This document shows, piece after piece, positions 1-64,000 of a DNA stretch of 64,000 nt. How positions within the stretch are numbered: the first letter of the stretch is position 1; every line of letters starts with the position of its first letter. Both the position numbers and the translations under genes were made by a program. This DNA comes from Prasinococcaceae sp. CCMP 1430 (taxonomy: Eukaryota; Plantae; Prasinodermophyta), in the NCBI GenBank assembly GCA_013416795.1, contig RQSC01000026.1, positions 269 through 64,268 of the forward strand, read 5' to 3'. The notes under the pieces were generated by a model, which did not search any database, had not been told where the DNA came from, and saw only the letters and a list, made by a program, of their open reading frames with translations.

Positions 1-1100
<1,100 letters not shown>

Positions 1101-1153
1101 CGGTGCCGCAGGGTGTCCGAGTTCGAGCGCGATGCGCGCCACCGCTTGGTGCT

Positions 1154-3975
1154 TTACCCGTCCGTTTTCTGGCGCTTGCTCGCGCGCATGCGCTCGAGCG
1201 CGCCCATGGCAGAGCCGCCGGCGCCCACGCCGACCGCGCGCGGCTGCAGGCCGCCAAACACGGCGGCTGGCACCGGCAGCTGCTTCGGCGCTTCGGCCTC
1301 CTCCGCGCCGAGATCGCCGTCGAGGTCGATCTCCTCGTCGTTGGCCGCGGGGGCTGCGGCAGCGCCGCCGCCGCCTCCCCCTTCCATCGCCTCCATGGCG
1401 TCCAGGTCGATCTCCTCGGCGTTGGCGGGCGCTCCGGCGGCGCCGGCCTCCTCGGGCGGCTTCTGCTGTACCACGCCCGCACTGACGAAGCCGCTGAGGC
1501 TGGTCAGACCCGAACCAATGGCAGGCATCGCCGTGGCCGCCGCCGCGCGCGCGGCCTCGAGCGCCTGCATGGCGTCGCCGCCAGCAGCCTGCTGCTGCAT
1601 CCCCCCCTGCTGCTCCCCGTCCTGCTGCTGCTGTTGCTGCTGCTGCTCCTGCAGCTTCTTGGCGGCCGGGTTTGTCATGATCGCCGCCGCCGAGTAGGCC
1701 GTCGACACGGAGCGCTTGATCCTGAGCATCTCCTTGAAGGTCTCCTCGTTTCCGTGCTGCACCTCGAAGTCGTTCCAGTCCTTCCAGAAGTCGGCCCCGC
1801 CCTGCGGGTCGGCGACGGAAGCCGCAGACACGAAGATGGCGCGCGCGCGGTCGATCTCGCCCAGCGACTTCTCGAGCGCGGCGTACCTGCGGCACATGTG
1901 CCGCACGTCCGCCTGCGGCATGTCGCTCTCGATCGCATCCTCGTAGATTTCGCGAGTGCGCATGACGCCGTAGTATTCAGCGGCTCGCGCGATGTAGTGC
2001 TCGTAGACCGCGCGTTTGTCCTTGCCGGCCACCGCGCGCGTCGCGCGGCGGTAGACGCCCATGGCGTGCTTTGCAAGCCCGTGCTTCTCCTCGAGCGCGC
2101 CGTACTCCAGGAAGAGCGGCTTGGCCTCCTCCGGAGGCGCCACCCCCACCGCCTGCTCGAAAAGGTCGCGCGCCCGCTCCAGCTTGGTGCCGCCGTACCG
2201 GGCAACGAACTTTCGCAGGTAGGTGGCCCAGATCTCCTTGACCTGCGGGTACCGGAAGAGCGCCACGCCGCGCTCGTACAGCTTGAAGCTCTCCTCGAAG
2301 TACTTGTTTTCCTCCATGAAGGTGCAGAAGTTGAGAATGATCTGCGGCGTGGCGATGCGCAGGTCGAGCACGCGCTCGTACGCCTTGCGCACCGACGCGA
2401 ACGTGCCCAGAGACTCCTCGAGGTCGATGTAGAAGCCCCACAGCTTGAGGCTCTTGCGCACGGCCGTCTGCGGGAACGACGCTTTGGTCTCACCCTTGGC
2501 GAGCACAGGATCATCCATGACCGCCCCGCGGCAGAGCGCGAGCGCGCCCTTGTAGTTCTTCTGCCGCAACTCCAGCTCGGCGAACGCGCACCACACGCCC
2601 GCGAGCTCCTCGGCAGCCCTGAACTTGACTTGCGTGGCCTTCTTGAACACCACGCGCGCGTTGGCCACGTCGCCATGCGCCTCGTAGAACTTCGCGAACT
2701 CCTCCCACAGCGTGCCGAGCCTCCCGACGGCCTTCGCGGGGTCGATCGCGCGCACAGCCTCGGAGAACGTGCGCACCTGCCTGGCGCCGTCGCCGTCGAA
2801 GAGCTTGACCCGCTTGCGCCACTCGTTCACGTTGTGCGGGTTCTGGCGCAGGCGCACGCTCGAGAGCAGCTCGGGCCGCCTGTCCATGAGCATCTCCAGC
2901 CGCGCCATGTACAGGTCGAGGTCCACCTCCGCGCCGAAGTCATCCACGTTCCACTCGCCATCGTCCGCCCCGCCACCCTGCTGCGCCGCCTGGGCGCCTT
3001 CGTCCTCGGTCTGCGCCTCGAGCATGGCCGTGATCATCGACTCCTCGAACTGGGCGTACGCGTCGAAGACGAGCGAGAAGTCCGCCACGGTCATCACCTG
3101 GGACAGCGCCTCTTCGAACACATCGCGCGCGCGCTCGAACGCGGCCGAGCGGATGTAAAAGTCCGCGAGACCCGCCCACAGCCGCCCCACGCCCGTCTTG
3201 TGCGTGGTGATGCCGCTGCGCAGTATCGCGTCGACGTTGAGCGCGTGCATCTGCTCGGGGTGCGTGGTCACCAGCTCGCAGAGCTCCATCCAGAGCTCGT
3301 GCCGCGACTTGCCGCGCACCGACTGGAAGCCTTCGGCGTCCAGGCAGCCCGCGATCTGCACGGCCGCATCGCCGAACCGCCCCCGCGCCGCGAGAAGCGC
3401 GGCGTAGTCCTCCTTGGCCGCCGGGTCGAAGCGCACGTAGCGGCGGTACACGCGGAGGGCGGTGTCGGTGGGCACGAAGTCCTGCGTGACGAAGCGCACG
3501 TACACGTCCCAGACGCGCTCGTGCTGCGTGGGCGGGAGCGACGCGAGCGCTCGGTCGAGCACGCGCCGCGTCTTGGTGATGCGGCGCTGCGACGCCAGGT
3601 ACTGCGCGTAGTGCAGCCAGATCCGCGGCATCTTGTGCAGGGTGACGAGCGCCCGCTCGAAGGCGCCGATGAGCGCGTCGTGAGCGTCGTCGTCGGGGCG
3701 CAGCGCGCGGTTGTGCCGGACGCGCTCCAGGAGGTACGCGTTCCATAGCTTGTACGAGCCCGGCAGAGCGCGCAGTGCGCGTTCGTACAGCACGCAGCGC
3801 TTGGCGAGCGGCGCGTCCGCGCGCGCGTCCAGGTAGCGCAGCCACGCGCGCACCGAGTACGGGTCGCGCAGCAGGTCCTGCTCGAACACCAGGTCGCGCT
3901 CGTCGGGGAGCAGCGCCGCCAGCGCCGCCGCGCCGCCCGCCGCCGCCGGACCGGGTGGCCGCGGCGCGAGGGCGC
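1154..3975 (-). CDS. SYF1: Pre-mRNA splicing factor SYF1/XAB2 (HAT/TPR repeats); true start not resolved, possible upstream intron with acceptor near 4000
   Basis: 911-aa ORF with hallmark segments FEQDLLRDPYSVRAWLRY, LPGSYKLW, ALVTLHKMPRIW, LLRQNPHNVNEW, YIDLEESLGT, HGNEETFKEMLRIKRSV. The frame stays open upstream of the GTG at 3889 (...LAALLPDERDLVFEQ). Confidence 0.96.
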
Positions 3976-4436
3976 CCTCGCCGACCGCCGACGCCGCTGC
4001 GGCAGGCGCGGGAAGGGGACCCTTCCGCCCACAAAAAGAGGGCGGAGGAGGTGCCCAGGGGAGCGCGCGGCGGCGGCGATCGATCCCGCGCCGAGGCGGT
4101 CCGAGCGCGCGCGCGCCGCTTCTCGCCGACCCGCCCCGCCCCGCCCCTCCTCTTCCCCTCCCCGCCCCTCCCCCAGCCGCACCGCCTCGAGGGGGAGGCG
4201 AGGCCGCCGCGCGCCGCCGCGCGCGCGCGCTGTGGCGCGCGCAACCTCAAAAAAAGAAAAAAAAGCGGCGGCGGCGTCGCTCTCTTACGTACGTGCGTTT
4301 TTTTTTCCCCCCCCCCCCCCCCCCGGCCGAAAATTACGGAACTCGAAATTTCGCATGCGCGGTCAAAACGCGGACCTCCGCGGAGGCTTCGGAGGACGAA
4401 AAAGCGCTGAATGAAATTGAAATTGAAAATGAAAGT

Positions 4437-4475
4437 AAAAATCAAAAATCAAAATCAAAATCAAAATCAAAATCA
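4437..4475. repeat. (AAAATC)n short tandem repeat in the AT-rich SYF1/eIF5 divergent intergenic region
   Basis: About six AAAATC units directly visible, with nearby poly-A, poly-T and poly-C tracts at 4250-4325. Confidence 0.85.
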
Positions 4476-4844
4476 GACGCGGCCGCGTGGCCGGAACGGC
4501 GGATTGCATTTCGTATGGTCTTTGAGTCACAATCCGCGATAATATACATAGGAATGCATTGCTGTCGCGGCGGGAGGTGCGTTTTCGGCGCCCGGGCGGC
4601 CGCGGCGGCGGCTGCCGGTGCTGCTGCGGCGCGCTCCGCGCGCGCCGCCGCAGAGGTCGCGTAGGGTTCGGCTGCCGGTGCATGGGCGCGGCGCGGGCAA
4701 GCGGGAGGACGGCGGGCGTAGCGGCGAGGAGCACCGCGCGGCGGCGGTAGCGCCGCGCAAGGCGCCGTCGGCGGCGCAGGAAAGGAAGAGTCGAGCGATC
4801 CACGCGACCGCACACGTGGCACAGCGCGCGCGCGCGCGCACGCC

Positions 4845-6212
4845 ATGTCGGGCATCGTCAACATCGGCGAGGCCAATGCGGGCGACCAGTTCTACCGCTA
4901 CAAGATGCCGAAGCTGATCTCCAAGGTCGAAGGCCGAGGCAACGGCATCAAGACGTGCATTCCCAACATGGTCGACATCGCCAAGGCGCTGGCGCGCCCG
5001 GCGTCGTATACCACCAAGTATTTTGGCTGCGAGCTGGGCGCCCAGACGACCTTCAACGAGGACTCGGGCCGCGCCATCGTGAACGGGGCGCACACCGCGC
5101 AGGTGCTGTCCGGCCTGCTCGAGGGCTTCATCAACCGCTTCGTGCAGTGCGGCTCGTGCAAGAACCCGGAGACGGTGATGAGCGTGAAGAAGGGGATGAT
5201 CAGGATGGACTGCAAGGCGTGCGGCGCGCGCACCGATGTGGACATGCGCCACAAGCTGTGCACCTTCATCCTCAAGAACCCGCCCGCCAAGCCCGAGAAG
5301 AAGGACAAGAAGGACAAGAAGGACAAGGACAAGAAGCTCAAGAAGTCCAAGTCCAAGAAGAGCAAGGACGGCGACAATGACGGCGACGACGAGGAGCTGG
5401 TCGCCAAGGCCAAGGAGGCCGACGAGTTCCGCTCCGGCATCGGCATGTACGACGAAAACGCCGACGCCAACGACTATGCCCCGGAGCCCGTCGGCGGCGA
5501 CGACGACGAGGAGGAGGTCGTGTGGGCCACCGACACCTCTGCAGCAGCGCAGGCCGCGCGCGCCGCCGACCAGCTCACGGACGCCGCCGCGGAGCTCGTG
5601 TCGGAAGACAAGGAGGCCAAGGCCAAGGCCGCCGAGGAGGAGAAGGCCAAGGCCAAGGCTGAGAAAAAGGCCGCCAAGGCTGCCGCCAAGGCCGCCGCCG
5701 CCGCTGCCGCCGAGGAGGAGGAGGGCGAGGACGACGACGAGGAACCTCAGATCGTCGTGGAGGCGCGCGCGTTCGCTGAGGATCACAGTGCGTCCGAGTT
5801 CGCCTCGCACATGGAGGCTCTGAAGCTCCCCTCGGAGCAGGAGAAGCTCGGGGTGGCGTTCCTGGCGCTGTTTGGTGCCGACCCTGCTGCCATCAAGAAG
5901 GAGCTCCCCCGCAAGAAGAAGTACTTGAAGAAGCTTTGTGCCAAGTCGCCCGAGAGCCAGAAGCTCCTGCTCGGCTGCATTGAGCATTTCTGCTGCGAGG
6001 TTGAGCCCGAGCTCATTCCGGCAATCGCCGTCATCCTCAAGTTCTGCTACGACGAGGACATCGTCGAGGAGGAGGTCATCATTGAGTGGCACGCGGCCGG
6101 CTACAAGGCCAACCGTGCTCTCGGCATCGCCAAGGAGGATGGCAAGGCCATCCGCAAGGCTGCGGACGCGCTCGTCGAGTGGCTGCAGGAGGCCGAGGAG
6201 GACTCTGACTGA
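4845..6212 (+). CDS. EIF5: Eukaryotic translation initiation factor 5, intronless
   Basis: [24 protein letters not shown], Zn-ribbon CGSCKNPET...CKACG, and C-terminal W2 domain ([26 protein letters not shown]). Confidence 0.98.
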
Positions 6213-6565
6213 GCGACGGCACCGCGAAGGCCTGGGCGCCTCGAGCGCCTGTCGAGCCGTGCTTTTGTGTGCGCCGGCGAGCGACGGCACGTCGTCACCG
6301 GTGGCGGGAAAGCTGCTGCTGCGGCATAATCGTAAGGCAGTTCCTTCCCCGACGACACGTACGCACACCCATGAGCGCACTACTACGCCGCGTGCCGCGC
6401 GGCCGCGCTGCTCGATGTGGCGCGTTGCACCGCGACACAAAATTGGTTCTGTACATGGGGGCGCGCCGGTCCGAGAGCTGCGCCGCCGCGTGCGCTGTGT
6501 GGGCGCGAGAGGGCGGTGATCGTGAGCGCGGAGCGCTTCGGGGACGCGATGGCGCGCGGAGCCGC

Positions 6566-7024
6566 TCATTGCTTCGTGGCCTTGGTGGGCTCGGCGGAGG
6601 CCAGCGAGCGGAAGTCATCGGCGCACTCCGCATACGCCGAGCCGACGCCGCATCCCGCGCCGAACGCCATCGCAGCGACGCGGCCCGTCGTCGAGCCTGC
6701 AGGGCGCATGAGCGCCAGCAGCGCGCGGGCGAAACGCGCCAGGCAACGAGCGAGTCAGCGCCCGGCCGCAGCGGCGGTGTGGGTGTGGGCTGGTTAGGGA
6801 GAAGGTGGGAGGGGATGCTGGAGGACGGACGTAGGGATGCCGATCTCAGGCAGGCACTCGCTGGGAGGGCGGACGGAGTGGCGCAAGGAGGTGGCACGCT
6901 TGCGCGGACCGGCAGAGGGATGGGGGGCACCGCGCGAAACGCACCCGAGAAGACGGCACCTGCGGCCGCGCCCGAGAGGCCGCCGTAGAAGAGGCGGCGC
7001 ATGGTGATGTCGATGGCCTTGTCC
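6566..7024 (-). CDS. MIC10: MICOS subunit MIC10 (not in the ORF track); exons 7024-6945 and 6696-6566; first exon not found
   Basis: The spliced product (W)DKAIDITMRRLFYGGLSGAAAGAVFSGSTTGRVAAMAFGAGCGVGSAYAECADDFRSL matches the plant-type MIC10 pattern (WD-x-x-I-D..RR.....G.......F..R.....FGAG.G.GSAY). The intron has a GTGCGT donor, GCTGAC branch point and CTGCAG acceptor. Confidence 0.85.
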
Positions 7025-7182
7025 CTGCGCGTGCGGGACGCAGGCGCCGACAACGGGGCGCGCGGGTCAGCGCGCGCTCCCCTGCCGCGCCGCGGATGTG
7101 TGTGTGTCGAAGGGGGGGGAAGGGGGGAAGCGGGAGAGAGGGTTGGGGGGAGTCAGCGCGTGCGTATGCGCGTGTTCATACT

Positions 7183-7320
7183 CCCCGTATTTTTTAGCCA
7201 CAACCTTGAAAATACCCCGTATTTTCCCCCGTATTTTTTCCCGTACTTTTTGCCCTACTTTGGCCCCCCTTGAAAATACTCCGTATTTTGCAGTATTTTT
7301 CAATTTGAGAAAATACTTTG
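7183..7320. repeat. AT-rich cluster of CCGTATTTT-like direct repeats and AAAATAC inverted copies
   Basis: About seven CC(G)TA(T/C)TTT copies; TTGAAAATAC twice; palindromes AAAATAC-ccc-GTATTTT and AAAATAC-tcc-GTATTTT. Confidence 0.8.
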
Positions 7321-7621
7321 ACAGCCGTACAGACCAACACGGCCTAGGAAGACCGGGCTCACACCTAGTCAGCCTCCGGGCTTGTCTGTCATCTGGCGGC
7401 AGATGACCCGCAAAGAGAAGTGGCATGAGCTTATGCAGGATGCCCAACCCCAGGCTGTGGGGCCCACCAAGCGTGTGACTACACATGGTAAACATAGTGG
7501 GTCAGGCTGTGGTGCCCCCACCCGGCCTTCCACTCGCGGATAGCTAGACTCATCCCACCCCCATCCCCACCCCCGCCGCCACCGCCCCTCGCCCTCGCCC
7601 CACTGCCGCAGCACCTGCTCC

Positions 7622-7622
7622 T

Positions 7623-7658
<36 letters not shown>
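7622..7658. repeat. (CAG)n microsatellite followed by T tracts
   Basis: About 12 CAG units directly visible. Confidence 0.9.
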
Positions 7659-7995
7659 CTGCTTTTTTCTTTTTTCTTTTTGCGTCCTTTTTTGCGCGTC
7701 GTCTCGTCAAAAGGCTCGCGTTTGCACGCTCTCCGCATATATGCACATGCATTGCGACGGCAGACGCGATTGATCGGGAGGAGCCAGCGGTTGATTCGGG
7801 GGCGGAGGTGGGTCTGTCCGGTCGAATGCCCGGGTGTTCCTGCCCGACCCTGGTCTCGCCCGCCTTTCGAACGCGCGGGGGAATTTTTGCGCGCGCGTTC
7901 CCGCCTGGGGCGGGCGGGCGGGGAGATGGGGGGCGGCGGGGCGGCACTGCGCGCGCGCGGCAGGGGTTGGTGAGGCGCCGCGGCGCACGGCAGCG

Positions 7996-8731
7996 ATGGC
8001 GGACGCCGACGGCGAGCTCCCGCGCGCCAACGTGCGCAAGCTCGTCAAGGCGCGGCTCGCGGAGCTCGGCGCCGACGGCGACGGGCGCGACGTGCAGATC
8101 AACAAGGACGCGCTGGCGGCGTTCTCCGAGGCGGCGAAGATCTTCATCCACTACCTCACGTCGACGGCGAGCGACATGTGCCAGGAAACAAAGCGCTCGA
8201 CGATCATCGCCGACGATGTGCTCAAGGCGATCGGCGAGCTGGACTTCGGCGATCTTGCGCCGCCACTCGAGGCGGCTCTGGAGAGTGCGTCCGGTGCGCC
8301 TTTGCACGTGTGCTGCCGCTGGCGCGCGGTACCGCGCATCCTCCTCCCCTGGCCACCGCCGTCGTTCCTCGCTGCCGTCGCCATCGCATCGCGCGAGAGA
8401 GATGTAGCTACAGCTGCGCGCTTGTGACAAGTGCTGACACGCGTCCGTGCGCGCGATCGTAGCCTTCCGCACGCAGATGGCCGAGAGGAACAAGAAGAAG
8501 GCGGAAAGCATGAAGGCGACCAAGAAGCGGAAGGCGGAGGAAGCGGCGGCAGCGGCGGCGGAGCAGGAGGCGGGGGTGCAGGTGGCGGCAGCGGCGGAGC
8601 AGGGAGAAGCTGGGGGCGATGCAGCCGGCACGGTCGCACAGGAGGCGGCGATGCCCGCCGCGGAGCCCGAAACTGAGACGGATGCCGAGCCAGTCCAGGC
8701 CGCCGCCGAGCCTGCGCCGATGGAGACGTAG
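7996..8731 (+). CDS. POLE3: DNA polymerase epsilon subunit 3 / DPB4 / CHRAC17-type histone-fold protein; exons 7996-8284 and 8463-8731
   Basis: LPRANVRKLVK...KDALAAFSEAAKIFIHYLTSTASDMCQETKRSTIIADDVLKAIGELDF. The GTGCGT..GCTGAC..TAG intron restores the frame (E-T-F-R-T-Q); the tail is basic then acidic. Confidence 0.92.
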
Positions 8732-9004
8732 GCGCGCGCCGCGCTGCGCTGCGCTCTAATGGTGCCTTTGTCCCCGGGCGCAGCGAGCCCCCGCGTGCGC
8801 GAGCGCGTGTGCGCCTCGTGCCGTGCGCGCGTGCACTTGTCGCCTCGCGCCGCCGCCGGGCCAAGGGCGGCTGGGGAGGGAGCGTGTGTATTTGGTGTTA
8901 TTACAGTGGCGAGCTGTCCCCTGCCGGAGACGCGCGCACGGCGCGCGGCCCCACGGCGCGCGGTCGCATCCGTCGTCGCCGCCAGCAGGCGGGCCCGCGG
9001 CTTC

Positions 9005-9250
9005 CTAACTGATGCGCTCCAGCGCCTCCATGAGCACCACCGAGTTGCCGCGGATGACAACCATGCCAATCTCGTGGCGCTCCGCCGCGGAGATCTCCTC
9101 GACGGCGTTGTCGAGCACGAGGTTCATGAACGCGTCGAAGCCGCGCAGCACCCCAGTGACGTGACGGTTGGCGTTGAGCTTCACGCTGAGCTTCTTGTCC
9201 ATGTACTTCTTGAGGTCCGCCGCCACGCCCACCTTGCCCGTGCCCGACAT
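9005..9250 (-). CDS. SNRPG: Small nuclear ribonucleoprotein G (SmG)
   Basis: [36 protein letters not shown]...[12 protein letters not shown], i.e. Sm1/Sm2 motifs of plant-type SmG. Confidence 0.96.
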
Positions 9251-9610
9251 GCTCCCCGCCGCCGCCCTCTCGCGCCTCCCGGCGGCGCCGCGCTCGGCCG
9301 CCGCCCGCCCGNNNNNNNNNNNNNNNNNNNNNNNNNNNNNNNNNNNNNNNNNNNNNNNNNNNNNNNNNNNNNNNNNNNNNNNNNNNNNNNNNNNNNNNNN
9401 NNNNNNNNNNNNNNNNNNNNNNNNNNNNNNNNNNNNNNNNNNNNNNNNNNNNNNNNNNNNNNNNNNNNNNNNNNNNNNNNNNNNNNNNNNNNNNNNNNNN
9501 NNNNNNNNNNNNNNNNNNNNNNNNNNNNNNNNNNNNNNNNNNNNNCACCCCCCTCCCGCATGTCCGCTCCCTCCTTGGCGCGCTCCCTGCCGCCGCCGCC
9601 GCCCGCGCAG

Positions 9611-10272
9611 GCCTGCGCTACGACGACCTCATCGACCCCGAGATGGACATGGTGCGCCCGCGCGCGCGCGCGGCGCCCAGGGGCGCTCGTGCTGGCGCGG
9701 CGCGCTCGTGGCGCCGTTTAGGGTTGGCGATGCGCCAGAGGGGGCGCGCCGGGGGCGCATTGGTGGGGGGGAGGAGCAGGGTCGGCGCGGGGGGGCGCCC
9801 GCGCGCGCACCTCCGGCGTGTGGAGGAGGGGACCTGGACGATGCCAACGGCAGCCCTGTCTCAAGGCGGCGCCCCGTGCTTCGCTGGCGCCCGCCCCGAG
9901 CGCCCCCGGAACGAAAATGATTGCGCAACGCGCCGCCGCCGCGGCACAGTGGAGGAGGAAGCGCCTTGCAGTGCGGCGCGACTGACCTCGCCATCCCCCA
10001 ACCCCTACCGCGCCACGCGCCGCGCCGCACCGCGCCAGGACGCGCGCGAGGCGATGCGCCGCCTCGGCCCCGAGATCGAGATCGAGCGCAACCAGCGCAT
10101 CAAGCGCGCGTTGGACCTGTCGATGAAGCACGTTGACCTCGACCCCGAGCTCCAGAAGCTGCAGACGCCGTTCGCATCGTACATGGAGAAGATGCTCGAC
10201 CAGGTCAAGGACGAGTACGCTGAGCGCGAGGCGCTCGGGACGTCCAAACCGTACAACCGCCAGCTTCCGTAA
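9611..10272 (+). CDS. QCR7: Cytochrome b-c1 complex subunit 7; exons 9611-9651 and 10039-10272; 5' exon(s) in or next to the N gap
   Basis: Spliced GLRYDDLIDPEMDM|DAREAMRRLGPEIEIERNQRIKRALDLSMKH...LQTPF...AEREALG matches plant QCR7; canonical splice signals. Confidence 0.92.
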
Positions 10273-10284
10273 GCGACGGAGAGC

Positions 10285-11798
10285 CTATTTTTTGTTTACC
10301 TTATTCCACAGCGCCGCCCGGCGCTGAACCTGGTCGGCCTGGCTGCCATTGGGGGAGTTGGGCTCCTCGAGGAGCTCCTTGGCTTCGTAGCTGTTGATCA
10401 CATAGCGTTCGGGGACTGACAGCTTGCAATTGTCGAGGGGGACCTGGCCCGTGCGGCAGGCGAGGTCATGCTCGAGCGCGGCGATGCGCAGCTCCTTCGC
10501 CGCCAGCTCCTTCTCGGAGCGCGAGTACAGCTCTGCGTCGCGCGCAGCCTGCTTGCACGCGCTGGCCAATTCGGCACTCTTGCGCTCCTCGGCGGCCTTG
10601 GCGCGCTCAAGGGCGGCGTCGGCTTCGGCCCGCTCGTTGGTGAGCCCCGCGACCTGGTCCCTGAGGGCGTCGGCCGTGGCTTGCAGCTCGTTCGTGGCGG
10701 ACTCGGCGTCCTGCGCGGCCTGCTTGGCGACCTTAAGTTCGTCTACCACGCCGGCGAGCTTGAGATCTGTGGCGGAGCTCTCGTCGCGTGCAGCGGCGAG
10801 CGCCGCCTCCAGCTCCCTCAGGCGCCCGGCCGCGGCATCGCCCGCGGCAGTCGCCGCGCGCAGCTCGTCCTCCGTGGCCTCGAGGGCGTCGCCCTGCGCG
10901 CGCATCGATGCGCCGAGGCTCACGAGCTGGCGCTCGAGCGCCAGCACCTTCGCATGCGCCTCGTACTCCATCGCGCCATACATGTCCTCCGCTTTCGCGC
11001 GGAGGTTCTCGACGGCGGCCAGCTCGTTGCGCGCCGCTTCGGCCGCGAGCTGCGCCTGGTCGGCGCGCGCCGTCTCCTCCTCGAGGCGCTCCCAGCGCTT
11101 GGTCGCGTCGCTCTCGTTCGCCGCCAGTTGGTTCGTCGCCGCCCTGAGCTCCTTCTCCACTGCCGACAGGGCCTCTTTCGAGGCGGCGGCGCGCTGGTCG
11201 GCCTCCTCGACCGACTGGCCGAGTCGGGCGTTGCTGGCCTCGAGCGTCCTGTTGGCCGCCTCCAGACCGGCCTCGAGCACGCGCACGTCTGCGAGCTCTG
11301 ACTCGACAGACTGGAGCTGGTCCCTGGCGTCCGCCAGCTCGGTCTTGAGTTTGGCGGCGTCCGCCTCGATCACTTTGAGCCTGGCGACGTCCGACCCGAG
11401 CTCCGCCGCGCGCGCCTCGGCGGACTTGATGGCGTCGGTGGCGCGCTCGAGGGCGGCCTCGACCTCCGGGAGCCGGGCGGCGTCCGCGGCGAACTTGGCG
11501 AGCCGGGCGGCGTCCGCCTCGAGCTCTCTCACGCGCGCCTCGGCGGTGGCATTCACGTTGGACGCGCGCTCCAGGGCGGCCGCCGTCTCGCTCAGCTGCG
11601 ACCCGATCGTCGTGAGGTTGTGCCTCTTCTCGGCCAGCTCCGTCTCGAGCGCCGCGGCTTGCGCCTCGGCCGCCTCGCGCGCTCGGGCCTCGACCCCCGC
11701 GCCGTCCGTCGCCGCCGTGAGCTGCGTCTGCAGCTCTCCCATTCGCGCGCGCAGGCCGCCGTTCGCGCGCAGCTGCACCGCAGCGACGGCCGCCGCCG
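10285..11798 (-). CDS. Long Ala/Glu-rich coiled-coil protein; 5' end lost in the gap
   Basis: More than 500 codons open with strong GC3 bias and heptad-like A/E/L/R composition; no family motif recognised. Confidence 0.75.
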
Positions 11799-12705
11799 NN
11801 NNNNNNNNNNNNNNNNNNNNNNNNNNNNNNNNNNNNNNNNNNNNNNNNNNNNNNNNNNNNNNNNNNNNNNNNNNNNNNNNNNNNNNNNNNNNNNNNNNNN
11901 NNNNNNNNNNNNNNNNNNNNNNNNNNNNNNNNNNNNNNNNNNNNNNNNNNNNNNNNNNNNNNNNNNNNNNNNNNNNNNNNNNNNNNNNNNNNNNNNNNNN
12001 NNNNNNNNNNNNNNNNNNNNNNNNNNNNNNNNNNNNNNNNNNNNNNNNNNNNNNNNNNNNNNNNNNNNNNNNNNNNNNNNNNNNNNNNNNNNNNNNNNNN
12101 NNNNNNNNNNNNNNNNNNNNNNNNNNNNNNNNNNNNNNNNNNNNNNNNNNNNNNNNNNNNNNNNNNNNNNNNNNNNNNNNNNNNNNNNNNNNNNNNNNNN
12201 NNNNNNNNNNNNNNNNNNNNNNNNNNNNNNNNNNNNNNNNNNNNNNNNNNNNNNNNNNNNNNNNNNNNNNNNNNNNNNNNNNNNNNNNNNNNNNNNNNNN
12301 NNNNNNNNNNNNNNNNNNNNNNNNNNNNNNNNNNNNNNNNNNNNNNNNNNNNNNNNNNNNNNNNNNNNNNNNNNNNNNNNNNNNNNNNNNNNNNNNNNNN
12401 NNNNNNNNNNNNNNNNNNNNNNNNNNNNNNNNNNNNNNNNNNNNNNNNNNNNNNNNNNNNNNNNNNNNNNNNNNNNNNNNNNNNNNNNNNNNNNNNNNNN
12501 NNNNNNNNNNNNNNNNNNNNNNNNNNNNNNNNNNNNNNNNNNNNNNNNNNNNNNNNNNNNNNNNNNNNNNNNNNNNNNNNNNNNNNNNNNNNNNNNNNNN
12601 NNNNNNNNNNNNNNNNNNNNNNNNNNNNNNNNNNNNNNNNNNNNNNNNNNNNNNNNNNNNNNNNNNNNNNNNNNNNNNNNNNNNNNNNNNNNNNNNNNNN
12701 NNNNN

Positions 12706-14000
<1,295 letters not shown>

Positions 14001-14114
14001 TACGCGCCCCCCACCCGCTGCGGCGTCGCGGTCCCACACACGCCCGGCACACACGCGCGCGCGCATGTTTTGGCACATCCCAAATCCCTCCCGTAAAGTC
14101 CTCCTTATTTGGGG

Positions 14115-14123
14115 TTAGGGTTT
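14115..14123. promoter_or_regulatory. Telo-box-like motif (TTAGGGTTT; AAACCCTAA on the minus strand)
   Basis: Exact single telomere-like unit about 700 bp upstream of the cyclin-like gene; function inferred from plant telo-boxes only. Confidence 0.35.
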
Positions 14124-14817
14124 ACTTTGAACGGCACGTGACATCACCCTTGATCTGTTCGGTGCGACCAACGCCTCGGGTTTTCCGGCCATCGCGCGGC
14201 GAAATCGCGACGACGGCGTCGAACGCGACGCGCGCCAAAAGTAACGGGATCGATCCGCGCGCGCGCGCGCGGCGCGCGCGCGGCGCGCGTGCGGTTTGAT
14301 GGGGGTCGCTGCCCGCACACGCGCGCGCGCGCGCGCTGTCAGGACTGGCGGGGCTCGCTCGCCTCCACCCTCACCCTCCCCCCGGGCCGGGCCCCGGCCC
14401 ATCGCATCCCTCCACCCCTGGGCCCTGCCGGCGACGCCACAGCGCGCGGGGGCGCTGGCTTGCAGGAGCTGTCACTGGCAGCAGCAGCAGGACTGGCAGC
14501 TGAGCCCCCGCGCCCCTCCCCCCTTCTCAAGCTCCGAGTCTCATCCCCGGGCGCTGCCACTGGCAGCGGTCGGGTGCCACGGCGCGCCTCGCAGCACGGG
14601 CGCAGGCGCTGTCAGGACTCGGGACCGACAAACCTCTCCTCCCGCTTCCCCTTCCCCCCCCTCTCGTCTTCTCATCCGCCCTCCCAGCCCGCACGTCGCT
14701 CGTGGCCGCCGTGGGCGCGCCCGCGGCCCCACCGCCCGCTGCGCCGTCAAGCGCACGGGGCGGGGCTTTCCGCATCCAGCCGCGTGCTGTCTCGCGCGCC
14801 GCCGTGCCGGTGGTGCC

Positions 14818-17800
14818 ATGCCCGAGGGCGCGGCGACCGCCGCCAGCGCTGGAGGCTCCAGCGCAACAGTGACGGCCACGGAGGCGTCGGCGACGGCGAA
14901 GGCCGCCGCCGCCAAGCCGTCTGGGTGGATCAGGAGCTATGGGTGCATGTTGACATTTCTGGAGCACGACGACGACTCGGAGTCGGCGGCGTGGCGCTTA
15001 GGCGCGAAGAGGAAGCGCGGCGAGGCTGACAGCGGCGGTACTGGCAGCGGGTGCGCCGACGAGGCGGCCGGCTGCCGGGGGAAGGGGAAAGCAGAGGGCG
15101 CGGAGCCCCCCCGCGCGATGCGGACCGGAGGCGACGGCGCTGCCTTCGCACTGCGCGGCCTGCACGGGGTCTTGAAGGAGCTCGAGCGCGTCGAACGGCC
15201 CATCTGGAACCGGCCTGACAAGCCCTCCCCAATGTACGCGGTCAGCCCGCCCCGCCCGATTGAGGTCGACGCCGTCGCCTCGGCCATCCGGGAACCCCGT
15301 CGCTACGTGGGCTGGCAGAGGGCGCGCGCGAACGACGCCACTGCCACCGAGGTGCGTGTCGTCGTCAGCATAAGTTAGAGGACGCGAATGCAAGCAATTC
15401 TAAGCCATGCGGAGGCCGCGTTCAATGCGCTCATGCAGGCGCGTTGCTGACACATGCGCGCGAATGCGCACGCTTGCGACCAGCCCTACTACGCACCACC
15501 CCTTCCCTGGCGGCGGGCTCTTAGGAAGCGCGCACACCCCGTCACCGTGACTGCCGAGTCGCACGAGTGTGCGAACCCGGCAAAGAACAGGCCATCTCCA
15601 GCGCCGGCGAGTCGGCCTGGGGGCGCGGTGGCCGCGGCAAGCACCGGTGCGGCAGATCCTAGCGACGCCGTCGTCGAGGAACTCATGCGACGCACCGCCG
15701 ATCCACTCCCCGTGGCCGCGGGCGAATGGCAAGGTGCTGAGCAGACGTCCCACGGGCCCTCCGCGCCGGCGCAAGATGACAGCGGTGGGCGATCGTCTTT
15801 GCCGATGGACTATGAGGTCAGTCGGGTCAAGAGCGTCACCGAGCCCGGGGGCCCGGCGGCCGCGGCAAGCACCGGCGCGGCAGACCATAGCGACGCCGTC
15901 GTCGAGGAACTCATGCGACGCACCGCCGATCCACTCCCCATGGCCGCGGGCGAGTGGCAAGGTGCTGAGCAGACGTGCCACGGCCCCTCCGCGCCGGCGC
16001 AAGATGACAGCGATGGGCGATCGTCTTTGCCGATGGACTATACAGTACTGTACTGCAAACAGTACTGTAAGGTCAGTCGGGTCGAGAGCGTCACCGAGCC
16101 CAAAAAGGGCACTCAGGTCTTCTCGGTCGAGCAGAAGGGCGGTGACGCGCCGACTCGCACCGCCAAGCCTCCTCCAGGAGGATCGGCGACGATTCGGGCG
16201 GCCCACACGCCAGCACAAGGCAAGGCAGCCGTTGGCAGTGGCAGTGCGCGGCCCGCGCGCGCCGACAACCCCGATCCGCTACCTACCTTCGCGGGTGAGC
16301 CGAAGTGGGACCCTCGGGGGGCACTCCCATATGACATGAGGTCATATGAGGTAGATACCCTCCCTACCTGGCCATATGGCGGCGAGAAAATGGACACCGC
16401 CACCGACGCTCTTTACGAAGCGCCGGAGCAAGTCATCGAGGAAGTTGCTCTGTGGGAGTGTCGAGAGGGGAGCGGTGAGGGTTTGCCGCACTTTCTAGCT
16501 CTGCTGTCTCACCCAAAGGCTGCCGCCGAGTTGCGCCGCTCTCTGTCGGCGGATGAATACTCTTCACGGGCGGGCGTCATCCGGCGCTCCATAGACACCA
16601 TAGCCGCATCTGCCACGCAGCTAATAGTGTCCTTGGCGGGCACTCGCAGGAGCCTCTTATTGGAGGAGCTTGCCTTCTGGGTGTTCGACCGCGTGATGCC
16701 GCACGTGGAAGCTGCTTTGATCCTCGACTACTACAGTCGTAATTGGGTGCGAGTGGACAGCTGGCAAAGCATTGCTCTACTGGCGGCTTCGGTTTGTTTC
16801 CACGTGGCTGAGAAGTGGGAAGAGCGCCCCGTGCGCCCCATTTCGCATAGTTTGATGTCGAACTGGGATTCCGTCATCTCGAACGGATCTTTCGTCAAAA
16901 TGGAGCTGGCGGTTCTGGGCATCGTCGACTGGAAAATGCCGCAGGCTGCTCCCATCGACGCCCTCGCCAAGGCCATGCTAGTCGCGACGAAGGCGATCCG
17001 TCCCGGCCGTGTCCGCGGGGATCGCAAGTCCACCGCGACCGATTCTGACTCGCTGCTGAACTGCGTGCTCGATTGCGGGCACACGCTCGTGCGCCTTCGC
17101 ACCGCTCGGCGGATGCGGCCAAGCCTGCGCGTGGCCGGAGCGGTCGTCGCGGTGATCGCCTTGTACGCCGGCCGATCGTCCGAGTTGGCAAGAGGAGCCG
17201 CTTTAGTAGCGTCCAAGGGCACAGGAGCGGCGGCGAAGGCGCGTGTGCTGCTCCGCCGGCTCGTTCGAGCCGAGGAATGGGAGATGGATGCGGCGGAGGT
17301 CCAAGCGTCGGCAGTGATTTCGGTCCGCGCGAGCGCCGCTGGCGCACACACCGCCACGGTGCGCTGCGCACTGGACGAGGCATCCCACTTCGCGTTCTGC
17401 AATGACCAATGCGACGACACGGGCGGGAGCGCGAGCAAGAGCAGAATGGCTGATACGGCGCCGGAAGCAGCTGAAGTGGCTGGCGCGTCGGCGCCACAGG
17501 CGGAGACCAGCCTGAAGACCTCGCCCGCTGAGGAGCTCGCCGCCATTACCAACGAAGCCCGCGAGCGCCTCGCGGCGCTCGGGCTAGGAATGAATACCAG
17601 CGACAAGCCAGGGCGGTCGGTGCCGCCAGCGGACGCTGGCGCGGCAAGAGAGGGCGCGAGGCAGGGAGGCCACGCGTCGGAGCCTGGCATTGGCGTCACA
17701 GGCAGCGCTGCCAGTGGCGGCGTGCTCACCAAGACAGCCGGCAGTGTCGGAGCCGCTGGCAAGGGCGGCGGCGCGCACAACATTGTGAGCCACAGTGACC

Positions 17801-17946
17801 TTCAGGCGCGCCCGCCCGCCACAAAGTTGGCGGTGCAGTGGCTCGCGCGGCGGCTCGCGCGGGCGTGCTGTTGCGGCGACTCGCCGGGCAGCGCGAGCGA
17901 CGACGAGGATGAGTTGGCCACTAAGAAAGCGAAGGGCGCATACTAG
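14818..17946 (+). CDS. Large divergent cyclin-box protein (D-type-like), ~1000 aa; exons 14818-15351 and 15484-17946
   Basis: Cyclin N-domain pattern: LAFWVFDRVM; LLAASVCFHVAEKWEE; FVKMELAVLGIVDWKM...PIDAL. A phase-0 intron (GTGCGT..GCTGAC..CCAG) joins the two ORFs. Confidence 0.75.
15631..16100 (+). repeat. Intragenic tandem duplication (period 228 nt, 76 aa) in the cyclin-like gene
   Basis: AAASTGAAD.SDAVVEELMRRTADPLP.AAGEWQGAEQT.HGPSAPAQDDS.GRSSLPMDY...VSRV.SVTEP occurs twice with few substitutions. Confidence 0.95.
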
Positions 17947-18618
17947 CGGCATATATGTGCTGGTGCTGCCCGTGCTCATGGTGACGACACGGACGACGGA
18001 GCGAGCCGAGGAGGGCACTCGCCCATTCACCACCATCGTGACACCAACGACGGAACGTATACCAACCAACCAGCGGACCAAGTACGAATGATGTGCCCGT
18101 GCCCGTGCCGACGTATAAACGGACCGACGTCCAACCACCCCACCGTCCCAACGGCGTGCCTTCCATGCCGACGACTGACGTACCACTACTACTACTGTTA
18201 CCACGTGCCGAGGGTGCGGCTGTGCAGCGGCACGCGACTCGTGGCGCAAGCCTACTGGCAGCGCTGTGGCGCGCCGCATGCAGGCAGAGTAAAATGCGCA
18301 CCGCAGCGGCGTTGTCATCGCTACAGCACCGCGCGACGAGCGCGCGCGCGCGCCGCCGTGTCGCAGAGCCCCCCCGACCGGCCGCCACGGGCGTCCACGG
18401 CGCTCGGTCAGGGGCACTCACGGCAGGGCTACGGTCCGTCGCACCGTCATACCGCAGGGAATACTACGGATTCAGGTTAGGGTTGTATTTGGGGTTGGAT
18501 GTAAGTAGGTTTTGATACCGCGGGCAGCGTAACGGGTGCGCCCGGCGGCGCCGCCCGCGGCAGACGGCGGGCACGGACTTCCGCACGATTCGCGCTATGC
18601 CTCGGCAAGCGGCGGCTC

Positions 18619-19777
18619 ATGACGGAGCTCGCCGCCGAGGCCGACGCGCGGGCCGCGGACACCGGGGCGGCGACGCTGTCGTCGCAGGCGTTCAACCGCG
18701 TGCTCGCGTGCCCCGCGTGCGGCAAGAAGTGCGCCGTGTCGATGACGACGTGCAACGGCTGCGGCGCGCCGCTCGACGGCGTCGCCGAGTCCAAAACCGA
18801 GAACCTCTTCGTCGGGTTCGCGCTGGGGGCGGGCGCGGCGGCGTTCGGGCCTCTGACCATGTCGCTGAGGCGCGAGAGCGAGGATGCACTCGTGTTCGAC
18901 GATCCGTTAGCGCTCTCGAGATGCCACGTGCTGGCGGTGCCGACGCGCGCGTACGTGTCCGACGTGCGCGGGCTCTTCGTCACGCCGGCGGACGGCCTCG
19001 CGATGCTCAGGGCGCTCGAGGCCGAGGCGTGGGCGGCGGTGCGCGACCGCGCAATCAGGTGAGACGCGCGCCGCCCTGCGGCGCTCCGCCCCGTCCCAGC
19101 CGACCGCGCTGACACGCGACCGCCTCTTTCCCAGCGACACCGCCTTCCGCGATCGCGCGCTGTCCGCGGCGGGGCGCGCGCTCGACGAGGACGGCCTGCG
19201 GGCGCGCGTCGTCGCGGGCTTCAACTTGCCGCCCTCGCAGTACCAGTTGCACCTGCAGTACATCCTGCCGCCGCTGCTGCCGTCTCACCTCGTGCTGCTG
19301 CGCAAAGGCGTGCACTTCCAGGCGGGGCGTTTCGTGCCGCTCGGGTACGCGCTCAAGGCGCTCGAGGCGCTTGCCACGAGCCCGGCCGCCCAGGCGCTCG
19401 AGGGAGCATCGGACATGAGCGCAGGCGCGTTCTTCGCCGCTGTGGAGGCAGCCACTGGTGTGTCATACGAAGTGGAGCACGCTCGTGCCCTGGAGCGGGC
19501 GGTGGCGGCCAACGCCGAGCTTGCCGCGTACGAGACGGCCGACTTCACGCTGGCCGTGCGCGGCGCAGAGGTGCGCGCGCTCGGCGGCGCGGGCGCGGAC
19601 TGCGGTGAGCTGCCGAGCGCTGCGAGCGTCGTGCGGGCCGACACGAAGCTCCTGCAGGGGTATGGGCGCGCGCCGTCCGGCATGCGCTACTACAGCCACG
19701 CGCGCCCGCTCGGCCCCCTGCCGATGCTCGGCACCAGGGCGCCGAGGGCGGAGGAGGCGCTCCCACACGCTGCATAG
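18619..19777 (+). CDS. Zn-ribbon plus HIT-like (DcpS_C/HINT3/aprataxin-like) protein; exons 18619-19058 and 19135-19777
   Basis: CPACGK..CNGCG Zn-ribbon; FDDPLALSRCHVLAVP and GFNLPPSQYQLHLQYI match HIT-fold motifs; the GTGAGA..GCTGAC..CCCAG intron restores the frame; TGTAA follows at 19784. Confidence 0.75.
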
Positions 19778-19997
19778 CCGCCTTGTAACTCTAGGAAACA
19801 CACACACACATACACGTGTCCTTTACACAATCGTGCGTCCACGCACCGCCGCGCCGGCGGCGCGTGCGTCGCCGGGGAGTCGCACGAGCGGCGCCCACCG
19901 GCGACACGACGCCAACAAAAAATCGCGCAAAACTTCGCAGCGCGGCTGCCGACGCAGCCGGCTATTATGTATCGCACGCCCTGGCCCGCGGTCCGCG

Positions 19998-21424
19998 TCA
20001 TTGGCCCTCGCGCCCTGGCGCCGGAGCGTCCTCGAGCTTCGAGGGCGTCCGTGTCTTCTCCGCGGCCTTGAGCATCTCGTTGGCAAGCCACTCGGCGCCC
20101 TCGGCCTCGCCGGGCTCTGCCGGTCGGGCGGGGGTCGGGCGCTGTCCGAGTCCCGGCCCCTCCACCCGCTCCTGTTGCTCCTGCGCCACCGTCGACTGCT
20201 TCGTCGACACCGGTGCCATGTACGACACCAGCATCTTCTGGGCCTTCGGGTTGCGCAGCTTTCGCAGCGCCTTGAGCTCGATCTGCCGGATTCGCTCGCG
20301 CGTGACGCCGTAGGCCGCGGATATCTCCACCAGCGACAGCGAGCGGCCGTCGTGCGAGTCGAGCCCGTAGCGCATGCGAAGCACATTGCGCTCGCGAGGC
20401 TCGAGGAGCAGCAGAATGTCCTTGAGCGCCAGCCGGATGTCCTCCGAGATGGGGTGCCGGGCCTCGCCATCGTCGTCGAGGTCCTCGACGCCGAGGCCCT
20501 CGCCGCCCGTCGCCTGCAAGAGCAGCTCGTCGGCGAGCGCATTGGAGCTCATCGGCGTCCCGCTGGAATTGTTGGCCGTCTCGAGCGTCTGGTCGAGGCT
20601 CACCAGGTCCCTGCTGGCGCGCAGAAGGTCCTCGACCTTTTGCACGGACATGCCCACGCGCTTCGCGATGGCCTCCACCGGCGGATCGCCCGAGTTGACG
20701 TCGCCCTCGCGCATGAGCTCGGCGCGCGCCTTCTTGATGCGCGCCACCTGCTCGTACACGTGCGAGGGCAGGCGCACGGTGCGACTCTGGTTTGCGATGG
20801 CCCTGCTGATGCCCTGGCGGATCCACCACGTGACGTACGTGCTCAGGCGGTAGCCCTTGTCCCACTGGAACTTGTCGATGCCGTAGATGAGGCCGACGGT
20901 GCCGGCGTGCACCAGCTCGGTGATGGGCAGCCCCATCTTCTTGTAGCGCCCCGCGATGCTCAGCACCAGCCGCATGTTGGCCTCCACCATGCACAGGCGC
21001 GCCGCCTTTCCCTCGCGCGCCGCGCGCCGGAGCACGTCGGGCGACTCGTATCCGAGCTGGGCGGCGAGCTCCGCGACTGACGGCTGGCGGCCGAGCTCGC
21101 GCTGCATGGAACGCCGCTCGCGGCTGATGAGCACGTACTGTCGCGCGCTCTTGGCGAACTCGAGCTCGTCCGCGGCGGTGAGCAGCGGCACGTCCGAGAG
21201 CGACTCGACGAGCCCGCTGAGCATGTTGCCCTCGCCGAACGACGTTCGCGTCCGACGCTCGATCGGCGCGACGCCGTCGCTCTCCGCGCCGTCGCCCTGG
21301 CTCGTCCTGCCGCGCGTGCGGGCGCCGCCCACGCCGAGCCTCCGCGCGCGCGCGCGCCTCTCGCGCGGCGCCTGCGCCAGCGCCTTGCCCCGTTTCGAGC
21401 CCGCCTGCAGCGAGCTCGCCGCCA
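19998..21424 (-). CDS. rpoD: Nuclear-encoded plastid RNA polymerase sigma-70 factor; 5' end in the gap
   Basis: LLTAADELEF (region 1.2), MVEANMRLVLSIA, GIDKFQWDKGYRLSTYVTWWIRQGISRAIANQSRTVRLP (region 2), RERNVLRMRYGL...VTRERIRQIELKALRKLR (region 4). Confidence 0.96.
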
Positions 21425-22877
21425 NNNNNNNNNNNNNNNNNNNNNNNNNNNNNNNNNNNNNNNNNNNNNNNNNNNNNNNNNNNNNNNNNNNNNNNNNNNN
21501 NNNNNNNNNNNNNNNNNNNNNNNNNNNNNNNNNNNNNNNNNNNNNNNNNNNNNNNNNNNNNNNNNNNNNNNNNNNNNNNNNNNNNNNNNNNNNNNNNNNN
21601 NNNNNNNNNNNNNNNNNNNNNNNNNNNNNNNNNNNNNNNNNNNNNNNNNNNNNNNNNNNNNNNNNNNNNNNNNNNNNNNNNNNNNNNNNNNNNNNNNNNN
21701 NNNNNNNNNNNNNNNNNNNNNNNNNNNNNNNNNNNNNNNNNNNNNNNNNNNNNNNNNNNNNNNNNNNNNNNNNNNNNNNNNNNNNNNNNNNNNNNNNNNN
21801 NNNNNNNNNNNNNNNNNNNNNNNNNNNNNNNNNNNNNNNNNNNNNNNNNNNNNNNNNNNNNNNNNNNNNNNNNNNNNNNNNNNNNNNNNNNNNNNNNNNN
21901 NNNNNNNNNNNNNNNNNNNNNNNNNNNNNNNNNNNNNNNNNNNNNNNNNNNNNNNNNNNNNNNNNNNNNNNNNNNNNNNNNNNNNNNNNNNNNNNNNNNN
22001 NNNNNNNNNNNNNNNNNNNNNNNNNNNNNNNNNNNNNNNNNNNNNNNNNNNNNNNNNNNNNNNNNNNNNNNNNNNNNNNNNNNNNNNNNNNNNNNNNNNN
22101 NNNNNNNNNNNNNNNNNNNNNNNNNNNNNNNNNNNNNNNNNNNNNNNNNNNNNNNNNNNNNNNNNNNNNNNNNNNNNNNNNNNNNNNNNNNNNNNNNNNN
22201 NNNNNNNNNNNNNCGCGCCAGCACCGCGCGGCCGCGCGACGCTCCCCGCGCGGGTAAAAAAAAAAAAAAGCACCACCAAAATTAGGGTCTCTTCCAAAGA
22301 GGGTCCACGTTCAGGTCCTTCGAGGTTCGTTCTCATGCATCCGTGCGCGGCCTCCACGAGCGGCGAGGTTCAGTTTTTTTTTTTTTTTTTTCGGGCCGCG
22401 TCGCGCGCGCGCGCACCTCGCCCGATCTGCCGCGCCCGGGCCCGGCGGGGAAAAAAAAAAAAAACGCCGGGGGCGGAGCATTGGAATTAAAACATCGCGC
22501 CCGAAAACGAATCCCAGAAACGGATCCGAATTCCGCCGTCGCGCGGAACGGGGGACGGGAACGCGAACGCGACCCCCAAAAACAGCGGGGACGAAAATGG
22601 GCGCTTTTTTTAGTTGGCGAAGAGAGCGCGCGAAACGCGAACAAAATCCGTCGCGCGGCCGAGGGCAACCTGCGACGTTTGACCTGCATACACACACACA
22701 GTAGTCGCAGACAGTCACAGTCACACCCACATAAAAACACAGTCACACAAAAAAACACAAAAAAAAACAAAAAAAAAAAAAACACCAAGAGAGTCGTAAG
22801 TTGGCAGTGCTTACGTATTAATGTGTAGTGACTACAGTATTTTTTATTTTTTATTTTTTATTTTTTTTATTTTTTCG

Positions 22878-23066
22878 TGCCTGCCTGTCTGCCTGTCTGT
22901 CTGCCTGTCTGTCTGTCTGCCTGCCGGGCTCTCGCCCGCCCCCGGCCGGATGAACCTCCCGCACAAGTCCCTCCGCTCGCCCCTTCCTTCCCCCCGCGCG
23001 GCGCGCCTCGGCTCGGATCGCCGAGCCGATGACTGAGGCTGAGGCTGAGGCTGAGGCTGAGGCTGA
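22878..23066. repeat. (CTGT/CTGC)n and (GAGGCT)n microsatellites in the sigma/kinesin intergenic region
   Basis: Tetramer run at 22878-22925; hexamer run at 23033-23066; many poly-A/T tracts at 22256-23372. Confidence 0.85.
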
Positions 23067-24201
23067 GCTGCCCGGCCCACCGACCGCCTCCGTCCCCCCC
23101 TGCCTCGGATTCGCGGCTCGCCTGCACGCGCGGGGATCCCTCCGCCTCCGTCCCGGCTGGCCGGCCGGAGATACACCGGGAACCTCGCACCGCCGGCCTG
23201 CCATCCCAGCCAGGCCCCTGCCCGACACCAGAGCACAATAACGGTATAAAATTCAGGGTTTACAAGTAATGTCATGGTATTTTGGAATGTTCGGAGGTCG
23301 GAGGTATGGGTTTGCGGCGTCGCGGCGGGAGGCGGCGCCGGCCGGCGCCGTTTTTTTTTTTTTTTTTTTTTTTGGCGGCGGCGGCGCGCGGTGCAGCGGA
23401 TAGCGCTCTGCGCTGGGCGCGCGCGCGCCGCACTTGCTGCGTGCGTGTGCGTGTTGTGTGTGTGTGTGTTGAGGGGGGGGGGGGAGCGCAGGCGCAGACG
23501 CGAGTGGGTGAGTGGGGCCGTTGGCGTGTTGGTGCGCTCGCTCGCTCCGTGCCTGCCTGCGTGTGCGTGCGCGCGGCGTGGTCGGGGGCTGCGTTTGACT
23601 GCTCGCGCTCGCTGGCGCGAGCGCGCGCGCCCGGCCCGTGCACGTACGCGCGCACCTGCAGCCTCTCTGCCTGTCGCTGTCGCGGTGCCGGTGCGCGTGC
23701 GTGCAGCATATGCCTGCAGCGCGCGTTTGCGCGCCAAAACGTCCCTGCACGCCCCCCCCGTCCCGTCCACAGCCCCCCCCCCCCCTCCTCTGTGTGGTGT
23801 GCGTGCGCGCGCGCGCGACGCCGGCCGCGAGCGGTTATCGCCGCGCGCCGATCGCATGCGTTTTGCCCTGCGGGGTTTTGCGGCCCACGCGCGCGCGCGC
23901 GCGCGGCGCCGAAACCATGCCTTTTTTTCCCGCGCGCGCGCTTCGCGGCGCGCGGCCCGCCCTCCGGAAACTCCCGCGGCGGAAGGCCCAATACGCCCCG
24001 GAACATCCGTCGATTATCCCCCCGCGTTCAACTCCGATCGCACGCAAAAATCGAAACGGCGGATGGGAATACGATGCGGATGTGGCGCGACGGAAGGCGG
24101 GGGGAAAATGAGCGGGGTTTCGGCGGGTGCGAACGTGGGGTCGCGGGAAGAGCGCGCGCGCGCGCGTGTGTGTAGCGCGCGCGGTGCAGAGTGCGAGTGC
24201 G

Positions 24202-24253
<52 letters not shown>

Positions 24254-24254
24254 N

Positions 24255-24750
24255 GAGCGCGCTTGTCCGCGCCGCGCTGGATGGATATCAGGTGACGGTC
24301 TTCGCTTTCGGACAGACAGGCGCAGCCAAGACCTACACCATTTCCGGGCCCGTGGAGCGCAAAGGCCGGCTGCACAGCGACGACTCGATCGGGCTCGTCG
24401 CGCGCGCACTGCGCGAGACGTACAGCGAGATGCGTCGCGAGGAGGGGAAGGGAAGGGTGCGCTTCTCGCCGCGCGCGACCTTCTCAGAGATCTACAACGA
24501 GGAGTGCACAGACCTGCTGGCGCGCGAAAGAAGGAAGGGCCAGCGCCTGGCGATGCGCCACCATCCGCACCATGGTTTCTACCTGGAGGGCCTGACGGAG
24601 GTCGAGTGCCACGACGAGCGCGAGGCGATCAACGTCCACGAGACTGGGCTCGCGAAGCGGCGGACGGGCAGCCATTTGCTGAACGCGACGTCCACGCGCT
24701 CGCACTGCCTCCTCACGCTGCACCTCGACGCTGCACCGACTGAGGGCAAC
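24255..24750 (+). CDS. Kinesin motor-domain fragment (KIF12/kinesin-16-like), truncated after switch I
   Basis: [62 protein letters not shown]; DLAGSE is absent downstream. Preceded by a (TG)n run and a single n at 24254. Confidence 0.8.
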
Positions 24751-24759
24751 GCTCGCGAC

Positions 24760-27041
24760 GCGCGGCGGCGCCCGTCGCCGCCCCGGTCGCGCCCGGCGTG
24801 GCGCCCGGCATGGCGCCCGGCATGGCGCCCGGCGCCGTGCCGTACGGCCTGGAGGACATCCGCGACAAGAAGCGCGTGCCGCTGCCCACCACCGACGGCA
24901 CGGGCATCTACGGCTTCGACGACGCGCTGGGCGGGCACCACGGCCACCTGGGCTACCGCTGGGACCAGTACAAGCGGATGCGCTACGCCATCGAGGAGAA
25001 CGAGGGCGGCCTGGAGAAGTTCTCGCGCGGCTACGAGATCTACGGCTTCACCGAGACGGACGAGGGCATCTGGTACCGCGAGTGGGCGCCCGGCGCGCAC
25101 TCCGCCTCGCTCATCGGCGACTTCAACGGCTGGAACGCCGGCTCGGACCCCATGACCAAGAACGAGTTCGGCACCTTCGAGGTCTTCCTGCCCAACAACG
25201 CCGACGGCACCCGCGCCATCCCGCACGGCTCCAAGGTGAAGATCCACCTCCTGACCGCGAGCGGCGAGTGGCAGGACCGCATCCCGGCGTGGATCAAGTT
25301 CGCCACGCAGGACCCCGGCGCCATCCCCTTCGACGGCATCTACTACAGCCCGCCCGAGGAGGAGCGCTACAAGTTCAAGCACGCGCGCCCGCGCAAGCCG
25401 GAGAACCTGCGCATCTACGAGGCGCACGTGGGCATGTCGTCGGAGCACCCGGTCATCAACTCGTACGTCGACTTCCGCGACAACGTGCTGCCGCGCATCA
25501 AGAAGCTGGGCTACAACGCCGTGCAGCTCATGGCCATCCAGGAGCACGCGTTCTACGGCTCGTTCGGCTACCACGTGACCAACTTCTTCGCGTGCTCGAG
25601 CCGCTGCGGCACGCCCGACGAGCTGAAGAGCATGGTCGACCGCGCGCACGAGCTCGGCCTGCACATGATCGTCGACATCGTGCACTCGCACGCCTCGAAC
25701 AACGTCAACGACGGCATCAACATGTTCGACGGCACCGAGGGCCAGTACTTCCGCGAGGGACCGCAGGGCTACCACTGGATGTGGGACAGCCGCTGCTTCA
25801 ACTACGGCTCGTGGGAGGTCATGCGCTTCCTGCTCTCGAACGTGCGCTGGTGGGTGGAGGAGTACAAGTTCGACGGCTTCCGCTTCGACGGCGTGACCTC
25901 GATGATGTACGACCACCACGGCCTGAGCGTGGCGTTCACCGGCGACTACAACGAGTACTTCGGCATGGCCACCGACCAGGAGGCCATGGTGTACATGATG
26001 CTCGTCAACGACATGCTGCACAACCTGTACGACTTCACCACCACCATCGCCGAGGACGTGTCGGGCATGCCCGCGCTGTGCAGGCCCGTCCACGAGGGAG
26101 GCACGGGCTTCGACTACCGCATGAACATGGCGGTGGCCGACCTGTGGCAGGACCTCTTCAAGGACGCCGTGCCCGACGAGAACTGGGGCATGGGCCACAT
26201 CACCTTCACCATGACCAACACGCGGTGGGGCGAGAAGACCGTCGGCTACGCCGAGTGCCACGACCAGGCCCTCGTGGGCGACAAGACCATCGCCTTCTGG
26301 CTCATGGACAAGGACATGTACGACTACATGTCCTCGCTGAGCCCCGCGAGCGACACCGTCAACCGCGGCATCGCGCTACACAAGATGATCCGCCTGCTGA
26401 CGTTCTCGCTCGCCGGCGAGGGCTACCTCAGCTTCATGGGCAACGAGTTCGGCCACCCCGAGTGGATTGACTTCCCTCGCGCGGACCGCGAGGAGCGCGG
26501 CAAGTTCATCCCTGGCAACGGCGGCTCTCTGCACCACTGCCGCAGGCGCTGGGACCTCGCGGACGCCGACCATCTGCGCTACCACTACCTGATGGACTTC
26601 GACCGCAAGATGATGCACCTCGACATCGCCTACGGCTTCATCAAGCACGGCCACAACTACATCTCGCGCAAGGACGAGGGCGACAAGATGATCGTGTTCG
26701 AGAAGGGCGACCTGGTGTTCGTCTTCAACTTCCACCCGTACCACTCGTACGCCGACTACCGCGTGGGGTGCAACGAGGGCGGCAAGTTCCTGTGCGTGAT
26801 GAGCTCGGACCTGCCGACCAGCGGCGGCTGGAACAACCTGCACGAGGGCACCGAGCACTTCGCCGACATGATGCAGCACGACAACAGGCCCGCGAGCTTC
26901 CAGTGCTACGCGCCTGCGCGCACGGTGGCGGTGTATGCGCCCGCGCGCTTGGTGGAGGAGGGGATTGCGCCGGCGTGGTGGTACGACGACTGGGAGCCCA
27001 CGCTCGCGCACGCGGACCCGAACCCGCAGTACCTCCAGTAA
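24760..27041 (+). CDS. SBE: Starch branching enzyme (GH13, SBEII-like), intronless; true transit-peptide start probably missing
   Basis: YREWAPGA (CBM48 region), [86 protein letters not shown]; TGTAA at 27250. Confidence 0.97.
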
Positions 27042-27377
27042 GCTGAGTGGGTACGTCCGGGGTGGCGCATGGGTGCGCACCGGGATGGCCACCCCGCGCG
27101 CACGGGGGACGAGCCACGCGTGGCGGACAGGCCCGCCGCGAGGAGCGAGAGGGGGTGCGCCCAATTGACGGCCGCCCCCCTGTGCCCGACCTTGTACTCT
27201 ATATAGTGTTTTCAAGAGGAAGAACATGCGCGCGCACCGATGGGCGGCGTGTAAGTACCCTTTTTTGCCCCGTGGCAGCAGGAGCGCATCGCCGCAGCGC
27301 GGTGCCGCGTGGAGCGTGTCTGCGCCCCCGACCCCAACCCGCCCGGCCCTGCCTTAAGCTGCCTCACCACGGGACAC

Positions 27378-28370
27378 TCATTGGTGCCGTGGCGTATTGA
27401 AGACTCCCCCCCAGCTGCTGAGCGCACTAGCGCCGCTGGCGGTCGACGCCGCGGGGGGGCGTTCGGCGGGCACTGCAGTGCTGCTGGGCGGCTCGTCGGT
27501 GGGCGCGGAGGCATCGAAGGGCACCACGCCCGGCTTCCGCCCGCGCGGCGCCGACGGCGTGCGGCGCTCGACGGCGTGCTCGGGCGTGCTCAGCAGCACC
27601 TCGGGGACGGGTCCCTTCCCAAGGCGGTCGTCCCCCAGGGCAGCTCCGCCGCGCAATTGCATGCCGCCCGCGGTGCCCGCCGTCAGATTCACTGGACGCT
27701 GTGAAGCGCGCGCGCGGGGAGGCAGCTTAGCGCTGACCACCCTCGGCCCGGTGCGCCGAGTCCCGGCAGAGCGAGCGGTCGCTGGCGTGGCGAGAGCCAC
27801 ACCGGCGCGGCGCAGCCTCGCTGCCTCTCCCCTGTTGCACGGCTCGACCCAGCAGAGCTCCGCGGGAGCAGCAGAGGACGACGCGCTCGCGAGCGCTCGT
27901 ACGTCCGTCTGCAGACGCCAGGAGCGCATCTTGGTGCGATTGGCCGGGTAGACACACATGCGCTGCTGCGCGGCACTGGCGACGCGCCGCTGGGCGGCCG
28001 TCGCGTACCTTCGCAGCCTGCGTGCAGATGCGGGGCCGCGTTGGCGCGAAGCTTTCCCAAGGCCGTGGCGACCGTCGTCATGCACGGCCGCGGGGGCGCG
28101 CCCGCATTGCGCATATGGCAACGCCCACGGATCGCGTTCGCCGCGGCCTTCGCCTATGCTATCCTGCGGATACGAACCAAGTGCCGTAGGCTCGCGTCCG
28201 CTGCGGGGGCGCGTCGGCTGCGGCAACGGGACCGCCTCGGTAGCAGCGCTCTCTGTGAGCGAGAATGCGTCGGACTCGCACCCCGCCGCGGCGCCCAACG
28301 CGCCGGCGGCCGCGCGCGCGGCCCATCGCTGGAAGGCCGGCGCGTCCACCCTGGCGCTCGCCGGCGCCAC
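27378..28370 (-). CDS. Possible low-complexity hypothetical protein
   Basis: A 330-codon ORF fills the otherwise empty SBE-TIGR03032 interval; no motif and weak codon bias. Confidence 0.25.
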   Translation of the reverse strand: MAPASARVDAPAFQRWAARAAAGALGAAAGCESDAFSLTESAATEAVPLPQPTRPRSGREPTALGSYPQDSIGEGRGERDPWALPYAQCGRAPAAVHDDGRHGLGKASRQRGPASARRLRRYATAAQRRVASAAQQRMCVYPANRTKMRSWRLQTDVRALASASSSAAPAELCWVEPCNRGEAARLRRAGVALATPATARSAGTRRTGPRVVSAKLPPRARASQRPVNLTAGTAGGMQLRGGAALGDDRLGKGPVPEVLLSTPEHAVERRTPSAPRGRKPGVVPFDASAPTDEPPSSTAVPAERPPAASTASGASALSSWGGVFNTPRHQ

Positions 28371-28648
28371 GCTGGCGCCGCGCGCGCTCCGCGCCCGTTG
28401 GGGGGACGGCGCATATCAAAGCGCATGCGTCGAAGCGCCCCGCGCGACCGAAGCCGCGCCCCTCCGCACCCCCCGCTTTCGGCGTGAATAAAGGGTTTAT
28501 GATGTACACAGGGTTTATTTTGTGGGGTGGGAGCGAGGAGGCCGTCGCGCTCGCGCTCCCGCCGCGGCGTCGCGCTGGCGCTCGGCGCGGCCGTCGCCGC
28601 CGTCGCGCCGGGGCGCGCCGCGGCGCGTCTACCGGTGTTCCGAGCGGC

Positions 28649-30051
28649 CTAGGCGCCCACCTCTCGCCCGGTCGCGTTGTCGCCGATCTTTATCCAGCGC
28701 TCGGTCTCGGGCCTTGACGCGCCCACGACCATGGGCGCGCCGGTCCCCTCGAGGACCGCCACGTCGTACAGCTCGTGGATGGCGCCACCAACGACGACTG
28801 CATGCGCGGGCTTGCCTGTGCGCAAGTCAACCACGTAGACGCCGCAGCGAGGCTCCGCCTTGCGGCGCTCGAGCTCCTGGCCAAGGGGCAGGTCCGAGAA
28901 CACGGAGTATCTTGGCATGGAAAGGCCGACGACTGCGAAGGCCCCCGACGGAGAGAAGCGCAGCCCACGCGCGAAGCCTGGGAGCCACGCGTGGCGGACG
29001 AAGGCCTCCTCGGGCGTCGCGGCGTCCATGTTGACCCATCCAAGCCAGCCAGTGCCGGCCTCGAGGAGCCAAAGCTTCCCCTCGTGCATCCGCGGCGAGT
29101 GAGGCATGCTGAGCCCCGCACACACAACCGTGTTCGTCCGGCAGTCCCATACCTGTCCTCCACCCGCTCTGTGCTGTCGCCAGCCGTCTTTCTCGTCGGC
29201 TGGCCCGACGACGGTAGCATATGCGAGCTTCGTGGGGTCAGCAGGGTCCATGCAGAAGCCGTTGAGGTGGCAGCAGTCCTCGGCGCGCACGGCGGTGAGG
29301 AAAGGTGGCATCCACACGGGCGAAAGCGAGCCGCTCGCCGGGTCGAGCTGTGCCACGCAGTTGAGCGCCGTGCACGCGGCCAGCACGCGACCATCCGGTG
29401 TCTCGACCAGCTCGTGGGCGTCAACGCGGCCAGTGAAGTGCGCCTCGCGCGGTGCCAGCACACGGTCCCAGCGCGCGCCGCGCGCGTCGGCGAAGGGACC
29501 GCCGCTCTCGCGCAGTGCGTTTGCCAGACGGTACGCCGCTGCCGCCGTCGATATCCGCAAGTCGCCAGACGCCGTCGGTGACAGCGCCATGGCCTTGTCG
29601 AAAGAGCACTGGCTGATCGAGGGGCCCGAGCCACCGCCCAGCCCGGGACCAACCAGGAACACCTTGCCGTACGTGTAAGTGGAGAAGCCAAGCGACACGT
29701 CCTCGGCGCGCATCCATGCTGCGAGGCCTGCCGAGAGGCTTACCTGCGAGGTCGCGACGGGCGGGCGGCGCGCGGGAGGTCAGCGGCTGCCTGGACGGAG
29801 TTGCACGCTAGCTCAGTGCGCGCATGCACCATCCGAGAGAGAAAGAGAGAGAGAGATGGCGCATTTGAGGAGTCGACAGGAGGAGGAAGAGGACGCGGAG
29901 CGCGCACCTTTGCTTGCTGCGCGGACGCAGCAGACCCCTCCGCGCCAGGGAGCGGCCGGTCACTCGAGACGGCCGGCGCGCCCTTCAGACGGGGCGGCGA
30001 CGCGCCTCCGGGGGATACCTCGGCGGAGGCGCGCCCAGGCAGCGCGCCCAT
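28649..30051 (-). CDS. TIGR03032 / DUF4915 family protein (bacterial-type, beta-propeller-like); exons ~30051-29908 and 29743-28649; start may lie further upstream in the gap
   Basis: LAAWM..EDVSLGFSTY, FTGRVDAHEL, WMPPFL..V.AEDCCHLNG, DGWRQHRAGGG, GLSMPHSPR, GKLWLLEAGTG, PGFARGL, VVGLSMPR, ELYDVAVL follow the family pattern in order. Phase-0 intron 29744-29907 (GTGCGC..GCTGAC..CGCAG). Confidence 0.88.
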
Positions 30052-30821
30052 GGCCACAGCCGCCGCCGCCGCAGCAGCAGCTGCGGCGCTGAGCGCGCAG
30101 CGGGCGCCCTCCCCGCTCCCTCCATCCCCCCCCCGGCCGCCCCGCTGCCGCNNNNNNNNNNNNNNNNNNNNNNNNNNNNNNNNNNNNNNNNNNNNNNNNN
30201 NNNNNNNNNNNNNNNNNNNNNNNNNNNNNNNNNNNNNNNNNNNNNNNNNNNNNNNNNNNNNNNNNNNNNNNNNNNNNNNNNNNNNNNNNNNNNNNNNNNN
30301 NNNNNNNNNNNNNNNNNNNNNNNNNNNNNNNNNNNNNNNNNNNNNNNNNNNNNNNNNNNNNNNNNNNNNNNNNNNNNNNNNNNNNNNNNNNNNNNNNNNN
30401 NNNNNNNNNNNNNNNNNNNNNNNNNNNNNNNNNNNNNNNNNNNNNNNNNNNNNNNNNNNNNNNNNNNNNNNNNNNNNNNNNNNNNNNNNNNNNNNNNNNN
30501 NNNNNNNNNNNNNNNNNNNNNNNNNNNNNNNNNNNNNNNNNNNNNNNNNNNNNNNNNNNNNNNNNNNNNNNNNNNNNNNNNNNNNNNNNNNNNNNNNNNN
30601 NNNNNNNNNNNNNNNNNNNNNNNNNNNNNNNNNNNNNNNNNNNNNNNNNNNNNNNNNNNNNNNNNNNNNNNNNNNNNNNNNNNNNNNNNNNNNNNNNNNN
30701 NNNNNNNNNNNNNNNNNNNNNNNNNNNNNNNNNNNNNNNNNNNNNNNNNNNNNNNNNNNNNNNNNNNNNNNNNNNNNNNNNNNNNNNNNNNNNNNNNNNN
30801 NNNNNNNNNNNNNNNNNNNNN

Positions 30822-31215
30822 GTCCTTGCACTTCTCCTTGGAAGAGTTCCACTTGCAGGCGCTCTCCGCATTGCACGTGCTCTTCTTGCTGAAGGTCGAG
30901 CAGTCCACTGCCTCCTCCTCCACTTCGTCCTCCTCCCGGTCCTTGCACTTCTCCTTGGAAGAGTTCCACTTGCAGGCGCTCTCCGCATTGCACGTGCTCT
31001 TCTTGCTGAAGGTCGAGCAGTCCACTGCCTCCTCCTCCACTTCGTCGTCCTCCTTGTCCTTGCATGACTTGGAGCTCCACTTGCAGGCGCTCTCCGCATT
31101 GCACGTGCTCTTCTTGCTCAGGGTCGAACAGTCTGTCTTGCACGTGGACGTGGAGTCGCTCCATTCGCACGCGCTCTCCGCATTGCACTTCTTTTTCTTG
31201 CCAAATGTCCTGCAG
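30822..31215 (-). repeat. 117-nt (39-aa) tandem repeat CSTFSKKSTCNAESACKWNSSKEKCKD plus acidic linker, running into the N gap
   Basis: Near-identical units start at 30822 and 30939; two more diverged units precede them in the protein. Confidence 0.92.
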
Positions 31216-34200
31216 AGTTCCTCGAGCGATTGTGGCGGCGGGCTCGGCGGTGGGCTCGGCGGCGGGCTCGGCGGCGGGCTCGGCGGCAGGCTCGGCGGCG
31301 GGCTCGGCGGCGGGCTCGGCGGCGGGCTCGGCGGTAGCGGTGGGCTAGGCGGTGGACTCGGCGGCGCGCTCGGCGGCGGGCTGGGTGGGGGGCTTGGCGG
31401 CGCGCTTGGCGGCGGGCTCGGTGGCATGCTCGGAGGCGGCGGGGGTGGCGGGCTGGGTGGCGGCGGTGGGCTGGGCGCTATGGGCGCGGTAGGATAGTGC
31501 TTGAGCTCACGCCGACAGCAGCGGATGCGCGCCACGTTCGACCAGTCGGTCGCGCCAACATTGCTGGGCGCTACGAAAATGCCCGTCATGGTCCACTCAG
31601 CGGGGCACACATACACGAGGCTCGATGCCGCAAGGCCAACACCCGATAGGCCGGACTCGGCGACCTCGTGGTCCTCGCACGCGACGTCGACCTTGAGGGT
31701 GCTGGCGTTGTACTTGGGAATTCCGCAGAAGGCGCCTGTAAGACAGGCCAGATGCTCGCTCGCGGGGTCGCACTCGTCCGCCGTGGCAGGGACAAGGGCG
31801 CGCAGCGCCTGACCAGGAGGGCACGTAAACCAACTCGGCTGAAGCGCGTTGATGGCGCCCTTGATATTCCATTCTGCATACGTGATGTCATAGGTGATCG
31901 GCGCGGACCTGAGCTCTGTCATGTCCTCCAGACCGTCCATCACGTCTTCTCCTTCCGGGATGGTGGCAGTGCAGCACTTGATGGATGCCAGGTCGGAGAA
32001 GTCTGCCGAGCGTGCTGTGAAGCCGCGGATGGCGTCGTTTAGCTCGGGGCAGGAGACGTACTTGTGCATGAATGGCTCGGGGAGGGTGCGATCTTCGCAT
32101 TCGGTGAAGCTCGTGTCGCATCGGATCCCCTCAGGTCCTTCGACGGAGACGGCACAGCAGCGCCACTCCACGATGAGCTCCGAGGCTGTCGATCGCGTCG
32201 AGAGCGACGAGATTGCGCTGCCAGCATCGCAGGTGACCAACGCCTGGGCCATCGACGCGAAAGTTGCACTGGCCTCCTGGCATTCAGGTGCGAAAGCCCA
32301 GTTCCAGTCGTCGACGATGTTCCCCCCACACGATCGCGCGACCGCGCATGCGACGCGAGACGTGAATTCGCCCTCAGCACACTCGGCCGCCGAGCTGACG
32401 CTTGTCATCTCAGACTGCAGCGAGCGCCGTGCGCCCACGGGCGCGCCGGTGACCTCACAGCAGCGGAACTTTTCGATGCAGTACAGGTCGTTGCACGCAC
32501 TGCGATACAGGCCAGTCATGACGGAGTCGCCAGGGCATGTGTGAGTGCCCGCGCTGTCGAAGGCGACGGTGACGTCGTGATCGAAGCACGATGAGGTCGT
32601 CACACCCGAGGGTAGACGCCCGCACTGCAAGCTTTCCACACAGTAGATTTCGTCGCAGTCCCCGCGGTACATGCCCATCAGCACGGTGTCCGCAGGGCAG
32701 AGCGCCCAGTTTTCCGAGTCGAAGAGCGTCGCAATATCCGTCTGCTCAGTCGCGAGCCGAATCGCCTCGCCTCCAGCGGTCAGCGAGCGGCACTGCATGG
32801 CCTCGATGTTGTAAAGCCTCCCCGGGCCGCTCTCGCTGCGTTCCAGACCCGCCAAGGCAGCATTGTCACAAGCACCCCAGCCCGCCTTGTCGAAGGAGAG
32901 CGATATATCGAGCCGCTGGGCGGCCTCCAAGGACGCCGACGCGAGGGCGCCGCCAGAGTCGCCCGAGGCGCCGCCAGTCAGCGCGCCCGAGTCGGCCAGC
33001 GAGCCCGCCCACACGCCGGCGAGGTACTCTCCTCCAAGGCACGAGGAGTCAGTGAAGCCACCTCTGGGGTACTGCGACGCTGGGCTGGCGCACCCGCCGA
33101 CCTCTGCGTAGCGCGCCTGAGCCTGCACGTCGGCGCCGCCGGCCCGCACGCCACCGACCTTGACGCAACCGATCATCAACTTGTAGGAGCCGCTCTGCGA
33201 GCATGCATCGCTCACACCGATGACATGACCCATGACATGTCCCTCCGGACACTCAATGCCCCACGCCTGGCCGTCCCTGATGCACGCCGTGGTGAGCCAC
33301 TGTGGCGTAGTGAGGTCGTCAAAGTAGGTGTCAGGCGTGGGCTCGATCGGCAGCGGCTCAACGGGGGGTTCTACCACGTCGCTACGGAGCCCCCCACCGT
33401 TGAGAAGGTCCAACGACCAGCTCTCGCCCCCGTGCTCGCCGTTGCCATCGAGGTACAGCTTCTTGCCTTCCATTTCGGGCGCACTCGCGCAAAAGGAAAC
33501 CGAAAGGTCGAGCAGTGACTTCGGACCGATCGTGATGGCGTCCTCGAGGCCCGTCATGATAACGTCGAGTAGCGTCGCACTGTTCTGTGCCATACGCCCC
33601 ACGGCGCCGGCCAGCGCATCGGCCGGGTTGCCCAAGGCGCCTATCACGTCGATGCCGAAGGGGCAGACGGGGAAGTGATTTTTCGCGATCCGCGCCAACG
33701 GCGACATGAACTCTTTCGCTTGCTGCAAGTTCTCGTTCGCCTCGAGTTCACCCACGAACTTGGGCTTGGGCGCCTTGTCCAACAACGCCTGCATCTTCTG
33801 CTTGACGGTCGCGCCCACTTTGTCGAGACTGTCTGCAACGACGCCAGACCACTTGATCCCCAGGACAATCGTCGCCTCCAACGAGATGTACGCCCCAGCC
33901 CTGATTGTCGTCGTTTCGCCGCTGTCGTCGCAGCTGCCGATGACGATGGGCTCCTCATACATGTTGCCAGCGGCGGTGGGAAATCCTTTCTGCAGCTCGG
34001 TTTGCTTGCCCACCGATACGTCGGCGCCGATCGCAAACTTGGTGTTCAATGCGAATTGCGGCCCGAGGCACTCTGTGAGAATGCAGATGGCAACGCTGCC
34101 GCTGACCTGGATGGCCGCCGAGAACTGCGCCGAGACCTGGGCAGAGGGCAGCACGGGGCCCGTGACATGCGCTCGCCCGCCCGTGATCACCCCCGTCAGC

Positions 34201-37200
34201 AGGTCGAAGTCCATCCAGAGGCCGTCGAGCGGCACTCGCATGGCAAGTTCGTCGATGTTCAGCTTCACTTGCGCGAGCAGCTCAGTCACGTCGAACGAAA
34301 ACGCCGCGGCAAAGCCCAGCCACGCCAACGGCGGGAACGGGATGTTCCACTGAAGGTGCGCGTTCAGGGGCAGCTGATCGGCCAGATGTGCGAGCAGGTC
34401 CCACGTTCGCAAGTAGCTGACGCCGCCGCCGAGCAGAGACAGCTGGGGCAGCACCTCCACGCGCGTCTTCAGCTTCGTGACCTTGATTAGATCCATCAAG
34501 CCGCCAACGTCGTCCTTCAGCGAACGATCCATTCGGCGGCGGCGCTCCTGCGGCAGGTGCTCGGCCAGCTCATCATTGGCGAGCGCCCGTAGCGCGTCGG
34601 CGACGTCTGGGCGCACGTCGAGCAGCCCGCGCCCACCGCTGAGAAGCCTGCGGCCTTCGGAGGAGTTCAGGTCACTGAAGTCAAAAGACGCCAGCTTGTC
34701 GTAAAGCTTTTGGATGAGTGGCGCAGATGACAGAAAGTCGCGCATGCTCTCGCGCAGTGCGCTCAGATCAAGCTCGAACTCCTTGAGCTGAAAGCAAATG
34801 GGGAGATCGAGCTCGATCGTGACGTCGTCGTAATCAAACGCGCGCTCGCTTTTGTCCTCATAAACCTCCTCGCCCTCTTCGTTCTCATAGCTATAGTAGT
34901 CATCCGCATCCATCAGCCTGCGGCGCGCAGCCTCGCTTGCCCACGGAGCGCGCGGCGCCGCGGAGCCGCTCTCGCGCGTCCAGCGCTTCACATACTGGCC
35001 GAAGGTGTGGCGCATGGCCGCCAGGAGCTTGCTCATCTGCGGGTACGTGACGCGGTACTTTGCAGTCACCGCCTCGACAGTTGCCCGCTCCTGGTTGCGA
35101 CTCCCGACGCGCTTGCCGAGCGCGCTGCACGTCGCTCCCGTCTGGTTGAAAGGCGCTTTGCGGCCGTTCGGCGCGCAGTCAACATCGCCACCGCCATCGT
35201 AGGACAGCGTGCGATGCAGCTCGCGCGCACCGAACACGCCCACGCGCTTAAAGGGCGCTATGTGTCCGCCTGCCGTGTCCAGGACGGGAAGCGGGATCAT
35301 TTGGTGGATGCGCGCAGCGATCTCGGTGCCGAGCATGCGACGCCCGCGGCCGCCGCTGCAGGGTTCGCCCTCGCGAAGCGTCGCGTTTAGCTCCGCGCCG
35401 GCGCTCGCGTTTGCGACCGCGCCAACGAGGGAGTTGACCCACCCGTGGAGCGTGACGAGCTCGTCATTCACTGCTGCGGTGGGCACGAAGCGGCGATTGT
35501 ACGCAGCGCATGGCTCTGAGTGGCCGCCCTCCTCACCCACGGCGTCGCTGTCGACGCAGTCCCACACGACGCGCTGCAGAGGCTTGTGCGCGCCGTGGTT
35601 GACGCTATTGAGGTACTTGCCAGACCAGGTCACCTCGCCGCAACCGGCGAGCTCGTCGCCATTGAAGTAAACGTACTCCGGTGTGAGCGCGCGCACGAGG
35701 GCAGCCCAGTCGACGCCCTTGGCGTACGCCCACGCGGCGGAGACGCACTCTTCGCTGCCGTCGCCGCCGGGGCAGGGTTCGTCAAGAAACGCGCGTGTTG
35801 CATACGCAGCCTCGTAGATGGCGGCTGCCCGCGTGGGACTCGTGCTCCAGCCCCCCACGGAGGCGGCAGCCACGGCCCACTCGAGCGTAGGCGCCAGGTC
35901 GTCGGCGAGCAGTGCCCACTCCGCAACGAACTCGTGCGGCTCGGGCACGAAGTGCGAGAAGCCGCGGTTGATCAATGTGGAGCCTTGCACGTCTCGCACG
36001 GACGAGAAATTGCGCGCGAGACGCGGGCGGTGGTCGTCGCCGGGCTGCGAGAGCATGCGGCGGCCCAGACCCTGGGCCCCGAGGTCGAACGATATCACGG
36101 CGTTGTCTTCGCGGCTGCACTGAAAGAGGCAGAAGTTGGTGAGCGCGCGCGCGAGGTTTTCCGTGATCTTCGTCCGGATGACTTCAAGTCCGGGCAGCAT
36201 CTCGTCCAAGATCCAATCCTTTATCATTTCTTTGATCTCGTCGATCGAGATGCCGAAGATTCCCAGCAGCCCGTCCGCCACGTCCTCAATCTTCTCGACG
36301 ACGAATTCTACCACATCCCCCACGACATTCAGAATCATGTCGCCGGCATTAGCGGCAGCCTGGCACATGTCGTCGAACGTGTCGCTCAGCGGCTGAGTAG
36401 CGACGGTAACCACCTTGTCCGCGACCTTCTTACCCAAGTTTGCGGCCTTCTTAGCAAACAGCAGCTGCCTTTTGGAGCTGCCGCCCAGCGCGTTACCCGA
36501 GAAGGCCTGAGGGTCGACTTCGATCAACTCTTCGATTGAGGCAATGTAAGCGTCGACGTTTGCAACGTCTTCGATCACTATCGTGTCTGTGAACTGCGGC
36601 ACGGGCGCGCCGCCGGTGCCGTACACGCCCATCATGACCACGCGGGGCGCGAGCTGCGAGGTGGTGCTAAACGTGACCACCGACGCCCAGTACGTTGCGT
36701 TGAGTTCTGGCCTCTCGATGACGTCGCGCCTCGTCTGAACCACCTGCAGCTTCATCTCCTCCCCTGTTTCGTCCAGAGTGATGGTGATGTGCTTCAGCTC
36801 GGCCAACTGCTCCGTGCCCCACGCCGTGATGGTCGCGGCGTTGTAGGATTCTGAGTAGGTCACACTTTCAGTCTCGAGGGTGCCACCGCTCGACGGATCA
36901 ATCATCAGGTCGACGACGCCGTCATCGGCGCCACCATCAGCTCCTGCCAGTTCGAGTAGCAGCCGCGACGCGCCTTCGCCGCCCGGCCCTGCCGCGGCGG
37001 CGCTCTCGACAGTCGGCGCGCCAAGGGTGGTGATGTGAGGGTTGCCGACGGCCACGGGGGTGGCACCGTCGAAGCGCGCCGTCACAGCGCCGTCCTCACT
37101 GATGTCCACTTCCTTGGTGAGCTCGGCAACGGTGAAGGACATCGCGAAGATCATGACCAGGATGATGACAAGCGAAGTCCCAAGGAGCACCGCCAGCATC

Positions 37201-37955
37201 CGCAGCAGCTTGAACTGTCGTTGCGCCGTCTCGTAGGCGGCGACCATCGCCACCACCTCCGCGGGCACGATTTCGCCGCTGCCGTCGTGGTCGAGCTGCG
37301 CGAACATCTGCTGGGCCTTGGCGGGCAAGTGCGTCAGGTGTGCGAGCTTCACCACCCCCCCAGCACTGCTGACGCTCCGGGGCAGGTACGAGGCAGGCGC
37401 GGGACTGCCGCCGGAAGCGCCGTCGGCGCCGCTGTCGGCACCAGTGTCGGCGCCGCTGTTGGCGCCGCTGTCGGCGCCCGTGTCGGCGCCGGTGTCGGCG
37501 CCGCTGTCGGCGCCCGTGTCGGCGCCGGTGTCGGCGCCCCTGTCGGCACCAGTGTCGGCGCCGCTGTTGGCACCCGTCTCGTCGCCGCTGTCGGCGCCGG
37601 TGTTGGCGCCGCTGTCGGCGCCGTTTTCGGGTTCTGGATCGTCGACCACGAGCGCAATGTCGCCGGCATTGACATCGTTGCCAGAGCCGCCGGCATCTTC
37701 ACCGGCGCTTCCCTCGTCTTTCTCCAGGCGACGCCTCGTGAGCGCGCGCATGAGCCGCCCTGCGCTGCTCACCACAGGACCGACTACAGGGATGCCCACG
37801 CGTGGGGAACCCCGGGCGGGCGTCCCGTTTGCGCTCCCGATGCGTGGAGAGCCCCGTGCGGGCGTCCCGCTGGCGCTGCCCTCGCGGGAACGACCCCGCG
37901 CAGGGGTCCCATGGCCGCCGCCGTCGCCTCCGTCCCCCTCCGCCGCACCCCCCAT
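30822..37955 (-). CDS. Giant protein A (at least ~2380 aa; 3' end in the gap): EF-hand, single TM helix, very large Cys-rich exterior with repeated modules, Pro-rich linker, C-terminal Cys repeats
   Basis: Uninterrupted ORF from the ATG at 37955. EF loop DHDGSGEIVPAE; hydrophobic LAVLLGTSLVIILVMIFAMSFTV; repeats SFDxxGWxxC...GLYR...LYxIExxxCC; (PPSP)n; 39-aa Cys repeats. Confidence 0.9.
31232..31480 (-). repeat. Pro/Ser-rich (PPSP)n coding repeat, extensin/pherophorin-like linker
   Basis: GGCGGCGGGCTC-type 12-mers on the + strand. Confidence 0.9.
37411..37625 (-). repeat. 12-nt coding tandem repeat (GAD[T/S])n in the cytosolic N-terminus of giant protein A
   Basis: About 17 units of GTCGGCGCC(G/C)(C/G)T-like sequence. 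Confidence 0.9.
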
Positions 37956-39368
37956 CGCCGCTGCGGCGCTCGCGCTCGCGCCCGCGCGCGCGTCTTGGGG
38001 TCGGGACCCTGCTTGCCGCCCTCCTGCAGCAGGCCCATGACCATCTCCCCCCCAAGTCCCCCCACCACCACCACCTGCGCGTTCGCGCGTCCTCGCCCCC
38101 GACTAAATATCGTTCATCCGACCCAACTACCGTTACCATCGCGCGCCGCAGGACCCTGCCACCCGCGGCCGCTGCCGCGGGCCCGCCCGGCCCGGCCGGA
38201 TGAGCGGCGCGCCCAAGCTCGCGGCGCAACCTGGCCAGCCAGCCCAACCATGATGATGTCGCCAGCCAGCCAGCCATCCAGCCAGCCGGCCACCTAGCTA
38301 GCTAGCGCCCACCCACCCACCCACCCGCCGGCCGGAAGGGCGTGGCTACGCGCCTTGCTTGGTCGTCTGTGTTGGTTGGGATGGGCGCCGGCCAGCGGGT
38401 GCGCGCGTGTGCCGAGCGCATGCGCCTGTGTCCTGCCTGTAGTCTACGCGGCCGGTATCGATGCCCGACCGAACGGCAAGCAGCGCGCGCGCGTGCTCGC
38501 GGCCTCGGTCGGTCGGCCGCGGCTCCAAGAGAGCACGCGTGCGGATCTTTTCCCCCCGGCGCGCCGGCGCGGCGCGGCGACACGTCGCCGCCCGGCCGCG
38601 TGTGCTCATCTCGCTCACGCCCGCCGCGCGGCCACGCGCGCGCGTCGTCGGCCGGGGGGGGTAGTTATCCATCCCCCGCGGCGGCGCGCGCGCGCGCTCG
38701 GGGAACGCCCCACATCAAAACGCATTGAATTTCCCCCGCGCCCAACGCCCTGGGCGGTTTCGGTTGCCGTTACGGCCCCGGCGGAGGCGCGCGAAAAAAA
38801 AACACAGGTCAAAAGCAACGTCACGTCTGCAATGGCAAAAAATCTTTTTAAAAAAATCGGCAGAGCGGAGAGCCATCGGCCAGAGAGATCAGACAGCAGC
38901 CAGGCAGGCGAGCCCGACCGACGGACGGTGGCGACGGGGCGAGCGGGTGCTGCCTCTGCCTGCAGTGCATGCATGCCCGCCTGCCTGCCCGCCTGCCCGT
39001 GGGAGCCAACCGAGGGGGGGAAACGCGAGGTCCGCGCGTCGGCCGGGGCGTTCCCCCGCGCGGCCGGCGGAGTTGCGCTGGGTTTTGCCCCCGAGGCGCG
39101 GCGGCGGCGCGCGCGCCGCCGGCCGGGGGGCGCGCATGGCCAAACCGGTGCGGTGGGGGCGAGAGCCAGGGTGGGTGGGTTGAGTTGGGGGGGAGGTGGC
39201 AGGGGGTTGCCACACGCCGCTGCGGGGCGGCGCGGTGGCGACGCGGCGGTGGCCGCGGTCGCAGCCCCACCGCCCCCGCGCCCCCTTTTCTTGGCCTATC
39301 CTCCCCCCCAACCACCACACCCCAACACAAGCACACGGGTGGCAGGTGGCGCCGTTCGTCGGCGCGGC

Positions 39369-42300
39369 ATGGGGAACGCGAAGGACATGACGAGCGATGA
39401 GGGCGAGACAGAGTTTATCCAGCTGAGCGAGCTTGCGAGCAAAGAGCTGGTCGAGGCTCTGTCCCCGCTCGATGTCAATGGCGACGGCTCGGTGAGCCTC
39501 GGCGAGATGGAGGCCGCGCTCGATGCGTACGAGCGCGCCCAGACCTCGTCGCGGCGGCTCACGCGCGCCGTCGCGGCGCTCGCTGCGCTGCTTGTGATCT
39601 TCGGCATGGTGTCCATGGGGCTGATGTGGGCGGCGATGGAGCTTGCCAAGGACGCGCGCGTCGGCGATGATGGAACCATGCGCGCGGGTGACTACGCGCT
39701 GAAGATGGAGTCGACGTCTATTAGCGTCGGCGCCAACGGCAGCGCCGGCGGGGGTGCAACGGCGGTGCGCGCGAAGCGCCCCGGTGGGACGGCCGTGGCC
39801 ACCCGCACGGCGCCCTCGCGCGCCGTGCCGCTCGAAGGCGGCCTGCCGCAGCTGTTGCACGAGCCGAAGGAGGCGCTCGTGCTCTTCGACAGCATCGACG
39901 TTTCACTCAACGGCACGCTCTTGCGGCTCGAGGTGCTCTCCGTGTCCGACCGGTTCTGGGGCACGCTGGACGGCCAGCCAGCGGGCGCCGCAGACGTGCA
40001 CGCCGCTGCCGCAGCTGCGAAGTTCTTCCCGGGCGAGCTCGGAGCCGTGCGAGGAACGCGCCGGGTGCTGATCGAGACAGGCAGCGCTGCGGTGCCGCTG
40101 GTGCTCGTGCAGGGCACCTTCGACGCGGCACCGGGCGAGGGCTTCGCCGCCGGGAGGCCCTTCGGGCTGATTGCCCTGCTGCTCGAGCCGGCCGAGGCGG
40201 CGCGCGCTCTCGCTGCCTCCCCGGAGGCCGGCGACACGCTCGACGCATCCACGTACTCGCCACCACTCGTGTCGCCGTACGTGCCCACCAGCGTGGATCT
40301 GGTGACGCGTGGCAAGCACGTGGCGGTGCCACCGGAGGGGGGCGCCGCCGCTGCCGCCGTGGAGCGCCACCGCCGCCTGCAGTCCGAGCGCCACCGCCGC
40401 CTGCAGATGGCTGGCGGCACGGACGACCGAGTCGCCAGCGCCGGGGGGCGCGAGCTTGACGGTGTGTCCGAGTGGCTGGAAGGCATCTTTAAGGGCCTCG
40501 TTAACAAGCTGCTCGACGTATTCGTCCCCGACCTAGATGCCCTCAAGGAGACCGCAACGGCCACACTCAAGAGCATGCTCCCTCGTGTGTGCCTGAAGGA
40601 CATGTACTGCGAAAAGGGCGTCGTGGGTAACAACCTCGACGCCGGCGACGAGTCCGTCGCGCAAGAGTACGAGCCGGCCTTCGAGTGCACCCCGGAGCTG
40701 ACAGATGAGGAGGGCCTTTATTGCGAGGAACTCAACGATCCGAACGCGCAGTATTCTCCAAAGCACCAGGAGGAGGGAGCGATCAAAGTCCACAGGTGCG
40801 ACCACGTCGTACTGCCGGAGGATGTGGCCGACAAGTGCCCCGAGCACCAGGCGCTCATGGACGCTTGGGAAGCGGGTGTCAACACTCCCAGCCAGTCCGA
40901 GATCGGCGAGGCGCGCAGGAAGTGCCTGCTGGAGCACGGCAGAACTGATGACAGGGTCTGGGGCAGGTGCCCGCGATCATGCTGCGACTGGCAAGAGGCG
41001 AGTGGGGCGACGTTTCGGCCGCCGCCTCCGCCGTACACGACTCCGCCCCCGCCCTCGCCTCCGCCGCCGCCCATTGGGGTCGCAGATGACGGCCTGCCCT
41101 TCGTGCTCGAGGCCCAGGGCGGGCTGGACACCTCGACGGGCATCATCAACACCTTCGTGCCTATCATGAGGCGCGTCTTGAGTGAGCTTGAGCGGCTCAA
41201 ATCCGTGAAGATAGGCGGGGAGCCTGCGCTGGACGTCTTCATGGCCCGCTGGCCCAAGCTGGCCGAATTCACCGACTACGAGCAGTTCTCGGAGGAGTAT
41301 GAGGTCACGTTCGACCTTGTCGAGGACATCATTCCGTTGTATCTCTGGACAGGCGACACCTACGGAGCAGTTATAATACCGGACGCCCCGGGGATGTCGT
41401 ACGGCGAGGTGTGGCTGACCAACCGTTCGGACATCAACAGCCCGCTCAGGAGCCAGCAGCGGCGCACCAAGCTTTCGTATTGGAGGTCGGACTACATTTA
41501 CGAGAGCGTGAATGGCGAAGCGCGCACGCCGCTGAGCATGTGCGAGGACAGGTACACGACGAGCGAAGACTGGAGAGAGGGTGCGAGTGCGAGCGGATGC
41601 GAAACGCTCAGCCACGCGCAGATGCGTGAGGCGATGCCTGGCTACCCATATCCGTACGGGAGCTACGATGAGGACCCCCTCGTGTCGCGCACGGGCATGG
41701 GCGACGACCAGATCGAGCAGCTGCTCACGCAGCTCGAGGACTTTGCTCAGTTCCAGTCCATGATGAAAAAGACGAGCACGGACACTGCCGGGCGTGGCGT
41801 CACTCGGTACGACCAGTTCTACCGCGACAATTGCATCTACCCCGACCAAGCGGCGCTGCTGCGGTCGACTGACCCCGACGTCGAGAGGATCTTCAGGGCG
41901 TCGCGCTCCGTGGCGTGCGAGCGCCTGCTGAAGGGGGAACTCGACACGATCGAGGTGGCCAGGTGGTACTTCGACGAAGAGGACAACCCCTTCCGCAATG
42001 CCAACCCCCCCTCGATGGATGCGCACCTCGACGACGGACAGTATCAACCTAAGGAGCCGCTCGGGCGGCAGCGAGAGCAGACGGAGGACCAGCAAGGCAA
42101 CGCCTTTCATCCGGACTACTGGACGCCGAGGAACGCCGACAAGGTTGGCAAAGTGTACAAGCATCATGACCGGTTCTGGGCTACGCCTTACGCAGAAAGA
42201 GAGTCGTGGACTGCCGGCGAGCAGGGGGCGCGGTACACAGGCGAGCTCGCGCCCGGCTGTCCCGTTGAGCTGTACCGCATCGAGGGCTGCGTCCCGAAGC

Positions 42301-45300
42301 GCCGATACTCGATCGTCAGTGACATCAAAAAGTCCGATGCGCAGGGATCCGTGCCGGAGGGCCGCTCGAGCTGGCAGGAATGGGCCGAATTCTTCGCCGC
42401 CGACGTGCGCAAGCAGGCACGCATGGCTTATCTCCTCGCGAAAGCCCCCTCCATTTTGGAGAGTTTTCCTCGCGCTCTGCGAAGAGCAGACGGAGGGGGT
42501 GGAGGGCTGCATCGATCCAGCAACGAAGGAGAGCGTGCCGTGCAGCTGGGGGGACGAGGCCGGGTCGGGTGCGTTCACGTGCATCGAGGCCATCCGCGAC
42601 ATCGAGGATCGCATGCCCTGGCCGCTCCTCCTCGATGTGCTCACCCCCGCATACGTGTTCGAGGCTGGCGACAGGAGCATCCTCACGGAGATACCCCTGC
42701 CGAATTTCATCGGGGAGGGCCAAAAGTTCATGGACTTTACCAAGCGATTTACGCCCGAGCAGAAGGACCTGGTGCAGTACAAGTGGTCCGGCGAGTCCCT
42801 GAACACGGTCAAGGGCGTCTCGGGGGTGAAAGAGAGCCTCACGTTCGACGACGCGGTAGCGCTGGAGGAGGGTCGGAGGGTCCCGCTCGCCGACAACTTG
42901 ATGGTCGAGCCCGACTCGAACTTCTGGCGCATCAAGCTCCTGGGCCGCTCGCTCACGTTTGCGCGCCTCGCGGACGAGCCATACCGCGCCAACCCGTCCA
43001 CGATGGTGGCCACGCTCATGCCCACGATGATCAACACGATTCCAAAGCCGTCGGGGCGGTTCACCCAGCCGCTCGCGGACGCGGCCGAGTGGTTCTCCGC
43101 AAGCAACGAGCCCGTCTCCATCGAGGCGGACATCCAAAAGCAGGGCTCCAAGTTTTGCAAGCCCTACCAACTTCTCGGCGGAAGGAGTATTTACGGCGAC
43201 TTTTACATGCACGGGCCTTGGGTCGAGCCAGACCGTCACCACCCCAGGTACAACAGATTTTTCAAGACGTTGTACGAGCGCGGCCGCAACATCGACGGCT
43301 ACTGGGACTTGTGGTCGGAGTACGAGGACAGCCCCGCCGAGGAGGCGAAGCGGCGCGGCATTCCGTGCGAGGGCAGTTGCAAAAAAAATGCTGATTTGTT
43401 TGAGGACGAAGAGGAAAATGACTTGATCCACGGCTCGGCAGCATGGCGAGTCTACGCGCGCGACACGGGCTACTCGGGGTGTACCCCCGTTGACTACGAC
43501 GACATTAAAGACTTGGAAACCCTGGAAGAAAAAGCCAAAGAGGACTTCTGGGCGAGAGCCTTCGACGGGGTGACGACGGGTGCGCTCGCTGTGGTCACCG
43601 GTCCCTTCGGGCCCGCGGCAAAGAAGGCCATAGAGTTGGCGGACCAGGTCGCACAGGCGACTTACGACAATTCGCTCTACTTGAGCGCATTAGGCGATCT
43701 GAGGTACAACTCCACTGCGGAAGAAGCCAAGGTGGGAGCTAACATGGTGGCCCTCTTTACGCCGGCTGGCTGGACGTTCCAGAAGGGCCTCTCCGAGGGC
43801 GCCAAGGGTGAGTGTCTGCACAAGCAGCTGCCGTACTCGAGACACTACCGAGATTGGATACTCCGAGCCGTGGACCCGGAAGAGGGCGCCACCCAGCAGA
43901 GTGTCGGGGACGACCTTTTTTACCCACTCAGCAAAAAGTCGGGCCCCCACGGCGAGAGGGCACAGCCAAAATTCAATCCTGGAACGAAGCACAATGCGGG
44001 GGTGACTATGTTCAAGTGCAACATAGGGTACCTCGAGAGCGTCAGTGGAGGCGACCTGGCCCACCCGCTGAAGTATCTGGTGCATAATTACGGCCACCCC
44101 AACGCCAAGGCAAACAACTTGGGTGAATCGGGCGAAGAGACGACGTGCCACACGCGGATGAGCAACCACGAGGCCACTAGCCAGGGTCTGATCATCTTGA
44201 AGGGATGGGAAGGGCCGTTCGCGGGCTCGGCCCTAACGGGTGCCATGGAAGGGGGGATGGTGCTCAAGGGGGCTCGTAAAGTTGCGCAGTACGCGACAGG
44301 TGCGATCAAGAGGGATGAGCGTCCCCACTTTGAGTGCCTGCACATGTTTAAGGATGCCATCCCCGCCAAAGGACACCCGCACTACAAAAACTGGGACGAG
44401 TGGTCGAGGTTCACGGGCAACACGCGGACCGAGCCCGAGCATCACCTCGACCCCAATGATCACGTGGACCCCGTGATGGGTGCCGGGAAGACGAGGTATC
44501 GCATCCCCCTCAGCGTGACCGCTGACGGCGGCGGCGTCGCGCTGTGGAAGGTCAAGCTGAACGAAAGGGTCACCGTCGACTGGTACGGGAGCCCGGTCGC
44601 GCCTGCCAGGAAGTTCCACCAAGCGCGGCAGGAGCAGCTCCAAAAGCTGTACACCAAATACGGGTGGCCCACCGAGGCGGACGAATGCATCGCGTTTGAG
44701 GATGGCTTCCAGCTGTCGGACCTGCCTGAATTCATTCCGTGCATGGTGAGGACAGTCCTTGCCTTTACGAGGAAGCTGCGGGAGAGGATGATGGAAGGCA
44801 TCATGGACGCGGTCTCTGCCGCGGCGAACGCGCCCATCGAGCCTGGCCAATGGGCCATCGAGGCCCGTGCCGGCGCCCTTTTTATGGAGCTGTGCGAGCA
44901 GTTCGGCTTTGACGCGCTCTGCGCGGCAGCGAGGCTGCTTGGCTCTGGCCTTCTCTCCGTCATCAAGGCCTTCGGCATACGGGCCGATTTCGACGTGTGC
45001 CTGGGCGTGCCCGAGGACGAGGTGGAGATCGACGTATCCAACCTGATGGAAACGCTGTCAGACTGGGTGACCTCGAGCGAGTTCGGCTCTGCGGTGTCCG
45101 AGGCTCTCGAGAATCTGCGCGATTGGGCCACCAGCCGGCGCTCGCTCACCGCGTCGGCCGCCGGCGCGTCGGGTGTCGCGCTCGGGTACGAGGACGACGT
45201 CCACGCGGAGGCCAGGCGACACCTCTCGGAGCACCTGGGGAGTCACCTGCGCCAGCGCGCACTGCTCGAGTACGATGACGGCGCAGGCCTTGTGCAGATC

Positions 45301-48300
45301 AAACGCTTTCCGGTGCGACTCGAGGTGATGTCCGAGTTCGCCATCACCTTCGATAGCCCCTTTCCGGAGGAATACGAGCAGGAGTGGGACGTGCTCCGGG
45401 TCGCCCTCGGGGATGACTTTGCCAGCTCCTTCCCTTTTCAGGCTGAGGGCGGCATGCCCATCGGCACCAGCGGCTTGCTCTCGGTCGCCTACGACGTGGA
45501 GGTCGACATCGAGGTCACGGCGAAGCTCAAGGCGACGTCGGCCATGAAGGGGGACGTGATATCCTTCAAGCTCCGTGACATGTACGTGGAGCTCGATTTG
45601 GCGTCTGGCGATATCAACATCGGCAGCCCCTACATTGACACGAGCAGGGGCTCCTTCTCGGCGGACATCAGCGGCGTCTTTGAGATCATAGCGAGCGCCA
45701 GGGGAGGCGTGAAGGTCTGCGTGCTGAACGACAACTGCATGGGCCCCCGGATGTCATTCTCGGGGCACGCCTCGGCCGGCTTCGACGTGCGCGTCGGCAC
45801 CGACGAAGAGGGCGAGGCGCCGATCGCGCGTCTCTCGCGCAGCTTCGACGGCGACAACGAGTACATCAACGCGGGCATCGGCTGCCACGTGCCTCACAAC
45901 GCCGCCATGGGCTTCTGGGCACAATCGACGGTGGCCGCTGAGCTTGGGCTCACCTTTGAGGTCATGGAGCTGATGATGGCGTGCCCCTCAGACCGCGACG
46001 CCGCCGTGGAGACGACCGGCGTGCCGATTGCGTCCATCGGCCCGGCGCGCCTGTTCAACGTCGACGCGAGCGCGTGTCTCCCCAAGGTTGGCGCGCCCGG
46101 CTTCGTCGGCAAGCGCCTGGGGCTCAAAAAGTACAACCCCGACTTTCCGGTGCTGCCGCTGCGCGGGTCGACGTACGCTGACTGGGGCCTGTCCTTCGAC
46201 ACAGCGGGATGGTCCACGTGCGCGGCGAGCGGGGTGATGAGCGAGGTGCATGACGGCGCCACCGTGGCGATCACCGCCCTCACCCGCAGCGCGTCCGAGT
46301 CCGGCGGGGAGCTCTACAACATCGAAGGCGTGTCGTGCGCGCCCTTCTTCGTTGAAAGGGACGAGTACGCCGAGTACGACTGCATCAACCACGATGTGAG
46401 CAGCTCCCTCGACTCGGCCGGGTGGGCCCAGTGCCCCGACGGTCGCTACTTGAACGGGCTCTACCGCAGCGCATCGAATGGCCTGAACGCCATCGAGGAG
46501 CTTCGATGCTGCGGCCACAAGCACAAGTACTCACGCGGCCTGGGGAGCTGCCAGAACATCGACGTGACCCCGTCCTTCTTCGGAGGCTACAAGGGCTTCA
46601 GTGACGCCGGCACCGTCACTTGCCCTGAGGGGAAGGCCCTCGTGGGCTTCTACCGCGGCTTCGTCTGGTTCGCCCAGCCGGGAACGCTGTCGAACATCGA
46701 GACGCTCCGCTGCTGCAACATCCTGGGGGACGGCGGCGACGAGTTGAAAAAGGTGAACGTCTCTTCGGAGTACTTCTATGCGGACTGGGGGCTTTCGTTC
46801 GACGCGGAGGGCTGGTCTACGTGCGAGGCCGCCGGGATGGATCGGCCGTTGGCTTCGATGGCAATGGCTGGGCTCACACGCAGCGGTGACCCCAATCGCC
46901 TCTTGAATCTCGAGGGGGCGCCGTGCCGTCCGCTGCAGCTGTCCTTCGAGGCTGTCGAGGGCGCCTACGACTGCGTTGAGCTGAACATCGAGCAGTCCTT
47001 CAACGACGCCGGCTGGGCGTTGTGCCCCTACGGCCGCTACATGAGCGGCCTCTACCGCGGCGGTGGCGGCGACACGCTGGACAATTTGGATGCGGTGTCG
47101 TGCTGCGGCGCGACGGACGCGCTCGATCGCGCGTGGGGCGAGTGCGTGGATGTGGACATCTCCGTGACGTTCGACAGCGCGGGCACCGTCGAGTGCCCCT
47201 CCGGCACCGTGCTTACGGGCATGGAGCGCAGCCACGCGGGCAACGGCGGCGACCTGTACCACATCGAGCGGCTGCGCTGCTGTGAAGTTCTCACCCCTGC
47301 GGCCGATCACATCGCCGCCCTGCCGCCGCTCGCTCTCAGCATTCCCAAGCCCAGCGGCTGGGACTTCAGTGGCGAGGGCTGGCAGCGGTGCGAGGTCGAC
47401 GGCGCGGATGTCAACTCGACGGTGATGATGACCGGGCTCTCGAGAGGCGATGGCGATGGCCTCCAGAGCCTCTCGGCGACGTGCGCCCGCTCCTGGGTCG
47501 GATCCGAGTATGAGTGCGTCGAGGTGGACATCGAGCAGTCCTTCAACGACGCCGGCTGGGCGCTGTGCCCCCACGGCCGCTACATGAGCGGCCTCTACCG
47601 CGGTGGCGGCGGCGACACGCTGGACAATTTGGATGCGGTGTCGTGCTGCGGCGCGACGGACGCGCTCGATCGCGCGTGGGGCGAGTGCGTGGATGTGGAC
47701 ATCTCCGTGACGTTCGACAGCGCGGGCACCGTCGAGTGCCCCTCCGGCACCGTGCTTACGGGCATGGAGCGCAGCCACGCGGGCGACGGTGGGCGCCTGA
47801 TCCACATCGAGACGCTCAAGTGCTGCGCCATCGCAAGCGCCGGCGCCCTGTTTGCGCCGCCGTCTCCGCCGTCCCCCCCGCCCCCGCCGAGCCCCCCGCC
47901 CAGTCCCCCGCCACCGGAAGTGGTCCCGGACCTGAACGGAGCACCGTCCTGGACGTGCCCTGCTGGCACCCGCCTCACAGAGATATCGGTCGTCAAGGGC
48001 TGGTACGTCGACGGCTTCACGGAGCTCAAGTGCAGCGACGGCAGTACGTTGCCCACCACGGTGCCCGGCTACATCACGAACCCCCACAAGTCTCCGTGCA
48101 CGATAACCCTCTCGAGCACCACACTCGAGGTGCAGTACCAGCCGCGTGACTGGCCGCGATTCCTGAACCAGGTCGGCACCTGCGTCCAGGAGCGCGGCAG
48201 CTACTACGACTACGGCCCCAAGCGCCTGCTCTCGTGCAGGTCGAGCAACAACCACTTCGTCGGCATCGCCGCCGTCGAGTTGGGCACCCCGAGCACGTGG

Positions 48301-48405
48301 CCCCCGAGCTGGGGCTACCCGTCGTTCCTTCAGGACTTCGTGCTCGTCTGCAAGGACGGCACGCCCGCCACGGTGATCGGCGGCGACGACTACTACTACT
48401 ACTAG
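39369..48405 (+). CDS. Giant protein B (~3010 aa if one +1 frameshift near 42464-42467 is corrected); paralog of A
   Basis: ATG at 39369; EF loop DVNGDGSVSLGE; TM AVAALAALLVIFGMVSMGLMWAAM. The ORFs 38355..43394 and 41998..48405 overlap, and similarity to A continues across the frame change. Nine SFD/G-W-C..LYR..IE..CC repeats, a Pro-rich linker and a C-terminal module follow. Confidence 0.85.
46988..47825 (+). repeat. Near-identical ~300-nt intragenic duplication (period 543 nt) in giant protein B
   Basis: ATCGAGCAGTCCTTCAACGACGCCGGCTGGGCG at 46988 and 47531; the following ~95 codons are almost identical. Confidence 0.95.
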
Positions 48406-48565
48406 TAGTAACTGCTGTCGCAGTCTACGACTACTAAAGGGTGCCCTTCATTTGAATTCAGTACAATACGTACATGTAGTACTACACCTCTTTGCAAATG
48501 CCGAGGCGATGCGCGCGCTGCGTGCGCGCGCGTGGACACAGTCTGTTGATCTCCCTTTCTAGTAG

Positions 48566-49707
48566 CTAGCACGCGAATCGCACCTCCCATACGCCCACCG
48601 CGTCCGCCCATGGGTTTTCCTTGCCCGTGAAGTTTGAGGTGAAGACGAGCCGCACGCGTGACACCGCCAGCTCCAGCCGCGGCGACCATTGCGCGACCGC
48701 CCATTCGTACATGGGATTGGTGCCGCGCTCCGAGGGCAGCAGCTCGAAGTCGGACGACGCGCGCACCCACCGCTCGTCGCCGCTGAGCCCAGGCTCGCCC
48801 AGGCGCCAAGAACCCCTTGCCTCGGAGCCACCCTCCCACCGCAGCAGCTCGTCGATCTCCTCACGCGGCGCCTCGAGGTGGAACATGCGCGCTGCCAGAG
48901 GACCCGCCGGCGGCACGGGGATGCGCACGCTCACGGTGCGCAGGCGCCTGATCCCCGGATGCAGCAGCGCCTGCTTGTCCCCACAGTCGCCGCCAACACC
49001 TCGGTCCCCAGCCAGTTCGTACTCGAGCCACTCACGGCCCTCGCCGCGATGGTACGTACCCGGCGCGCTGATCCACGCCTCGCGGCGCCCCCCGGCCGCA
49101 TCGTCCAGCCAAGGTACGAGTGTCTCCGCCGCGCCGAACGAGTAGGCCGCGCCGGCCTCTGCCACGCTCGAACAGCCGGCGGCGCGCACGCGCCTATGCT
49201 CCACCCGTGGCACCTCGAGCGATCGCGCGACGCGCTCCACGATACCTTGCGGTAGCCCCGTCGCTCTTAGCAGGGCTGCCTCCACCTCGTCGCCCGCGTG
49301 GCCGCCAATGACGACGTACGCGCGCGGGACAGGAAGCGGTCGCACGCACTGCCGGCGCGGTGGCCGCGTGCGCGACGTTCGATTGCGCGCCGCGGGGGCC
49401 CGGGTCAGCCGCTGCGGCAGCGCGTGAGGGCGCGCCACCCGCGCCCGCCTGCGACGGCAGTGCACGCGCAGGTGAGCGCGCGCACGCAGCCCGTGCGCAG
49501 CGGGACACACACCTCTTGCCGCACGGCGATGGAGCGGCCGCTGCCGAGCGTGACATTGACGCGGCCAACGCCCGCCTCCCCTCCCTCGTCCTCGCTGGGC
49601 GCGAGTGCGTCGCACACGTGGTGGTTGTACTTGCCAGTCTTCATCCCCGTCAACACGGCGCGCACCACCTCGCCGGCGATCACCGCCGCGCTGCCTGCGG
49701 CCGCCAT
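48566..49707 (-). CDS. Hypothetical protein, possible galactose-binding-like beta-sandwich C-terminal domain; exons 49707-49513 and 49348-48566
   Basis: GTGTGT donor and GGCAG acceptor join MAAAGS...VRQE|CVRPLPVPRAYVV... in frame; AWISAPG...EWLEYEL...TVSVRIP...RVRLVFTSN...VGVWEVRF resembles galactose-binding-like folds. Confidence 0.6.
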
Positions 49708-50126
49708 CGCGAGCTCCCGCCCAGCGCGGCCCCCGCTCCGAGCGACCCACCGCGCGGACGCGCGCGCCGGACGCCGCCCCCCCCCCCCCCCCCCCCCCCC
49801 TCACAGAGGCCCCCCCCTCCCCCCACCCGCGCGCCCACACGGCGCGCCACGCGCGCGCCTGCCCGATCCGGAACTGCCAGGTACGCCAGCCTCACGATAC
49901 TACATCTCCATGCACGTTATACTGACCCACGGGAGCCTCTTGAAGCGCCCGTGGGTAGACATGATGTAATTTTAAGATGTGTGGATTGGGGCATGCACGC
50001 ACGCGGGTGTTGGCGGGCGTACCGCCGCGGCGGCGCTGCTGCTGCGCCACAGCGCGGGCGGTGGGGTGGGGGGGGACTAGCAAGCTACTGTAGCTAGAGA
50101 ACGCTCGGCTTCGGAAAGCTGCGCCG

Positions 50127-51644
50127 GTGCCCGAGCCGGCGGCGGCGCTCGCCGCGCTGCCCGCCAGCGAGCGAGCGCTCGCGCCGCTGCTGTCGCACCG
50201 CGCGCTCGTCGTCACGCGCGAGATCGAGTGGGGGCAGCTCGTGCTGGGCTTCGAGCAGGCGAACCGTTACACCATTCGCGACGAGACGGGCGCCGCCGTC
50301 GGATACCTCGCCGAGGAGACCACTGCACTCTCCATGGTCGGCCGCCAGCTGCTGCGCCAACGGCGCGGCTTCACGGCCACTCTGCTCGACGCCGACGGCG
50401 AGCTGCTCATGCGCGTCAAGCGCCCGCCTTATCTCGTGTCGAGCACCGCGCGCATCGAAGACGCCCGTGGGAACGTCATCGGGGAGGTGCGTTCCCCCGC
50501 CCGCGCGCAAACGCGCGCGCCCGAGCTCGCGTGCACGTGACACAGCGCGCGCGAACTTTGCCGGGTGTGCTACGCTGCTCCGAAGATGCTGCACTCCTCG
50601 CGAACGCTCTGGCTGCCGCTTTTATTGGAGGTCACCCGATGCTCACGCCAAATCCTCCGCTTGCCACTCGCGCCCGCTCGCCCGCCCGACCGCCCGCGTG
50701 CGCAGGTCTTCGGCCGCTGGTCGCCGACGAGCCGCAACTATGACATCTTCCTGGGCGAGCGCCAGGTCGCGCGCGTGCGCGCGGGATTCCTTGCTTGGGA
50801 GTTCGTGCTCGAGGACGAGGCCGGAGCCGTCCGAGCGGTCATCGATCGCAACTTCCAGGGGTTCGGCAAGGAGCTCTTCACTGACGCGGGTAAGTATGCC
50901 ATCCACTTCGCCAACGAGCAGGAGGGCGGAGAGGACAACGGCCTGCGCGCGCCCCCTGGAGGCGTCTCGCGCCACGCGCCGCCACCGGGCAACACGTATG
51001 CGCTGGAGCGCGCGAGCGCTGGCCCCGGCGCCGGCGACGCGTCCGCGCTCATCGCGCCCATCGAGGCGCCGCTTGGCGTCAGCGAGCGAGCGCTCGCGCT
51101 GGCGTGTGCCATCAGCGTGGACTTCGACTACTTCAGCCAGCACAGCCGCTCGGGCGGCGTGCTGTCGCCCTTCGGCCTTGGCATGCCAATCCCCGTGCCG
51201 ATGCCCGCGCCCGCGCCCAGCGGCGCGGATTCAGAGGCAGAGGCGCCTGGCGTCGCGGGCGGCGCGGGCGCAGCGGGCGGTGCCGCTGGCTCCGCCGGCG
51301 CGGCCGCCGACCCGTCCGCTTACGAGCTCGACCTCGGGGAGGATGAGGATGCGGGCGGTGAGGCGTCCGAGTGGGGAGACCTCGGCGGCGATCGATTCGA
51401 CCTCGGCGGTGGCGGTGGTGATGGTGGCAGCGGAGGCTGGGGCTGGAGTGACCCCAACGCTAGCGAGAGTGGGCAAGAGCGCAGCGAAGACGGCGGCGGG
51501 GGCGGCAGTTGGTGGGGTGGCGATGGAGACGGCGGTGACGATGATGACGACGGCGACGGCGGCTTCTTCGGCGGCGATGACGACGGCGACGGCGGCGGGG
51601 GCTTCTTCGACGCACTCGGGGACATGTTTGGAGGCGACGACTAG
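50127..51644 (+). CDS. Phospholipid scramblase family protein (AIM25-like) with a Gly/Asp-rich tail; intron 50487-50705; start uncertain
   Basis: LVVTREIEWGQLVLGFEQANRY, RQLLRQRRGFTATLLD, WEFVLED, AVIDRNFQGFGKELFTDAGKYAIHF, ERALALACAISVDFDYFSQHS. Confidence 0.88.
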
Positions 51645-51864
51645 AGTGCCTTACGCCGCCCGAACGCGCGAGCGCTGCTGTGTATGTATGTATTTGTTCC
51701 AAAAGCGTTCATGGCGCATGTTCACTCGTGCTCGCGGGCGGGCGCGCATGTGGGGCGTGTGCGCGTGTGTGGCAAGTTTCTCGTCATTACAAAATGCTTT
51801 CGCGCGCGCGCGCACACTGGCGTAGCGTGGGCGCGCGGGGATGCCCTCGCGCGCGTTCAACGCG

Positions 51865-53374
51865 CTAGATGCGGTTGAGGTCCCGCTGGAACTTCTGCGC
51901 CTCGCGGAACGCCTTCTTCGCGCTCGCCATGAAGCCACCGCTGCCATCGTCCTCGTCGTCGTCGGAGTCGTCCTGCTCGAGCGCGCGCGTGCGTACGCGT
52001 GCGCGCGTGCATGCGTGGGTGGGACGGGTGCGATGGGAGGGGTGCGCGTGCGTGTGAGCTCGTTGCAATGCCCGCGTGTGCGCGTCCCCCGCGCGAGCGG
52101 CGGGCAGGCGCGCGCGCGCGTGCGCACCTTGCCAAGTGTGCCGTCATCCAGCGCATCCATGAGGTCGAAGATCTCCTCCGAATTGGGGCGTTGGTCCATC
52201 TGCAAGCGCGAGCGTCCGGCTGTCAGGCCACGAGTCTGCGCGCGCGGGCCAGCGCGCGCGCGTGCACCACAGGCACGTGCACACGCGCACCCACACACGC
52301 GGCGCGCGCGCGCGCATGCACACAACGGCGCGAGCGAAAGCATCCGCGCACCTCCTTCGCGAGTATGTACCGCCCCGGAAGCTCCGGGTCGCCCAGGAAG
52401 ACGCGCCACGGCGCGGGGTAGCACTTGTACACGCTGCCATCGCCGATGGGGCGGATGGAGTACGACTGCGGGTGGGGCGCGCGCGCAGCATGACGGTCAG
52501 TGGAGGCCGACGCGACACATGCGCAGCGCGCACATCGTGCGCGCCACGCGCGCAGGCGCACGCGGAGACGCGCACGCGCTCGCGCGCGCGCGAACGCGAA
52601 CGCAATACTCACCACACACATCTGCAGCGTGAAGTCGCGGAAGGTGTCGCGCAGCGCCAGCCCCACGCCGACGTCGCCGCTGGCGAGCCGGGGGTTGAAG
52701 AGCACGAGCGCGGCGCCTGCCTCCGCGGCGGCCTCGGCGATCGCGATGACCTTCTTAATTGATGGCGGGTCGGGGATGCACACGAACACCAGCGAGGTGT
52801 CCTCGCGCACGATGGACGGCAGCCTGTCGTCCAAGGAGGCGAAGCGGAAGGGCGCGCCGGTGCCCCAGCGGCTCTGCAGCATGGCAGCCACGCCCGCGTC
52901 GGGGTACACCGCGACGACGCCGGGCATGGTGGCGGGGCCCTCGCCCTCCGCCTCCGATCCCTCGCCGTACTCCACCTCCGCGTCGCCGCGCACCATGGCC
53001 TCGGTGGTGAGCTCGACGGCCGCGCGGCTGAGCGCCCACAGGCGCATCTGGTCGCCCTCGCTCTCCATGAGCGCACCGGAGAGCGGGTCGAAGAGCTCGG
53101 GGATGAGCAGCTCGCAGAGCGCCTGCGGGTTGCCGTCGCCGAGGGCGCGCGCGGTGGCTTCTGCCGCCTGCTCCACGGCGGCCAGCATGTCGTCGGGGAG
53201 GACGTCGTCGTCGCGCGGCGCGGCGGGCGCCGCGCCCTCGGCGGCCGCCTCCGCGCGCGGCGACGAGCGCCGCGGCGCCCGAAACGGGCGCGCGCGTGCG
53301 CACGCGCGCCCGGCTTCGTGCGCGGGTTTGAACGGAATCCCATGTAAAAATGGAATCCATAGGATACGTTGCAT
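51865..53374 (-). CDS. DUF1995 family plastid-type protein, four exons; start uncertain
   Basis: ELLIPEL, EGDQMRLW, AVYPDAGVAAMLQSRW, FASLDDR, LFNPRLASGDVGVG, YSIRPI..G.VYKCYP..WRVF...PGRYILAKE; GTGYGY/CAG introns; TTACA (TGTAA on the minus strand) at 51787. Confidence 0.85.
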
Positions 53375-53819
53375 GTGGATTCAACTATTTCATTTGAATT
53401 TATGGTGATGTTGAATCCGTCCGCTTCGGGCGCGCGCGGCCCCCGCCGAAACAAAAACGCCGCGGAGAGGCGCGGAGGGACGCGAATTCGCGACGGTAAC
53501 CGACGTTTTATGACCTCCGATCGCACTCAAAGTTCGAATTTCATCGCCGCGGGACGGAGGCGCGGGCGGGCGCGCGCCGCTTTTGGGGGGACGGCGGGGC
53601 GCGGGCGCGGGGCGGGGGCGCGAGAATTCGCGGCGATGAAAACAGTACATTGATGATATTTATATATTTATTTATGCAGAATGGAGCGCGAAATAGTGAT
53701 AATTGCAGCGGGGTGTTTGTGCTTGCTGCTTGCTGCGCGCGCAGGGGGGCGGGAGGTGGGGGGCGCGAGGGGGGGTGCCACACCGCCTACGCCCGCATCC
53801 CCCCCCCCCACCTGCAACC

Positions 53820-55213
<1,394 letters not shown>

Positions 55214-55502
55214 GTCCGCGCCCCCCCTCTCCCTTTCTGCGCACAGACCAACGTGCTGGCGTCTCTCCGCCCGCCACCGTCGCGACGCGCCGACTGCGCG
55301 CTGCGCGATGTAACACAGAAACTTAAACCAGACCTCCCCGCCATCATCCGGGCGCGGCGCGAGCGCCGGCCGCTCGAGCACTCGCCCTGTCGAGCGTGGT
55401 GTGGGGGGCTCGCGCGCGAGGCTGCGTGGTCGGCGCTGTACAACGTAAAGACTTACAACATGCGGGCGCTCGGGCGCCGCAACAAGTTCCTATCCTCGGG
55501 CC

Positions 55503-55976
55503 TCAGTACTCGCCGCGGCGCTCGTGCGTGGTCGCGCCGGCGGGCTCGGCGGCAATGCCGGAGAGCTCACGGATGCCCTCGGTGATGAGCTTGAGGTGCG
55601 CGCGCACCTGCGCCGCCTCCTCGTTGCGTCGCCGGACGGCGTCGTCCAGGATCTCGGCCTTCTTCGGGCAGAACGCCGCGACCTCGTCGGCCGTCATTCC
55701 CAGGCGGAAGCCGAGCCCCACGTCGACGTAGCACAGGGCGTCGGCTGCGACGTCTGCCTGACACAGCACCTCCGCCCCGATGTCGACGAGGAGGCGGCTT
55801 GGCCCACCGTCGGCGCACTGCGCCGCCCTGAGCGCCACCGACTCGGCGAGCTCGCGATACGCGGTCGCCTTGGCGACGTCGGCGTCGCGCGCGGCCTCGA
55901 TGGCATCAAGGTCGGCCAGCAAACGGGACGCGAAAGCCTCGTACGCGGCCACTTTCGCGTTGGGACCGGTTGACAT
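55503..55976 (-). CDS. UXT: UXT / prefoldin-alpha-like protein
   Basis: KVAAYEAF...L..DL...Y.EL...LVDIGAEVLCQADV...VDVGLGFRLGMTADEV...VRAHLKLITEGIREL; TTACA at 55453. Confidence 0.88.
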   Translation of the reverse strand: MSTGPNAKVAAYEAFASRLLADLDAIEAARDADVAKATAYRELAESVALRAAQCADGGPSRLLVDIGAEVLCQADVAADALCYVDVGLGFRLGMTADEVAAFCPKKAEILDDAVRRRNEEAAQVRAHLKLITEGIRELSGIAAEPAGATTHERRGEY

Positions 55977-58199
55977 CCTCCTCTGGGCGCGGGGCGCTCC
56001 CACGGCGACGCGGCGCGGGAACGGCGGCGAGCACGCGAGCTCCGGAGCACTGCGTATGGCCCTGCGCGCACGTGCGGCGCCCGCGGGGAGGCCGCCACGG
56101 GTCGCAACCAGCACATGCGCGTGCCCGAGCGAGCCCGGCGCGCCGGTGGGTGTCAGCGTCGCGTCCGCAGTCTGCCGCCGAGCGGGCGGGCTTTCTAGCG
56201 AGCGAGCAAAGGGCAGGGCACGCTCGGCTCGCGCGTCGGGTCGTCGGTTCAGAGTGGTGCATGAAGGTTGTCTGCAGCGCGGGACGCCTGCCCCGCCTCA
56301 GATCAGGTCTGTAAAGGTGTATGATGGTCATCGCCACCGACGGCGGCCCCTTCGCGATGCCTGTGGCGGCAAGGGGAGCGCGGCACACGCGCAGCAGCCG
56401 GTCGGCGCGGCCGCGCCCCGCGTACCTCGCGCGCCGCCCGCGCGCTCGAGGCGCNNNNNNNNNNNNNNNNNNNNNNNNNNNNNNNNNNNNNNNNNNNNNN
56501 NNNNNNNNNNNNNNNNNNNNNNNNNNNNNNNNNNNNNNNNNNNNNNNNNNNNNNNNNNNNNNNNNNNNNNNNNNNNNNNNNNNNNNNNNNNNNNNNNNNN
56601 NNNNNNNNNNNNNNNNNNNNNNNNNNNNNNNNNNNNNNNNNNNNNNNNNNNNNNNNNNNNNNNNNNNNNNNNNNNNNNNNNNNNNNNNNNNNNNNNNNNN
56701 NNNNNNNNNNNNNNNNNNNNNNNNNNNNNNNNNNNNNNNNNNNNNNNNNNNNNNNNNNNNNNNNNNNNNNNNNNNNNNNNNNNNNNNNNNNNGGGGGGGT
56801 ACGCCCCGGGGGCGCGAGGCCGCAGCCGCCAGCCGCCGCCAGCACACGCTGTGGCGCCTGCCCGCCGCAGGCGCCACGCCCGCAGAGGAATTTTTTTTAA
56901 AAAAAATGAAAACAAAAATGAAGGTCACTTGGCATGCGTATTTTCAAACCCTTCCCTGGCTTTTTTCAGCTCCAGGAAAATGGCTCTCCCGTGAGTGACT
57001 TCGACATTCATTTACAGTAAGCGCATAAATACGCGTCCACGCGCGTGGCGACGCGCCCATCGGGACGGCATCTTTGTTGGGAAAATGGGGCGAAATTCCA
57101 CCCAATGCACGCAAAATCCGCGTCACTTTTTAGATCTGCCTAGGCTCCCGTGGCTGAATGGAGGGTGGCGATGGACGTCACTTTGAACTGAATTCGCGTG
57201 GCGTCACCACACCTGTCTTTTTTGTGTGTGTTTTGGCGGCGCGCGGAGGCGCGCGCGCGCGCGCGCGCGCATCGATTTTCGCGCGCGCGCCCGCCGCCGC
57301 CGCNNNNNNNNNNNNNNNNNNNNNNNNNNNNNNNNNNNNNNNNNNNNNNNNNNNNNNNNNNNNNNNNNNNNNNNNNNNNNNNNNNNNNNNNNNNNNNNNN
57401 NNNNNNNNNNNNNNNNNNNNNNNNNNNNNNNNNNNNNNNNNNNNNNNNNNNNNNNNNNNNNNNNNNNNNNNNNNNNNNNNNNNNNNNNNNNNNNNNNNNN
57501 NNNNNNNNNNNNNNNNNNNNNNNNNNNNNNNNNNNNNNNNNNNNNNNNNNNNNNNNNNNNNNNNNNNNNNNNNNNNNNNNNNNNNNNNNNNNNNNNNNNN
57601 NNNNNNNNNNNNNNNNNNNNNNNNNNNNNNNNNNNNNNNNNNNNNNNNNNNNNNNNNNNNNNNNNNNNNNNNNNNNNNNNNNNNNNNNNNNNNNNNNNNN
57701 NNNNNNNNNNNNNNNNNNNNNNNNNNNNNNNNNNNNNNNNNNNNNNNNNNNNNNNNNNNNNNNNNNNNNNNNNNNNNNNNNNNNNNNNNNNNNNNNNNNN
57801 NNNNNNNNNNNNNNNNNNNNNNNNNNNNNNNNNNNNNNNNNNNNNNNNNNNNNNNNNNNNNNNNNNNNNNNNNNNNNNNNNNNNNNNNNNNNNNNNNNNN
57901 NNNNNNNNNNNNNNNNNNNNNNNNNNNNNNNNNNNNNNNNNNNNNNNNNNNNNNNNNNNNNNNNNNNNNNNNNNNNNNNNNNNNNNNNNNNNNNNNNNNN
58001 NNNNNNNNNNNNNNNNNNNNNNNNNNNNNNNNNNNNNNNNNNNNNNNNNNNNNNNNNNNNNNNNNNNNNNNNNNNNNNNNNNNNNNNNNNNNNNNNNNNN
58101 NNNNNNNNNNNNNNNNNNNNNNNNNNNNNNNNNNNNNNNNNNNNNNNNNNNNNNNNNNNNNNNNNNNNNNNNNNNNNNNNNNNNNNNNNNNNNNNNNNN

Positions 58200-60779
58200 C
58201 GCCCGCACCGGCGCGGGCGCCGGGCGGGCTGCTGCCGCCCGCCGAGCCGCGCGCAGTCGGCAGCGAGCGCGAGCTGGCGGCGGCGCTCGACAAGTGCTTC
58301 CGCGAAATGCTCCCTTCCAAGGACTGGAACGAGCGCATCGCCGCCATGTCGGGCGTGGAGTCCCTGGTCACCGGCGGCGCGGCCGAGGAATTCCCAGGGG
58401 CGCTCTCAGAAAAGCTGCGCGAGCACCGCGAGGTGCTCATCGCGCAGGTCGCGGACCGCCGCTCGGCTGTGATGCGGCAGGCCTGCCACCTTATCGCCAC
58501 GGCTGCGCACGCGCTGGCGCCGGTGGGCGGTCTGGACGCGCTGGCGGACACGCTGCTCGCGGCGCTCGGCAAGTGCGTGGTGATGACGGTGGCTGTGATG
58601 GCCGACTCGGCCCACATCTGCGCCATGGCGCTGGTGGCGTTCTGTCACCCGGGGCGCACCGTGCCGCGCTGCGCGCGCTGGGCGTCGCGCGAGAAGGGCG
58701 CGACCCTGCGCGTGCGAGGCGCGCAGTACGTGGCGGCCGCGCTCGTGCGCTGGGCGCCCGCGGGCGACGCAGCGTGCGATGCTAAGGTGCTGGGCGCCGC
58801 ACTGGAGGCCGTGCGCGGCGCCGGGAGCGACGAGAAGGATGCCAAGGTGCGCGCGGGGCTGAGAGACATCTTCGGCGTCGTGGCGTGCGCCTTTCCTGAG
58901 ACGGCGAAGGAGGAGCTCGAGAATGCCGGCGTGGCGCTCGCTCGCCAGCTCGCTCGCGTGGAGCCGCAGGATGCCTGGGCGCGCGTAGGCGGCGCGCTCG
59001 AGGAGGCGCTCGGCTCGGGTGCGTCGGGGCGCGTGGTGGGTGCCAGGAGCGCCTCTAGCCGCGCGCAGGGTGAGTGGAACCAGTACGTGGGCAAGGGCGC
59101 CGCGCATGCGCACGCGCATGCTGCCGCGCACGGGGAGGCGCGGGGGAGGCCCGCGAGCGCGCATACTGGGTCGCATCCGAGCTTGCTCGACGAAATGCCG
59201 GTTGGCGCTGGGGCGGGCGCGACTGGCGGCCTGGGCGCACCCGCACGACGCACGCGACCAGCGTCGGCGGCGCCGCGTGCCAAGTCTACGGTAGGCGTCG
59301 GCAACGTCGGTGGCGGCGGCGGCGGCGCAGGTGCGGGCCCTCGCAGAGTGCTGCAGCCGAGCCAGGAGAACCGAGCCGTCGGCGCTGCAGCTGGTGGGCC
59401 GGGCTCTGCTCGCGCGCGCTTGTCCAAGGCAGCGTGGGGCACCGAGCCCGTGGGGTCGAGGAACGGCCCTGTGGAGGTGGCCGACGAGGCCGATGCCGAA
59501 ACCGAGGACGAGGCGCCACGCGCGCTCCCCGCTGCGTTGTCCCTGGCGGCAGCCGCGCTCGGCGGCGCCAGCAGCTGGCAGGCGCGCGAGTCGGTGCTCG
59601 CTACCCTGCGGCTGTCGCTGGAGCGCCACCCTGGGGGCTGCTCGCTGGCGTCCGCTGAGCGCCTCGCGGGCTGCCTCGAGTCGGCGCTTCAGGACGCCCA
59701 CTCCCGAGTGGCTGTTGCCGCGCTGAGCGTGGTGAGCGCTGCGGCGAGGCGTGTGGCGCTCGCGATGGAGCCCACGCTCGAGCGCGTGCTCCCGGGCGTG
59801 CTCGCGCGTGCGGCGGACGCCAAGGCGCCAGTGGCGGCTGCTGCTGGTGAAGCACTGGATGCGCTGCGCTCTGAGTACGGCGGCGAGGCGCTGCTGCCTG
59901 CGCTTCTGCGGGCGCTCGAGGCGCAGCGCGCGCCGCGCGCGCGCGCGGCGACGCTCGAGTTCGCGCTCGTCGCGCTGCCGCGCGCCCCAGCGCCGGCGGG
60001 AGCGAATCTGCGGCAATGGGCGTCGCGCGTCGCGCCGCTCGCGGCAGATCGCGTGCCCGAGGTCCGCCGTGCGGCTGCCGCCGCCCTCGTGTCGGTCTAC
60101 GAGAGCCTGGACGCGTCTGCCCTCTTCGGTGCACTCGTCGCGCTGCCCGCCGCCGAGCAGAGCACCGCGCGGCGCGCCGTGGCAGACTACGTGCCGTCGC
60201 TCGACGCCGAGATCGCCGTGTGGGCGCGAGAGCGCTCCGCCGGCGGCCACGGCGCCGCAGTCGCGGCGGTCGCCGCCGCACGCGAGAGCTACTACGGCAG
60301 CGACGGAGGCCAGTATGGCGGAGCGAGCGGGGGGACGTCTCACGACCAGCTCGAGGCGTCCGCAGGCGTCACAGAGGGCTACGCCGCGCAGCATGCGCGA
60401 GCGTACGCGAGCCCAGTAGCGCACGCCCCGTCCGGCGCGGACGCCGGCGGCCACCCGGCGCAGGGTGGCAGCGCCGGGCGCGCGTCGCCGTACGGGAGGG
60501 CCGGGGACGCCGCGGGCGCGGGCGGTGCGGGTGGCGGCGCCGGTGACGCGTTCTCGAAGTGGACGGTGCCGTCCGACGCGCGGCCGAGCAGCCGCTACGG
60601 CGGGGACGTCGACGACACCTTCGATGACGCCGACAACATGGTCGCGGCACCGTCGTCGCCTTCGCCGATCCAGTCCTCCGCATCGAAGGCCACGCCGATT
60701 GGCGCGCCCGCGGCCGCTGAGCCCGCGAGCGCGGGCGGCGACGCCGTGCCCGCGAACGGAGGCGCGCCCGCCGGCGCCG
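58200..60779 (+). CDS. CLASP: CLIP-associated protein (CLASP), TOG/HEAT repeats; both ends in gaps
   Basis: PSKDWNERIAAMSGVESLVTGGA...QVADRRSAVMRQACHL matches the plant-type CLASP TOG2 pattern; a further HEAT array (SSWQAR...LQDAHSRVA...LERVLP) follows; TGTAA at 61649. Confidence 0.9.
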
Positions 60780-61809
60780 NNNNNNNNNNNNNNNNNNNNN
60801 NNNNNNNNNNNNNNNNNNNNNNNNNNNNNNNNNNNNNNNNNNNNNNNNNNNNNNNNNNNNNNNNNNNNNNNNNNNNNNNNNNNNNNNNNNNNNNNNNNNN
60901 NNNNNNNNNNNNNNNNNNNNNNNNNNNNNNNNNNNNNNNNNNNNNNNNNNNNNNNNNNNNNNNNNNNNNNNNNNNNNNNNNNNNNNNNNNNNNNNNNNNN
61001 NNNNNNNNNNNNNNNNNNNNNNNNNNNNNNNNNNNNNNNNNNNNNNNNNNNNNNNNNNNNNNNNNNNNNNNNNNNNNNNNNNNNNNNNNNNNNNNNNNNN
61101 NNNNNNNNNNNNNNNNNNNNNNNNNNNNNNNNNNNNNNNNNNNNNNNNNNNNNNNNNNNNNNNNNNNNNNNNNNNNNNNNNNNNNNNNNNNNNNNNNNNN
61201 NNNNNNNNNNNNNNNNNNNNNNNNNNNNNNNNNNNNNNNNNNNNNNNNNNNNNNNNNNNNNNNNNNNNNNNNNNNNNNNNNNNNNNNNNNNNNNNNNNNN
61301 NNNNNNNNNNNNNNNNNNNNNNNNNNNNNNNNNNNNNNNNNNNNNNNNNNNNNNNNNNNNNNNNNNNNNNNNNNNNNNNNNNNNNNNNNNNNNNNNNNNN
61401 NNNNNCGCTCGCCCGTCCGCCCGCCCGTTAGACGCATGCCGCCCGCAAGGCGCATCGGTAATACCAGTAGCAGTGTCCCTGCACCCGGCAAGCACCTTTC
61501 GTCACGCGCGCGGCGAGCTGTGTGCGCGCGCGCAGCCTGCGTGCGCGCGCGCTCGACGCGCGCGCGCTGCTCTCAGGAAGAGTGGCGCTCCGTTCACTCA
61601 TGACATCTGCCAGCGATTCTTATGCGCTCAAAATAGGTGGCGGTGGTATGTAAGCATAAACACAAGCGACTGCGTGATCGCGTCGCTGCTCAAGCCGCGC
61701 CCAGCGGTTGGCGCGGTCGGCTGCGCGCGTAAGTGTCGGTTGGTACGTAGCACGTGCAGTGTGGGGTGCGTCGCTGTGCGTCCTCGCACTCGTGGCGTGA
61801 CCGCCCGTC

Positions 61810-64000
61810 CTATCCTACGAAGATGAAGCCGGTGCCGTCCTCCAATGCCGCCTCTCCTGGGGGGCGGGTGACCACTACGCCAGTGGCGGTGCCAAATTCG
61901 ATCTCAGCAGGCGAGGCGCCGTCCCCTTCACCAGTCGAGGCGGGGGAGGCGAGGCCGCTGTCAGGGCCGGGCCCGGGCGCGGGCGCGGGCGCCGGGTACG
62001 GGTACTGCGCCGCCGCGCCCTGATCAGCTCCTGCGTCGGTCGAGCCGGCGCCGGTCGAGCCTGGGCCCGATTCCCCGCTTTGGCCTGACGAGTCGTCACC
62101 CTCGCCGCTCGCACTGCTGCTGTCATCCGGGTCAGTCCACAGCTCCCCGTCGCTGCCGACCAAACCATCCGCCGAGATGTCGAGCTCGCTGCCAAGTGGC
62201 ACACATATTCCCTGGAGCTCGGTGGCGTCCTTGGCAGAAACGCTTGTGCTCGAGTCGGCGGGCACGACGGCGCACTTGTGCGATGCGGGGTCGCACAGCT
62301 CGCGGTAGCACTGCAGGTCGTCCGCCTCCTCGCACAGCTCGCCCTCCTCGGCGTACGGCACGCACTCGCCCAGCGCCTTCTTTTTGTCGTTGCACACGCC
62401 CGGCTCCAGCTTGGTCTGGCGGCACCAGTGCGCCTCCGGGCAGTCCGAGGTCGCCGCGCACCCGCCCAGCGCGTCGGCGCCCTCCAGCGCGTCCACGATG
62501 GGCTCGCCGGGGATCTGGCAGGTGCCGAAGGGCGCCGACGGATCGCCGTCGTCGGGCACGCACACGTAGCCCGCCGCCTCGTCGCAGCGCTCGCGGGGGC
62601 ACAGCTTCTCGTCCATGTCGGGGTTGTCGCACTGAAGCCCGGGCTCGACGTACACGTGGCATTCGCCGCCCGCCCGCAGGTCTCTGTAGTCGCAGCCGTC
62701 GGCATCGTACAGCAGGTAGTTCCGGCACCACATTCCTCCATCGCAGGTCAGTTCGTCCGAGCACGCGTTCTCCACGGGCAGCGGCGGCACGCACGTGCCC
62801 TCGCCGCCTTCGATGATCACGTCGGCCTGGCCCACGCACAGCAGCCCGGCGTCGCACACGTCCACGGTGCAAGGCGAGTAGTCTTTGTCGCCCTCGTGGC
62901 CGCCGCCGCCGCACTTGCTGCCCTCGCCCACGGTCGGCACGCACTCGCCGCCGAACTCCGAGAGGAACGGCTGCTTGTCGCATTCGTCCTTCTTCTTCGA
63001 GCCCTCGAGCTTGGCCGTGCGGCACCACTCGCCGTCGGCGCAGTCCGTGTCCCACGTGCAGCCCGGCTTGTCCAGGCCCACGAAGTCTGCGCCCGGCGCG
63101 TAATACCAAGGAGCGTGGAACTGGTAGCCGCCCCCCTCGTAGTCGTAGTAGTCCTTCGTGCCAGCCGTCGAAGAGGAGGGCTTGGGCTCTTGGCAGGTGC
63201 CGTATTTGCCGCCACCGTCCTCGCACACGAGCCCCGCGCCGCAGAGCGTCACTGCACACGACTTCGTGCCCGGCAGCGAGCACGGCTTGTCCACATTGAC
63301 CTTGTACGTCGCGCACTTGCCGCCGACCTTCGCCACCTCGCCCTCCACGCAGCCGCCCGAGCCATCTTCGAGGGGCCTGCACCAGCTGAGGGCGGGGCCG
63401 TCCAGGCAGTCGGAGTCGACGTAGCACTCGATCTCCTCAACGACTGCCATGGCGATCTCTGGCTCCTCCTTTTCGGCCTTTTCGGAGTCCTCGTCCTCAT
63501 CCTTTGACGGCTCCAAGTCGTCGTCGGGCTCTTCCGGGGGCTCCACAGGCTCCGCCGTCGGCTCCTCGGTCGGCTCCGCCGTGGGCTCTGCCGTCGGCTC
63601 CTCGGTCGGCTCTGCCGTGGGTTCTGCCGTGGGCTCCTCCGTCGGCTCTGCGGTCGGCTCATCCGTCGGTTCCGCCGTGGGCTCCTCCGTGGGCTCCGCG
63701 GTCGGCTCCTCCGTCGGCTGTTCGCCCGACAACTCGCCCTCTCCCTCATCCCCCTCTCCTTCATCGTCGCTCTCGTCATCCGATGAGTCGTCCTCGTCGT
63801 CCGACGAGTCGCCCTCGCCATCGCTCCCTTCCTCCTCCAACAAAGTACGCCGTCCCACAGACTGCGCAGCTTCCGCGTCGTCCTCCATCCGCGCGAGGGC
63901 GGTGCCAACGACGGTCGCCCCGACGGCTGTTGCCTCGGCGGCGGCCAGCCCGATGGCAGGGGACGCGCCGCCGCTGCCACCGCCGCCGCCGCCGCCGCCG
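61810..64000 (-). CDS. Acidic, Cys-rich probable surface/secreted protein with (EPTA/EPTE)n stalk and four Cys-rich modules; 5' end beyond the window
   Basis: The frame is open to the window edge. RRTLLEE motif, Asp/Glu-rich segment, EPT repeats, and four C-x5-C-x4/6-WCR...G.C...C...C..G..C...G.C modules. Confidence 0.85.
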   Translation of the reverse strand, partial: GGGGGGGGSGGASPAIGLAAAEATAVGATVVGTALARMEDDAEAAQSVGRRTLLEEEGSDGEGDSSDDEDDSSDDESDDEGEGDEGEGELSGEQPTEEPTAEPTEEPTAEPTDEPTAEPTEEPTAEPTAEPTEEPTAEPTAEPTEEPTAEPVEPPEEPDDDLEPSKDEDEDSEKAEKEEPEIAMAVVEEIECYVDSDCLDGPALSWCRPLEDGSGGCVEGEVAKVGGKCATYKVNVDKPCSLPGTKSCAVTLCGAGLVCEDGGGKYGTCQEPKPSSSTAGTKDYYDYEGGGYQFHAPWYYAPGADFVGLDKPGCTWDTDCADGEWCRTAKLEGSKKKDECDKQPFLSEFGGECVPTVGEGSKCGGGGHEGDKDYSPCTVDVCDAGLLCVGQADVIIEGGEGTCVPPLPVENACSDELTCDGGMWCRNYLLYDADGCDYRDLRAGGECHVYVEPGLQCDNPDMDEKLCPRERCDEAAGYVCVPDDGDPSAPFGTCQIPGEPIVDALEGADALGGCAATSDCPEAHWCRQTKLEPGVCNDKKKALGECVPYAEEGELCEEADDLQCYRELCDPASHKCAVVPADSSTSVSAKDATELQGICVPLGSELDISADGLVGSDGELWTDPDDSSSASGEGDDSSGQSGESGPGSTGAGSTDAGADQGAAAQYPYPAPAPAPGPGPDSGLASPASTGEGDGASPAEIEFGTATGVVVTRPPGEAALEDGTGFIFVG
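63540..63720 (-). repeat. Coding tandem repeat (EPTA/EPTE)n
   Basis: GGCTCC(G/T)CCGTC-type 12-mers, about 14 units. Confidence 0.9.

Follow-up and report, generated by a model that had tools for sequence, protein, structure and literature searches.

Two divergent long coding regions, gene A on the minus strand and gene B on the plus strand, lie side by side in DNA of a GC-rich marine green alga (Table 1). The window, meaning the whole stretch of DNA that was analyzed, is 64 kb long. The pair is genuine, and its members are predicted to code for surface glycoproteins of very large size that are anchored in the membrane and distantly related to each other. The genes diverge from a 1.4-kb spacer, as an earlier note on this DNA had described. 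The same note took both genes to be uninterrupted, which was correct for A, a single open reading frame (ORF) of at least 2378 codons, but not for B, whose approximately 3010 codons are read in two frames. The coding part of A enters an assembly gap and its C terminus is missing, so that its codon count is a minimum. No additional paralogue of A or B was found elsewhere within the window, and no RNA genes were found in the interval from 27000 to 51000.

Table 1. Coordinates of the features of genes A and B and of the spacer between them
Feature	Position	Strand	Remarks
N run that removes the 3' end of gene A	30152..30821		670 N; adjoined by 117-nt tandem repeats
Gene A, visible coding part	30822..37955	-	One ORF, 2378 codons, ATG at 37955
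A 39-residue Cys repeats	30822..31229	-	117-nt period; weak PSI domain likeness, below threshold
A (PPSP)n linker	31233..31493	-	87 residues
A further degenerate Cys-rich units	31506..32444	-	Residues 1838-2150; unit-HMM matches marginal
A triplet of ~50-residue Cys units	32454..32918	-	Residues 1680-1834; three unit-HMM matches, iE 2e-20 to 4e-25
A beta-rich domain	33516..34817	-	Residues 1047-1480; BLASTP E 5e-15 vs B; aligned with P0003, P0004, P0006
A LTPxYV cysteine module	35466..35885	-	Residues 691-830; Smith-Waterman vs B; P0005 36% identical
A helical stretch	36120..36338	-	Residues 540-612; common to B; also in P0001, P0002
A transmembrane helix	37122..37202	-	About residues 252-278; predicted span 248-281; hydropathy peak 2.81, sole peak in A
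A EF-hand loop	37257..37292	-	Residues 222-233; near-canonical, fails PS00018 at loop position 9 only
A low-complexity acidic tail, putatively cytosolic	37356..37955	-	Residues 1-200; Gly/Ala/Asp/Thr rich; 12- and 36-nt tandem repeats
Spacer between start codons	37956..39368		1413 bp; without convincing gene or RNA
Gene B, first frame	39369..42465	+	About 1032 codons; GC1/2/3 0.66/0.48/0.83
B EF-hand loop	39471..39506	+	Residues 35-46; matches PROSITE PS00018
B single transmembrane helix	39564..39638	+	Predicted span, residues 63-92
B helical stretch	40431..40598	+	Similar to A residues 530-612
B reading-frame break interval	42440..42480	+	Shift to +1 frame
Gene B, second frame	42466..48405	+	1979 codons plus stop; GC3 0.85
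B LTPxYV module	42466..42885	+	Similar to A
B beta-rich domain	44977..46065	+	
B nine Cys units as three triplets	46177..47826	+	Unit-HMM matches iE 1e-14 to 1e-25
B short PPSP linker	47851..47916	+	22 residues
B C-terminal module	47917..48402	+	Without significant similarity to any part of A

The third codon positions of A and B (GC3 of 0.80 to 0.85; GC1/2/3 of A, 0.63/0.52/0.80) were less GC biased than those of the starch-branching enzyme gene (0.99), as had been noticed by eye, but they were ordinary among the neighbors, since two other genes had GC3 values of 0.82 and 0.87. This indicates that the two genes carry an ordinary weak codon bias, and a foreign origin based on codon bias was rejected. 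In the spacer, a long ORF had a flat GC content across codon positions, the ORFs were rich in Arg, Ala, Gly, and Pro, and there was no Rfam match. Neither a shared nor a symmetric element reached significance in the spacer; its best inverted match, 22 of 26 bases, was reached in 17 of 100 simulations, and a symmetric promoter element was therefore rejected. Co-regulation from a bidirectional promoter, as put forward in the earlier note, gained no support.

The similarity between the two proteins fell into five blocks of identical order, namely, the EF-hand with the membrane helix, a helical stretch, a cysteine module containing LTPxYV, a beta-rich domain, and triplets of Cys units. The first block gave a BLASTP E value of 2.6e-4 and a Smith-Waterman z score of 13.6 (0 of 2000 shuffles), and the helical stretch gave a z score of 5.3 (0 of 2000 shuffles). 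The LTPxYV module had a Smith-Waterman score of 68 versus 27.9 +/- 4.9 for shuffled sequences (0 of 2000 shuffles). For the beta-rich domain and the Cys units, the E values were 5e-15 (BLASTP) and 5e-17, respectively. The common domain order proposed earlier thus held, with all five blocks significant and four of them outside the repeats, as did the presence in both genes of a beta-rich domain, Cys-rich repeats, and a (PPSP)n linker and the difference between the C-terminal modules. A conserved stretch proposed to follow the transmembrane helix was not recovered, as the similarity of the juxtamembrane domains was not significant (z, 0.6). Of the proposed shared module running from EWA to LTPxYV, only the LTPxYV part stood; the EWA half, upstream of the break in B, had no significant similarity to A. 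With an identity of 25 to 33%, A and B are best explained as what appear to be old inverted duplicates.

The reading frame of gene B shifts by one base inside the shared module that contains LTPxYV, and the GC phase of the codon positions switches between 42400 and 42520. A short intron at the break was rejected, because only one GT...AG span has a suitable phase and, at 22 nt, it is below spliceosomal intron size. The frame break, the spacer devoid of a significant shared element, and the low identity between A and B would fit an explanation without any system, in which the head-to-head position of two diverged duplicates would be a matter of chance in a compact genome, B would be a pseudogene in decay, and a surface protein would be made from A alone or from neither gene. 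However, the reading frame remains open for 1979 codons past the break and has both strong codon periodicity and conserved domains, indicating that the break arose very recently or reflects an error of assembly. Short homopolymer runs are found next to it, the draft assembly has many gaps, and a metagenomic relative has a frame change too, at a different place in the gene, which fits assembly noise in such GC-rich genes. Gene B may be a pseudogene, but the explanation as a whole is possible rather than probable. The earlier note had called the pair a candidate system, and no evidence was found that its two members form a special one.

In both proteins, an EF-hand loop of 12 residues is followed about 18 residues on by the transmembrane helix, and within the block of z 13.6 the loop of A aligns with that of B at equal distance from the helix. 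A canonical EF-hand had been claimed for both. The loop of B passes PS00018, for which 0.025 chance matches were expected, but the loop of A has Val at position 9 and fails the pattern, which makes calcium binding by A uncertain. Matches to Pfam EF-hand_6 (E values of 0.033 for B and 0.26 for A) were both under the 25-bit cutoff. Paired EF-hands within one chain were not found; each protein has a single loop on the N-terminal side of the membrane helix.

A single transmembrane helix was predicted for each protein, in agreement with the earlier note, and no signal peptide was found in A or B. The helix is flanked by 3 to 4 basic residues on its N-terminal side versus 4 to 5 acidic residues on its C-terminal side. 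All cysteines lie past residue 500 in A (71 Cys) and past residue 400 in B (74 Cys), and the PPSP linkers are on the C-terminal side of the helix in both. The charge pattern, cysteine distribution, linker side, and lack of a signal peptide fit the type II topology suggested before, in which the N terminus and the EF-hand would be cytosolic and the remainder luminal or extracellular. The part beyond the helix is very large and cysteine rich, with >2000 residues in each protein.

This plan is also that of the teneurins, animal type II adhesion receptors of about 2800 residues in which EF-hand-like motifs lie in the intracellular N-terminal domain and one transmembrane helix leads to a huge cysteine-rich ectodomain (PMC4408839). 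Likely proteolytic processing is a further likeness (PMC4408839), and the cytosolic EF-hand-like motif at the N terminus of a type II protein was found in A and B, with the topology deduced from charge and cysteines. If A and B were teneurin-like receptors, the ectodomain would serve cell or gamete recognition, and regulated cleavage would free the EF-hand tail for intracellular signaling. However, the proteins are green algal, have one EF-hand, not two, and lack EGF, NHL, and YD-shell domains and a toxin-like C terminus; searches of Pfam and NCBIfam for EGF, NHL, YD/Rhs, and Tox-GHH domains found none at E values up to 1. At the sequence level no relationship to teneurins was detected, and the part on the cytosolic side is short in B (about 60 residues) and of low complexity in A. 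A receptor of this kind is unlikely.

The Cys units build the distal region of the proteins; B has nine of them, arranged as three triplets, and A has three, and their C, CPxG, and CC positions are conserved. An internal threefold repeat of ~50 residues with conserved cysteines, a feature of dermatopontin, was thus found in both proteins. The second frame of B matched Pfam DERM (PF14704) with 27.0 bits (E, 6.1e-6), which does not reach the cutoff of 28.3; residues 1678 to 1772 of that frame aligned with profile positions 44 to 135 of 152, and the best E value for single triplets was 0.0059. The dermatopontin family resembles the triplets in having a ~150-residue domain of three disulfide-bonded units, whereas B carries three copies of the domain within a protein of ~3000 residues rather than within a small secreted protein. 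The PDB searches returned no dermatopontin structure for comparison.

An AF2 model of one B triplet, whose third unit had been shortened by its final 7 residues, was of medium confidence (pLDDT, 64; pTM, 0.66). Its structural matches were only to the beta-prism (domain III) of Vip3, with Z scores of 3.6 to 4.3 over ~100 residues and an rmsd of 4.2 to 4.3 Å, and fold matches at a Z score of about 4 are below the level that the comparison tool counts as reliable. Foldseek found no match to this model in the PDB and only weak ones among viral models (best E, 0.016; TM, 0.38 to 0.43). According to the literature, domain III of Vip3 is a beta-prism, and the domain is capable of sugar binding in Cry toxins (PMC7414852). 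Like the triplets, the Vip3 and Cry beta-prism domains have a threefold repeated beta-rich unit, although the structural matches were weak.

A beta-prism rich in disulfides, in which three patterns are repeated, has likewise been predicted for domain I, the small lobe, of biomphalysin (PMC12186885), a likeness that was drawn from its description. A and B might accordingly be membrane-tethered defense proteins that combine a lectin and a pore former, in which the Cys triplets would aim the protein and the beta-rich hairpins would insert into a target membrane after proteolytic release, with RRxL sites as possible activation sites. Several hairpins of 20 or more residues did appear in the AF2 model of the beta-rich domain, the largest conserved block (5-sequence alignment), but its pLDDT of 41 makes the model unusable and the hairpins untrustworthy. 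The conserved hairpin has charged residues and a disulfide at its tip. Furthermore, Pfam and PDB profile searches gave no aerolysin, ETX/MTX2, or MACPF signal, the Pfam search found no large lobe of the aerolysin type, and the repeats of A and B come after the beta-rich domain, which is the reverse of the order in biomphalysins. A defense protein of this kind is very improbable.

An exhaustive scan of 1.84 billion proteins yielded five fragments related to A and B, all from marine metagenomes. The family core is kept in other marine picoeukaryote DNA (P0001 to P0006 and L001 to L004), and the helical stretch of A is conserved in two environmental fragments, with 97% identity in P0001 and 61% in P0002. 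A word-indexed search of 5.8 billion proteins with residues 200 to 1560 of A, one B triplet, and residues 230 to 830 of the second frame of B gave no match. No relatives were found in JGI metagenome contigs, and none were found in viral contigs or in bacterial and archaeal genomes, so a recent viral or bacterial origin is unsupported. PDB sequence and profile searches gave no match, and nothing informative was above threshold in Pfam or NCBIfam, where the latter returned only an echo of the EF-hand (XopAW, 16.9 bits versus a cutoff of 120). These results agree with the view that the family is an unnamed one; the full-length match to a well-characterized family that the earlier note had listed as evidence to the contrary did not appear in the Pfam, NCBIfam, or PDB searches. 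On the sequences available, the best reading is that the family is probably lineage restricted.

The motif R-[RK]-x-[LM] occurs 9 times in A versus 0.9 expected (0 of 1000 shuffles), whereas its enrichment in B is weak, with 3 and 2 occurrences in the two parts versus 0.8 expected in each. In the beta-rich domain of A, conserved sites of this motif lie near the N-terminal end and a conserved C-x4-5-C hairpin lies inside. One site aligns across A, B, and the environmental homologue P0004. In plant pro-pectin-methylesterases, the processing motifs RKLL, RRKL, and RRLL have been linked in the literature to processing by subtilases.

Runs of Ser-Pro3-4, a feature of HRGP/extensin-like modules, are present in both proteins. 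Green algal hydroxyproline-rich glycoproteins, such as Chlamydomonas wall proteins and sexual agglutinins, are very large and have Ser-Pro3-4 linkers between globular cysteine-rich modules. By general description, A and B resemble them in these linkers, in size, and in presumed surface location, but the N-terminal EF-hand with its signal anchor and the four shared nonrepeat blocks have no known counterpart there.

Taken in full, our proposal, to which we assign a probability of about one half, is that A and B are giant type II membrane glycoproteins of a lineage-restricted family and serve as surface or wall precursors. The Ser-Pro runs would be O-glycosylated as in the green algal hydroxyproline-rich glycoproteins, the outer part would be disulfide bonded, and the triplets would fold as threefold beta-prism-like, dermatopontin-like modules that bind carbohydrate or matrix ligands. 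During secretion, an S1P/SBT-type subtilase may cleave the precursors at R-[RK]-x-[LM], much as happens to the plant pro-pectin-methylesterases. The outer modules would thereby be shed into the coat of the cell or the matrix of the colony, and a calcium-sensing stub would stay behind. Lone EF-hands normally work in pairs, so pairing through them may take place between A and B or between two copies of either protein. The most likely role would be in building or adhesion of a wall, coat, or matrix or in cell-cell recognition.

A more specific version of this proposal is quite unlikely: A and B would be precursors of the main wall or colony-matrix proteins, EF-hand pairing would give calcium-controlled delivery, and S1P-type cleavage at RRxL would free the beta-prism modules, which would be lectin-like, and the beta-rich ones for extracellular assembly. 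The genome paper on Prasinoderma coloniale reportedly found no enzymes of cellulose, mannan, or xylan synthesis and urged a biochemical study of the wall. If expressed, A and B define a protein family seen so far in only a few marine picoeukaryotes, and for its four conserved nonrepeat blocks no relatives with a known structure or function could be detected. Their plan joins a putative cytosolic calcium site directly to a giant extracellular glycoprotein, an arrangement otherwise best known from animal teneurins, and they could offer a handle on coat building or sensing in an early-branching green alga.

Two minor matches concern the repeats. A match of B to Pfam DUF5061 (24.2 bits; cutoff, 23.6) was a partial one of 35 residues and was judged spurious; it occurs twice because two units are near-identical. 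The C-terminal repeats of A matched Pfam PSI (PF01437) with an E value of 0.023 and 15.5 bits, under the cutoff of 23.1.

Gene A and its divergent neighbour B were rated, on their sequence architecture, as encoding putative giant modular surface glycoproteins. The two share five blocks of similarity in the same order, four of them outside the cysteine repeats, indicating that A and B are truly paralogous with matching part order. Both this claim of the earlier note and that of two divergent giant genes were borne out. The LTPxYV part of a longer shared module (EWA...LTP.YV) proposed there stood, but its EWA part, directly upstream of the frame break in B, showed no significant similarity between A and B. 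Similarity was also not significant for the juxtamembrane domains or for the C-terminal modules, the latter having been described as different. B is around 1000 residues longer than A between the shared blocks, and no third copy of the family was found within the 64-kb window.

Features of genes A and B and of their neighbours
Feature	Position	Strand	Evidence or remark
Gene A	ATG 37955 down to N run 30152-30821	-	single ORF, 2378 codons; C-terminus lost at gap
117-nt tandem repeat	last visible part of A, abutting N run	-	repeat analysis
Gene B	ATG 39369, stop 48403-48405	+	coding sequence in two frames
EF-hand loop, helix, TM helix, acidic juxtamembrane motif	A 193-293; B 5-106		BLASTP E 2.6e-4; Smith-Waterman z 13.6, 0/2000 shuffles
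Helical stretch	A 530-612; B 345-410		z 5.3, 0/2000 shuffles
LTPxYV / WSGxxLN cysteine module	A 691-830; B second frame 1-140		score 68 vs 27.9 +/- 4.9, 0/2000
Beta-rich domain	A 1047-1320; B second frame 838-1115		E 5e-15
~50-residue cysteine units	A 1676-1837; B second frame 1232-1421		E 5e-17
R-[RK]-x-[LM] motifs, both genes	32420-45270		motif count vs shuffles
Starch-branching enzyme gene	24798-27041	+	intronless; CBM48, alpha-amylase catalytic and C-terminal domains; GC3 0.99
DUF4915 ORF adjoining A	28649-29713	-	full-length Pfam match, E 1.3e-81
692-residue ORF	61810-63888	-	Pfam PT disordered repeats, E 1.5e-14

The initial description of the pair was largely right, with one important correction: B had been taken as one long uninterrupted gene, and a frame break at ~42440-42480 was read through. 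About 1032 codons in one frame are followed by 1979 codons in the +1 frame, and the switch lies next to short homopolymer runs. The phase of codon-position GC changes at 42400-42520, an independent sign of the switch, and GC3 is 0.83 in the first frame and 0.85 in the second, indicating that both parts are coding-like. The break would be either an assembly error, plausible because the assembly is in draft state with nine N runs, or a real recent lesion; old decay is argued against by the 1979 open, domain-bearing codons that follow. An intron is unlikely, since no GT...AG span has a suitable phase except one of 22 nt, which is below the minimum intron size.

Each protein has one strongly hydrophobic segment (A 248-281, B 63-92), and a 12-residue EF-hand loop ends around 18 residues ahead of it. 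The loops had been called canonical in both proteins. The loop of B passes PROSITE PS00018 (chance expectation, 0.025 matches), and that of A departs from the pattern at position 9 only; scores with the Pfam EF-hand models were under threshold for both. The TM helix is flanked by 3-4 Arg/Lys on its N-side and 4-5 Asp/Glu on its C-side. All cysteines lie beyond residue 500 in A (71 in total) and beyond 400 in B (74), and Ser-Pro3-4 runs occur far downstream of the helix. The single TM helix, the flanking charges, the late cysteines and the downstream Ser-Pro3-4 runs point to a type II topology, with the EF-hand cytosolic and the large part outside or luminal. On sequence grounds, the earlier proposal of a cytosolic calcium site joined to a huge exterior appears well founded.

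In B, a unit HMM picked out nine of the ~50-residue cysteine units, which group into three triplets; in A, it found three clear ones. Units 2 and 3 of a triplet carry CPxG and end in CC; unit 1 differs. The Pfam dermatopontin model spans two adjacent units (E 6.1e-6) at 27.0 bits, under its 28.3-bit cut-off, and this sub-threshold repeat is the sole family-level link of A and B. In plan, their architecture is most like the giant surface glycoproteins of the teneurin and HRGP types, yet it lies outside both families.

The AF2 model of one triplet, without its last seven residues, had a pLDDT of 64, a pTM of 0.66 and around four strands per unit. Foldseek gave no match in the PDB. Structure alignment against 48,161 PDB representatives gave Z ≥ 2 for two chains only, both Vip3 toxins (Z 4.2 and 4.0, 101-102 residues, rmsd 4.2-4.3 Å). 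Among Foldseek's top 604 chains, five entries were listed, all Vip3 proteins, and four of them align at residues ~351-525 of their own numbering (Z 3.6-4.3). This region sits inside Vip3Aa domain III (328-532), a beta-prism built from three antiparallel sheets and similar to the domain with which Cry toxins recognise sugars (PMC7414852). The modelled matches are mutually consistent but weak, and the best available reading is that the triplet is a predicted beta-prism-like, dermatopontin-like binding module. The small lobe of biomphalysin, with which the repeats may be compared, has been predicted to be a disulfide-rich beta-prism containing three repeated patterns (PMC12186885). Matches of the model to viral models in BFVD (E 0.016-0.08, probability 0.33-0.87, TM 0.33-0.43), the best including a phage 'binding domain' protein, an Edafosvirus protein and the unnamed entry M4QMA7, were too weak to interpret.

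Blocks other than the cysteine repeats matched nothing in Pfam (E up to 1-5), NCBIfam or PDB sequence and profile searches, in agreement with the view that A and B belong to no named family. When A residues 400-1560 were used as query in an exhaustive HMMER search of 1.84 billion representative proteins, five matches emerged, all short products from marine metagenome assemblies. The closest, a Tara Oceans surface fragment (0.22-3 µm), is 97% identical to A and a second is 61% identical; one covers the LTPxYV module (36%) and two the beta-rich domain (25-30%). No further relatives were found in word-indexed protein searches or in viral, metagenome and prokaryote-genome scans. On the Tara scaffold L001 (2.6 kb, 66% GC), the homologous ORF (225-2027) stops right behind the beta-rich domain with a short proline-rich tail. 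The conserved core therefore seems to extend from the N-terminus through this domain, the distal cysteine-repeat arrays being variable. A convergent ankyrin-repeat-like ORF occupies 2118-2603. AF2 of the beta-rich domain from five sequences gave a pLDDT of 41, too low to use. The 61%-identical relative on the ENA metagenome contig L002 (173-852, 57% GC) changes frame at around A residue 675, its tblastn pieces 173-634 and 628-852 being in different frames; this is probably assembly noise, and its position differs from that of the break in B. In the 36%-identical protein P0005 (contig L003, 177 residues), the LTPxYV module follows an N-terminal half of unrelated sequence; the protein may be chimeric, given a contig coverage of 1.6 and adaptor-derived residues at the contig end.

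A contains nine copies of the motif R-[RK]-x-[LM] versus 0.9 expected (ten-fold; 0/1000 shuffles). The two parts of B contain 3 and 2 versus 0.8 expected each, and enrichment is not clear. At one of the sites, close to where the beta-rich domain begins, RRLL in A is aligned with RRSL in B and RKLM in an environmental homologue. Plant pro-pectin-methylesterases have the processing motifs RKLL, RRKL and RRLL, and the plant subtilase S1P processes a RALF precursor (bioRxiv 10.1101/2022.07.28.501549). With this green-lineage precedent, it is a reasonable hypothesis that an S1P-like subtilase would cut the giant precursors at these sites.

The start codons of A and B are separated by 1413 bp (~72% GC). 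The long ORF in this spacer lacks codon periodicity (GC by position, 0.76/0.72/0.71), and the spacer ORFs were rejected as genes, being Arg/Ala/Gly/Pro-rich noise. The spacer has no Rfam match, and its best inverted repeat (22/26 bases) was matched in 17/100 simulations. These results speak neither for nor against a shared promoter. Bidirectional co-regulation of A and B, and their description as a 'system', are conjecture.

GC in the window is ~64-72% outside N runs, which fits the 69.8% reported for the genome of Prasinoderma coloniale, a species whose thick wall is described in its genome paper as being of unknown composition (PMC7455551). As had been judged by eye, third positions are less GC-biased in A and B (GC3 0.80-0.85) than in the starch-branching enzyme gene, a useful in-window standard for strong codon bias. 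The neighbouring DUF4915 and DUF1995 genes equal them in GC3 (0.82 and 0.87), which argues for modest expression of A and B, not foreign origin. The DUF4915 ORF itself may be horizontally acquired, since the domain is mainly bacterial. The 692-residue PT-repeat ORF possibly encodes a further proline/threonine-rich surface protein.
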